Below, piece after piece: positions 1 through 64,000 of a stretch of DNA of 64,000 nucleotides (positions are counted from its first letter, which is position 1; the number at the start of each line of letters is the position of its first letter). The stretch is from the NCBI GenBank assembly GCA_030295235.1, contig AP026169.1:496001-560000 (forward strand), in the 5' to 3' direction. This stretch comes from Fistulifera solaris. Taxonomy: Eukaryota. A program made the position numbers and the translations under genes. The notes beneath the pieces were generated by a model that was given only the letters and a program-made list of their open reading frames with translations, did no database searches and was not told where the DNA came from.

Positions 1-766
1 TAAATAATGCTGGAGCGGCGTATGTTTTGCAAAAACACGGTGATGTGTGGACCGAAACGACTATACTCACGCCGATGGATGTGGCGCCCGACGACTTTTT
101 TGGTGGGGTCGTGTCCATTCATGATGATATCATTGTTGTCGGTGCCAGAGGGAAAGATACGACTGCAACGGATTCAGGTGCGGTTTATGTATTTACGCGT
201 GACGCCTTTGATGTATGGACCGAAGAAACCATTTTGACGGCCATGACGGAAAACCACGGATACGGTGTAGCTACCGCCACTGACGGTACAACGATTGTCG
301 TGGGCGCCATTCGCGATGGCACATTAGGTACAAACGCTGGTGCCGTCTTTGTTTATTCTCGTGACAATGGCGACTGGACCCTAGATGCCAAGCTGGTGGC
401 CGGTGATGGAAAAGCGGGCGATCAGTTTGAATTGCTGTTGCCGTTGACGGCAATGTTATTGTAGTAGGTGCCCATTTCGATGACGTCGCAGAGTTATCAA
501 ATGTTGGGTCGGCCTATGTTTTTCGAAAAGTCAACGGTTCTTGGAGCGAAGAGCAAAAGCTCACTGCTTGTGACGGAAGCCCCGGAGATGGATATGGATT
601 TTCTGTGGACGTGGAAGGAGACCAAATTGTTGTGGGTTCTTTCGCCAGTGATATTATGCATCACCTTGGACGAGATGCGGGTGTAGGGTATGTATATAAA
701 TACGACCGTAAACGAAGGAGGCTTCGTTCACGAAGATGTCGGCGAAGGAATTCAGACGGAAACTAA
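1..766 (+). CDS. FG-GAP (integrin-alpha-like beta-propeller) repeat protein, 5'-partial
   Basis: Repeats such as 'DFFGGVVSIHDDIIVVGA...SGAVYVF' and 'YGVATATDGTTIVVGA...AGAVFVY'. After a frameshift near 428 the reading continues 'IAVAVDGNVIVVGAHF...VGSAYVF...DGYGFSVDVEGDQIVVGS' to TAA 764-766. The frame is open to the left edge. Confidence 0.8.
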
Positions 767-784
767 GCTGCTATTAATTTAAAG

Positions 785-1881
785 CTATCTGTATAGTTCA
801 TTCCATGTTCTCAGCTCACTAGAAACGCCTTCACTTCCGGCATGTGTTCGTTGCGTGCGAAGTCGCTCTTGCTCATATGCCGCATCGTCCGTCGGCAGCT
901 CTCGCCGACAATAGGGACATGTATTGTGGGATTTGAGCCACACTAACGCACAAGACTCGTGAAAGATATGCCCGCATTCGGGAAGGCGTAAAATCGTCTG
1001 CGACAACTGAAAATCATCCGTACAAATGACACACTCCTTGGCCTGTTTCTGAATTTTGAACTGACAGAGTAGGGTGCCGAAGGCTGACTGCACGCGTCTA
1101 GAAGCGCACGTGCATCCGCCTGCTTGATCATGACAACCGGAATCGTCAAATTTTCTCGTTCCGCCTCTTTCGTTGAATCTCGCATCACGTACGGCCACGG
1201 TTCCGCGAGATGGTTGCCGATAATGACAGCTTGAGCGCCAGCCTCCTGGGCGACAAGTGCTTTTCTGGCGAAATTTACGCCATCTCCTCGTTCCATGTAC
1301 AGAACGGAACGCTGTTGTCGAAGAGCTTGCTGTGTATTGGCAGATAACTTGTTGCCTTTTGCTGTTTTCGGTTCGGCTATTATAATTGCAGCATCTTCGA
1401 TACAACACGGCTGAGCTGATCCAAATTCACCAGGAATAGCTTCGCATCGAAACACAACACGCTCCGAGTTTCGCAATTCAATCGTCGACGGATGCAAGAA
1501 AAGCGTATTTTCCAACACGATTCGCGGTAATTGTTCCAAAGCTCTTCCCGCTGTGGCTCGCTGATTGGATGCAGGAGTCTGTTGAATGATTTCGCCCCTT
1601 AAAATTTCCAAGGATTCCATCAACTCTTGCTGAGCTTGTTGTGTGTCGACTACACTTTGTTGCACATGTCGCAGCAAATGAGACAAATGTCGTGCATTTT
1701 GACGAACATCTTCGACGAGGTCTTCCGGTACGAGTGAATATGGACTGCGTTGTTGTTGTTGCTGAGTTGCTTGTGCTGGAGGACTCGTGAGAGTCGTGCC
1801 ACAAATCGTGCATATGGAAGGATGATCGTGGCAGACTTCTTGACAAGAGGGACAGTAAATGTTGCCCGCAGGAATCGTCAT
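785..1881 (-). CDS. RING-H2 E3 ubiquitin ligase with N-terminal zinc ribbon and internal PA domain
   Basis: N-terminal YCPSC..CTICG; PA-domain signature 'MERGDGVNFARKALVAQEAGAQAVIIGN..LTIPVVMI'; RING 'CVICTDDF..LPECGHIFHESC..WLKSHNTCPYCRRELPTDD'. Two ORFs are joined by a frameshift near 1050. Confidence 0.85.
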
Positions 1882-2415
1882 GTGAGTTGTATAGTTGGCG
1901 CAGCACGAGATTGTGGAAGAGTATTTTAACAATGTTGTTATCAAATACACAAATGAATGGGAACTATAAAAAAACTTGAGAATAACGCCGTCGTCGCCCG
2001 TAGAGAGCCTGAGAAAACCGCTACGAAAACTAGGTCTTCAGAGCCACCGGCACTCGGCTTCGTCTCAGGTCAGAACGCAAAAGTAACTGAGTATAAGTAC
2101 TTACAAGCGACATCCTTTGGAAGATAAAAGCATCTCTTAACCTATGTAAGAATTGGTATTGGCGATGTAAGTGTCTACGGATTCAATGGCAAAAAGTGGC
2201 TTGAGCAAATTTTAACCCTGCTCACCATCAATTATTATGCTTTGGTACTCCGGAGAAGGAATATAAAAAACTCATAATGAACAATGACACAACAACATGC
2301 TAGCTCACATCAATACATGAAATTAGGAATTTAATTGAGTAACGAACAGTTTATTTGATTATTATTATAAATTCATAATATTTTCATGGGTTATGTGTTT
2401 GGTCGAGCGATCGTT

Positions 2416-4365
2416 TTAAAGCTTCTTTCCTTTGCTTCCTTTGCCACTTTTCTTTCCTTTGCTAGAGGTCTCCTCTTCATCGTCATGCCCGTGATCGTCA
2501 TGGTCGCCATGGCCAGCACCTAACTCACGCTTTCCCTTTCCACTCTCGCTTCCTTTGCTTCCCTTTCCTTTGCTAGAGACCTCTTCTACTTCCTCTTCAT
2601 CATGGTGTCCATGGTCGCGATCGTGTCCGTGGCCAAGTCCGAGCTCGCGCTCTCCCTTTCCGCCCTTTCCAGACTTCTTGCCTCCCTTGCCCTTGCTGGA
2701 AGCCTCTTCCTCGTCGTCATGTCCGTGGTCGCCATGTCCGACACCGAGTTCGCGCTTGCCCTTTCCAGACTTCTTGCCGCCCTTGCCCTTGCTGGAAGCC
2801 TCTTCCTCGTCGTCATGTCCGTGGTCGCCATGTCCGACACCGAGTTCGCGCTTGCCCTTTCCAGACTTCTTGCCACCCTTGCCCTTGCTGGAAGCCTCTT
2901 CCTCGTCGTCATGTCCGTGGTCGCCATGTCCGACACCGAGTTCGCGCTTGCCCTTTCCGGACTTCTTGCCACTCTTGCCCTTGCTGGAAGCCTCTTCCTC
3001 GTCGTCGTGTCCGTGGTCGCCATGTCCGACACCGAGTTCGCGCTTGCCCTTTCCGGACTTCTTGCCGCCCTTGCCCTTGCTGGAAGCCTCTTCCTCGTCG
3101 TCATGTCCGTGGTCGCCATGTCCGACACCGAGTTCGCGCTTGCCCTTTCCGGACTTCTTGCCACCCTTGCCCTTGCTGGAAGCCTCTTCCTCGTCGTCAT
3201 GGCCGTGGTCGCCATGTCCGACACCGAGCTCGCGCTTGCCCTTTCCGGACTTCTTGCCACCCTTGCCCTTGCTGGAAGCCTCTTCCTCGTCGTCGTGTCC
3301 GTGGTCGCCATGTCCGACACCGAGTTCGCGCTTGCCCTTTCCGGACTTCTTGCCGCCCTTGCCCTTGCTGGAAGCCTCTTCCTCGTCGTCATGTCCGTGG
3401 TCGCCATGTCCGACACCGAGTTCTCGCTTGCCCTTTCCAGACTTCTTGCCACCCTTGCCCTTGCTGGAAGCCTCTTCCTCGTCGTCATGTCCGTGGTCGC
3501 CATGTCCGACACCGAGTTCGCGCTTGCCCTTTCCGGACTTCTTGCCACTCTTGCCCTTGCTGGAAGCCTCTTCCTCGTCGTCATGGCAGTGGTCGCCATG
3601 TCCGACACCGAGTTCTCGCTTGCCCTTTCCGGACTTCTTGCCACCCTTGCCCTTGCTGGAAGCCTCTTCCTCGTCGTCATGTCCGTGGTCGCCATGTCCG
3701 ACACCGAGTTCGCGCTTGCCCTTTCCGGACTTCTTGCCACCCTTGCCCTTGCTGGAAGCCTCTTCCTCGTCGTCATGTCCGTGGTCGCCATGTCCGACAC
3801 CGAGTTCGCGCTTGCCCTTTCCGGACTTCTTGCCGCCCTTGCCCTTGCTGGAAGCCTCTTCCTCGTCGTCATGTCCGTGGTCGCCATGTCCGACACCGAG
3901 TTCGCGCTTGCCCTTTCCAGACTTCTTGCCGCCCTTGCCCTTGCTGGAAGCCTCTTCCTCGTCGTCGTGTCCGTGGTCGCCATGTCCGACACCGAGTTCG
4001 CGCTTGCCCTTTCCAGACTTCTTGCCGCCCTTGCCCTTGCTGGAAGCCTCTTCCTCGTCGTCATGTCGGTGGTCGCCATGTCCGACACCGAGTTCGCGCT
4101 TGCCCTTTCCACTCTTGGCTCCCTTTCCTCCCTTTCCTTTGCTGGAGGCAACTTCTTCATCATCCTCATGATGTCCATGATCACGATCATGTCCGTGACC
4201 TAGACCCAACCGTCTGAGACCGCCAGCGTTGATAAGGATGTTTGCGTCAGCCGACTCGACTTGAGAAGCGGACAACTCGGACTTTCCAATTGCACGGATA
4301 GATCCACCAACAATCGCGCACATGACAAGAGCAGCGGATGCGGTTTTAGCGGCAGTGTACTTCAT
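2416..4365 (-). CDS. Secreted His/Asp/Glu- and Lys/Gly-rich repeat polyprotein with RxL sites (silaffin/silacidin-like candidate)
   Basis: Signal-like start MKYTAAKTASAALVMCAIVGG, then 18 units each opened by RRL/REL; core unit RELGVGHGDHGHDDEEEASSKGKGGKKSGKGK. Uninterrupted ORF. Confidence 0.8.
   Translation of the reverse strand: MKYTAAKTASAALVMCAIVGGSIRAIGKSELSASQVESADANILINAGGLRRLGLGHGHDRDHGHHEDDEEVASSKGKGGKGAKSGKGKRELGVGHGDHRHDDEEEASSKGKGGKKSGKGKRELGVGHGDHGHDDEEEASSKGKGGKKSGKGKRELGVGHGDHGHDDEEEASSKGKGGKKSGKGKRELGVGHGDHGHDDEEEASSKGKGGKKSGKGKRELGVGHGDHGHDDEEEASSKGKGGKKSGKGKRELGVGHGDHCHDDEEEASSKGKSGKKSGKGKRELGVGHGDHGHDDEEEASSKGKGGKKSGKGKRELGVGHGDHGHDDEEEASSKGKGGKKSGKGKRELGVGHGDHGHDDEEEASSKGKGGKKSGKGKRELGVGHGDHGHDDEEEASSKGKGGKKSGKGKRELGVGHGDHGHDDEEEASSKGKGGKKSGKGKRELGVGHGDHGHDDEEEASSKGKSGKKSGKGKRELGVGHGDHGHDDEEEASSKGKGGKKSGKGKRELGVGHGDHGHDDEEEASSKGKGGKKSGKGKRELGVGHGDHGHDDEEEASSKGKGGKKSGKGGKGERELGLGHGHDRDHGHHDEEEVEEVSSKGKGSKGSESGKGKRELGAGHGDHDDHGHDDEEETSSKGKKSGKGSKGKKL
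2660..4110. repeat. 96-bp coding tandem repeat, 15 near-identical copies plus 3 diverged flanking units
   Basis: The same text recurs at 2701, 3181 and 3661 (480 bp = 5 x 96). The GACACCGAG core recurs every 96 bp from about 2740 to about 4084. Confidence 0.95.
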
Positions 4366-4454
4366 CTTAGCACACAAGGGAAATTATGTTAGTTACTGAC
4401 GAACAACATTGAACAAAAGCCAACCCCTTAAAGGATCTTAGGTCGAATGCGTAC
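4366..4454 (-). other. Probable 5'-UTR intron ending immediately before the ATG of the repeat protein
   Basis: Minus strand reads AAG|GTACGC...ACTAAC (branch-like)...CTAAG|ATGAAG; 89 nt. Confidence 0.6.
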
Positions 4455-4995
4455 CTTGTTGTTGTTATGAAAGATTTCGTTCAGAGTGTTGAGTGAAAGA
4501 TTTTATGATAGTTGTTGTCAAAGTTCCAAAGATGATTCTACAGAACGAATCGTTCAAGCATTGAGCTAAGAAATTTTTGAATGCACTAAAATTTGTTCGT
4601 ACCTAGCGTTGGATCCCAATTTTTATTGTCGTCTGTCGTGTTTTCACTAGTGTTCTCATTTGTAGTACTTTTGGCCAGAATGTCCAGTACCGGTTCGTCC
4701 ACCCCGCACAAGAAATTATGAACCACTCCAGTTCACAAATTTTATCGGTTGACTGAGTGGCTCTACGACACGCGTAGAAAACGTACCAGAGCAAAATTGT
4801 GTTAACAAGATCTGGAATTTAGAAGCTGGGACTATGGCCAGAATCAAACGCATTTTTCATGCCACGTTAGAAGTTGTCCATCCAAGGGACAATAACTTAC
4901 TTCAGCTATGTACTCAAATGAAACCCTAGATGGTCTTGACTTAGCAATGCAGGCAACGAAACATCGTATATCGCATAAAGAAATACAGGGTATTA

Positions 4996-6471
4996 TTAAA
5001 AGTCACCAATGATAGCTGCTTTCTGCTCTGCTGCATCCCGCTGCTTCCGGCGAATCTCTTTCATCAATGGATTCAAAAAAGTATTTTCAAAGCCCTCAAA
5101 ATAGTCCTTTAGGCTTGTCTGCTTCCAATCCGCGGATGCGTCAAGCTTGATTAGCTCTTGTTCTAATTTAGGTAACGTTGGCACGGTAAATGGATTGAAC
5201 GAGTCCACATTTACTATGGGGACACAAACGCGCCCCGTCTTTGGGTGTACGCAGAATGGCGATTTCAGCAAGTGGTTACGAGCTTTGGATACATTGACAT
5301 CCAGACGAGGATAGCCATGACGAAAGACCATTTCCACGGGCCAGTTCTCAAGTCGGTTTCGCTCTTTGGTTGACATATTCTTGGCGGCTTTGGCTACTCC
5401 TTTCTTGGCAGACAAGAAGGCTGACAAGTGCTCTTTGATTGACTCCCACTTTTCCGCGGGGGTGGTGTTATTGAATTTAGCTGGGGTTGTCCAGTGAGGG
5501 AGAAGTTTCTCGCGAACAGGTGCCGCGGCTTCGGGCAATTCATCTAAAAAGGCTTGACAGTTTTCCGGTGTAGCCAAAAGACCGTGCCCGCTTGCCGGTA
5601 GAACTTGATCAATAAACATGGGTTCCAAAAGTTCATAGGCCCGAGCTAACATGGGATGGAGTGGATGGGCAAGTTGAACTTCCTTGTTATTCTCCGAGCC
5701 CAGGTTCACCTTTTAAAAAGACGATCACCAAGGTATCAAGTTTAAGATTAGCAACAATGTTAGCAGCTTCCTGTATATTACAACACGACTCACCTCAAAA
5801 TACCCCGCAATGGCATGTCGCGCTTCGTCCGTCAGAGATTTCGCCACTTCATCGCAAACCCACGCGTGCACACCACGTCGTCCGGAGTAGAACCAAGCAA
5901 TGTGCTCAAAGCCAAAATCTTCGCGCAATGCCTGATCCATTACCTTCACCGCCATGGGCATGAAACCCCAGCAAACGCGACAGATTTGAGCTCCCGTGCA
6001 GCCGCACTTGCGTACGCCGTCGTAATCGGTCAAATCGACATCAAAGACGAGCTCACGCAGTTCCGGTTTCAGTTGCCCCGCTTGGAGAGTATCTTTTTCT
6101 TTCGGTGAATGCGAGAAAACGGCGCCGATGTCGATCTTTTGGGGCAGCGCTTGACAATCGCTTGCGCCAACTCTTCTTGTGTTGTGAAACTTTGGTAACG
6201 AATGTAGATTTCTTCGTCGGGAACGGGTTCAATCGTGAAAGAAAACTCTCGCTTTGAAAAGACAGAAGTGTTACTTCCGTAGCTGAGCCAGTCGTACAAC
6301 AAGGAAAAGGGAAATAGTCGAGAGTAGTACATTTTCAAGAGTTCCGGGGTGCAAGTCACCGCTTTCGAGGCGGGGGGCCGGAGATACGACAGCCGCCTCG
6401 ACCGAAGCCGTATTTGGAACGTCCTCACTTTCATCCTCGGCAAAAGATGTTTCTAATTCCATTTCGGTCAT
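4996..6471 (-). CDS. PRIM1: DNA primase small (catalytic) subunit
   Basis: 'YYSRLFPF..KREFSFT..YIRYQSF', 'ELVFDVDLTDYD', 'FYSGRRGVHAWVCD', 'YPRLDVNVSK..NHLLKSPFCVHPKTGRVCVP'. Intron 5710-5793 (GTGAGT..AG). About 3 frameshifts (near 6375, 6140, 6075). Confidence 0.95.
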
Positions 6472-7249
6472 GATTTCGTGAAAGATAGGATAAAATTCGA
6501 ACGAAAAGCAACCAGTGGAAACAGAGCCACCGCACCACTCTTTGGACGACGACTTGTCATTTATTTTTTGTGTGAAGAATGATCCTCTCTCGAGCGTGCA
6601 TCTCGCACCGACTTTTTCTACACCAACATTGCGCGGGAAAGCGCGCCGGCGCAGAATTCAAAATTCAGATAGCAAACGAAACGCGCGAAGTGAGGACTGT
6701 AAACGTGAATGGAGGCTCCCTTTTTCATTCCTGTCTCACGTGACTCCGTGTACTGTACCACTGATACCCCCGGAGTCACCCGACAACATGACAACCTATT
6801 GTTTCTCGAAAACTATTACTTTATTAACGTTGATAGACCCACCGTGTATCATCTTATCAGTCACAACCAAGATCTCTTTTCGCAAAAATCTTACATATCC
6901 TATCTTTATAAAGTGCAAGAACATCGTTGTATTTGTCGCATGTTAAAGGCCGGAAATGGCAAATTGTTTGTCCGATCTGCCCCTTAATAATTACGCTGAA
7001 TCTGATTTTTTGAATAAATAAATCACATGCCAAAGCACGACTTGAAACGAGAAGCCTTAAATTGGTTTCACGTTCATAGGAAAGATACACAAGAAATGCA
7101 CAGAAAATCGCTGTGCAGCAAACACAAAACGATGACACTCGTGCGCCCTTAGTGCAGCCGCTGGCCTTGTCTCATGAGATCCAAACGGAACATTCGCGAC
7201 AGAGGAATGCCCGTTTTCACGCAAAAGTTGACAATGTCAGCATAGGATT

Positions 7250-7565
7250 GAGCTCCACTTTGCTGAATCATCTGTCGACGAGTGTGTGTCAGAGGAAATC
7301 ATTCCGATCTACTGCTCGTTCCACTAGCACATACCTCTATCAAAACTTCATCTTGTGAAAGCAGCGATTCCGATACTGGCAGAAACGTCTCTACTTCCAT
7401 GGTGTTTCTTGAGGCATCATCACTATCACGCTTTCGTTTGGCAGCCGGATACGCGGTCATTATTTCGTCGTCCGACACCGTCCGAGGAATGCCGATGCTC
7501 GACATCGGCGGTACGTTCATGCCAGCATGTTCGACCTGTCGGTTGATCATATCATTGCTGGACAT
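7250..7565 (-). CDS. Small hypothetical protein
   Basis: ATG-initiated 88-aa ORF with NLS-like AKRKR; may extend slightly through a frameshift. No recognisable domain. Confidence 0.35.
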
Positions 7566-8093
7566 GCTATTTGTGCAAGGGATGTAGATATTATTGAAAC
7601 AGTTGAAAGAGAAAGAGTGACACGGAAAGGATACGGCGGACTCTTATTTCGCAAAAGATCGGAAAAACGTCGCCGTTGCAAAAATTGGCGAAGTGACCCA
7701 AAACCAAACTCAAAATTCAGCTCAAAATTCAGTAGACAAGTACAATCGCGGTGTGACGTAGATGAACGCGTTCTCCCAAGCTATATGTATGGTGAAGGGA
7801 AGTCTCAAGAGAAGTCGCTCTCTAGCCAGAAAAAGAGATGACGACTATAGCAAATATATCACGCAAGTCCATTAGTAATTAAAATCTTTCTTGCTAGCAT
7901 CCCAATTTAGAAGCTCGTAGTCGATATTGTATAATTGGATTGTGAAGCTATTATGATTGTTTTTGGTTATCTATGGGCGCTCACGTTGCGAGTCAAAGTG
8001 ATACGTCGATATTGGGTGACTAACATTGTTGTGGTTTCTTTTGAATCTTTCCGCTGATGCTCTCACAGAAGATATATCTGGCTCGCACGCAAC

Positions 8094-8294
8094 TTAGGAG
8101 GTCGTGTCATCGGCACCACCCAAGCACTGTCGTTTTGCATCCGGCAAGGAGGCACCGTCGGGCAACTGTCGCACTCTCCCAACGTAAGACATATCCATTT
8201 CTCTGTTCGGGGTTTCGATGGGCATGATGGTGTAGTGGAAACTAGGATCTCCACCTGCTGTTGCCATTGGAGTAAAGTCGGTTGTCCAAGCCAT
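8094..8294 (-). CDS. Small hypothetical protein
   Basis: 66-aa ATG ORF preceded by AAAA; no recognisable domain. Confidence 0.25.
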   Translation of the reverse strand: MAWTTDFTPMATAGGDPSFHYTIMPIETPNREMDMSYVGRVRQLPDGASLPDAKRQCLGGADDTTS

Positions 8295-8818
8295 TTTTAC
8301 TTGTCAGCCGACTTGTCAGCCGACAATCGACTTTCTTGGGCTTCGTTACGAGAAATGGACAAAATCGGTTTTAAAGGCGAAACGAAATGCGAAACGAAAT
8401 GGGACTTTGACACAACAGCAATGGCTGCGCTCGTTCATCGTCAGCGAACTGATCGGCACGACGATCGCGAAGAAATCGCCCATACCTCGTGACTGAAATC
8501 CAGTCATGAATAGCAAACGTTTCAACTTTCAACATCAAAAAATACTAAATGTAGCCCCCCATTGCATTGTTGGTTTCTTAAACACGTATAACGCGTATTG
8601 GAAAATAATTTCACCAAATCAAACTTTAAACGTAACAAGAGCAAAGATGCAACGCAAAATGACTACCAGGTGCGTAAATCTCACGTCTCGTAGGGAAATT
8701 TATCGACTGAGAGGGGGGTACCCGGCTAGATACTGTGTACTTCCGACCTCATCAATTCACAACTCTGTTCTGCATCCAATGGCAAAAAATGTCAAAGGCT
8801 AGGAAGTAATTATGAAAT

Positions 8819-10204
8819 CTATTTAGTGTCGCTAGTCGAATCCTTCACTTTTTGTACAAATGCAGCCAAGCGACCCATTAAATCGTCGACGCCCTCCTTT
8901 TCCTTTGCGCTCATCCACAACAAACGTGCATGTGGCATCACTTCCTTCAGTCTTTGTTCCAATTCCTCTCTCGTAAACTTGACCCGTAGGCCTTCTTCCC
9001 ACTTTTCGCCACTCCCCCTCTTCGTAGGCATCCATTTTATTGACTACCACTACCTGTGGCATTCGTGCGAGTTGACCGGTCCCGTAGGCAACCATTTCGC
9101 GATTGAGCATTTCATAGTCAGCAATCGGGTCGTTAGATGTGGCATCCACCAAGTGCAATATCACATGGCAGCGGTCTACGTGTCGTAGAAATGCGTGTCC
9201 CAGTCCCACTCCTCGTGCGGCGCCTTCAATCAATCCGGGGACATCGCACAAGATCAGTCCCCTGCCGGGCGACGGCGGATTCCACACACCCAAATTGGGA
9301 ACTACCGTCGTGAATGGATAATTGGCAATCTTCGGCTGCGCCCGTGTGACGGCAGCCAGCAGTGTCGACTTTCCTGCATTGGGGACCCCCACCAAGGCAA
9401 CGTCGGCAATGAGTTCCAACGTCAATTCCAAAACTTTACGTTCACCTTTGGTGGGTGGATTGCGCGGTCGTATGACACCTCTCGTGTTGGCGGTCACTCC
9501 GGAACCTTCTCCTCCGACTCCTCCCAGTGCTACCACCAGTTCTTCCTGGGGTACGGAGAGACGACCCATCCTTCGTTGTTCCCCATCTTCCAGCACTTCG
9601 TGTACGACTGTCCCCAGAGGAACACGAATGACCGCATTCGTCCCCGACTTTCCACTCTGAAACGAATACGCCCCGTCTTGTCCGTTTTCGGCCCGCACAA
9701 ACCGCCGCTGGAGACTCGCCAATGTATTCATGGAAGCATCCGCCAGGATTACCACGTGTCCTCCGCGTCCCCCGTTCCCTCCATCCGGTGGTCCCTGTTG
9801 TCCTCCCTTGGTACGTTTGTACGTACTCGCACCTTGTCCCCCACTCCCCGCTTGTACCGTCACCGTGGTCTGATCGAAAAGGAATATTCGTCTTCGGAGG
9901 ACGACGACGACGACGTTGTACTATTGCGGATGTTGTGACGATGGCCCAACGGTACATTGGGTGAAAAGTATGTCGTTTCTTCTGGTTCGACGGATGTATA
10001 TAAAAGAATTGGATTGCGTTGATGATGAATGAAGTGATGAACCGGTGACGTAGGAAGAAAACTCGCGTGTGTCAACGACAGGAACGTCCACAGAGAACAG
10101 AAATAAATCAATGTCGAAACATGCGTTCGGCGCCTTTTCCGACTTCTTCTGTCTTTAAATGCAAACGATGACGAGGATGGCATTGTTTGCATCAGAGGTG
10201 ACAT
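8819..10204 (-). CDS. obg: Obg/CgtA-family GTPase, organelle-targeted
   Basis: Gly-rich Obg fold 'GSGGQG..PDGGNGGRGG', G1 'ADVALVGVPNAGKSTLL', 'KIANYPFTT', 'DVPGLIEGA..GLGHAFLRHV', NKMD. Hydrophobic N-terminal presequence. Frameshifts near 9865 and 9015. Confidence 0.92.
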
Positions 10205-10562
10205 GAAAAGGGACGATCTTGTAGTCTTTTCATTCAAAAATAATAATGAGTCGATGTTGATGTCGGTTGATAATGTTTTTCTCTTTCCTTTTTCGTTTTG
10301 TTGGCGTGTAGGTCTTATCGGATCACGGGCAGGCGAGTATTACTTTCTCGAGTAGTGCTTTCAAACTACTTTAGAGGGTATATATCACAATCGTTCCACG
10401 TGACAATAAAAATCACTCCGACACGAACGTCTTTCGAGAAACGACTTCAACCACCATCAAAAATCATCAACACAAATAACATCGGAAAACTCCATCAAAT
10501 ATTTTGTGTCGTTCATTTCCCTGTTTTTGAAAAAGTCGATCGAAACACTTACTGCAATCAAC

Positions 10563-13382
<2,820 letters not shown>

Positions 13383-13475
13383 ACAGCCATAATAACGACG
13401 ATCAAACTATGTGTTACTTGGCTAAATTCGTTTGTTGAGAAGTAGATAGTTGTTTTTCTTTTTAGTTAGTTTATG

Positions 13476-14234
13476 TCATGGATTCAGTAATTTCCGCTTG
13501 GAGACTTCCTTATTTCCCTTTGGTCGACGCGACGGGATATCTCTTTGGATCAAGTGAGCCTCAATGGCATCCATCTCAGCCAGTTGACGCGCCTTATTCA
13601 CCGCTCCGGCTGATGCTAAAGCGTACATAGCTATGTCATTGTGTTCCAAAACCGACTTTCTTGCGAATTCTGATCTACTTTCCCCACTTAGGATAAAATG
13701 TTCTAGTCCTCTTGAGCTTAGCTCAGAGAAATCGTCAAGCGGGCCCACCCGTTTGGTCGCTTCGGCGATGAGTACGGCTTCTTTGCGCATGGCAAATAAT
13801 TCTTCTTTTGAAAACCAAAGCCAGTTTTTATGCGATTGAGCAATATTTTCAACGAACTTGCCTTCTATTGATCCAAAAGAAACTGTTCGTTTTACTTGGT
13901 GAGCAGGGTCACGGTGTCCGTCTCCACTGCGTGATTGTCCGTTTGACAAACAGCTGCGTGTGCGACAAGGCAGACGTCGAGCAGGGGTAGGCTGAAGGTT
14001 TTTGAGGTTCTGTCCCCGATTGGAGGCAATATATACTTGCTGAAATCCATGTGGAATACGTGTACGTATAATTGGAGCGGTAATATTCTTCGAGCAACTC
14101 TCTGTTGCCGATCGCCGAATGCTGTCCGTTCGTTTCAAAGTGCGTGTCTGGTCTTCAACTGTAGAATGGAGCAGTTTGTCGCCTTTGATGCTTCCTTGAA
14201 GCGAACAAAGACAAGTGCTTTGCAACATTGTCAT
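13476..14234 (-). CDS. Hypothetical protein of a diatom-type family (VSF...WFSxEE...RGLE motifs)
   Basis: 252-aa intact ORF with 'RTVSFG', 'WFSKEELFAMRKEA' and 'SRGLEH'. Confidence 0.6.
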   Translation of the reverse strand: MTMLQSTCLCSLQGSIKGDKLLHSTVEDQTRTLKRTDSIRRSATESCSKNITAPIIRTRIPHGFQQVYIASNRGQNLKNLQPTPARRLPCRTRSCLSNGQSRSGDGHRDPAHQVKRTVSFGSIEGKFVENIAQSHKNWLWFSKEELFAMRKEAVLIAEATKRVGPLDDFSELSSRGLEHFILSGESRSEFARKSVLEHNDIAMYALASAGAVNKARQLAEMDAIEAHLIQRDIPSRRPKGNKEVSKRKLLNP

Positions 14235-14738
14235 GTTTTTTTTTTTGATGAAATCGAAGTGGATATGTGCGATTCGAAGAACGGATGTGAAGCTCCATGC
14301 GGAATGGATTTCGTTCTCACTGTTACCGAATAAAAACCGCGTTCCTGCTTTCCTGGCCTCATTATTGCCCTGGGGCTATTGAAAATACGAATCAGACTCT
14401 TCGCTCCCGAAAATCCTTCCCTCTAGTATCTCGTATTTGGCAGAAATCAGAAATCGTGTATCAGCTATCGGCTGTCCGCTGCAGCTTGTTCTTTGGATAC
14501 TGGTATCCCTCTGATTGTGTAAAAATGTAAATTGCGATGCAATTCTGAATTCTGAAAGCGACTAGCCCCGACTACCTCTATAAAATTTTTAATACATTCC
14601 TTGGTAATTTTATGGTCATCGACGTTTGTGTCACCGGTCATCTTCTGATGGAACACGGTCCAATTACCATTTTACGCTATAGTACCTTAACACATGGGAT
14701 CTACGTTTCTTCTGGTTTTCTGTGCACCATTTCTCAGC

Positions 14739-14817
14739 AAGGTGCGGGAAAAAGTGTACACTCACGTAGGCCCCCGTAGAGAAATGTACCAAGCAGAGGT
14801 GCGTTCCTGTGTCTCCC
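14739..14817. repeat. ~78-bp direct repeat, copy 1
   Basis: AAGGTGCGGGAAAA...GTTCCTGTGTCTCCC recurs at 15256-15333 with 3 substitutions and 1 indel. Confidence 0.9.
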
Positions 14818-15142
14818 GAAGGCCGCTTACCTGGTACCTCTCTGTGAGAACTGGTGTGACTATGTAACGATTTGTTTTTTTCTTTTTTGTGTGTTGCTGA
14901 TCGTCAAGCATCATGCACGCCTTGCTTCTTAGGTAGCTTCTTAAGCAATTTCAATCATTTCTGACACCTGCATTATTTCTGTCCTAGCTTTAGATTTTGA
15001 ACAGTTTCATTTGCGAAAGATTTTCCCAACGCTGTTAACGGTTGGTCTCGGGCCGAAGTCCAAGTTCCAAAATCAAAGCCTATTTCGATTTTCGATACCA
15101 GGGTAGTTAGATATTAATAGATTTACAGTCTCCATGAAACTA

Positions 15143-15219
15143 AAGGACGTTGAAATTCTGCCTCCAGTACAAAATTTTACGTAGCTTCCACGTCGACGCA
15201 GAACTTTAACGACGTTTTC
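15143..15219 (-). mobile_element. Diverged copy of the 81-bp hairpin element
   Basis: Reverse complement matches the elements at 31824 and 42104 (GCTACGTA..ATT..TGTACTGG(G)AGGCAGAATT.AACGTCCTT). Confidence 0.7.
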
Positions 15220-15255
15220 GCAATCAACTCCGTGTGTTGTCTTGCTTGTTGTTGG

Positions 15256-15333
15256 AAGGTGCGGGAAAAGTGTACATTCACGCAGGCCCCCGTAGAGAAA
15301 TGTCCCAAGCAGAGGTGCGTTCCTGTGTCTCCC
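15256..15333. repeat. ~78-bp direct repeat, copy 2
   Basis: Near-identical to 14739-14817. Confidence 0.9.
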
Positions 15334-15678
15334 ATGGTTGCCCCTTAGCCGAAAGTCGACTCCTTTGGGACGACTGACTCGGTACGAGGTTCGGAATGAC
15401 GGTTACGGACGTTATTTTTTTGTCCCTCTTCGATTTCCCCTGTCACGTCCCGTCAGTCTTATTTAAAGGAAAAATCTGGGTCCCAAAAATCGTCGGTACT
15501 GAAACGGTCGGTCAATTTTTCGTCCTTAAAAGAAATGAGTAGGAGCAACCCGGTACCCAAAGTTACTTAGGGAGCGTGAATGGATATTTCGCGCACTCCG
15601 TGCCAAAAGTGATCCGTTTGTCGCCTATCGTTTCCTATTTTCGGCTCCGTTGGTCGAAACACATTCCGCCGTGCTCAA

Positions 15679-17180
15679 ATGACGACTAAAAACAACGTCG
15701 TGAGAGTGCTTTTTTTTATTTGCCACCTCCATTCCTTTTCCTTTTCATTTTCGTTTTGAAGTGACTGTGCCACCGAAACGCGAGATACTTCTCTTTTAAT
15801 TTGTTTCAATATGACGAAGAATCAATTATCGCTCTCCGTTTTAACGATCCTTTTGCCGGAGTATGTTCCGTCGATGCGGCGAATAAAGAATGGAAGATGA
15901 ATATTCCCGATCCTCCGATTGCTTCGATTCGAAAGGATCGTTTTCCTTCACCCGAAGAGCGTTTAAAAGTCTACATGTCCAACTGGTACGTTCCGCCCTG
16001 TGCGGATTCTCCTGAAGGACACGTTCATTACGAATATTACAACGATGACGAAAGTGAATGGCCTCGTCTTCGAGTACAATCGACCGATCGAAATCGAACC
16101 ATCCTGGACCTGTCGAGCCTCATTACACCCGACACGACCTTCTTTCTCGATACAGGAACTGTATTTGATTGTTTATTACCCGAACCGGAATCAAAATACA
16201 AGCATCGCGTGGAATTTCGGAAAAACATGAACATGTATTGCGTCGATGCGGCAACCTCCGTGCTCACGACCACTCAACACGTCAATACCGAGAGAAACTC
16301 CACGATTCCCACCATTGTACAGTTTGGAGACTTGAAGCATTCGCACATTTTCGGTAATGTTACGATTCCTCATTTAAAAAAGTTCCGCTCGGCATCCCAA
16401 TCAGCGGAGAGTCTCCGGCAGGTCGTCGAGGCCCAATGTTACGGTGACGATCGTCCTGTTTTGGAAACCATTCATCAGTTGGATTATATGCAACCGATTG
16501 TTTGGAAATTAGCATCGCGTCGTCATTTTGGAAACTTGGAGAAGGTGCACCGGGAAGACACGGCGTGGGAACACAAGAAGGATATGGCGATTTGGCGAGG
16601 CCAGTTGACGGGATCGCGTGACGGGGGCTTTGACAAGGATTTACCCGCCGAAACCAACTGCATGAGACTGAAACGCTGTCGGTTGGTATACAAACACTCC
16701 AAGAGTCACCTCATTCATGCCCGCTTGACATCGACACGGAAACGTCTTCCGGATGTGTTGAATGGAGTACCGTTGCTCGCGCCCGCGACGACGATTCGCC
16801 GATTGCTTGAGTATAAGGGCATTATCATGTTGGAAGGAAATGATGTGGCGTCGGGGTTGAAATGGGCTTTATTGTCGCAATCAGTAGTCCTTATGCCGCC
16901 CCCGAAGCATACATCCTGGGCAATGGAGGAGCTTCTCGAACCATGGATACATTACGTCCCCTTGAATGAGGATGCTACGGACGTGGAAGAAAAGATGCAA
17001 TGGGTGGTCGACAATGACGATATGGCACGAAGGATTGCCGAAAGAGGATCGTTGTGGATGGAAGATTTAGTGTTTCATCCGGATGCTGCCGAAGAAGACC
17101 GATGGATTCAAGAAGAAATCATACGGAGATATCGAAAGCACTTTGTACAGGGCATTGAGTTAACCAGTGCCGTCGAGTGA
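15679..17180 (+). CDS. Glycosyltransferase family 90 (CAP10/POGLUT-like)
   Basis: 'WEHKKDMAIWRGQLTG', 'YKGIIMLEGNDVASGLKWALLSQSVVLM', 'LEPWIHYVPL', 'ARRIAERG'. The likely N-terminal anchor from ATG 15679 is disrupted in a poly-T tract. Confidence 0.85.
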
Positions 17181-17555
17181 TCTACAACTTACTCGAGATC
17201 GACGTAATCTGCTATTCTTTCGCGGTACCGTCATGAAATAAATCTTATGGAATATGAATACAAGATATTGTTTATGTAAGGCATAATCTAAAGTCTAAGA
17301 TACAAGCTATGTTATGAAATCCGTATGTAATGAAGACTTGGCTACTGATAACTTTTACTCGTGACTCGTGAGCCCTAAGTGTTACCGCACCGACACGGAT
17401 GCAAAAATTGAAAGGAGACCCGGAGAATAACGTACTGGAGCGCCAAAAAGGTCGGCAACCATGAAACATCAACTTGAGACTGTCGTTCCTTTTTCACAAA
17501 GTACTTGTATATCACAATTGAATGGATTTTTGGAACGACTTATTGGATATCTGTC

Positions 17556-18677
17556 ATGAGATTACCATCTTTATCAATCTATTTTTTAATATCCCAAGTT
17601 GTAGCGGCCTTTACAGGTCCACAACGCCATGTCTCCAAAGTCGACCGACTGCTTTCCGCCGTTTCTCAGGAATCGGCAACGACCAGTTCCAATCTTCAGT
17701 CCTTGACGCTCTTTAGTCCTTGCAAAATCAATCTCTTTTACGAATCATTCGTAAGCGACCGGATGGATACCATGATTTGGCGAGTCTTTTCCAAGCCATC
17801 GGATTCGGTGATACACTCGAGCTGTCCATTTTGGGTGACGATGCTACCGAAGATGAGTTTACCTGCAATATGCCTGGTGTGCCGGTCGACTCGTCCAACT
17901 TGGTGTTGCGGGCCTTGGCATTGATGAGAGAAAAGACGCAAGTGGCGACCTATTTCAAGGCCAATTTGATCAAGCAAGTTCCGGCACAGGCGGGTTTGGG
18001 GGGAGGATCAGCGAATGCCGCTACGGCTCTGTGGGGCGCCAATCAACTCATGGGAGAGCCTGCCACATTAGAAGAGGTACGTTATATAGAAAGTGCCGGT
18101 TTGCATGTGTTCTGTTGTGTCGCTCATATCAGGAACTGTGCAGATGGTAGAATGGTCCGGGGCATTAGGCAGTGATATCACGTTTTTCTTGAGTCGGGGG
18201 ACGGCCTACTGTACCGGAAGAGGAGAAATCATGTCGTCCATTGACCCACCGTTGCCGTCCGGGACACCGGTATGTATTGTGAAACCCAATGTTGGACTCT
18301 CCACACCTCAGGTATTCAAGGCACTCGAATACGACAAATTGAGTACGATGGATGCGGATCAGATGTTACTGCCAACCTTTCTAAAAGGTATAGAAAGGGT
18401 TCCGGATGAGATGTTTATCAATGATTTGGAGTTTCCCGCTTTTAAGTGTTTGCCCGAGCTGAAGTTGCTGAAAGAAGAACTTTTGCAAGTGGAAGGGTTT
18501 GATCATGTAATGATGTCCGGCAGCGGCACGAGCATTTTCTGTTTAGGTGCCCCCAAGGACAAAGCCGCTTTTGACAACAAGTTTAAGAGTCGTGAAGATT
18601 TACAAATCTTCTACTCGGAATTTATCAGCAGATCAGAGGGACAGTGGTTCGAAGCTCCACGGTCTAGCACATCATAG
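17556..18677 (+). CDS. ispE: 4-diphosphocytidyl-2-C-methyl-D-erythritol kinase, plastid-targeted
   Basis: 'SPCKINLFLRI..RPDGYHDLASLFQ', 'KQVPAQAGLGGGSANAA', 'LGSDITFF', 'NDLE', 'MSGSG'. Presequence 'VVAAFTG'. Intron 18077-18143; frameshift near 17737. Confidence 0.95.
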
Positions 18678-18783
18678 CTATGAACACTTTAAAAATAAAC
18701 TGATCTTTAGTGAAATTAAGTGATCTTTAGTGGAGTTTATGTTTGAGTTGTGAATCACCGCAATACATTTACACTACGTTCGC

Positions 18784-21700
18784 CTAGGTTCGGCCGGAGG
18801 GTTTGGTTAGGTCCATCTCCTTTTTAATCGTATTGCGTTCCTGCGCAGCTGCTGCAAGGTCACGCCATTTTCGAGCTTGTGCAGGGGTCTTCTGAAGTGG
18901 AGAAAGAGTTAAAAGTCCACGAGTAGAGTGCACAGCCTGTTCAGTTGGTTTCACAGGAGCATTCTTTCGGAACGGGAGAGACGGTTGTTCCCATTTCAAT
19001 ATTTTGGATGAATTGGTGCTAGCAATCGAGAAGCGGTTCTGTTTGATAGTTGAAACCGTGTCTCCAGTTGCAGACGATGCAACACTTGCGCCTCCAACAG
19101 ACATACGATAGCTGGCATACTGGCTGCCAAACCGTTTGCTTCGATCTTGCCGGACGGTGGAGACTGTCTCGTCGTCAACGGTTGATTCTTCAGAAAGGTC
19201 TTGCTGGTAGTTTAACAAGTTTTCAAAATCATCAACATCATCGTCACTCAGACTTTCGTCATCGTTGGAAGCCTCTATGTTCGCTTTGTGTGTCTTAAAA
19301 AGATCTCTCAGCGACTCTCCACCTGAAGAAACAACTGAATAGTTATCTGCCAGAGGATTAAGGTTTGTTGTAAGGTTATCTCCGCTGTCAGACATTACTT
19401 CCAAGGAATGGTGACCTTCATGCAATATGGTTGATTCCTTGGATGATCCAGAATTCGCTTCGGCTTTCTCATTCGATCCAACAAAGCTTCCGTTGATGAG
19501 AGTCGGAGAACGCTCTGTATATCCACCGACTTGGACGGGTGGCTGTCGCCAAATACTGCTGGCCGACTTATCCACGATCTTCGACAAGTAGGGCTGGGTG
19601 CTCTTGGTCTTGCTGGTTTTTTCTTCCATTTCCGCGATTCTGGCAGAGACAATGCTTCCCTTAGTCTTCAACCCTAAAACATGGTTCGTTTCGCCGACGG
19701 GAATCGCCTCGGAATTTTTATTTGAGACTCCTCCTGAAAATTTGGTTCTTGCCTCTTGGAAACGCAAAAGTGGAGAAGCGGTGGCGTGAGTAGAAGTCCG
19801 ACCGCTGCGTAACGGCGTGACTCCATTTACCACGTCGGAATCATGCGCGTATGCCCATCGCGATTGGGTAGTTCGCTCTGGGATCTGGTGGCTCGAGTAA
19901 GCCACATGGGTAGATTCTTCGGGAATTGGAGCAATACTTTCGCGAATCGATGAAATACTACGACGGTATGGTTCGAGCCCGGTAGTGTCTGATAAGTCCG
20001 AAAGTTTGTGACGGATTGGTGGGAATTCAACGGCTGACGGCTTAAGCTCCTGTCCTGGATCTACGTTCATGATGTCAGAGAAACGTACTCGCTTTTCACT
20101 TTGCTTCGAGGCAGCATCTGTCTCCAAAATAGGTACTGGATGGGAGGGGATCGTCACTGGATCCCGTGACACAACAGAGAGCGTACGGCCACGTGACCCC
20201 AAAGTGTTAATGGAGACGGACCCATTCTCTGTCGGGTGCGGGCGAATTGATTGGGGTCTACCAGTGACCTCTGTGCCATCAAGGTAGCTCGGAGAGAATA
20301 GTAACGCCGCGTTGCCCAATACTTGACTAGATAGCATGGGGATGCTCTCGACGGAGATGCAAGGACTAGGCTGTGTGCTAGACATTGCAACTTTTTCAGT
20401 AGAGCGCAGTACAGCACCAGGAGCTCGTACACCATGAGTCGTCAGCCCGCGCTTACTTGACTCCGCTTCACGGAGCTGAGCAAAGAACGGGTAGGACTGT
20501 CGTAGCATATCGGCTGCAGTTGCACCTTTAGCTGCTCTCGTCATCGGTAAGGGATCTGATTGTCTCTTCGAATCTAGTTGGAGATGGTTCGCTTCGTCAT
20601 TACCAACCTCATTCAACATGACATTTTCCGCATTATTGAGTTCTGTAACGTGGCTCTCCTGCTTTGCTTTCGCATGTGAAGTAGCCGAATTTTTCCAACC
20701 GGCAATTTGTAAAAGCGCGGGGAGTTGCAATGAATCGCGATGGACGAGAGAAGAACGACGCGACGTCTTTAGAGATGGACGAAGACTTGCTCGTCTCACA
20801 GAGGGCTGTGTCTTTGCTTCTTTCTCATCATTTGCTCTATGAGGAAGAATACTTGACTGAACAGATGCTTCTGAATTATTCGATAGTCTACGGTCATGTC
20901 CGTCAGGTATTTCGATGCTTTCAGCATTCCCCCAAAATTCACGGACCTTCTCCTTGGTTATCACTTGTGCAGTGCATCCATTCTCAGATTCAAGGGGCAA
21001 AAATGGGTCAGAAGGAGCTGATGCTTCTTGAAAATTCTCTTTGGACTTGTCATGGTGATTCGACTTTCTCTGTCAGTAGGCAAAGGCAATGCTTCAGATG
21101 AAATAACAGTGTTTGTCGTCTTTCGACTGTCCAAGGAGTTCTTTTTTGCTGCGGTAAAGTTGTAGGCGCTGAGAGGCAAATTGACTGCATGAATAACCGT
21201 TCTGCGACTTTCCTGACTATCCATTGATTTCTTGGCTGGATTATCATTCGAGCTCGACATGGAAATGTCAGACACTCTGGCAGCCGTGTCTTGACTTTTA
21301 TAAGCTGCTGGAAGAGTCTGCTTCGTTCCTTGGCTCTCCATTGAAGTTCTTGCTACGGTGTACACGTGTGTTAGCTCCTCCTGCTCTATTTCGGATCCAT
21401 TGTCAGTGAAGAGGCCGGTAGGCCAGGTTTTTGTTCGCTTCCGTACGATTCGACTAGAGAATTCATGTCTGAATAAAGACCAGACGAAACACGCGGTCGA
21501 TAATCATCATCCTCATCACGAACGAAGAGAGCTGCGACTGGGCTGTTGAGTTCATCTACTGCGTCTTGGATGTGCATCTTCAGCAAAGCAGAAGAGTCTG
21601 CCAGCAACGTGCTCTGTGTCAAATGAGTTCTTTCACTAGCTTCCGACCGACGTCCGTTTCGAGAACTATCTTGCATACTTGAAGAGTCGGCATCATAAGA

Positions 21701-22720
21701 GGCACAAGATGATCCGATACTTTTCTTGAAATTCGTTTCGTGAGTCGTACACTTTCTCGCAAGCTTCTTGACCTCGGACTCATTCTTGGTTTGTTTCTCT
21801 TTGCTGTCTAGGCGGTACACCGCGTGCAATCGTGCAACTGACTCCATTTTGTTTCTTGCATGCAGGACATTATCGCTCTCTAATGATCCAGCGCTACTAC
21901 TCGTGCCTGCACTTGACTTTTCCAGCAAGACCGAATCATCTGTGTTGTTTCTGCGAAGATCGTCAGGGGAATCGCCATGGCTTTCAGGAGGAGACACAGT
22001 AGACGGGCCGTGGAATTGAAGATACGGCTCCATGGACTTATTATCAATATTGTGTTGACGTACGGCGGGGAAGTCGCTTAAGGCCGTGATCTTTGCACGC
22101 CGAGTGCTTGCACCAAAGTACTTTTCTTTGACCGAAACCCCAACAATCGGATCCAACTCGTCACCAGTTTCACTTAAACTGTCATTCAAAACCTGCGTAT
22201 GATGTTTCTTCACATCTTTACTGTAGACAGGGTTTGATGCGCCGAGCGTCTGTGGGTTTTGAACGTGATTCATCACCTGCTCTGGATTACAACAACCCAT
22301 GGCCTCGATCTGTTTCTTTGCCTCGTGGCATTTGGCTGTTAAACGACGCTTGTAGACCTTCCAGCGAGTAGAGCGAACTGGATGGTGAGATGGACGGGGC
22401 TGTGTTTTCGAGGGCTGTTCGGGAAAGTAGAATCGATCGGGGGGATTCAAAATTTTGCCGGAGTGACGTTTGCGCGCTGGAGTTTTCCCAACGACCTTGC
22501 TCGTTCGTCGAGTGCTGCTGACATAAATAGTTGGAGGTGCCACAACTTCTCCTGGCTTCAACCGATGACGAAATTGAGAAGGATTCGACACATCAGACAC
22601 AGGTGATATTGGGTGAAATTGTTCCTTTTCGTCGTTGGACCAACCAGCCGGTGGCTTGATGTTCGGGGAACCAATAGCAGCTTCGCGCCGATCGACGGGC
22701 AGCGACGCAGCTTGTCCCAT
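18784..22720 (-). CDS. Large Ser-rich, probably disordered protein with possible N-myristoylation
   Basis: Three collinear ORFs (444, 134, 738 aa) joined by apparent frameshifts; starts MGQAAS (MGxxxS). Confidence 0.65.
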
Positions 22721-23299
22721 GGTTACGCTTTCCTTTTAATGGACAACTATTTAGTTAGAAACAGAACGAATGCTGGTGGTTTGCAATACGCAGACGTTTT
22801 GTTGGCGATGATTTTTTGGAAAATGTGTGACGGATGACGGCTTTCTGATTTGGCCGGGTCGCGGTAAAGTCACTTCATATTAAAAAAATTCATTTGAGTA
22901 TTTAAATATGTATACAAGTGACGTTTTTTTTTCACTGTTAGTGTTTTTCTTTTGGGCACCTTTAGATAGTACTTAGGCAATCATCCGTGACAGACGTTTT
23001 GTATTTAAGAGAATCAATTTGATTTCATATCCAAAGCCAGTGCGACTTTGGGATCTCATTGCGCATCCACAAATGGCGCCCCGCCGACAGCAAGACGCCC
23101 AACAGCTCTGCGCTCTGCGGCGGTTTTATACTTCCGCCCAAGCAATCCATTGCTGCTGAAGACGCCATTCTCCTCCTTGCACTTATAATATACTTTCATC
23201 CGTTGCGATTCTTTCATAAGTTTATTCAAAGGAAGCTATAGACGATCGGTAGAAGTTTTGAAACGCCAGCACTGCGATTAACGTAAAGGGTCTTGCACT

Positions 23300-26200
23300 A
23301 TGACAGAAGACAGCGACGCTAGGGAAGCCACAGCCGAGCTGGGGTAACCTTCTTAGCTTGTTTAGCCCGGGAGCCTCTAAACAAAAAACAAATCCAGAAT
23401 CATCACAAAAGCCCTCGGTTGAGAACGGGATATCGCGTCATCATGGCACTGGTGAACCTACCCCTAAACGCCGACACATGAACCCCAGATACAACCTTCA
23501 ACCGAGCCATTGGAATTCCCCCGCAGTGAATCAGAGACTCATTCAGAGTAAAGCGGAGGAAGGCGGTACTTTGACGCCTTCTACGAATGCCATTGTTCCT
23601 CGGGATTCTGCGACAAACAGTGAACAAAAACCCTTACCGTCATCAACACCGGGCCGTCGAGTTGTGCGAGCAAGACATACTCCCAGTAGATTCCTCTCTG
23701 CAGACATTAAAGTCAACAACTCGGCCTTAATAGCAGGAGAGAGGAAGCTATGGAAGGATCTTTCTGAAAAAACCAGTTTTGCAAAACCCAGATCGGACGA
23801 TGTGAAGCATGTGGGATTCGTACAGGGGCAAATCATGCCGGAAGCCAACCGCCTCTACAACAAACGCGTAATGATCAAAAGACCCCTTCTCACGGAGCCC
23901 GACGAAAGCAAAGACGAAAATACATCTAGTCCAACAGCTCCACAGAGTAAGCGGACTCGTATTTCATTCAACGCTGACGCCTTCTACGGCCGTGAAAGAG
24001 ACAACCATCCTCCAGCACGCAATGTTCATCGGAACACCCACGAGCCAGATGGGAGATCATCCATTGAAACCGAGGTTCCATTGAAGTCCATTTCTACAGA
24101 CCCTATTGTTCTTTGTGAATATAAAGGCTACCGGGATAGCAGAGTGGCAGTGTATGGTGATCCGATGGATGACTACAAGGAGATCAAAAAGCTGCTTCTA
24201 CTGCACCGAAACCAGTTGCCACAGAAGACGAGTCTCCGCCGTGGGAATGTAAGATATGCAAACATTTAAATCCACACGACGAGTCTTTGTGTGTCAAATG
24301 CAAAGAACCTCGGTCGCAGAAAAGTGCTGCTAAAGGCTGGGGAAATCTCTTCGCAGACCAGAAAGATTTGTGGAAATGTAGTAATTGTTCCGTGTTGAAC
24401 AAAAGGACCTCGTCAAATGTGCTTCGTGCGAGACAGAGAAACAGGATGGGTCAAGTTCCATCGTCAACGGCCGTGCTAGCATTGCCACGAAGGCGACAAG
24501 CGTTGCCAGTGAGACTACGTCGGCTAAGTTCACCTTTGGCGCACCGTCATCGGAAGCCACAGCATCATCGGGGTCGCAGCCTTTTGCATTGGGAAACGCT
24601 TCGTCGGAAGCAACAAGTAAGACTCCATCATTTTCTTTTGGAAGTACTCCAGTATCAGCCAGCACACCATCGAAGCCGCCGTCATTTTCATTCGTTAGTG
24701 CTCCCGCTCCATCAAAAACGTCATCGCAGACCCCGTCGTTTTCATTTGGTAATGCTGCTGCTGCTCCGTCTGACTCTTCATCGAAACCTCCGTCGTTTTC
24801 ATTCGGTCAAGCTCCCGCCCCGTCTGACATTTCGTCGAAACCTCCGTCGTTTTCATTCGGTCAAGCTCCCGCCCCTTCTGACGTTACGTCGAAACCTCCG
24901 TCGTTTTCATGTGGTCAATCTACTGCCCCATCGGAACCTCAATCGAAATCTGAAGATGAGGAAACATCAACATCCCCCTTGGCGGCATTCGTTGGTACAT
25001 CTAACCCGACGGAATCTCTGGCAACACCTTTTGCGTTCGGAGGAACTTCCGCTACGTCTGAATCTGCGGCAAAATCAGTAAAGTTTGAAGGTAGTTTAGA
25101 CACAAAGGAGACGTCCAAGAACATGCTACCTTCGTTCGGCGCCAGCTCAGTCAATGCGGACACCGCAGCAAAATCATTCGCTTTCGGTGAGAGTTCGTCC
25201 ACATCAGATACTCCTGCAGATTCTTTCTCTTTTGGCGGTGCTGGTAACTCTGCCGCCTCGGCTTCTTCGCAGAAGCCTTCATTTTCGTTCAGTCCTGCAG
25301 CTCCATCGGGATCTGTAAGTATCCCTCATACGGATTCAAGCGATGAAAAGAAGTTGGATTTGAATGAGAAAGATGGATTGAACTTAGTAGCCCCGCCGCC
25401 GGCACCTTTTGTATTTGGAAGTAGCCAAACTGGTAACGGTCACACTGCCGATACAGCAAGCTTTGGAAACAATGGCACTTCGGTTGCCGCGCCACCACCT
25501 GGTCAGCAAGGAGGTATTCAGCCTTTGAAATTTGGCGCTGCAGCAGAAGCCCAGGAAGATGGTGATTCCTCAAGAAAAAAGACTAAATCATCATTTGGCT
25601 TCAGTGGTGGCAACAATCTAACTTCAATATCAGAAGATTCCAGCGCATTTGGTTCAGTGCCACCGCCAAAGTTTGGCCAAGACAAAGACGGCGCCTTTTT
25701 CAGGGAACGGGCCGTTTGCTGGCCCTGGCAGTGCAAGTGAATCAAACTCATCAGGGTTTGTATTTGGTTCCAGCCAAACATCATTAACGTCGAATGCAAA
25801 TGCCCCAGAAACTCCCGCTAGCTTTGGTCAGCCTTTTGGAACGTCATCTACGTACAGTGGTAATTTCGGAGCGACATCAGTGCAAAGTGATACAAACACC
25901 GCCGTCGGTAACAATGTCCCTAATTTCGGGACAAGTGTATCTACCTCAATTGGCTTTGGGACTTCGTCGAACCCAACAACATTTGGCAACGCTGCTCAAG
26001 CTCCGGCTACATTCGGAGCACCCGCACCACCTGCATTTGGAACGTCAACTCCGGCTTTTGGCGCGCCTGCCGCTTTTGGCTCAGCCCCAGCTCCCGCTTT
26101 TGGCAATCCTGCGTCTGCACCTGCCAACACAGCTCCAATATTTGGCGCAGCTCCTACTCCGTCATCTTCAGCACCGGCATTTGGAAATCCTACTTTTGGC

Positions 26201-26524
26201 GCACCGAATCCTTTTGGTTCCAGTGCCCCTGCTCCAATGGGGTTTGGGATGAATCCTGCTCCAGCACCCGCGGCTCCGACTTTTGGCGGCTTCAATCCGG
26301 CTCCTTCCTTTGGTCAGACTGGACAGGCTCCCAGTTTTGGCGCACCAGCAGTTCCACCCTCTTTTGGACAACCTCCCCAACAACCATCCTTTAGTGCCCC
26401 TCAGGGTTTTGGGGGACAAGCACCTTCGTTCGGTGCTAGCGCAGGTGCAGCCGATGGTGGTTTCAGTTTAGGATCAGGCGGTGCGGCTCCGAAAAGGAGA
26501 ACGGTTCGTGTTCGTCGCAAATAA
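23300..26524 (+). CDS. Nup153/Nup1-like FG nucleoporin with two RanBP2-type zinc fingers
   Basis: 'WECKICKHLN..CVKC' and 'WKCSNCSVLN..CASC'; many FSFG/AFG repeats; C-terminus 'GFSLGSG..KRRTVRVRRK'. Several frameshifts. Confidence 0.8.
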
Positions 26525-26688
26525 GCAAAAATACAACAATAGTAGATACACTGTCACATACTCTATTGTAGATCTAAATATGGAGTGATGATGATATCAT
26601 TGTGTCTTTCTTTAATCGGCTAGGACACTTGCAAGTTGAGCCCAACTATGAAGAAATGTTATGATGGGTGTGCATAGCCCGCTTTTTA

Positions 26689-27191
26689 CTACTTTTTTTT
26701 AACTTGAATATTATGCAAGAACGTTTGTTTCGTTTTTACCCTTGCAAACGCTACTCCTGTTGAATGAGTGGTATGGAAGTTCATTTCCGAGAGACGTACG
26801 TGATGTTGACACTTCTTTCTGAGATCTCGCCATTGCTGTCGCGACTCCTTAAACGCCTTAACGTTGATTTTGGAGTTGGGTGCTTTCGATACAAGATGAT
26901 CTTTCTTTCGCAATCGCACCTGACCAATCGGACTTGGAAACACCTTAAGGAAAGGAAAGCTTCTTACTCAATCCTGTTGATGTGCAATGTGATATCACCG
27001 AGAGGATGTCGATCTTCCCCCTGCGAGTGAATCGAGCTATAGGAAGGAGTTGAATGTATTACACCATCATCGTAGCTATTTTCTGATCCATTGGAAAGAA
27101 ACTGACTCGATCGTTGCCCCATTGGTTGAGAGCTTCGAGGAAGTCCCATGGTCTCGTTTGTTGTTGAGAAAGACCAAATGCTTGAGAACAT
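26689..27191 (-). CDS. Possible hypothetical protein (two collinear short ORFs)
   Basis: ORFs 26964-27191 and 26689-26943 lie on the same strand; no domain recognised. Confidence 0.25.
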
Positions 27192-27943
27192 GACTGTGAT
27201 TAGTTGAGTGAATTACTGTAAATGTTCTATGCAAGGATCAAGATTTTTAATGAAATGATTGTCGATGAACCTCTTTTTAGCAAATAATGAAGCCGAAGTG
27301 CCAATAACTACTATTATGGATCGTGTCTTCCGTTCCAAGATCGCACTGTTCGGCTTTGGCACGGATAGTACACTTCTCAATATAGTTATTCGATCGCTGA
27401 ACACGATAGGATGGTGAAGAAAGTGTTCTTGTCGCATAAACTCTTTAAACATTACTCCGTGACACTCTGAAAACATATAGTACGAACCGTCATAGAAAAC
27501 GTTGCGACGAAGAACGAGCAGTTGCTGCTTTTGCTCGTTTTTATGGCGCAAGACACAGCGACGACGAACATGGGACGATGATGGTGAGCACCTCCGGCTC
27601 CGACGGTCAGCAATCTTGAGACCTTTCTCACTTGATCGATGATCATTTGTTTTTAAGTGAAAGGAGCACTTTCAAACAGTCTTGAACTTTTCATTGCACA
27701 GAACGAGTGAAAGGCCGCATTCGTTATCGCCAGCGTCATTGTCAACCACAACCAGTACTTTATATTATCTCCGTGACTCAAAAACAAACGGAGAGCAACA
27801 CTTTGCCGTCTTTTCGAAGCAACGGCAAAATTTCAAGCACATCCAGTTCTGTACGTCCTCGCCGGACGGCTCCTCGAGATAATCTGAATACGTGGGAGGA
27901 AACTGCAGTAAGATACGGAAACGAAGAAGAGGAGAGTGGTGAC

Positions 27944-28744
27944 ATGTCGGGGAGTTTCGAGTCTGTCAAGCGTGAAGCCGTTCAATTAGAGCGTCAACTG
28001 GAAGATAAGATTGCTCGCTTTCAGCAGGTAAGTACGTGGAAATTTTGTGCTTTCACAAATGACCCAGGTCGCAATCATACTGATCCGTGATCTGCTTTCT
28101 TTTCTTTCTGTTTGTCTTCCTCGAAGTTGACACAAAAATGGAGCGCCGCCACACATAGCACCGATTTAGGAAATAGCTTGAATCGAGCCGAGCTAGGACT
28201 CACGGAAAATTCTTCCGAAGCAATTGCTTCTCTACAGATAGAAATTCCGCGTTTGTTTTCTCAACTGCATGATGTCATTCACGGCCGTCTCATTCCGGCC
28301 GCAGCACTTCCTTCACAACGAGCCGTCGGCAACCGCTATCGCGATATTTGGCAAGATCTACGATCGGATTATGATAAATCATTAACCGTGCTGCGACGAG
28401 CGAAAGAACGACACGAACTGTTGGCGGGTGCGGCGGCCTCTTCCTCGGACGATGGACGTGACCCCGGCATGGAGAGTTTGTTGCGTGAACGCAATCACAT
28501 CAACAACTCCATGAATGCTGCAGCGTCGGTTATAGGTCAAGCCGAAAGTGTTCGACAAGATCTGCGCTGGCAAGGAAGATCCTTGCGTTCTGCAGGGACT
28601 TTGATTAACGCCATCACGACAAACATCCCTGGACTGAACGGTTTGGTAGAACAGATTCGACGACGACGATCTCGAGACGACCAAATTGTAGCTGGCGTGA
28701 TTGCTTCGTGTATTGTATTTACTTTGTGGTACCTGTTTGGCTAG
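27944..28744 (+). CDS. GOSR1: Golgi Qb-SNARE GOSR1/Gos1
   Basis: 'FESVKREAVQLERQLEDKI', 'LLRERNHINNS', 'IPGLNGLVEQIRRRRSRDDQIVAGVIASC' plus C-terminal TM. Intron 28028-28126. Confidence 0.9.
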
Positions 28745-28891
28745 ACGAGAGCGTTTTCGAAACAAGGAAATTGCAAAGCTTTGTTGTATCTGCATTGTGT
28801 AATGGGTTGTTACTCCGTAAAATCTTTAGACGTATCATTCAAGTGTGAGTCATGTAGAGAAAATAATTTTACTTAGTATAACGGAAATGCG

Positions 28892-29767
28892 CTACTTTAG
28901 TTTCTTGGCGTGAAAATCGATATGATCGGCAACGCACGCTGCGATGAAATAGTACGAATGGTCCATGCCTTCGTGACGACGAATCGTAACAGTTTGACCA
29001 ACAGACGCTGCAGTGCTTTCGAAATCGTCCAAACAAAGCTGTTCTTTCAAAAATTCATCGTCCAAACCTTGATCAATCAAGATGTCGTCGTACAACAACG
29101 ACTTTTCCGCAAGTTGTTTCAACAATTCCGTCGCATCGTGCGCCAAGCCAATTTCCACCGACCCAAAATAGTTTTCAAAAGCCTTCTTGCCCCACGGACA
29201 GGCCGTCGGATGACAGATGGGAGCAAAGGCTGAGACACTCTTCCAATCTGTCTCACCGGAAATCTTTGATTTAAAGGCTAACGTCAGAGCACCATGTCCT
29301 CCCATGGAATGTCCGGAAATGGACTTGAGCGCCGGGTTAATTCCGGGAAAGTTCTCGTTGATAACGGCAGGCAACTCCTTCTGAATGTAGCTCTCCATTT
29401 GAAAGTGCGCCTTCCATGGTTCTTGGGTAGCATTGATATAAAAGCCCGCACCTTGACCTAGATCATACGCGTCATCGTTGGCGACGGCTTCCCCCCGCGG
29501 AGACGTATCGGGCAGCACGAGCGCCAAACCGGCGGCATCCGCGTGTAGAAAGGCCCCGGCTTTTTGCGAAAAATTTTGATCGTTGCAGGTCAAGCCACTC
29601 AAATAGTAGAGCGCTGGTGTCGTCGGCGACGATTCGTGGTACGAATGCGGGAGGAAAATGGCAAACATCATGTCGCACGCGGTGCTGTTCGACTGGTGTT
29701 GACAGCGGTGCAGCACGCCGCCTTGGCGCGTCACGCGTGTGCTCGAAAGGATTTTGAAAGATGACAT
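28892..29767 (-). CDS. ESD: S-formylglutathione hydrolase (esterase D)
   Basis: 'LYYLSGLTC..NFSQKAG', 'PDTSPRG', 'GAGFY', 'GHSMGGHGAL', 'SVSAFAPI', 'DHSYYFI'; intact ORF. Confidence 0.95.
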   Translation of the reverse strand: MSSFKILSSTRVTRQGGVLHRCQHQSNSTACDMMFAIFLPHSYHESSPTTPALYYLSGLTCNDQNFSQKAGAFLHADAAGLALVLPDTSPRGEAVANDDAYDLGQGAGFYINATQEPWKAHFQMESYIQKELPAVINENFPGINPALKSISGHSMGGHGALTLAFKSKISGETDWKSVSAFAPICHPTACPWGKKAFENYFGSVEIGLAHDATELLKQLAEKSLLYDDILIDQGLDDEFLKEQLCLDDFESTAASVGQTVTIRRHEGMDHSYYFIAACVADHIDFHAKKLK

Positions 29768-30106
29768 GGTGAATGGAAAAGAACACAGAATGATTATTTA
29801 GTTTGCAAAAGAAGAGGCAAAGCAAAAATGAAGGAAACTGGAATGGCCAAAAACTAGTATCTTCGCTGCGCGTAGTCGCATCATCATCGCATCTTTATTG
29901 AGGCTTCGATAAGCCGGTAAGACAACAGCATCGTCATACCGGTAAAAGGGACCCTCGAGACGAAACCCCACACTTCACCTCGTTTGTATCGAATGAGAAA
30001 ACATAATGTACTCTGCCATGTATCGGAAGAAAGCCAATTGAACACACAATGAGCAAAATGGTTGAGTGTAGACTTCATTTTAGTGGGTACAAAGTATTTA
30101 TGTGCA

Positions 30107-30769
30107 TTAAATGAAGAAAGGATCGACCTTGTACCCTTTCTCCTCAATGGGCATATGCGAAAAATCTTCCAATACTTGTGCCAGCAATTCAGTCGTTTTC
30201 TTGTGATTGCTCAAATTATTCCTTCGATCCTTACTCGGTTCCGTTTCCTTGACGAGGAGGCACTGTTGACTTATTTGGCGAATCGGAATGCGCAGGCCTT
30301 GACTTTGGTCGGCCTGCTTACGTTGACTACTCAATTGCCGTACTGGAATAACAAGAGGAGATACCGGAGTCGAACCTATTTTCTCGGGGAGCAAGGAAGT
30401 GTCGTACACGTTCCGTCGGCTTCTCTGTCGAACCGGCAGGCGGATGGCCTGTGCTCCCAGAGCCATCCTCTTATCCCAATCATTCTTTACAAATTTTTCG
30501 TCACGGGGGCTCATCAATGTGGGCATATGCTTTAGCTGTTTCATACGCGGTGTGGCGGTGCTCGACCACCGGTTGGTGGGTTTTGGATCGCGTTGGTCCA
30601 GCCTGGGCCGCTTGGCAAACGATTGGGCGTACACAGGACTGCGCGCGTTGTCGGAGACCAATTGCAAGCAATTGATGGCTGGGAGTATTTGATGCAAAGG
30701 TAAGATTGTCATTGCCATAAAAATAGACTCTACGTTCTTAATAGGGAAGAATGAATAGATTGTCGCCAC
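30107..30769 (-). CDS. Hypothetical protein
   Basis: 220-aa ORF with 'QLVSDNARS' and repeated 'P(V/I)RQxS' motifs. Confidence 0.5.
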   Translation of the reverse strand: MATIYSFFPIKNVESIFMAMTILPLHQILPAINCLQLVSDNARSPVYAQSFAKRPRLDQRDPKPTNRWSSTATPRMKQLKHMPTLMSPRDEKFVKNDWDKRMALGAQAIRLPVRQRSRRNVYDTSLLPEKIGSTPVSPLVIPVRQLSSQRKQADQSQGLRIPIRQISQQCLLVKETEPSKDRRNNLSNHKKTTELLAQVLEDFSHMPIEEKGYKVDPFFI

Positions 30770-31823
30770 GATGTTGTGTTACACCTTACCAACACGAAAG
30801 AGGCGGGCGAACTCGACTGGCAAAAAAATTCAACAGTACCACGTACCAGGTACTGGTACCTGGTACGCAACAACCGACAACGTCGCGGCTTAAGCGCGCA
30901 GGAATGTTTAAATTATTTCTCCGAGGTGAGACAAAGAGAAATTGGTCTAATACACTGTTGACTATAGTGATGACAGTTAGCACGTGACACTAAATGTTTG
31001 TTTCTCCGCATGGAGAATAAAGAAAGAAATTAGAATGTAGAAAAAGGACCAAAGATCAAGGGCTAATAAAAACAGGAACAAAGATCAAGTACAAGTAAAA
31101 GGGCGAAGGCCTAAGTTCAAGGCACGACGAAAAGCAATGGGCGATGGGCGGTTGTCGGAGGGCAGAGCCGAAACAGGGAAGCTATAAGAGCCAAGAACCA
31201 AGGAAAAGTGACAAGTGTCATTATTAATTCTTGGCTTATTGCTTAAAAGCCCCTCTAGCTCTGCTTTACGTTTTAGAGACATCGAACAAAAGATTATCGA
31301 AAACAGTGGAAGTTCGACGTGCAGTAGTCCTATGTCCAATTGCTAACGTCTTATGTTCTTCATTGCGCATTGCGCTTCACCTTCTACCTTCCCTTCCCCC
31401 GCTTCCGCCTTCGTTCCTTTTTTTAATTCCTGTCGTCTGTCGTTGTATATTGTACACTGGCGATTGGCGATTGGCGACCTGGTGACTGCTGACTCGATAA
31501 TTGTGACTCTAGAGCTATGTGTACCTGTACTTGTACGGTACTGTAAAGCAGTCAGCAACCGTAGACCGTAGGTCGTAGGTCGTAGGTCTGTTGATCTCAG
31601 GTTATGACCTTAAAGTTCAATAGAAAATATACTAGGTACCTAAGTGGTTGGGACATGGAAAATCTGAGTTACAATATCACCGATAACCGCTGACACGGAC
31701 AGCGAACAAAAAACCTTTGAACCGTTTCATTACAGAGTACCCGGAGTATTTTTAAATCTTGGGTTTTGGGTTTGCGGTTTGTTTTTGTGTTCATGAAAGG
31801 TTTGGGCATGGGACATGGGACAT

Positions 31824-31904
31824 GGGAACGGCGTTAAAATTCTGCCTCCTCGTAGACGCTACGTAGAATATTGTACTGGGAGGCAGAATTTTAACGTCCT
31901 TCCC
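31824..31904 (+). mobile_element. 81-bp hairpin / MITE-like element
   Basis: Arms GGGAACGGCGTTAAAATTCTGCCTCC ... GGAGGCAGAATTTTAACGTCCTTCCC; nearly identical to 42104-42184. Confidence 0.8.
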
Positions 31905-32116
31905 AGATACTCTCCACTCTGTATGACACAAATCATCTAGCATCTAGCTACAGAGAGACTCATGGGACTACAAACTACTTTGGAACTTAATTAGGGAGCC
32001 TATGGCAAACCAATGTTGTAAAAAGTCCAGCGTTAGTGCCTAGTCGTCCTTTCTTATAACAACAGCGAGTAACTAGACTGCTTAGAATTCTTCTGACAAG
32101 TCAATCGGAGATTCCA

Positions 32117-35042
32117 TTAGAGGGTGTGATGTGTGATCCAAATGGATGCGCGCGTTGCCAGCTCAATATTATGATGAAAACAGACTAACTGATAAATGAA
32201 AACAATGTCCAGGGTGTTATCTTCCAACTTAGAGAAAGGCCTTTCGGTTACGCACACTTTCCAGGTGTTTAAACAGTGATTCACTTCTTTTCCTAGCTTT
32301 GACTTGCTCATTGATAAGCAGACTGCCTGAAGCACTTTTAGAAGGTTGTCAACATCTTCATGTACGCGCTTCATCATGATATCATTCTGCAACATATTGA
32401 GTATCACATCGACTGCCTTCGCTTGTTCGGTACTGTCCATGGTACCCAAGCTCGCACATTGTGCATGGAAAAATTGATTCAAAAGCTCGCTCTCAGATAC
32501 CAATAGCACGAAGACGGGTTTCATCCACGATTCAATATTCGTGAGCTGTTCCTGTCGACTGTGCTGAACAAACCTCCCTAGTGCAGCCAATAGCAATTCG
32601 ACCATAGATTGAGGGAGTAACCTAGTGAGGTTTACGGAAGCATCATCACGAACTATATCCATTGAAAAGGCAGCTAGGATAGAGACTGCGGCACGAATCC
32701 AGACGGCTTCGGAAGTCTTGAACAATGCATCTCCAGATTCCAATAATTTGCTCAATAGAGTGTGCAGTGTTGGCAACAGTTTCTTTGATCCGCATTGCAT
32801 TAAGCAGGTCACTACATTCGCCAGAGCGCCATCCAAAGCTTGCAGTTTTTCTGACTTGACGACGTGATCGGGCTTGTTATCATCCCACCACTTTTCATTA
32901 CAGATCTCCAGCAAACCAGTTGAGTCTACCAAAAAGCAAATATAAGTCTGCATTCTGATCGTCCTCCGCGAACTGTGTATCGACCAAACAATAAAAGTGG
33001 CAAAATCTGGACTCAGCAATGGGCCATCACTCTTGTGAAGACACCTTGCACACGAGCTTGCAAGACCTTTGATGATGAGCTCCGTCGGAGGACCAAGAGT
33101 GAGTATCAACGAGATAGCCAGGTGTTGCAAAATGGGAGACATAGTTTCGAAAATGGAGTTCTCGCTGCGAGTGTGAGAGTCAACGAAAAGGGGTTCCACT
33201 GACTGGCGAATAGATTGTAAGAGAGGACTTCCTACGTTACCGCTTCGCTGTGCGATTTGCAGCAGACACGATAACACAGAAAAACTTTCTCTTTCAAAAT
33301 CGCCCTTCCAGGCATTGAGATAGCTCGGAAGAATTTCTACTGTTTTCGACGTCTCGCTGGAACATGTGATATCGCAGTTCTCCGGACCATAGCTTTGTTC
33401 AATTAATGCTATTGCGAGACTAGCGGCCGCCCTGCCGACTTTTGATCTTGCGATGTTTTCATTGAACATTTCTTTATGGCTGAAAAAGGCCCTGTGAAAG
33501 AGTGTCCTTAGCTGATCAAAAACCGCTGTACCTGCACCCCAAAGACTTTCACCGTCTAAAAGAAGGATCGATAAGACTTGAATGGTCGGCGCCGAGACCA
33601 TATCTTGAGAAGACTCCGTGTTGTCTAAGTCGTTCAGCCGCATCTTCAGCTTGGAATGTACATAATTGGTAACGTGTTTGATAGCCGTAGATACCTGATG
33701 ATCGTCCCAAACCTTACGAAACGAAGTACACATGCACAAGACGGTGGAACTTACTTCGAAATTGGCGTCTTTTGCCCTACTATTGGGCGAGCCGTCATCG
33801 TAGAAAGGGAAGTGTTCGAGTATCAAATGCAAAAGTTGACCGCATTGCTTCTTGAATCGCGCTACTTCCTCACCACCAGCAACCAAAGTAGAAGCAATCG
33901 ACGGGCCATATGTCTTCCAAAATAGATTCATGCAGCGCAACAGTTGGTAAGTGATTTGGAGATCTTCCCACGACAAGCGGTAGGCTTCTTCATTGAATAT
34001 AAATCCTTTTGCGTCACTTCAACAAACTTGTCTCGAAGCTTGAATAAGAATTCCTTGGCGAAGTCCAACGAGATGATCTGTTGTGGTAGGCTGCTTGTCG
34101 CGAACGCATCATCACCCGTTGATTTCGTGGAATGAAGCAGATCACGAAAAGAGGTTGTTGGGCCAACGTTATGCTGCGCACTTGATTTGGAAACAAACAA
34201 CGAATTCGTCGACATGGGTTGATGCTCTGAAGTCATGCGATATCGTTCTGGAATTGATAGAAAGTCTTCATCCGCGTCGTCGTTGCCAGCGACAGCCTCC
34301 AACAACAAAAGAAGAGCTTCCAAAATAACCGATTGCTGCCCATTTGTAGATTGTTGTGCTGTTTTCCCAGCATTTCGTTTTCGCTTCTTGGCTTTCGATT
34401 CACTCGTTTCGGTGCTCTGCTGTTGTGATGTTCGTTGAGTAGTGACGCGGTAGTCCACAAGAATTCGGACAAACGCCGGTAACAATTTGGTCGAAATGTA
34501 CGGTCGAACCAAATGCGGGACGTATCGACTCAACAACGCTACCGCTTCGGCACCATCACGCCGCGTGGACTTGTCCAAACTGTTGAGTGTCGATGCTACA
34601 AACGCGATGATGAACCCCGAAAGCGGAACTAATTCATTAATGTTCACCAACTTTAGCAACAAATGCTTGAGCATGGCCAAACTGAGAGTCCTAACTTCAT
34701 CTTCTTCATCTACCAGGCATTTGGAGCAAATGTTGACCCACAAGGAGATATTTTGACGCACACTAGAATTGTCTTGAATGTGACTCAGGATGTCTCGCAA
34801 ACCTTTCGCCGCCTAGATTCGTACCGCTCGAGCGGGATGCTGCAACTGAGTAGAGAGCTCGGAGATAGAGCGACCTCGTGACGAAATCAATGCATCGTCG
34901 TGCTTTTCTACTTGAACAGCTTGCTCTCGCAGTGACAGTGATGCCGCGCGGAAGCTTGTCTCGGTCAGATTCAACTGTTTCGGCGCTCTTTTTCCGACCT
35001 TCGCTTTGATTTTCTTGAAGTCTGGTGGTGGTTTGGGGGCAT
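32117..35042 (-). CDS. TEX10: TEX10/Ipi1 pre-rRNA processing (rixosome) protein
   Basis: N-terminal 'DFKKIKAKVGKRAPKQLNLTETSFRAASLSLREQ', 'LQHPARAVR', then HEAT-like helical repeats. Frameshifts near 35035, 34815 and 34005. Confidence 0.8.
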
Positions 35043-35654
35043 GATACTGCACTGCACTGTCTACTATATTGATGAAACCATTCAATGAGTGAACGAAAAT
35101 GAAGCGGGGGCCATGTATTTATTTTTGGAAAAGGACAAGATGCGAAGAAAAACGGAGGGCATGGTTCATTACGAGAAGTGACGGGCCAAGGACAAACGTT
35201 GCAGTTTTACGTGACTCATTTCACATAAATCAGTTATAGTCTCGATGAACTATGGCTAATAGTGTAAATTCAACTTTACCACGACTACATTTCAGTCATG
35301 AATCGAAATTCTTCCGAGACAAACTTGTTTAAGTTTATGTATTGTATCCTGATTTATCTATGTCAATTAACCACTCATGCGATTTAACATCCATAGAATG
35401 TCAGGTGCCCCGGTACCGTACCTGGTTACAGGGTAACGACCGACATGCACACCAGGTGTCTCTAACCTAACCCCCTTGCCCCTTGTCGAAATCGTAATTC
35501 GCTGTCTGGCAGGCGTCCGCAACAACACAATTAACGACTAACGACCAACGAAACGAGAAACCAACAAATCCGTATTTCCCTTGATATTCTTTAGCAAGAG
35601 TCTGTAGCTCTTTATACTTTCTCGATTGCAATTACTTATTGTAGATTACCAGCA

Positions 35655-37423
35655 ATGGCTACGTTGTTTGGAAAATCGACACGAAAGCGCGTGCGAACGG
35701 ATGATGCGCTTCTTCCCGAGCAGTCGTCGTCTTTGACAAAAGCCACCGCCGCGGAAGAATCGTCCAGAACACGTGTTATAGAAACCAAAAGCCCCTTTCC
35801 ACTTACGCCACATTCGAGGATCTAGGCCTAGCCGATCCATTGATCAAAACCTGTCGAGAATTAGGCTTTCGAAAACCCACGCCTGTACAGCGCGTCGTCA
35901 TACCCTTCTTATTGCAGCAACGTCACTCCCATCTCATGGCGTTGGCGAGTACCGGCTCCGGAAAAACGGCAGCCTTCTGTCTACCCATTCTACAACATTT
36001 ATCCGAAGATCCCTACGGAATATACGCTGTCGTACTGACGCCGACGCGGGAACTCGCCAAGCAGATTCATCAGCAAGTGGTCGCTCTCGGTAGTTCATAC
36101 CGAGTCCAATCCGCTTTGGTGGTCGGCGGATTGGATAGTGTACGACAGTCTTGTGAATTAGATCAGCGGCCACATTTCTGTGTCGCTACGCCGGGACGAT
36201 TGGCGACCTTGTTACGGGGTCCGCAGCCGCCCAAATTGGGACAAGTGCAGTATCTGGTGTTGGATGAAGCCGATCGCTTGTTGACGCCCCACAGTGGCTT
36301 TGAGCGGGATGTAGCCGAGTTGTTACTTCATTGTACCTCCAATAAACCACGAAGGATGCCGTGTCAGACGCTTCTTTTTAGTGCCACCATGACGAAAAGT
36401 TTGGAGAGTTTAGAGGACATTGCGGGGTCGGGATTGGGTCGGCTGCCTCTGGAAAAATTTATGATTCAGGATCACGCTGTAGAGAATGCTGATAGCGCCA
36501 AACTCATCAAGACAAACAAAAGTAGCAGCAAGGAAGATATTAACGACGAAAGCGATGAAGAGTCATCTGTAAAGAAAATGAAGCAAGAGTCAAACGGTGA
36601 CGAAGGCGACGACGAACCTGATGAAGGGGGAAAGTCTATTCCAAAGATTCCTGAAGGATTGAGTCAGCAATATATCTTCATGCCCTCCAGGGTGCGCGAT
36701 GCTTACTTGCTTGCCGCTGTACGCACGCTTATGGCGTACGGCGGAAGATCCCCCGATCAAGTGGTCGCGGAAGCAAAGAAACTCAAACGCGACAAACGCA
36801 AAAAATTCTCCAAGCAAAGCAAGGACGAATATGATCACGAAAAGGAAGCAACCAAGGCACGATCTGCTATTATATTTGTTTCAACTTGTGAGAGAGCTGC
36901 GCTTGTCTCCGGAATTCTTTCGCATGTTGGTGTCGAGAATGTTGCATTACATTCACTTTTGTCTCAAAATCGGCGCCTGGCCTCACTAGGAAAGTTCAAG
37001 TCCCAGCAAGTTCGAGTCTTAGTGGCAACGGATGTTGCGTCACGGGGACTGGACATACCGACCGTAGATTTGGTCATCAACTCGGAACTTCCCCGCAGTG
37101 CTTTTTGTTATGTGCACCGGGTGGGCCGCACCGCCCGAGCGGGTCGCCGAGGAAAAGCCATTTCCCTGGTGGCCGAATCCGAAGTTGCCCTCGTGCATGC
37201 CGCCGAACGCGTTTCGGGTCGAGCACTCGAAAAGTGTACCGAAGTGACCGATGATATTGCGATTCAGCTTCTGGGATCTGTGACCAAAGCGGCGCGATTG
37301 ACGAAGATGAAACTCATGGAAATTGGCTTTGACGAGTTGGTGGAGAAATTCAAGGAGCGTAAAGCACGTGACGCGAAGGAGCGCGAGCGAATCGAGAAGG
37401 CACTGAAGAAAATGGGGAATTAG
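35655..37423 (+). CDS. DDX49: DEAD-box RNA helicase DDX49/Dbp8-like
   Basis: Q motif, 'STGSGKTAAFCLPILQHLSEDPYGIYAVVLTPTRELA', DEAD, SAT, 'ATDVASRGLDIP', 'HRVGRTARAGR'. Frameshift near 35795. Confidence 0.9.
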
Positions 37424-37642
37424 CAGTAGTAGTTGGTCTAATAGGAAATAATTAGGTCAATTTAAAGATAGTCTGAAGGGTCAAGGTTTTGACAAAATCC
37501 GTGACAATGACAGATTTTTGTCATGAGTCACGAATGATTTTTCCTTTTAATTCAATTTGGCTTTAATTGTGGGCCCATCAATTTATTCATTTTGACGTTA
37601 ATAGCAACACACGCTTCTCTCTACGCAACGTTTATTATCGTC

Positions 37643-38352
37643 ATGCATCGTAACCGGCACCTCATCCTCTTGGCATTATTCGTTTCCTATGGATGTGCAT
37701 TCCAATTCACCCAGGCCGAAGATGGCATCGGCATGTTTGGGAACGTCGCGCCACTTCCGACTGGATCGATATCACAGAAGATGGAGGGGTGTTACTTCAA
37801 GAAAAGAGTCTCGCAGATGCCAGTTTATGCCGGAACGAGCACGAATTTCTATCACTTCAATACACTGGGACAATCGCTCCCTCGACTTGGACCGTCGATG
37901 AGACCATTCACTGTTGGCTGAACGAGCAACAAGGACTTTCCGACCTAGCCGATGCATTCCGAGAGCACAAGATTGATGAAAAAAAGCTTCTCAACGAAAA
38001 AACGTTCAACGAAGCGTTTGTGACCGACGTGCTGGGCGTGTCGGCCAAGATAAAAGCCAAGAAGCTGGTGATGGCGGCGAAACGATTGAGTACGGTCCGC
38101 CAAGAATTTACTCCTGGGCTGGAATTCGATTCTAAAGATTCGTTTGAAGTGCCCATTCGTGGCTCGAAACTGATTCAGGGAATGTCCCGAGGACTGGCCT
38201 ACATGGTACAAGAAAAGGTAGCTCATGCTGAAATTTTGTGTCGCTCGGATTATGCCTATGGATCCGAAGGATACCGCAAGGTTAACGGAGATGTATTGGT
38301 TCCGCCCTTTGCCTGCCTTTGCTTTGATGTCAAAATTGTGAGCTCCCATTAA
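37643..38352 (+). CDS. FKBP-type PPIase-like protein with inserted SAM-like domain, signal peptide
   Basis: 'LQYTGT'...'GLEFDS..F.....LIQGM..GL..M....EILCRSDYAYGSEG..VPP..CLCFDV'. Signal MHRNRHLILLALFVSYGCAF. Frameshift near 37805. Confidence 0.75.
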
Positions 38353-38798
38353 CAAACCATCAAGCCATCTCAAATTTTCATACGTATGACATAGGCGATG
38401 ATACCTCGCGGCTATACTATTTAGCTAATGGACCAATCATAACCCGGTGCAATGTGTAAATGAAGATAGATTCTTTTTTCGGTGATAGGAGTTTTTATGT
38501 TAAGCGTCCTTGCCTTTACAATCCAAGACCTTAGTTCTTCAAACTAAATACTAGTTTGGAGTCGTACCGCGACTAACCCCTCGTCATTGATTCCAGGTGG
38601 AACAAGTCGTGCGAGTTCAGGACTGAAAGCGCTCTTCAAAACTTCAACTTGCGGTGGATGATCTCATAATATTATCTCATCGCATCGCAGCAACATCGGT
38701 TGTCGTTTGTCGCCAAAGAGAACAATAACATTGCATTCAAGAGATTGCCAAGAGCAGCATCTTTTTCTACATTATTACTAGTTCTTGTTTCCTCTCCA

Positions 38799-40091
38799 AT
38801 GAAATTCTACATCGCCGCAACTATCCTTTCGTTGACTTTGGCCAGTTCTTCAGCCTTTACCGCCTCTCCTCACCCACGCCCATCGACGCGTTTGGCTTCG
38901 GCACCGGCCACCGCCACATCAGCTGCGGCGGATGGTAAGAAAAACGCAGGATCCGCTGTTGATTCGCGCGGCTCGCGGTGAAAAGGTGGAACGCACGCCC
39001 GTGTGGATGATGCGACAAGCTGGACGTCACATTAAGGAGTATCGCGATCTTTGCAAGAAGTACCCCACATTCCGAGAACGATCGGAAATTCCGGAAGTTG
39101 CCGTGGAAGTGTCGCTTCAGCCCTGGAGAAACTATCAAACGGATGGTTGCATTCTATTTTCGGATATTCTGACTCCACTTCCGGGCATTGGATGCGAGTT
39201 TGTGATTGACGAGAAAGTTGGTCCGATCATGACGCCCATTCGAAGTTACGACGAGGCGAAGAAGGTTCGTACAAAATTTTATGCGAAGGAGATGTTTGGC
39301 CTTGCTGCTCTATACTAATTCGATTCTTCTACTGTCTTTAATTTCAGATGCACAAGCTAGACCCCACCGTGTCGACACCATTTGTTGCCGAAGCGCTGCA
39401 AGCACTTCGCGAGGCCGTCGGACCCGAGACGGCCGTTTTAGGCTTCGTGGGTTGCCCGTACACTCTCGCGACTTATATTGTGGAAGGAAAGACTTCCAAG
39501 GAATACTTGGAAATCAAGAAGATGGCGATGACCGAGCCAAAGCTCTTGCACACGATCTTGCAGACATTGGCGGATAACATTGGAGATTATGCGTTGTATC
39601 AAATTGAAAGCGGTGCGCAACTCATTCAAATCTTTGATTCGTGGGCAGGTCATTTGTCTCCCCGGGACTATGATGAGTTTGCTGCTCCGTATCAAAAGCA
39701 GATTTTGGATAAGATCAAAGCGAACTATCCCGACATTCCGACGGTTACCTACATCAAGCATTCGGGGGCTCTTGTGGAACGCATTGCTGGAACTGGAGTA
39801 GATGTGGTGTCTTTGGATTGGACTGTTGATATGGCTGAAGGTCGAGATCGCGTGGCTGCTGGGAGAAAGGCGGCCGGTTTATCGGGACGGGGCGGTGTGC
39901 AAGGCAACTTGGACCCCGCCGTTTTGTTGTGCGACAACCACGATGTCATCAAGGAGCGTACCCACGAAATTTTGAAGAAAGCCGGTCCCACCGGACATGT
40001 AATGAATCTTGGACATGGAATTGAAGCCATTACACCGGAAGAGAACGCCCGTTTCTTTATTGAAACCGTAAGAAACTATCGTCACGAGTAA
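38799..40091 (+). CDS. hemE: Uroporphyrinogen decarboxylase, plastid-targeted
   Basis: '[24 protein letters not shown]', 'ILFSDILTP', 'QIFDSW', 'VQGNLDP', 'NLGHGI'. Presequence 'SSSAFTA'. Intron 39265-39347; frameshift near 38940. Confidence 0.95.
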
Positions 40092-40210
40092 GTGCACTAT
40101 GGGACTGAATAAAATAAAACATTACATCATACAAGACCATGACATCTCTGCATGGAACTGTGGAATATGAAATATACGATACGTCAAGATAGAGCCCCAA
40201 GGAAAGCGTT

Positions 40211-41776
40211 CTACGTCAGTATCCGCTTTTCATTGTTCTCCCCCTTCACACCTTCCCCTGTGTCCTCTGCATGAAAATCCTCAGGCCACTTCTTCGTATT
40301 CTCCAGCGCATCTACGTACTCCTCGGCCGTAGAATGTTTATGAAATCGTAATGTACGGAACCCAGGTGACACCGTTTCTGACGCAAATTGAAAAGCGTTG
40401 GCATTCCACTGCTTATCAGTGCCCTGCCGCAGGCTTATGCAGTGTCCTACATGACAAAATCCTTGACTCCCCCGTTGACCTTGGTTTTCCATCCGTATTA
40501 CTTGAAAATTAGGTTGCGAGTGCACCGCCATTCGAAAGTCCTGCAAACCGATACGAGGCGCGCCTGTCAAGTACGCGCTAACGCGCTGGCTCATTCGTGT
40601 GTGCGAATACAAATACGATACGAGGAGAGCAAGCCCGGCGCCTGTTCCATGACCCGCAAACACAAAGTCGGAGAAAGGACTCTCCTCAGAGAGTTCATCC
40701 AATCGACGGAACAGTTTTGATGTAAGTGGTTGTGCTAATTCAAAATACGCCTTGGCAATGGTCACTTTGTGATGGTCGGCGAGTGCAAGGGTTGCTTTTT
40801 TAATCGAGTCGTCGGTTCGATACGATAAAAAGCTACCAAGAATTGATTCTTCTGGCGTTCAATGATCAGAACTTCACCGCCTTCCAATCCAAAATATCCT
40901 TTCACCTCAAGGAGATCCGGACAAGCGTCGAGCAGCATTTCTACAACTGCTCTATGACAGTTGAGCAAAGACTTGCAACTTTCACGATCTCCCGTAGCAA
41001 ATGACTGCAGTTCCCTTTTCGAATAGCCTTGCAAGGTCGAAAGATCCATGGCAAGCTCGTAGGACCGATATGTTGATAAAAAAGAAACGGTACGTGCTGC
41101 AGCAAGGACGTCTTCTTGAGGCGGCAAAGTGAGTTGGAAAGAAGACGGATCAACCTCGCCAGTCCGAACGTCGTCGTCCTCTGTTTTCAGCAATGAAGTA
41201 GGACGTGGTTTTGTCAAGCTTGGAAGAAATAATGTATTGATGCTGTCAACCTTTTTGAATCCTTCTCTAAAAATGAACACTGCTTACTAGGTTCATCGTT
41301 GATTCCAGAATTCGTGATTATTGAAACATCAACAGGGATCGCTTCTTTAACTTCTTTCCAGAGACGTTTGTTTTCGATCAGTGAGCGAGTCTTCCTGTGC
41401 TGAAAAAACTTGACAATGTCCATTGAGCCCCTTCCGTCTACCGATATGGGGAAGCATTATCGACCACACGATGCTCCGTGTCCCTTGTCTTCTTCCACGA
41501 AGCCAGATTGGGCAATGTTTGTTTCACTTCATTGTTGCTACCTGAAAATGAAAAAAGAGGATAGCGATCGAAATCTTTTCCTGACGGGGAATCCGCGACA
41601 CGCTCATGTGTTGCGTCCGTGCGATCATCGTTCGGCATGTTCGGAACACCGTGATGATTCGTTAAACGAGGGGTGGGACTGGGCTTCGAATCCGGCAATG
41701 TGGGAGAAAAAGGATCAAAATTTATCAGCGAGTGGTTCCTATTGTGCTGAGTGGACCCTGACTTTGATTTGACCAT
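40211..41776 (-). CDS. Lipase class 3-like alpha/beta hydrolase, apparently lacking the catalytic Ser
   Basis: 'FVFAGHGTGAGLALL', 'YLTGAPRIG..DF', 'FCHVGHCI', 'H..EEYVDAL'. Four collinear ORFs; the N-terminal join is uncertain. Confidence 0.65.
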
Positions 41777-42103
41777 TCTGGTTGAAAAAATTGATTACGG
41801 AAGCTTGTGTTTAGAAAGTGATGATTGATTCAAAATTATTTAAGAAATGAAAAAGGATGCGAAATAAAAGGAATGGAAACGTGCACATCTCAAACATTCA
41901 AACCCGTCTTCAATCGTACACATGGCTTGTTCTTTCCCGGTTATTGTCACACTTTACTATGAGCTAAGTAGCTTCACACATTATTCAGGTTAGTCCCTCG
42001 TGTCCGGTATCAGTGGTATCTGGTAGAATGTAGGCGCCGCCTTTTGACAATATCGTACCGGGTTTCACAATGCCGTGACCGTTGCAAAGAAGGTGGAGCG
42101 GCC

Positions 42104-42184
42104 GGGAACGGCGTTAAAATTCTGCCTCCTCGTACAAGCTACGTAGAATATTGTACTGGGAGGCAGAATTTTAACGTCCTTCCC
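42104..42184 (+). mobile_element. 81-bp hairpin / MITE-like element
   Basis: Near-complete fold-back; differs from 31824-31904 only at 2 internal positions. Confidence 0.8.
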
Positions 42185-42308
42185 CGAGGCGACACAAAAA
42201 TGCTCGTAAGGTCACGTGCGTGCATCCGCTTGGTCAACAACAGATTGATACTTCAAAAGCCAATAAGGCTTCGTTTGTTTTTAACTTATAAAAAGTAATA
42301 AAGCAACA

Positions 42309-42877
42309 ATGGATTCACCAAGTTGGCTAGCCGAAGATACACAGGCCCCCGCGGCATCCACGACAGCAGCACCGGCACCTGCTCTCGCCGCCAGCGCCAC
42401 GGCAACGACACTCGCAGCCAGTGCAACAGATGCATCTTCCACCGAAGACAAGAACGCAGCACTTCGTGCGAAAGTGATGAAGCGATTTGTAAACATGCTC
42501 GTTTCTTCCGTATGCGCTGCTCGAGCGATTCTTCTGATCCTCACCATTCCGGACGGAATTTCCGAGTTTGTCATTGCCGTATATTCGGCCGTCCTTTGCG
42601 CATTCGTCTTCTTGTCGGAAATGACAGAGCTAGCCTTTATGAAATGGATTTTGATGAATCATGGTTACCTGTACAGTCCCACTTGGCGCTTCATGTTCTA
42701 CCTCTTACTTGCATCGATGCAATGGTCGTTGGGTGGAATCTGGAGTTACGCGAACGGGGAGCTCTCGTGTTTGTCGCATTCTGCAACGCTTACTGGCTGC
42801 TAAAATATCCCAGTCTTCGATCGAACAAAAGTTCTGCACGTCCTAAGCCGGCTGCCGCTGCCGATCCGGCTCTATAA
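42309..42877 (+). CDS. COPI-associated / Tvp15-like small membrane protein
   Basis: Several TM segments and 'HGYLYSPTWRFMFYLLLASM'. Frameshift near 42760. Confidence 0.65.
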
Positions 42878-43293
42878 CCTCTCGTTTTGCTTTATACCTA
42901 GTCCAATAAAATTTCAAATTAGGAATCGAATTACAAAAGTTGTTTGAGTTAAGTCACCTTACTTTACAAGGCATGCTTTATAGAATAATTTAATCAATTA
43001 CTGGGGGAGACAATGATTACCGGAAATAATCATGGTCGTACAGTATTCGCAAAATTTATTCATGCATGCCGGGACTGAAATTTGGTTAAGTCACTGAAAT
43101 GGAGTTCATGATGATGATCATTCATGATGATGATGAATAATGACCTGACCGTGGTCTGTCATCCAACGGACGAGCGTCACTGGGCGAAAAAGTCGCGCGT
43201 GGTAAAAAAGGAGGGTGCTTCGGTTTTATCATCGACGATCCATACAAAAGCGATTTTTTTACTTCAGTAGTAGCCTTCCATTATCGTCCTATT

Positions 43294-46200
43294 ATGCAAG
43301 GTGATCGATACCCTGCAACACCCATGGCTTTGAAGCCACCGCACTCTCCCGTGAGCGTCGACTCGAGAGCTTCGGGGCCCACCGCTGGCTTTCATACGGC
43401 AAAACCTCGCTCGGCAAACCGTTTCAAGCTACCACCGGGGCGAGGTGTGCCCACTACGATAACGAGTCGAAATACACCCTCTCCGTTGCCGGTTTTGCAC
43501 GCTCCCAGTTCAATGAAACCACGATTTGCGACCCCTCAAACCTCGCACGTGATTTCGCGCAGCAGGAGCAATTCCGTTACCAGCACTTCTTCTTCGATAG
43601 GTGGGGGCTGGTCGAAGCAAATTGATTCAGCTTCCGGCAAAGTCTATTATTTTCATGCCGAAAAAGGCATTACTCAATGGGACGCACCGGCCGAAGTTTC
43701 TGAGCCGTTGCCAGCTGTCGTTGCCGTCGAGGCGTATTCTCTACGGGAATCACACGGAACGCTCGTAGTAGGACGAAAGGAACCCGAAACGAGTTCGAAC
43801 ACTGTAGATGAGATGCAAGGATGGCAACAGCTCACGGATCTAGCTTCCGGAAAGCCTTACTATTACAATGCCGCAACAGGCGAATCGAGATGGGAGAGGC
43901 CTGAACAACTCAACACCTTTGAGAGTGACAGGCAACAAGTGGGTGAGCAAACATGTGTTACCATCGATCAGCCTACCACTGCTGTAGAAGTTAGTGGACG
44001 ACGCGACATTGCTGAGTATCAAGATGATTTTGGAGTTCCTTCAGGAGAGATGCTGCCAACTGCCACGGAAGCAGAAAGCTCGCCGCAAATCGCCGTTTCT
44101 AAAGCGTCACATGGAATAGTCGTAGAGCAAAGTGAATTTTTGTTACAACCTACTTCGGGTAGCGTTGATGAGATGCAAGGGTGGCAAGAGCGCACGGATG
44201 AAGCTTCTGGGATGCCTTACTATTACAATGCCGCGACAGGCGAATCGCAATGGGAGAAGCCTTTGCAACTTGACACACCCGACAACGATATACTATACAC
44301 CAATGAGCCCATTTCTAATATTTTGGATCAGCATGCAAATGCTGTAGAAGTCATTGAGCGAAGCGACGCTGCTGAGCTTTTGTCAACTGTCATGGAAGTA
44401 GAAAGCTCGCCGCAAATGATTGGTTTCGAGGAGTCACAGGTAACGAGTGTCGAAAAAAATGATTTTTTGCCACAAAAAAAAGTTGGACAGTGTCGATGAG
44501 ATACAAGGATGGCAACAGCTTATGGATGAAGCCTCTGGTAAGCTCTATTATTACAATGCCGCGACAGGCGAGTCGCAATGGGAGAAGCCTTTGCAACTAG
44601 ATAATCCGGAGAGTGAACAGCAACACGCCAATGAACCAACTTCTGATGTCTTGGACCAGCCTCAAACTGCTGTAGAATTTAATGAACGAAGCCAAACCCC
44701 CGAGAATCAATATGACGTTTCGAAGGATCTGAATAATAGTCCAGAGGACGCGCATCCAAAGGCAATGCCCTTGACTATGACTCTGGATAATGAAGAATTG
44801 ATCGCTAGTGACACAAACGAGTGTACCGATGATCTTCCCAAAGGATGGCGCACTGTCACAGATCCTTCCGCGGGGACTTATTTTCTCAATGAAATGACTG
44901 GAGAGACCAGCTGGGAATTTCCAAGCGCCATGGAAAGTTCACGAACCGAAAAAGTTACCGACGCACCGACGGATCTGATTCTACCTGAGAGTTGGACACA
45001 AATTGTGGATCCTGTTTCCGGTAGTTGCTATTTTTACAACGAAGAGACGGGTGAAACTTCATGGGATTTTCCAGTGCCAGGGATCAGTACTTTATCAGAG
45101 AAAGAGTCATTACATGTAGAAAACGATGCTGTGGATTCTGTGCTTCCTCGCAGTCAAAAGCCCCATACGCAAGACGACGCTGGATTAGTTAAAGAACAGA
45201 AAGATGAGACAGACGGAGTTTTTCCCGCTGGTTGGGGTAAGGTAGAGGACGAGGCGACTTTGGAAACCTATTTTTACAACGAAATAACCGGCGAGACCGC
45301 GTGGACGCTACCTTCTGAGATAGTGCCTGTCGACGACGAACTTCAGGCTGCTGTAGAAACGAATACAAACGAGACTTTAGATGGAGCTAGCGAACCGTTA
45401 CCTGATGGTTGGAGTAGAAAGATTGACCAATCGTCTGGCCAGGTCTACTTTTTCAATGAAGGTGCTTGCGAAAGTTCTTGGAATATGCCTACTGTAGCTG
45501 CGATGACGCTGGAAGGCGAAACCTGCGCCATTTATAATGACGAAGCCGGGCCTTCTACAGACGGCCTAATGGACACTATTCCACAAGACGTCAACACTTC
45601 CTCTGAGCATCAGAATATACAGGAAACCTCGGATACTAAAAATAACCAGTCTTTTTCCACAAAAAGGAGGTATCGGTTAACGCTAGTTCCTTCATTGAAG
45701 ATCACGCAGCCGTCAATGCGGTTCTGGCGACCGACCGCGAAACCCAAGATTCTCATGATCCATCATCTGATATTGATTGCTGGGAAAAGTTAAGGGATGA
45801 GTCGACAGGTACCTTTTATTATTTAAACACAAGTACAGGGGAAGCAACTTGGGTTTCTCCTGAGAAGATGAGCAAGATCATGAGCGAAAGTGAAAGCGGT
45901 GGTGACTCTGAAAAAGTCGAAAATGAACCGTCCACACGAAACCCAGGAATAGACAATAACCCCTCTCCATTTGAAGCACCCCTCACACTTCCATCTTCCG
46001 AAGTAACGACAGGCGCTCATCCTCTACCAGCTGGCTGGGAGATGTTGATTGATCCGGGGTCTGGAGACGCCTATTACTATAATGAGGAACGAGGAGAAAC
46101 ATCATGGGAACTACCAACGGCTACGCGGGAAGAAGTTGATCTTCCTACACAAGAGCCTACGTTGGTTTCGGGTGACTCTATCGAACCAGATTCAACCGAG

Positions 46201-49200
46201 CCTGAAAAAAGCACGTTGCTTGCTGCAGGCTACTGGGTATCAGTAGAGGATCCTTCATCGGGTGAAGTTTACTTCTACAACAAGCAAACTGGAGAGACCT
46301 CTTGGGAACTACCAAGCGGCCCAGTTTTTGATTCGGCTGGAGAGTTGTCCGTAACTACAGCGACCGGCGATGAAACTTTTCAAACCTCGCATGATATAAA
46401 GGAGACATCTCATTTTCATGTTTCATCCAGAAAGTTGTGTTTTAATCATGAAACGGAAGAGATCTTAGACAGTCGTCTCGTCTCTCAACAGAGTGATGAC
46501 AAAAAGCCCAACGAGCCTGAAATCGGTAATGACATTCATGATGATGATGATGGTGCTGCAGGTTATTCCAAATTTTCGGCCTCGTTGACGAAGAAGAAAG
46601 AAAACGTCTACATCGCACTACAAAGATTTAAGACAAAAAAGCTCGATCTCAAGTGACGAGCAGAAAGATAAAGGTATAAGCAACGTGAAAAAAGGATTAT
46701 ATGAGGAAGGACCCACGAAGAACGAGAATGGCGAAGTGCTTTTAACCCGGAACGCAACTAATGAGGAAAGCGTTGTGAACAAGAGGAATCTAGCTTTCGT
46801 TTCTGAGACGGTCACTTCCTCTGAGTTAGAGGAATCGAACGAAATCAGCCAGTCACAAGTCATTTCGCGTTCATTACATAGTTGGGAACAAGTTGTAGAT
46901 GAGTCTTCTGGTGATGTTTATTATTTAAACAAACTTACGGGCGAAACGTCGTGGGATCCTCCTGTTTTAGTGACTTCAACAAACGGTTCTGTACATCAGA
47001 ACGTTGATCCTCGAAATGTATCTATGAGTGGCGATATTCTACCTCCAGGATGGGAGAAGCTTTTCGATACGACGTCGGGAAAATTTTATTACTTCAATAG
47101 CGTGCAGAATACAACGTCCTGGGATCCTCCTTCCGACCCAAATGATGATTGGATAGAGGTTGCTCACCCTGCACTGTCCGAACCATCAGCTGGATTGTTG
47201 AAAACACCCAAAGAGAGTCATTCAGTGGGAAGATGCGGACCATTCGCTAGCTTTGGATTTGGTGGTCGTGTGTGCGTCTCGAATGGTCCACCAGGCACGA
47301 TTGCGGTTCATCGCGTGTCCTCGTTAAATGCATCGGACGTTGTTGTTGTGACTGAACGTACTAAACGAGGATTTGGCTTCTCCGGTCCCTTGATTTCGGC
47401 AGAGAATCAAAGCGTTCTGGCTTACCTCGAAAGAAAAGCCCAAAAACAGTCTGACTTGATATGGAACCTTTGTCTAATTGCCTCGCATTCTAGGGGTTGC
47501 CTCCGTAGCGACGACAGAGTAAATGAATTGAACCGACCGGAGCCTTCCATAATCGATCTTCTTCTGACTAATACGAACGAGAACGAAACTTCGGAAGCTG
47601 AAATACTTGAGGAAAAACAAATGTCCGCAAATCATAGTGGTTTGAGTGAAATTCAATTTCTTCTTTTGCAAGGGAAAAGAGAGGAAGCAGTTGAATGCGC
47701 TTTGTTGAAGGGACAATTTGCGCTTGCTTTTCTCGTTGCCAGCATGTGCAGTAGAGAGACATATTTTAAGGCTGCTAAAAGTTATACAGAGAGTGTTTTT
47801 TGCAAAGGCTCCCCCTTACATACTGCAGCTGAGCTATTCTGTTCAGAGCTCCAGACCCCCGAAATGAGGATCGGAGTAAATCCGACGATATGGAGTGATA
47901 ACAATATCGACTTGAAACATACATGGAAGAAACATCTCGCAGCAATCATCAGCAATCGAACTGCTGGTTGGGATGATTTAGCAATTGCTCTCGGTGACCG
48001 TCTCAAAGAACTCGGTGAAGTCGTACCTGCCCATGTCTGTTACATGGTGTGTGGCTGTTCTCTTTCATCCCCTGTCCGCAAGAATGCAAAACTAAGTCTA
48101 TTGGGGTGCGAAGTCGGTTTCGCTGAGTTGCTTCTCCTGACGAATGACTCTGTGGAGTCATTTTGCCGAGCCGAAGCCTACGAGTGGGCGAAAAGACGTG
48201 GGAATAAAGATGCAGCTATTCAATGCATTCAAGGGTTCAAACTTCAATACGCACTCCTTTTAGGTGACTTAGGACTTGTGGAAGAAGCCAAGATGTACAT
48301 CGCGAGCATCAAGGAATGTCTTGATTTCAACGAAAATATGGACTTGGCACAAGAATGTTTGCACCCATTAGTAGTTTCGATTCTAACAGCCGACCGCCCG
48401 GGAATTTTGCATCAAGTTCTTGAACTTGAATCTCGATATGCTGGAACATCTGTGCGCAATCTGAAAATCAGAGAGGGTCCTTGCGGAGACAGCTTACCCG
48501 TCACGCACGACGGAATCTCCGAATCGGCAACTAGAGATCTAATAGTTCATACAAGTGACAAAGATTTACATGGTGAAACGAAAAAGCGTTTGTCGTCGTC
48601 GGCTATCCTTCGGAACAATCTACACGAGGAAGAGACTGATGGAAGTCCCGATAAGATGTCAATAAGGAAGGAAACTTTATCCAAGGTGCAACCTCCTTTA
48701 GCATCTATCAGCAGCACTACAACAAAGAAGGCGACAGACAAGTCGGCTACTGTCACCAGGAACGAAAAGCGTATTCATGGTATACCTGCTACGCTCGCTA
48801 CCCCTGAACGAACAACTAGTGATGATAAGCCACATCCGTCAGATCACGCGGAGACGAACAAACGAAAGAATTTTAAGCCAGAACAGGCACCTCGATCAGC
48901 GCCACCCAACTTGCAGTCACCTAGTTTTGGTAAGCAGCTGGCCGTTTTATTATTCGCCCAACACTGGGTTTGAAGAGATCGCGACTAACTATTCGTTCTC
49001 ACTAAGGTTTTATGAACAAATTAAAGGATCGCATTATAAAGTGGCAAAATCCCGACGCGCATATTGCTAATCCAGGAGAAGAAATGCAAGCTTATTATGA
49101 CAAAGAAAGAAAAGTGTGGGTCTTCCCGGGCGAAGACCCTGACGAAGTGGCGAAGCCTTTGGGCCCACCACCTTCAATGTCCACGCCGTCAGCAACTCAA

Positions 49201-49428
49201 GCTCCTCCGCCACCAAGTAATGATCCACTTGCGGCGATGATGGCCCCACCTCAGCGTGCTCCGTCTGCATTACGTGGAAGACCTCCTTTAACGCCGTCCC
49301 CTGCATCTCTACCACCATACACACCACTCGCGGCTAGTTCCACATCGAATCAATCACCGCCGCAATTCATGGTTTTTAAACCCGTTACGAAACCTGTCAT
49401 CGAAAACCAGGAAGATAAAATTACGTAA
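43294..49428 (+). CDS. SEC16: Sec16-like COPII scaffold with 13 N-terminal WW domains
   Basis: WW repeats W..D..SG..YY.N..TGE..W..P; Sec16 core 'FASFGFGGR', 'LLQGKREEAV', 'WKKHLAAIISNRT', 'LGDRL..AHVCY'; C-terminal 'ANPGEEMQAYYDKERKVWVFPG'. Intron about 48930-49005; frameshifts near 44478, 45665 and 46640. Confidence 0.8.
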
Positions 49429-50519
49429 CCGACCCATACTTAATGCAAGACACACGCATCGATAGAGTAGTTTTTGCGTTGTTGTTGTATTTCTTGCCTA
49501 AAATGAAATAGGCTAAATGAGGCGACACTCGACAATGAACGAGTATCCTTTCAAAAAGAAGAGGCAGAGGAAGACTCTTTGGAATGGATCTTTACTGCTT
49601 TGTCATGAGTATTTCTTGTCATCCTTCATCCTTCACGACGTAAATCAACGTGAATGACTCGTTCCTGCTTCTATCATCTACAAATCAAAACCTGATTTGG
49701 TACCGGTACCTGGTATCGGCGTACGTCGAAAGTGAAGGGAACACGGAACAACAATAATGTCCGAGGGTTGCGCCGTATAACGATAAGAATCATTATTTGC
49801 TAATTGCAGGCAACGAGCGACCGCTGGTTCTTACTAACATCAACTCTTTTCCATGAGCCATTTGCATTTTGCATTTGCATTTGCCAGGTTTTCGGAGAAT
49901 TTATTATTTGTTAAGAAGTAGGGGAAACAAACAATATAACAATATACTTTGTTCTTTGTTCCTCATCAGTATTGTGTATTGTCAAGCAATAATAGTCAGT
50001 TATGACTCAATAAAGTTTTAGTGACTGGAGATCGGTCCACAATGTTTCACGTACAAATTATACATAGTCCGCTTTTTCGTCGCTTGTGTCGCGTGTGATT
50101 TTTCAAGTGGCTACATAACTAGTAAATATAGTATTATAGAGTGACTAATCAAAAAGTACAATAATACTTAAAGTAGAATTTTGAAAGTTGCCCATTTGGC
50201 TTCGGTCAATGGCGTTTTTTCTTGCCTTCATGGGCTTCCAACGTCTTTGAAAGGGTAAGAGAGTAGCAGATTGTACATTGTGCTCGGAAAATTCTTAAAG
50301 TTCCTCCGGCGGTCACTCTCTCGCCTTTCCCTGCTTCCGCTTCCCCAAAGAAGTATGGCTTCCCTCTTCCCTCCCATTCAAAAAAAAGTCCGTCGATAAA
50401 GTCAAATTGTTGTTACTCCGTAATTGCAACAGCTCGAAATTCTTACTTTATACAACTTTACCTCTTTGCATAACTTCCACGCTGTTTGTTCACATCTTTA
50501 GCCAAAGCTATAAGGATTG

Positions 50520-51567
50520 ATGCGATTGAATATGGACAACAATTACACTTCTCTGTTTCCCGATGGTAACGCGGATCATGATGAAACCTACTTTAAAATG
50601 CGACAGCAGCTTTCAGGGCTCCAGAATATTGGGGGCATGGATTTCCCTTTGGTCAATTTCAGCAGCAACAGACCAATAACACATTTGTCGGCCCTAATAT
50701 GCTATCTTCGAATCACTTTGAACTTTCCCAGCTTCCTGTATTCTCGGGCACCAATGGACAAGCTATGCAGAATATGCAATCCCAGCTTGGCCATCGACAA
50801 ATGAGCAACCCAAACTTTGCCGGCATAAATCAAAATTTGTCGTCGGTTCTTCCGCAAGGACACAACTTCCTTGATTCGGGTGTCAACGTAGGAAATTACT
50901 CGTCAAACATGATGCTTCAACAGCTATTGCTACAGCAAGCCCAACAAGACAACTCCTTGTTTCCAGTCCTCCTGCGGGGGTAGCGGATTCGGTGGCGATG
51001 CCTTTAATGCATCGTCATTTCCACAGACCCAAGTCAGTGGCGACCAAATAGGTTTTCAACCTCAATCTATCGAACGTCAACTGGACATGCCTGCTTTTGA
51101 CCAGCAACAATGTCAGCCTGTACTAGGCCTGATGACACTTCAATCGCTAGATGCCTCGGATTTCCCAGTGGAGAAGCGCCGTAAAACGACCAAAAACAAA
51201 CGTGACAAGAACCGTCCCAAGCAGCCATTATCCGCATACAACATCTTTTTTTAAAGACCAGCGCGCCAAAATGCTCTTGGAAATTAAGGGCAGTGAAGCT
51301 GAAAAGCAAGAAGGAAACCCCGCGGGCGATGAACTGAAATCTGGACGGAAACGCCTTCGCGAGTCTTCGACGGGAAAAATCGGTTTTGAAAAGATGGCGA
51401 AGACTATCGCGCGAAGGTGGAAGGAAATCGGGAGGGAAGAGTTGAAAACGTATGAATCTAGGGCCGCCGACGACCAGAAACGATACAAGGCTGAATTGGC
51501 TGCGTACTTAGAAAAGAAACGTGAAGAGGCTGTAACCGACAGCGCCTCAAAAGTGAAGAAAGAATGA
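50520..51567 (+). CDS. HMG-box transcription factor
   Basis: 'PKQPLSAYNIFFKDQRAK..KIGFEKMAKTIARRWKEI..LKTYESRAADDQKRYKAEL'. Gln/Asn-rich N-terminus. Frameshifts and a probable intron make the 5' structure uncertain. Confidence 0.85.
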
Positions 51568-52779
51568 GGCCTGGTCAGTCCTCGTTGGTGTTGTTAGATT
51601 GTTGTGACTTCGTGGACATCAAGTGTAATTGCTATCGCATACCTGCTTAACTTTTTTATAGAAAAGAATATAACTTTATCTGTTCTAAAAACAAAGATGC
51701 AGGCGGTTATTTTTGGGTTTCGTATTGGTCCAAGTCCCATCGCTTCATTCATTTGTCATTAGCGTTAAGGTATATGTATTGTAATTACTACGAGTATTTC
51801 ATTCGAAACCCGAAATAATATGAAACCCGAATGCATAGAAACACTTGAAGGCAGGTCTAATCCGGCATTTTGCAACAAAACGAGAGGAGTGCAATTACAT
51901 CCAAAAGCCGATATTGGTCTAGAGTCTAAACTGGTTGACCAAGTATAATCAAACCTTCACAACTTTATTGGTATAGCAGTATGGCAGTAAGGTCAGCTCA
52001 CTTTCCAGCACAACCTTGATTAGGAGCGCAAAGCATGCCTTTTGTCGTAGTGCTTCATAGTATGGCAACATTTTAATCTTCGTTTCGTGAGAACAGTCTT
52101 CCTTTCTTCTCTCTTTCTGACATCTAAGACGACAGAGGGAAGAATAGTTCTTTATAACAGGCAACAGCTCCTTGTTTGGTTTTAAACTTCTTACTAGAAG
52201 GCCTAATGCTTGCCTCTTAGTAAACGCTCACTCGCGACGACTCGCGACTCGCGATTGATGTTTGTGTGGAAGGAAAATTAAATTGTACGGAGTACTAACT
52301 TTTCGGCGACTACACTACAAGATTTGAAAGGGGCGATCTGCGTTCAAAACCGTATCTTGTATATCATGTTTGACTAGTATCCTACTAGTTAATTTTAGTC
52401 CTTGATTTCTTCCAGCACACTCTAGTTTTGATTCTATTAGAAGGATCCAATCCCATGCTGAAGTTTGTCGAGTATCTCTAAGATTGTACGTTTCTGAGTT
52501 TGTATTTTCATTTAAGTGAAAGTAGTGATACTTAGGCTATGAAATTGCTCTTACGAGTAATTTACCGTTAAGAGAACCGTTCGCTCAGACAGTTTATTCT
52601 CTAAAAATCTGAGCTCAAACTTTTAGCGGTTTTTCATCGGTTCGAGATAACCGTCACAATTTCTCTTGAACATGAAAAAAGGTTAAAAGCCGTTTCGCTA
52701 AAAAAGAACAGGAAGTTAACAACCGTTGCGTTCGAATTGAAAGTGGCATTCCACCTTACCGCCGAACCTACCTGCTATC

Positions 52780-54282
52780 ATGTCAGCAACTCCAGATTCT
52801 CTACAAGTCAAGCCGACGAAGTTTGATGAAGGCAGCACTTCTCCCTCGTCAGGCAATACTACTGACGAAGAAACACCCGAGCAGCGAGGTTCCGATGGCA
52901 AGAGCCCTTCACAAGGCAACTTGAAAGATGGACATCACAACTTTGCCCCGCTCTTCAAGTACTCATATTCGCTGGTGCTATTGCTTTTTTCGATCGTCGT
53001 CGTTACCGCCACCATCTTCACAGATCAGACGAAAATGGCAGCAGACGTCAACGCAGCCGTTGCTTTCATTCTTCTTTGGGTTCTTACGCTTTGGCTGGCC
53101 GTCATGGAAGGAGGACAAGGTTGTCTCGTGGGGTTGCAGCCAGTCGACAAAACGCTGTTCGCAAAGTCGCACCCAAAGGCGTTGAAGGTTACGAAATTGG
53201 CTCACGAAGGAAACAACTTGGAACGTTTTATTGTCGGTAGGCAGTTCCTTGTCGTACTTGTTATCTTTGTCATCAACATGTGTGGATCGGCATTAAAAGG
53301 CGCCAGCGTTCTCAACTTGCCCGACTTTATGGTGGAGATTTTCATTAACTCTGGCGTCGCTTTGATTTTGATGACAACCATTCTTGGACAGTTGACCGCG
53401 CAAGTGAACGCCGCCGACTGCATGCTCGACTTCATCAACAACTATGTTATGTTGATCACAACGCATGTTTCCCTTTTCATCGAAATGTCAGGGTTGCTCC
53501 ATTCCGTCTACCTGGTTCAGTTTATTTTTGCCAAGATCACCGGCAAAGCCTCGGATTCCCAACCGGAACGCACTATCCCGCAAGCTATCTTCTTCTGGCT
53601 CCGAATTGTTTTCTCGGTGGCTGTCTTGTCTTTTTCCTTGGTGGTCACCTTGGTTGCGCTCTTCGACGGCAAGACTACAATGTATAGTGGTGTCCCAGAG
53701 CCTGTGTCAGTAACCCTTCTATTTGCTTTGATGGCGTTCGTTGGAATGATGGAAGGTATGCAAATTGCTCTCTTCGCCGTCATCAACTTGCCCAAGGACG
53801 AGCTACAGAAACATCCTCAAGCAGCCAAGGTATGCGAAATGGTCTTTTCTAGGTCACATTTACAAGCTTTTCTTGATCGGACGCCAGATCTGCGTCACGT
53901 GTTGCATGTTCATCGTCGCTCGCGTCACCACCTGCAGCGTCGATGAGGGCGAGTCGACAATTTTCGGTGTCAGTGCGGGTGTCCAAAATTTCTTCAATAC
54001 AGGTCTACTGGGTGCTGTGATCACAACGATCATCGGATCATTAGCCTGGCGCATCATTGCCTCGGCTTTCCCGGTGGCCTTTTGTCCAACCCGCTCAACT
54101 ATTTGACCATTCGTCTGTGCTTGTTTCTCGAGGCATCTGGTGTTTGCTCGGCGGCATGGGTCGTCGCACGGGTGCACCGAAAGGTGGCTCGATTTGAACC
54201 GGATGTCGAGTATCTTGGTACTCCGGAATCGAGAGAATCGCGCAAGCAAATCGCCGACGATCTCGAGTTGCAGGAAAATTAG
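52780..54282 (+). CDS. SIT: Silicon transporter (SIT family)
   Basis: Multi-TM protein with EGGQ, GRQ, CMLD, EGMQ and a second GRQ motif. Frameshifts near 53870 and 54082. Confidence 0.95.
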
Positions 54283-55342
54283 ATGCTATGACCAGCACGA
54301 ACGAAACATTTGTAACGTTGATTAAAAAAGGCACTATAAATCAAAGAAATCATAGAATATTAAAAATTTTCGTTGCTTCGTTTTTATTTTGTAACGGTAC
54401 TTTGATTGACGCGTGTTTGGGTGATGGGCATTCAAATTATCCAGCGTCCAGCCTTGGATCGATGATGCGATCGATCCATGTAGTCTAAACTTTCATCCTT
54501 TGAAAAACATTTCCTTAATAAAGGGCTCGCGCATGCATTTTAGCAGAAACTGAAGTGCGATTATGCGAAAGGACATAGTACTTGTTATCAAATTCAAGAG
54601 GCACTGAACCTAGTCGAGTACCGGTGCGCATGACCAAAAATGCGCACGTAACCGAATAACCTACGTCACTCAAAGGCTTACTTCAACCCACTACATTAAG
54701 ATGATAATGTCACTCCATCTGGTACTGGACGTCTATCTGAATTACCACTGTAAATTTTTCTTCCCACTTCGATCCCCAGACTGGCTTTATTTGCGACAGT
54801 CATTGGACACGAAGATCATCGATACAGTAGAGTACAAAAACTTTTATAGAGTACTGTCAAATGGAATTTGGCTACTCGTATTCTTTGGATTTTGGTGGCC
54901 GGCTCGCTCCATCTTCCGATGCATTGGTTCAGCCATCGAGCGCGTGTCCAGCCACCTCCTCTATCAAATCCTCCGACATTGGTGGGAGATTCTTTTTCCA
55001 GGGTCCACTCCGATGAATTCATCACACATGACGGGAAATAGTGGTGGAGTGGTGGAGAACCAAAAAAGCGAAAGGTCTGCAATAGAGAGCATTACAATAA
55101 GTTATTTGGTTTTTGATCTATTTTTTTTTAACAAACGTTAGTCTTTACACATTACTTCGCTCAAGTTCTGCTCATTATTACTCATTACAGTAATAAAGAA
55201 GAGCACATCCGACTTTCAATTCAAGCTAAAGCATCTTAACAGAACACTCACCAATCCATACGGCATTGGCACCTCCAAACGCTTTCGATACAGAAAGAAA
55301 ACACCCACATCCTCGAAACTTACCCGCGCCGCATATCGTAGT

Positions 55343-56615
55343 ATGTCTACTGTTGAACTATCTCCGCCCACTGTTGTGTCTCCCAAGGTAACTGCGTATA
55401 TACAACACTTGGCCGACAAGAAATCATCACCCAGCTTGCGATCTGCGTATACACAATCCGCTTTAGAACGACGTCGCCGTCGGGCTGCTCGATTGCGTCA
55501 TCAGCGCATCGTAGCCGAGGATCCTTCCGCATCATCAGCTCCTTCGGGTCCGTTTGACGAACCGAGTTACGTTTCCTCTTCTTCGGAAAGTAGCGAAACA
55601 AACTCTCCCAGGGCCAGCCAACAGAATCATCATCTTTACGTTCCGCCACTATCTCACCCCATGGATCATCAATCGGTGGTATCTGCTCTCTCGGAAGATC
55701 ATCCGGCGTCCTATCCCATGCCCGTGACATCGGAAGTGGCGGCGGCGTGGGTGTCATGCAGACAACTACGACAGCCATCCCCGCCATTCCTGAAGAAAAC
55801 ACGTTGCTGAATACCGATTACTTGTCCAGCAACAACTTCATTGATGCCTTGATTGCCGAAAGTTCTCAAAGGTGGAAATCGGTGAGAGAAGAAGTGGTGG
55901 GGAATACGACTACGGGCAAGTTGCTCCGCCAAAAAAGTGATGAGACGGCCATGGCCCACAATCTTTTTCGTCGTTAACATTGAATGAAGCTTTGAATGAA
56001 GAACAAGAACCGAATTTATTTTTGCAGCAGCAAGCGGAGCTAGAGAACTTTCGAAAAAGTTTGCTCCAAGGCAATTCTCCCTACTCGGACATACTGGACA
56101 CGACAACCGAACAGATTGATCACATTCCGGTTGAGCATGTAGAAGTCCCCGCGGCCGAGGCACAAGCGCCCGCCGATGATCTCACGGTCTGGTCCGGATG
56201 GACCCAGCATCCTACGGCAGTGCGTCGACCACAGACTCCATTTGAAGACTTTCCTCCCGTACAAGGTCGTCGACCAGATATTGATGAAGCATCGGAATGC
56301 GCGATACCGACCAACCGTCGTGTGCGAGATCTGCCCCTCACCATGACGGCGGCGAATGGGACGGTCCGCAAAGCGCTGTATTCGGGTTCCTTGACCGAAA
56401 GTGGTCAAGTGACGGGAGTCGGCGTGTTGAAATTCCCCGAAACGGGAGATCTCTATTGCGGTGAAATTGTCAATGGAAAGATGCACGGTCAGGGAACCTA
56501 CACATTCGCATCGTCCAAGAAACGAAAGGCGGGCAAGGTGTTAAAAGGCCAGTTTGATCACAATGTTTACGTTGGCTGGGTGGTGCACCACGAAGCTGAT
56601 ATCAGTGAAATATAG
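55343..56615 (+). CDS. MORN-repeat protein 1 (short C-terminal MORN block)
   Basis: 'LYSGSL..GVGVLKF..LYCGEIVNGKMHGQGTYTF'; three ORFs joined by frameshifts. Confidence 0.7.
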
Positions 56616-57016
56616 GATACATTGTATAAGTTTAGTGTCTTACGTTTAGTTCAAGGCAACATCCTGCGTTGCTAGTTATCTTTAAGTTATTGCCTAGAGA
56701 GATCTGCATGTTACTTGAAGCCTATTATTTTTAGTTTTTACTACGTAGTATACGTCCTGTAGAACGAACTACGATAGGAATAGGGTTGAAATCGCTCGTC
56801 GTGCGACCGGGAAGTAAATGAGGTTTTCCTAAAAAATTCACTAGTATGGATTATAAAGTAGCTTGGAGTGCGCAAGCCGAGCTTGCCGATGTCAAACTAA
56901 TTCGCCATGTGATCGCCAACTATCATCATCGGCAAGACAAAACAAGAACACGAAAACGAGAAGGTAGGAACCATTCTATTGATAGTGGAGTCTGATTCAA
57001 AGGACTAGCAAAAGAA

Positions 57017-59832
57017 ATGAATAAAAATTACTTTTTCGACGAGCTGTCGTCGACAGGATCGGCAGATCCTCCTTTGCCACTCGAATCGCCTACAAACACA
57101 GCCGTCACGAATGAGGTAGAATCGGCGCCATCGTTCTATCAACAAATGCAAAATGAAATACAGCATCTGCGCAACAAAGTTGACAAACAATTGTCGGATA
57201 TGGTACTTTCTAGTACGCTTGAACTAAAAACGCTGACGGATCAAATGAAGATAATGAAGGAAATGGATTCAAGTACTCCAACCCGACAATCTTCGCCTTT
57301 GCGTCAAACGGTGCACCCGAACTCGCCAGGATCTTTACGAGATCTTGCGAGTCCGAGAAATCGGTGTCCACAATCAGGGGGCCGTAAATCTCACTCCAAT
57401 GCGCTATCAGTCACATCGTCTGCGTCATCTCGTCTACGAGAAGATTATTCTCGTGATATTACTGAGCCAACCACGAATTTATCTCGTCATGCCTCTCGAC
57501 AACAACGTCGCCGTGCTCAGTTTGAATCTCGTTCTACATCTTCGTCGACATCATCGCGCCTGAACGAAGTAGTTTCTCATGATATCACTGAGCCAGCGGC
57601 GAATTTGACCCGCTATGCCAACCGTCGACATCGTCAAACAGAAACGTTACACGTACAAACGAGCGAGCCAAGGACAGCAGTATCTTCTATGTCAGGTTCA
57701 GAATCTTCTCCCATTTTTAAAGAAATAGTGATTTCCTCGCGGAACAGGCCAGCTTTGCAGAGTCTTGCCAGTTCTCCAACTGAAAAGGGTGTCGCCCTCG
57801 CAAACGACCGTTTGGGACAGATTAATGAAGAGGAAAATGAAGATGAGAGTCTTGTTGAGCAGAGCGATCCAATTGAGTATCAAGAGATTCATGAAGTAAC
57901 GCGAAAACAGCACAAAGTACCCAAAAGGAAAAATAAAGACCTACTTGCCCATCCACCTAATGAAACATATCCACCTACGAGACGAGGGGCGGCTTATGAT
58001 AAATATCGGACTCTTAACAAGGAGACTCTTCTCCGTCCTTGGAGACAGAAAAGAATGACAAACGCGGCAACACAAATGATGGAGAAGGCGATGATAATGA
58101 ACCGATGTCTTACACTCATAATGATCAGCAGCAGAATACCAATTACGGACTACCCTTGGTTCAAATGGTGTCATCTGATGAAGTATCCAATCCGCTTCCA
58201 GAGGAAACCAATGATCCGGCTCGAGCTCTGTCTCCAATTTATGACAAAACGCGAATTTCAGAGCAGTATATAGTTCCGCCCGACAGTTCTAAAGTGCTCA
58301 ACCAAAACGCACACCTCGAAAGTGGTCCGCTGTCTCCTAGTGAAAAGGTATATCGACAACACGAAAACGCGAAGGAGAGCGGATTGGGGGCGCATTGGAG
58401 TTTATTTAGCATGGGAATACGAAAAACAGATCCTTCTTTAGTGAATCATGATGAAGAAGTGGACCATTCCGAGGATGAGAGTCCGAGCGAACCAAAGGAT
58501 CAACCCCTGACTCCTCCCACATCACATGCAACAGCAGAGTCCTCATCACCGTCCATCATCGAGAGGAACTCGCCAGAGCCGACCATGATGGATGAGACTA
58601 CTCCACGACGCAGCCTTGCTCCAAGCCAAAGTCCTGTAAGAAACGATGCATCACCGTGGCAATCCGCTTTGCAAGAGAGGGTATCAGTACCAATGCAAAA
58701 TCTATTATGTGGAACAGGTTCACCCACATTTACCTCCAATCAACTAGTAGTTTCGCCCCGACAAACAATAACATACCAGCTGCCGAGACAAACTGCCACA
58801 AGCATCAACTATACCGAACCAGGGAGACAACTTGACGATCCACCCGATGCAACGGTTTATGACCCCGTGCTGCCTTCGCGGCAGGATGACCCATCACCCA
58901 CTTCCATCGAACGAAGAAACCAATCGCTGCCGAACGCCAAGCTGCTGCGCGCTGCCATGGCAACGTCCGAACAATGTGCTATAACCATTTATCCTTCTAT
59001 TGGTACATATCATGACGCCATTGTCTTGAAAACCTACAATGAAGAGAAGAAAGAAGAGGAATCGGCTGTTGCGGTTCGGTCCAAGGGTGAAAGGAGGGTT
59101 CGATTGGAGCAAGTTGAAACCAAAACAGTGCAAGATCCATACGGTGACTATGGTGTGTACACGGGGCTACTTCTAAAAGGTCTGCCGTATGGACAAGGTA
59201 CGATGGCGTACGCCGATGGACGTACCTATGTAGGTGAATGGAAGAGTGGTCGCTGGCACGGCCACGGGAAAACCACATTTAGTAACGGCGACGTGTATAT
59301 TGGTCAATATTATATGGACAAACGACACGGTTTTGGTCGTTATGAGTGGATCGACGGTCGCATTTATGACGGTGAGTTTAAGAATGATCAAAGAGAAGGA
59401 AAAGGAACGTATAGTTTTCCAGATTCATCAGTGTATTCGGGCGACTTCCACAAGGGGTTGCGACATGGACAAGGATGTTACAAATTTGCGGACTCGTCAG
59501 TGTACAACGGAGGCTTCAAGAACGGCAAATATGACGGAGTTGGGGAATGTATATGGGCCGATGGGCGATGCTATCGTGGGGAATGGAAAGATGGTTGGGC
59601 TCACGGGTACGGCGTGGAAATGCGAGCCGATGGGACGATTCGTCATGACGGTGAATGGAAGCGTGATAAACCCGTCAGGAGGAACAAGGATGATGCAAGA
59701 CGGAGCACCAGCAGAGGCCGAGAACACGGTAATAGGCTTCAAAAGATCAACTCGGAAGTCGACCGGTATACCGTTGTTTATGTCAAGGAACAAGAGTCGC
59801 TTCAGAGTAGTTCGACAGATAGTGAGCTTTAA
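57017..59832 (+). CDS. MORN-repeat protein 2 (disordered N-terminus, ~7 C-terminal MORN repeats)
   Basis: Repeated YxGxWxxGxxHGxG at about 59130-59670; frameshift near 58030. Confidence 0.85.
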
Positions 59833-60548
59833 GCGTCCATTCTGAAGGAGCTGCCGAGATATTTTGTAATATTGTTCATCAACCATTACCGTTTTTCACA
59901 TAGACTCTTAGGAGTGACTCTGTGCTACTGATTGCATAGCTTTGTTCTCTTTAGGTTGGCTGGATTTGCCATGTCGAAGACTCGAAATGTCAGCGGCTTT
60001 TAGCAATGCTCGTGTATCCACAATATAATCTTCGGAGTAAGAAATACTGAGTAGAATTTACGAGTTCAGTTCTGAAGAACAATGCCCAGGAGTGAAACTT
60101 CTACATGGCGACTGTTCGTTTTCTGCGTTTCTTAAAGTAACCAGTTAGGATTATCTTGATTTGGTTGGAAAAGTCTTCATCAGCATTAGGAATGTGTGTA
60201 TCCTTTCCTTTCATTGACCATCCTGTCTCCCCAATTTACTCTAAAATTAATGTGTAGGCGACCTTTTACCGCGACTGCGCTGCAATTCAGTCGAGCGTCA
60301 GGCGTCATCACCTACAGAACGCCGCGCACCCCAATACTCCTTTGGCGCACCTACCAATCAAGAGAAACGACGGCAACAGTTTATGCATCCTATCCTATCG
60401 ACAAAATTACTTTATAAAGAGGATTTCTTGCTTGTTTCGGCAAAATTTACCATCTTCGTTTCGTTAAAGAAGCAACAAGAAAGGTAGCGCTCGCATCTTC
60501 CTCGTTGTAAAAAAGAATGCCCAGAGAGCATTCGAGGGAATCATCATC

Positions 60549-62814
60549 ATGTCGATCGAAAAGGATGACACCGTTCAAACGCGACACGTCGATGGCGAAA
60601 CAATATCCGATGCGAGTGGAAGAATGGGAGTGTATACCGGAGAAATTCTGATTTGCGAAAACGGGAAAGAACTTCCCCACGGTGTCGGTGGGTTCATGTT
60701 GTATCATGCTCCGCCGCCGTCTTTGCCTCCGCCTCCTCCTCCGGGGACCGCGTCAACAACGCCTGTCACGAAGCCAAGCACTCCACCATTGAATGCCATC
60801 ACAGTTCTCAAGTACGAAGGAGAATGGTGGCAAGGTCACTGGCATGGCAAGGGAAAGTACAGCTTATCGAGCGGCGACGAATACGAGGGTGCCGTTTGTT
60901 TTTCCAAAAATCACGGCAGAGGAGCCTTGCAATACGCTGATGGACGTCACTATAAAGGTCAGTGGAACAACAATCTACGAGAAGGGAAAGGAACATTCAC
61001 ATGGCCGGGAGGGTCGTATTATGAAGGAGAGTTTGTGCAAAATCTTCGACACGGACAAGGACATTTCGTCGATCCGAAACGAGCGGTCGAGTATACCGGA
61101 AGGTGGGAACGTGGGGTGTATCAAGGCGAAGGAGTCTATCAATGGACGGATGTCAAAGGACAAGTTCATTGCTATACGGGAACATTCATGCAAGGGAAAC
61201 CCCACGGTAATGGTAAAGAAGTGAATCAAACCACGGGGGATACGCGTCACGATGGATTATGGCGGAATGGAGAACCGGTCATCGAATTGAGTGATCTCGT
61301 TTCTTCTGAAACTTTACTCTCTTCGCGTGTCGCGGCTTCCGCTAAAACGGTATCGCGCAAAGAAAAAAGTCATACGACTGTCGTTCAGGATCATATCTAT
61401 TTTGATAACGAAGGCAGACAAATTTTGTATCGGGGCTTGTGGAACTCGGAGAAAGAGATTCCGGACGGAAATGGGACAGCCGAATGCCTCAAAGGGTCTG
61501 ACAAGGGTAGCACCGAAGAATGGAAATCGTACGAGGGTTGCTTTATCGACGGAATGTTTCATGGTCACGGAAGGCTTCATTTGGCATCGGGGGATATGTA
61601 CGAAGGGGATTTTGACAAAGGGCTCCGACATGGGAAAGGCTTGTATAAATGGAAGGATGGTAGGCAATATACCGGTCAATTTGTGAAGGGTTCTCGGCAC
61701 GGTATAGGGTGTATGGCTTATCCGGATGGTAGTTTGTACGAAGGATCATTCGAAAATGGACAGCGTCACGGTTATGGCAAGTTCATGTTTGGTGCAGGTG
61801 GCGCCATGTACGAGGGTGAATGGAAAGATGGCAATTATAATGGGACTGGAGTGCTGGTACACCAGGATGGGTCCACGTATTCTGGAGATTTCGTAGATGG
61901 CCAGTCTCATGGTCTGGGCAAAGAAGTCAGTTCTGCAGGTGTCGTCACTTACGAAGGTACATGGGTTCACGGAAAGCCTGAAAACTCCACTGTTTCGGAT
62001 TTTTCAGACCAAGAACTAGAACAAGAGGCGACGATGAGAGCAGTGAATAGTGACTCTGATACCGCTGAACTCGAAGCACGTACAGAATCTGAAGCGGAAA
62101 ATGCCGCTGAGTCGCCTTTGCCAAAAAAATGAAGACAACGACGATCATGAAGCTGTTGTAGACGAACCAATCCTTGATGCTCAGGGAAATCCGGGAAATT
62201 ACACCGGTCTTGTATCAAAACGCACGCGTCGCCCCAACGGTGTTGGTAGACTTGTGTATGGAGATGGCAAACGGATCCATGAGGGCTTTTGGAAGGACGG
62301 ACGCAAGGAAGGTCACGGAAGATGCCTATTCTTTCCACATCGTGATTTTCATGAAGGGGATTATCACGATAATCTTCGTAGCGGCAAAGGCATATATAAA
62401 TGGAGCGACGGTAGGTGCTTTGAGGGTAATTATGTGAAAGACTTGAGAGACGGCTACGGTGTCTTCACTTACCCCAGCGGGGAAAAATATGAAGGAAATT
62501 TCTGCGAAGGCCGTCGATCTGGCTACGGTCGGTTTACGTTTGACAAGGGTAGGAGTGTATACGAAGGTGAATGGAGTGATGGAAAGTATCATGGTTATGG
62601 GTCTTTGCGCTGGGGACAAGGCTTTCATTACGAAGGTGAATTCGTCGACGGAAGATTTCACGGACATGGTAAGAAGTTGGACCCCCAAGGCCACGTGATT
62701 CTCGAGGGCGAGTGGGTTGCTGGCAAATACCTCGATTTCGAAAACAAGGAAGACGATAAGTCATCGGAGCACTTTGATACAATAGTTGTCACTGAAGGCG
62801 AAGAGGCTTACTAA
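60549..62814 (+). CDS. MORN-repeat protein 3 (three MORN blocks)
   Basis: About 20 MORN repeats in three blocks; frameshift at A7 run 62123-62129. Confidence 0.85.
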
Positions 62815-63185
62815 AAGAACTTTATCACGCCAGCTAAGCAGGCTAAAGTCGGATTGGATTCGACCCACAAAAGTTCACTCTTTCAAGCGCCAACTTATAA
62901 GTAATGCAATTGTGGTATCCGTAATTGATGACATGGAAAACTGCAATCTTCTATGCGGTCCGGGTTAGAAGCCTTGCTACGCTAATATCTAGGATAAAGA
63001 GCCTTACTACTGAGACAGCTAGTCAACGCCGAGGACATAACATTCCGTATTGATGACGAAGTGACTTTAATGGTTCTCAATTTCGGCCTTTGTGTCCGCA
63101 ATTTAATCGACGTGATTGTTGTTGTCTTCTTCATGGAATCCGATTGCGGAGTGGGGCGCCCGCCTTATGAAGGCAAATCTTTGGG

Positions 63186-64000
63186 CTACTCAACGAGGTG
63201 CCCGTTCTCCCACACACCGTGTTTTTTCTTGCCATCAGCGGTAACTTCCATTCCAAGCCCATGTGCCACAGAATTTTTGAATTCACCCGTATACTTTGAT
63301 CCAGAAGCAGAGACGAGTTCACCATTGCCATCATACCGCCCTTCCTTCCATTCGCCTTCATAGTAACCTCCATCAAACTTGTAACGACCAAAACCTTCAA
63401 ACATGCCATCACAGAACTCTCCTTCATATACGTTGCCGTTGTGAAAGGCAAATTTTCCCTGGCCGTGACGCTTGTCCTCGCGAAACATTCCGGTGTATAC
63501 GTCCCCATTGTCCCATTTATAAACTCCTTTACCATGTCTAGCGTCAAATACAAACTCTCCTTCATAAGTGTCTCCATTGGGATTTAATAGCTTTCCCTTG
63601 CCATTCCATTGCCCATTAATCCAATCACCCGAGTAAAGTCGGCCACTATCATAGCTCATTTTACCAGTACCGTGCGGAAGCCCTTCTGACACGAGGAAAG
63701 TTCCAGTGTAACGCCCCGAATCACCGTATTTATCTCTTGATTGTACATTCGACACTGAGAAAAGAAACTTTTCGGTTGGCAATCCAGCTTCTTCGGCGGC
63801 TTTCTTCGCTGCAAGGGCGTCCGCCATCACACCATCATCAAAGAAGCAGTTGTACAGGAGTGGTTCCGCAGAGTCATCATCACTCGGCGCTGTCCCTGCC
63901 GGGCTGGGCAGATCCAACAAATTCGGCGGAGCAATGGATGCGATTCGAGCTAGAGGTTTAGGCTCTTGCGATGAAGCTGAGTCCAATCCCATGGGAGGAG
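63186..64000 (-). CDS. MORN-repeat protein 4, probably 5'-partial
   Basis: About 7 MORN repeats at the C-terminus; the frame is open to the window edge. Confidence 0.85.
   Translation of the reverse strand, partial: PPMGLDSASSQEPKPLARIASIAPPNLLDLPSPAGTAPSDDDSAEPLLYNCFFDDGVMADALAAKKAAEEAGLPTEKFLFSVSNVQSRDKYGDSGRYTGTFLVSEGLPHGTGKMSYDSGRLYSGDWINGQWNGKGKLLNPNGDTYEGEFVFDARHGKGVYKWDNGDVYTGMFREDKRHGQGKFAFHNGNVYEGEFCDGMFEGFGRYKFDGGYYEGEWKEGRYDGNGELVSASGSKYTGEFKNSVAHGLGMEVTADGKKKHGVWENGHLVE

Follow-up and report, generated by a model that had tools for sequence, protein, structure and literature searches.

The minus strand of the window (the 64,000-nt stretch of DNA that was analysed) carries an intact open reading frame at positions 2416–4365, 649 codons followed by TAA. 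Its product (P0001) is a predicted secreted protein built almost entirely of eighteen tandem units delimited by RXL motifs. We see about an even chance that the gene encodes a silaffin-like precursor of biosilica peptides, in which a new His/acidic module, analogous to those of sorghum Siliplant1 and sponge glassin, is joined to Lys clusters of the silaffin type. The coding assignment rests on the open frame and on the codon-position-3 pattern of its repeats.

Splitting of P0001 at R[RE]L gave a 53-residue leader ending in RRL, followed by 18 units of 39, 14 × 32, 35, 40 and 34 aa, all encoded on the minus strand. The leader consists of a signal-peptide-like N-terminus (approximately residues 1–25, MKYTAAKTASAALVMCAIVGGSIRA; 4291–4365) and a pro-region (approximately residues 26–53, with RRL at residues 51–53; 4207–4290). 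Unit 1 is diverged (39 aa, GLGHGHDRDHGHHEDDEEVASSKGKGGKGAKSGKGKREL; 4090–4206). Units 2–15, delineated by repeat finding as well as by splitting, are the fourteen 32-aa units (2746–4089), 11 of which are identical (GVGHGDHGHDDEEEASSKGKGGKKSGKGKREL). Units 16–18 are again diverged (35, 40 and 34 aa; 2419–2745). Every unit from 1 to 17 ends in REL, and unit 18 ends in KKL followed by the stop codon. Tandem Repeats Finder reported 15.1 copies of period 96 at 2662–4110 (97% matches, 0 indels, score 2723), and a degenerate DNA pattern of the unit junction (SGKGKREL-GxGHG) matched 16 times in the window and not once in 100 shuffles. A sequence-only reading of this DNA had described an array of 18 units behind a signal-like N-terminus and a short pro-region, with RRL/REL at the unit boundaries and 6 Lys in 12 residues. 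The open frame and the R[RE]L splitting bear out this arrangement, the 18 R.L motifs comprise one RRL and 17 REL, and the Lys count is that of the block KGKGGKKSGKGK. The strand of the gene is a detail added here.

Lys occupies positions 2 and 7 of the N-terminus, which also has a hydrophobic core (AALVMCAIVGG), with a Kyte-Doolittle peak of 2.94 over 9 residues, and a stretch of small residues (SIRA). Its hydrophobic 19-mer is unique in the protein (1.67, against at most 0.41 elsewhere). On these N-terminal features and on hydrophobicity, a heuristic assessment predicts a signal peptide and no transmembrane segment. Other destinations were considered and rejected. The plastid targeting motif has an aromatic residue at the signal cleavage site; P0001 contains no Phe, and hence no aromatic residue at that site. 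Neither KKL nor the post-cleavage ...KREL fits the K/H-D-E-L-type pattern of ER retention, and the hydrophilic C-terminus speaks against a GPI or membrane anchor.

The repeat gene is transcribed and spliced. An 89-nt GT..AG intron (4366–4454, minus strand) ends directly 5′ of the ATG, and the corresponding joint 4365→4455 (CT..AC on the plus strand) occurs in one contig each of runs X2 and X4. The GT..AG orientation of the skipped intron places transcription on the minus strand. The X4 contig joins 4455–4576 to 4365, which gives the minimum extent of 5′ UTR exon 1 (minus strand); the X2 contig has the same joint to 4365 with 30 nt on 4455–4484. Within this exon, in the part covered by the X4 contig, reading of the sequence reveals a short upstream ORF of ATG plus six codons and TAG (4538–4561, minus strand). 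An X1 contig keeps the 89-nt intron, and X1 also covers upstream DNA; contigs of X2–X4 are confined to the transcribed part. The contig comparison covers X1–X4; X5 and X6 contain only small shares (0.08 and 0.05). The run types (RNA or DNA) are the program's guesses, and the depths of 18 to 218 derive from contigs and are unfit for ranking expression. At 4111–4365, contigs of the four runs agree with 0 mismatches.

The sequence of the unit peptide is under purifying selection. The 32-aa units have eight variable nucleotide columns, six of them on codon position 3 of the 649-aa frame. Measured against the consensus, the fourteen units show 18 synonymous and 5 non-synonymous differences (pS 0.086, pN 0.011, pN/pS 0.125). 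REL is retained in all three diverged units that have a boundary (1, 16 and 17), with the qualification that the 17 REL sites are duplication copies and do not amount to 17 independent observations.

A silicon transporter is encoded in the same window (Pfam PF03842, E 1.8e-116), and its best named match is from Fistulifera solaris. Since the two are 93% identical, we take the host to be a raphid pennate diatom; the match points to F. solaris or a close relative, a silicifying diatom. The literature describes F. solaris as amenable to transformation. A functional link between the repeat gene and the transporter, which lies 48 kb away, was rejected, as distance alone lends it no support.

P0001 contains 9.1% His and 20.8% Asp+Glu and has a pI of 7.4. 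Pro, Phe and Trp are absent, there are two Cys and a single Tyr (residue 3, in the predicted signal peptide), and the protein has no N-glycosylation site. Each unit has 3–5 His, spaced H-G-D-H-G-H or H-G-H-x-x-x-H-G-H-H and adjoining 5–6 acidic residues. The mature region has nearly equal fractions of positive and negative residues (f+ 0.215, f− 0.221; fraction of charged residues 0.44), and its charge segregation is high (kappa 0.41, against 0.150 ± 0.017 in shuffles, maximum 0.206, n = 200). For the unmodified 29-mer, with a pI of 7.03, the computed net charge is +3.7 at pH 5, +2.6 at pH 5.5, 0.0 at pH 7 and −0.8 at pH 8. By calculation, the protein is thus a net-neutral, blocky polyampholyte that is predicted to turn cationic at pH 5. 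AlphaFold2 (single sequence) modelled residues 1–156 with low confidence (mean pLDDT 51.8) and placed no secondary structure in the units, which is compatible with intrinsic disorder.

The predicted product combines the sequence features by which frustule proteins have been sought in published work, namely a signal peptide, no transmembrane segment, Lys clusters and RXL sites (the RRL of the leader and the REL closing units 1–17), although the predictive value of such silica motifs was measured in the centric diatom Thalassiosira pseudonana and the host here is a raphid pennate. One screen called for a signal peptide and repeated KXXK (X = S/G), and defined a pentalysine cluster as 5 Lys in 12–14 residues (PMC5501833). 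P0001 has 36 K[SG][SG]K motifs, 34 windows of 12 residues that start with K and contain 5 Lys or more, and 5–7 Lys in every unit. The fit is not exact: the two KXXK motifs of the unit abut (KGGK-KSGK), the definition placing them 1–6 residues apart, and the Lys cluster holds one KK pair, the pentalysine definition speaking of non-consecutive Lys. Another screen, for proteins that combine a signal peptide with a Lys-enriched region and lack a transmembrane domain, yielded two candidates, 2/2 of which were in the frustule (PMC9650480). The silaffin-like screen of Scheffel set minima of 18% Ser and 10% Lys per 100 residues (as quoted in PMC3478156). With 12–20 Lys per 100 residues, P0001 exceeds the Lys threshold, but its Ser count does not go above 12 per 100 residues, against the 18% required; the protein would have escaped this screen because its Ser content is too low.

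At 17 of the 18 boundaries a dibasic pair (RR once, KR 16 times) stands directly before the last two residues; unit 16, which ends GEREL, has ER at this position. Because these 17 boundaries can be read as KR/RR, RXL-specific processing is not required, and from sequence alone it is indistinguishable from kexin/furin dibasic processing. The RXL site of silacidin is RRL. In Sil1p, RXL ends the repeat units, and it occurs also in frustulin, cingulin and silacidin precursors, where RXL motifs are proposed endopeptidase sites; the instances quoted in the pertinent part of that source are RRIL and RRNL only, with none that has Glu as X (PMC4557024). An N-terminal RXL is the mark of pro-peptide cleavage in most biosilica proteins (PMC5647440).

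Among described silica proteins, Sil1p (silaffin-1A) of Cylindrotheca fusiformis resembles P0001 in its signal peptide, in the RXL that follows the leader and in its tandem short RXL-ended units. The Sil1p units end in basic RRIL or RRNL and are released as peptides (PMC4557024). The Lys/Ser/Gly clusters are alike, R5 starting with SSKK and ending in ...GSKRRIL (PMC11818168) and the block of the present unit reading SSKGK...GKGKREL. The Sil1p units are purely basic, however, and become zwitterionic only through phosphorylation and polyamines (PMC4557024, PMC11818168), whereas in the repeat protein the backbone itself encodes a His block that can be titrated, as well as negative charge (DDEEE). 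It also has 18 units against 7 in Sil1p, and the X of its RXL is Glu. Protein searches and Pfam detected no sequence homology between the two proteins; silaffins of different species are not homologous to one another (PMC4557024).

The silacidin precursor of T. pseudonana is likewise highly repetitive and yields Asp/Glu-rich peptides that aid silica precipitation (PMC4557024). Silacidins are strongly acidic phosphopeptides without Lys clusters, whereas the present unit is net neutral at its pI of 7.03, with 6 Lys against 7 Asp+Glu, and has 3 His. Cingulins and other proteins with Lys-enriched regions (such as Tp12162, Tp5357, CinW2 and CinY2) share with P0001 the signal peptide, the lack of a transmembrane segment, K(S/G)nK and RXL. 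The Lys-enriched region of Tp12162 has nearly the same composition as the Lys block described here, and both Tp12162 and Tp5357, which were picked by criteria of this kind, localised to the frustule (PMC9650480). In cingulins, Lys-rich domains alternate with Trp- or Tyr-rich ones, whereas P0001 has no Trp, no Phe and one Tyr; descriptions of cingulins and Lys-enriched-region proteins mention neither a His/acidic block nor an array of 18 near-identical units. Frustulins are defined by acidic Cys-rich (ACR) domains, and P0001 has two Cys and no Pfam family.

The closest match in architecture is Siliplant1 (Slp1) of sorghum silica cells, also a secreted protein of disordered repeats. Its zwitterionic Lys-rich domain follows immediately on an H,D-rich one, RXL closes some of the repeats, and a peptide representing a repeat precipitates silica in vitro (bioRxiv 10.1101/518332). 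Slp1 differs in having 20% Pro, a pI of 9.28, seven irregular repeats, a third domain rich in P, T and Y, and RXL at 3/7 repeats (bioRxiv 10.1101/518332); the repeat protein has no Pro, a pI of 7.4 and RXL at every boundary. It lacks the ~20% Pro and the KKPXPXKPKP-type repeats of the Siliplant1 type, so that the likeness is one of architecture and not of membership, and it would be convergent because the two come from a plant and a diatom and have no sequence similarity. Glassin, from hexactinellid sponges, has more than 30% His + Asp, its His/Asp domains are proposed to drive silicification, and a zwitterionic motif is common to silicifying proteins (PMC11733937). Glassin has no Lys clusters, RXL-delimited units or diatom-type leader, and the comparison is by description only. 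The C-terminal tail of CotB1, a spore coat protein of Bacillus cereus, is short, zwitterionic and cationic at one end; biosilicification requires it, and its affinity for silica is nanomolar (PMC11818168). Unlike a secreted repeat precursor, it is a single tail on a folded bacterial protein. In high-molecular-weight kininogen, a disordered domain 5 rich in His, Gly and Lys binds anionic surfaces (glass, kaolin) and Zn2+, and its composition resembles the GxGHG...KGK parts of the unit; kininogen is a vertebrate plasma protein without an acidic block or RXL units and is unrelated by descent.

Searches for relatives returned a single fragment. A near-length protein search that scored 8000 candidates gave none at E ≤ 1e-3, and a collection of 15 billion sequences does not contain the exact P0001 sequence. 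HMMER, run against 1.84 billion representatives, gave 13 matches at E ≤ 1e-3, one of which is real: P0002, a truncated database fragment of 73 aa that is identical to the first 73 residues of P0001 at 71 positions. The other 12 were rejected as unrelated periodic proteins, with at most 3.3% His and at most one K[SG][SG]K motif. A search among shorter proteins with residues 1–125 found P0002 only. Pfam placed no family in P0001, PDB sequences gave no match at E ≤ 1, and the best score in the ESM Atlas (0.76) was under any useful level. In metagenome contigs, tblastn confirmed none of 264 pattern stretches, a result in which low-complexity handling may hide relatives, and the unit-junction pattern had no match there (16 in the window, as a control). 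A full-text literature search with the unit peptide strings found no paper. Literature searches on His-rich diatom silica proteins and on Fistulifera frustule proteins turned up no description of the protein. Nemoto 2014, reportedly the Fistulifera frustule proteome, could in principle list it. That proteome (Nemoto 2014) is cited, and protein G7408 mentioned, in the pertinent section of a further paper (PMC4712521).

The sequence-only reading had also proposed the protein as a candidate biosilica precursor, had not recognised its architecture among described silaffins and had named a match to a characterised family as grounds for refutation. No such match appeared in the searches, and no homologue beyond P0002. 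The precursor proposal gains from the diatom host, the transcript, the purifying selection, the motif content and the lack of a homologue, and loses from the low Ser content. As for the architecture, no description of it was found, but outside the diatoms Siliplant1 combines H,D-rich, Lys-rich and RXL elements in repeats.

For such a biosilica precursor we infer ER import, cleavage, modifications, a location in the silica deposition vesicle or frustule, silica activity and a His pH switch, along the following route. The protein would enter the ER by its signal peptide, and the pro-region would be cut off at RRL. The same RXL-directed (or KR/RR-directed) endoprotease would cleave some or all of the 17 REL sites and release up to 18 peptides of ~29–40 residues each. 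Each peptide would be a zwitterion in which a His/acidic block (GHGDHGHDDEEE) is followed by a silaffin-type block (SSKGKGGKKSGKGK). At pH ~7–8 the peptide would be net neutral, and blocks of opposite charge may pair between molecules and self-assemble, filling the role of the phosphate groups in native silaffins; zwitterionic self-assembly is the accepted silaffin mechanism (PMC4557024). In the acidic silica deposition vesicle, three His per unit would be protonated, and the resulting polycationic assembly would bind polysilicic acid and speed its condensation, with the Lys cluster doubling as a silica-targeting signal. The His/Asp domains of glassin are proposed to drive silica formation (PMC11733937), and a His-rich peptide from phage display surpassed the others both in binding silica and in precipitating it (PMC11818168).

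A bolder version of the proposal is tentative, and we hold it to be clearly less probable than a biosilica role as such. It states that this is the first diatom silica peptide to be zwitterionic by virtue of its encoded backbone, independently of phosphorylation, with a His block that serves as a switch responding to pH and possibly to Zn2+. In the ER/Golgi the peptide would have no net charge and self-associate; once in the acidic deposition vesicle it would turn polycationic and condense silica. Repetition of a His/acidic block, a Lys block and RXL would be a design convergent in diatoms, grasses and, in part, sponges.

The same composition could serve a secreted or lumenal high-capacity buffer for metals or cations (Zn2+, Ni2+, Cu2+ or Ca2+) that is unrelated to silica. 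HxxHxH and DDEEE would chelate ions in such a protein, and the Lys blocks would neutralise charge or tether it to anionic polysaccharide. The spacing of His next to acidic runs suits this function, as do the His and Asp+Glu contents given above, and the protein bears a resemblance to the His-rich, acidic-repeat Ca-binding proteins of the sarcoplasmic reticulum. We nevertheless regard a metal buffer as improbable: it leaves unexplained the K[SG][SG]K clusters and the RXL that follows the signal peptide and recurs at unit ends, and Pfam matched no metal-binding family. Both K[SG][SG]K clusters and RXL are tied to biosilica proteins (PMC5501833, PMC4557024, PMC5647440). Metal binding and a role in silica formation are, moreover, not mutually exclusive.

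We attach a similarly low probability to an uncleaved extracellular-matrix polyampholyte of ~60 kDa, a surface coat or a raphe adhesive or mucilage with no part in silica formation, which would self-coacervate and stick to anionic polysaccharides or substrata. Adhesive and mucilage proteins are among the secretions of pennate diatoms, to which the raphid host belongs, and the signal peptide, the predicted disorder and the charge pattern (blocky and net neutral, with a kappa of 0.41 and a fraction of charged residues of 0.44) would all suit a matrix protein. KG-repeat proteins are indeed among the candidate surface proteins of Amphora, but the KG-rich AC3362 of the same study is a biosilica-associated cell-wall protein and not an adhesive (PMC4220933). 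P0001 contains no Tyr-, Pro-, Thr- or Cys-rich domain and no recognised adhesion domain. The strict conservation of REL at every boundary, diverged units included, points to processing.

Cleavage could also belong to a different kind of product. If the gene encodes a multi-copy precursor of the kexin type, its products would be small, secreted and bioactive peptides (histatin-like antimicrobial, metal-dependent or signalling), cut out after KR/RR and then trimmed at their ends like those of multi-peptide precursors in fungi and insects, for which yeast alpha-factor and the apidaecin precursors serve as comparison. We think this less probable again than either a metal buffer or a matrix protein. 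Multi-peptide precursors typically carry many identical copies under purifying selection, as here, and 17 of the 18 boundaries have the dibasic pair; yet unit 16 has lost the pair (ER-EL) and kept REL, peptides that are net neutral and contain six acidic residues in a row differ from typical cationic antimicrobials, and literature searches turned up no such peptide system in diatoms.

The array is open in three frames, two on the minus strand (649 and 534 aa) and one on the plus strand (533 aa), and the exact protein is absent from the 15 billion sequences, but a non-coding minisatellite open in several frames by chance, or an assembly artefact, is very improbable in view of the spliced transcript with its GT..AG minus-strand intron and an acceptor directly before the ATG of the 649-aa frame, the concentration of variable columns on codon position 3 (6/8) with a pN/pS of 0.125, the independent database entry P0002 (71/73 identical over the first 73 residues) and the contigs of four runs that match 4111–4365 without mismatches. 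The 534-aa and 533-aa frames themselves were rejected on the codon-position pattern and the splice site.

Homology searches cannot find silaffin-type proteins, which are species-specific, and each new silica-protein architecture is therefore informative about how sequence encodes silica formation. The gene described here holds 18 copies of one peptide of 29–32 residues that would carry its own anion, cation and titratable switch. Since the unit is self-contained, a synthetic peptide allows a direct test of the zwitterion and the pH switch without exotic modifications, and if active it would be a ready-made tag for immobilisation on silica. Only this assembly shows the repeat gene in full, and a stump of 73 residues is all that databases contain of it; it is therefore probable that older diatom annotations under-count biomineralisation genes with tandem repeats. 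A role in silica, if true, would link diatom, grass and sponge silicification by a shared design. An independent origin of that design in diatoms, in grasses (Siliplant1) and partly in glass sponges, if likewise true, would suggest a general sequence grammar for biological silica formation.

The repeat gene consists of a single uninterrupted ORF of 649 codons on the minus strand (2416–4365), encoding the protein P0001. When the translation was cut after every R[RE]L, it yielded a leader of 53 residues that terminates in RRL, followed by 18 units with lengths, in order, of 39 aa, 32 aa (14 units), 35, 40, and 34 aa. The same sequence, GVGHGDHGHDDEEEASSKGKGGKKSGKGKREL, is found in 11 of the 14 32-aa units. 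The parts of a unit follow a set order (G-x-G-H-G, His cluster, acidic run, SSKGK, Lys/Gly/Ser cluster, and REL), which is unchanged in the diverged units 1, 16, 17, and 18; the last of these terminates in KKL and a stop codon. Tandem Repeats Finder placed the array at 2662–4110 (period 96 nt, 15.1 copies, 97% matches, no indels), and a degenerate DNA pattern describing the junction between units gave 16 matches in the window but none in 100 shuffles. P0001 is composed largely of Gly (25.4%), Lys (17.1%), Glu (11.9%), Ser (10.0%), His (9.1%), and Asp (8.9%), with one Tyr, two Cys, and no Pro, Phe, or Trp. Among the window ORFs of at least 120 aa, no second one has a comparable composition and K[SG][SG]K is absent from all the others. 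The sequence-only reading had described 18 RRL/REL-delimited units behind a signal-like leader, and this was correct in every point checked; the strand is the only addition.

The repeat leaves three frames open throughout the array. The 649-aa frame was singled out because of spliced contigs, their coverage, and the codon-position pattern. When contigs from public sequencing runs were aligned to 4111–5000, those of runs X2 and X4 skipped 4366–4454, an 89-nt intron on the minus strand with GT..AG ends and an acceptor directly 5′ of the ATG at 4365. Upstream, the contig of X4 reaches 4576. Coverage from X2–X4 is confined to the transcribed part, and X1 additionally covers the intron and DNA further upstream. 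Although the RNA nature of the runs is a guess, spliced mRNA best accounts for an intron-less form whose ends are canonical, and the orientation of GT..AG fixes the transcribed strand as minus. Within the fourteen 32-aa units, six of the eight variable nucleotide columns fall at codon position 3 of the 649-aa frame, and differences from the consensus comprise 18 synonymous and 5 non-synonymous changes. The mean pS is 0.086 and the mean pN 0.011, a ratio (0.125) that reflects few independent events as a result of concerted evolution. The low pN/pS and the codon-position pattern indicate that the peptide sequence, and not just the DNA repeat, is being kept.

Two further long ORFs lie over the array within 2586–4203 (534 aa, minus strand; 533 aa, plus strand); both are open only through its periodicity and could be mis-called by gene finders. 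The 5′ UTR exon contains a 7-codon upstream ORF (ATG...TAG; 4538–4561, minus strand), inside the spliced-contig coverage, which might affect translation of the repeat gene. Compared with the window, the intron-retaining X1 contig carries an additional C after position 4423, which could reflect allelic variation, a homoeologous copy, or a difference in assembly.

Exact look-up and searches with HMMER and of Pfam, the PDB, the ESM Atlas, and metagenome contigs returned no relatives of P0001 beyond one true match, P0002, a 73-residue database protein (NCBI source) on a 47.7-kb contig. P0002 equals residues 1–73 of P0001 at 71 of 73 positions, the two differing residues giving HHDDEEE versus HHEDDEE, and then ends inside unit 1. 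F. solaris is allodiploid, and P0002 looks like either a gene model from an older assembly that ends early at the array or a second gene or subgenome copy.

The N terminus of P0001 is its sole hydrophobic segment and combines two Lys (positions 2 and 7) with the hydrophobic core AALVMCAIVGG and a small-residue stretch (SIRA), features that fit a putative cleavable ER signal peptide. Diatom plastid signals include an aromatic residue; P0001 contains no Phe, and plastid targeting was rejected. The C terminus is hydrophilic and the sequence contains no N-glycosylation site. A single-sequence AlphaFold2 model of residues 1–156 (mean pLDDT 51.8) showed units without secondary structure, which is compatible with predicted intrinsic disorder. 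Beyond the leader, P0001 is a strong polyampholyte whose positive and negative fractions nearly cancel (f+ 0.215, f− 0.221) and whose charges are blocky (kappa 0.41, versus 0.150 ± 0.017 and a maximum of 0.206 in 200 shuffles). For the unmodified 29-mer unit peptide, the computed pI is 7.03 and the computed net charge moves from −0.8 at pH 8 to 0.0 at pH 7, +2.6 at pH 5.5, and +3.7 at pH 5, mainly because of its three His residues.

The surrounding DNA is gene dense and eukaryotic, with genes for a DNA primase small subunit, an Obg GTPase, an AAA ATPase, a GT90 glycosyltransferase, and a DEAD helicase. A silicon transporter gene (52741–54300, plus strand; PF03842, E = 1.8e-116) has an ORF at 52780–53946, and at least one intron or frame change interrupts the gene beyond 53946. 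Among named proteins, the best match is F. solaris FisN_8Hh248 (93% identity), with two further F. solaris paralogues at 86% and 75%; none of the deposited proteins is identical to this copy. The matches identify the host as a raphid pennate diatom that forms silica, either F. solaris or a close relative. The 48 kb between the transporter and the repeat gene carries no functional weight. A run of plus-strand ORFs (43294–48973) encodes WW domains (3, 5, and 1 matched stretches) and then a Sec16 Sec23-binding domain, and probably represents a single large Sec16-like gene for ER exit sites whose N-terminal part, made of WW repeats, is unusual. Two adjoining MORN-repeat ORFs (58105–62132, plus strand) have five and seven matched repeats, and at the window end there is a similarly composed Gly/acidic-rich ORF (63186–63992, minus strand). 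The downstream same-strand neighbor of the repeat gene (943–1881, minus strand) encodes a PA domain (E = 5e-10) behind a Cys-rich, zinc-ribbon-like N terminus (CPSCQEVC...CTICG); its product may be a PA-domain ubiquitin ligase or a secretory-pathway sorting receptor.

Judged from its sequence, all of the non-His features of P0001 belong to the set tied to diatom biosilica proteins. In the Sil1p silaffin precursor, RXL closes the repeat units (RRIL/RRNL) and also follows the signal peptide; frustulin, cingulin, and silacidin precursors carry RXL as well, and these are proposed endopeptidase sites (PMC4557024). Tesson et al. described RXL sites as found until then only in biosilica-associated proteins and the N-terminal RXL as a pro-peptide cleavage mark, with a processing role that "remains to be proven" (PMC5647440). 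The screen of Brembu et al. looked for repeated KXXK (X = S/G) together with a signal peptide, and the authors defined a silica-targeting pentalysine cluster as five Lys in 12–14 residues (PMC5501833); such KXXK motifs number 36 in P0001, where almost all units contain a 12-mer with 6 Lys. Fattorini and Maier selected proteins that have a signal peptide and either a Lys-enriched region (LER) or a UM motif but lack transmembrane domains; both candidates studied, Tp12162 and Tp5357, were frustule localized, and one of the Lys-enriched regions nearly equals the P0001 Lys block in composition (PMC9650480). Native silaffins, as zwitterions, first self-assemble and subsequently condense silicic acid (PMC4557024).

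The His/acidic part has precedents elsewhere. Silica activity is described for the His/Asp-rich sequences of glassin from glass sponges (PMC11733937) and for the zwitterionic tail of Bacillus CotB1, and a His-rich phage-display peptide outperformed the others in both silica binding and precipitation (PMC11818168). The closest architecture is that of sorghum Siliplant1, which is secreted and disordered and is built of repeats, with an H,D-rich domain ahead of a Lys-rich zwitterionic one; RXL ends three of its seven repeats, and one repeat peptide precipitates silica (bioRxiv 10.1101/518332). Because of the silaffin-type features, these His/Asp precedents, and the Siliplant1 architecture, P0001 may well be a biosilica-associated, silaffin-like precursor, a reading to which we give about even weight. 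The earlier proposal of a biosilica precursor is partly supported: it draws support from the signal-like N terminus, RXL, and Lys clusters but not from Ser, which reaches at most 12 per 100 residues against the 18% required by the original silaffin-like screen (quoted in PMC3478156).

Cleavage at most REL sites into separate peptides is suggested more tentatively. The 17 REL sites are products of duplication, and only the diverged units give semi-independent support; REL is kept in all three of those with a boundary, including unit 16, which has lost the preceding Lys. Among other roles, metal or Ca buffering would suit the HxxHxH-plus-acidic blocks, and we regard it as unlikely. A surface coat or adhesive, which we hold to be just as unlikely, is compatible with a blocky polyampholyte predicted to be secreted by a raphid diatom, but a KG-rich Amphora protein once suspected as an adhesive is described as a biosilica-associated wall protein (PMC4220933). 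With 17 of the 18 unit boundaries readable as KR/RR dibasic sites, a kexin-type convertase might cut P0001 into peptides with another role, which seems improbable. Given the splice and the pattern of codon positions, together with P0002 as an independent entry, it is very unlikely that the array is an artefact or a non-coding minisatellite.

The unit peptide strings were absent from the full-text literature searched, and the papers searched on His-rich diatom silica proteins or Fistulifera silaffins contained no description of P0001; a fragment may possibly have been detected earlier, for example in Fistulifera frustule proteomics. The architecture had been put forward as unfamiliar, which holds among the diatom proteins searched but not beyond them, given Siliplant1. 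Silaffin-like proteins are a class by features and function, not descent, so P0001 can be placed within this known kind. What appears new is that the backbone itself encodes, beside the Lys block, both a titratable His cluster and the anionic half (DDEEE). P0001 would thus join silaffin logic to a backbone acidic block and a His block unseen in the diatom proteins searched. The silica deposition vesicle is acidic. The units would self-associate while neutral and, on His protonation there, become polycationic and bind and condense silica.
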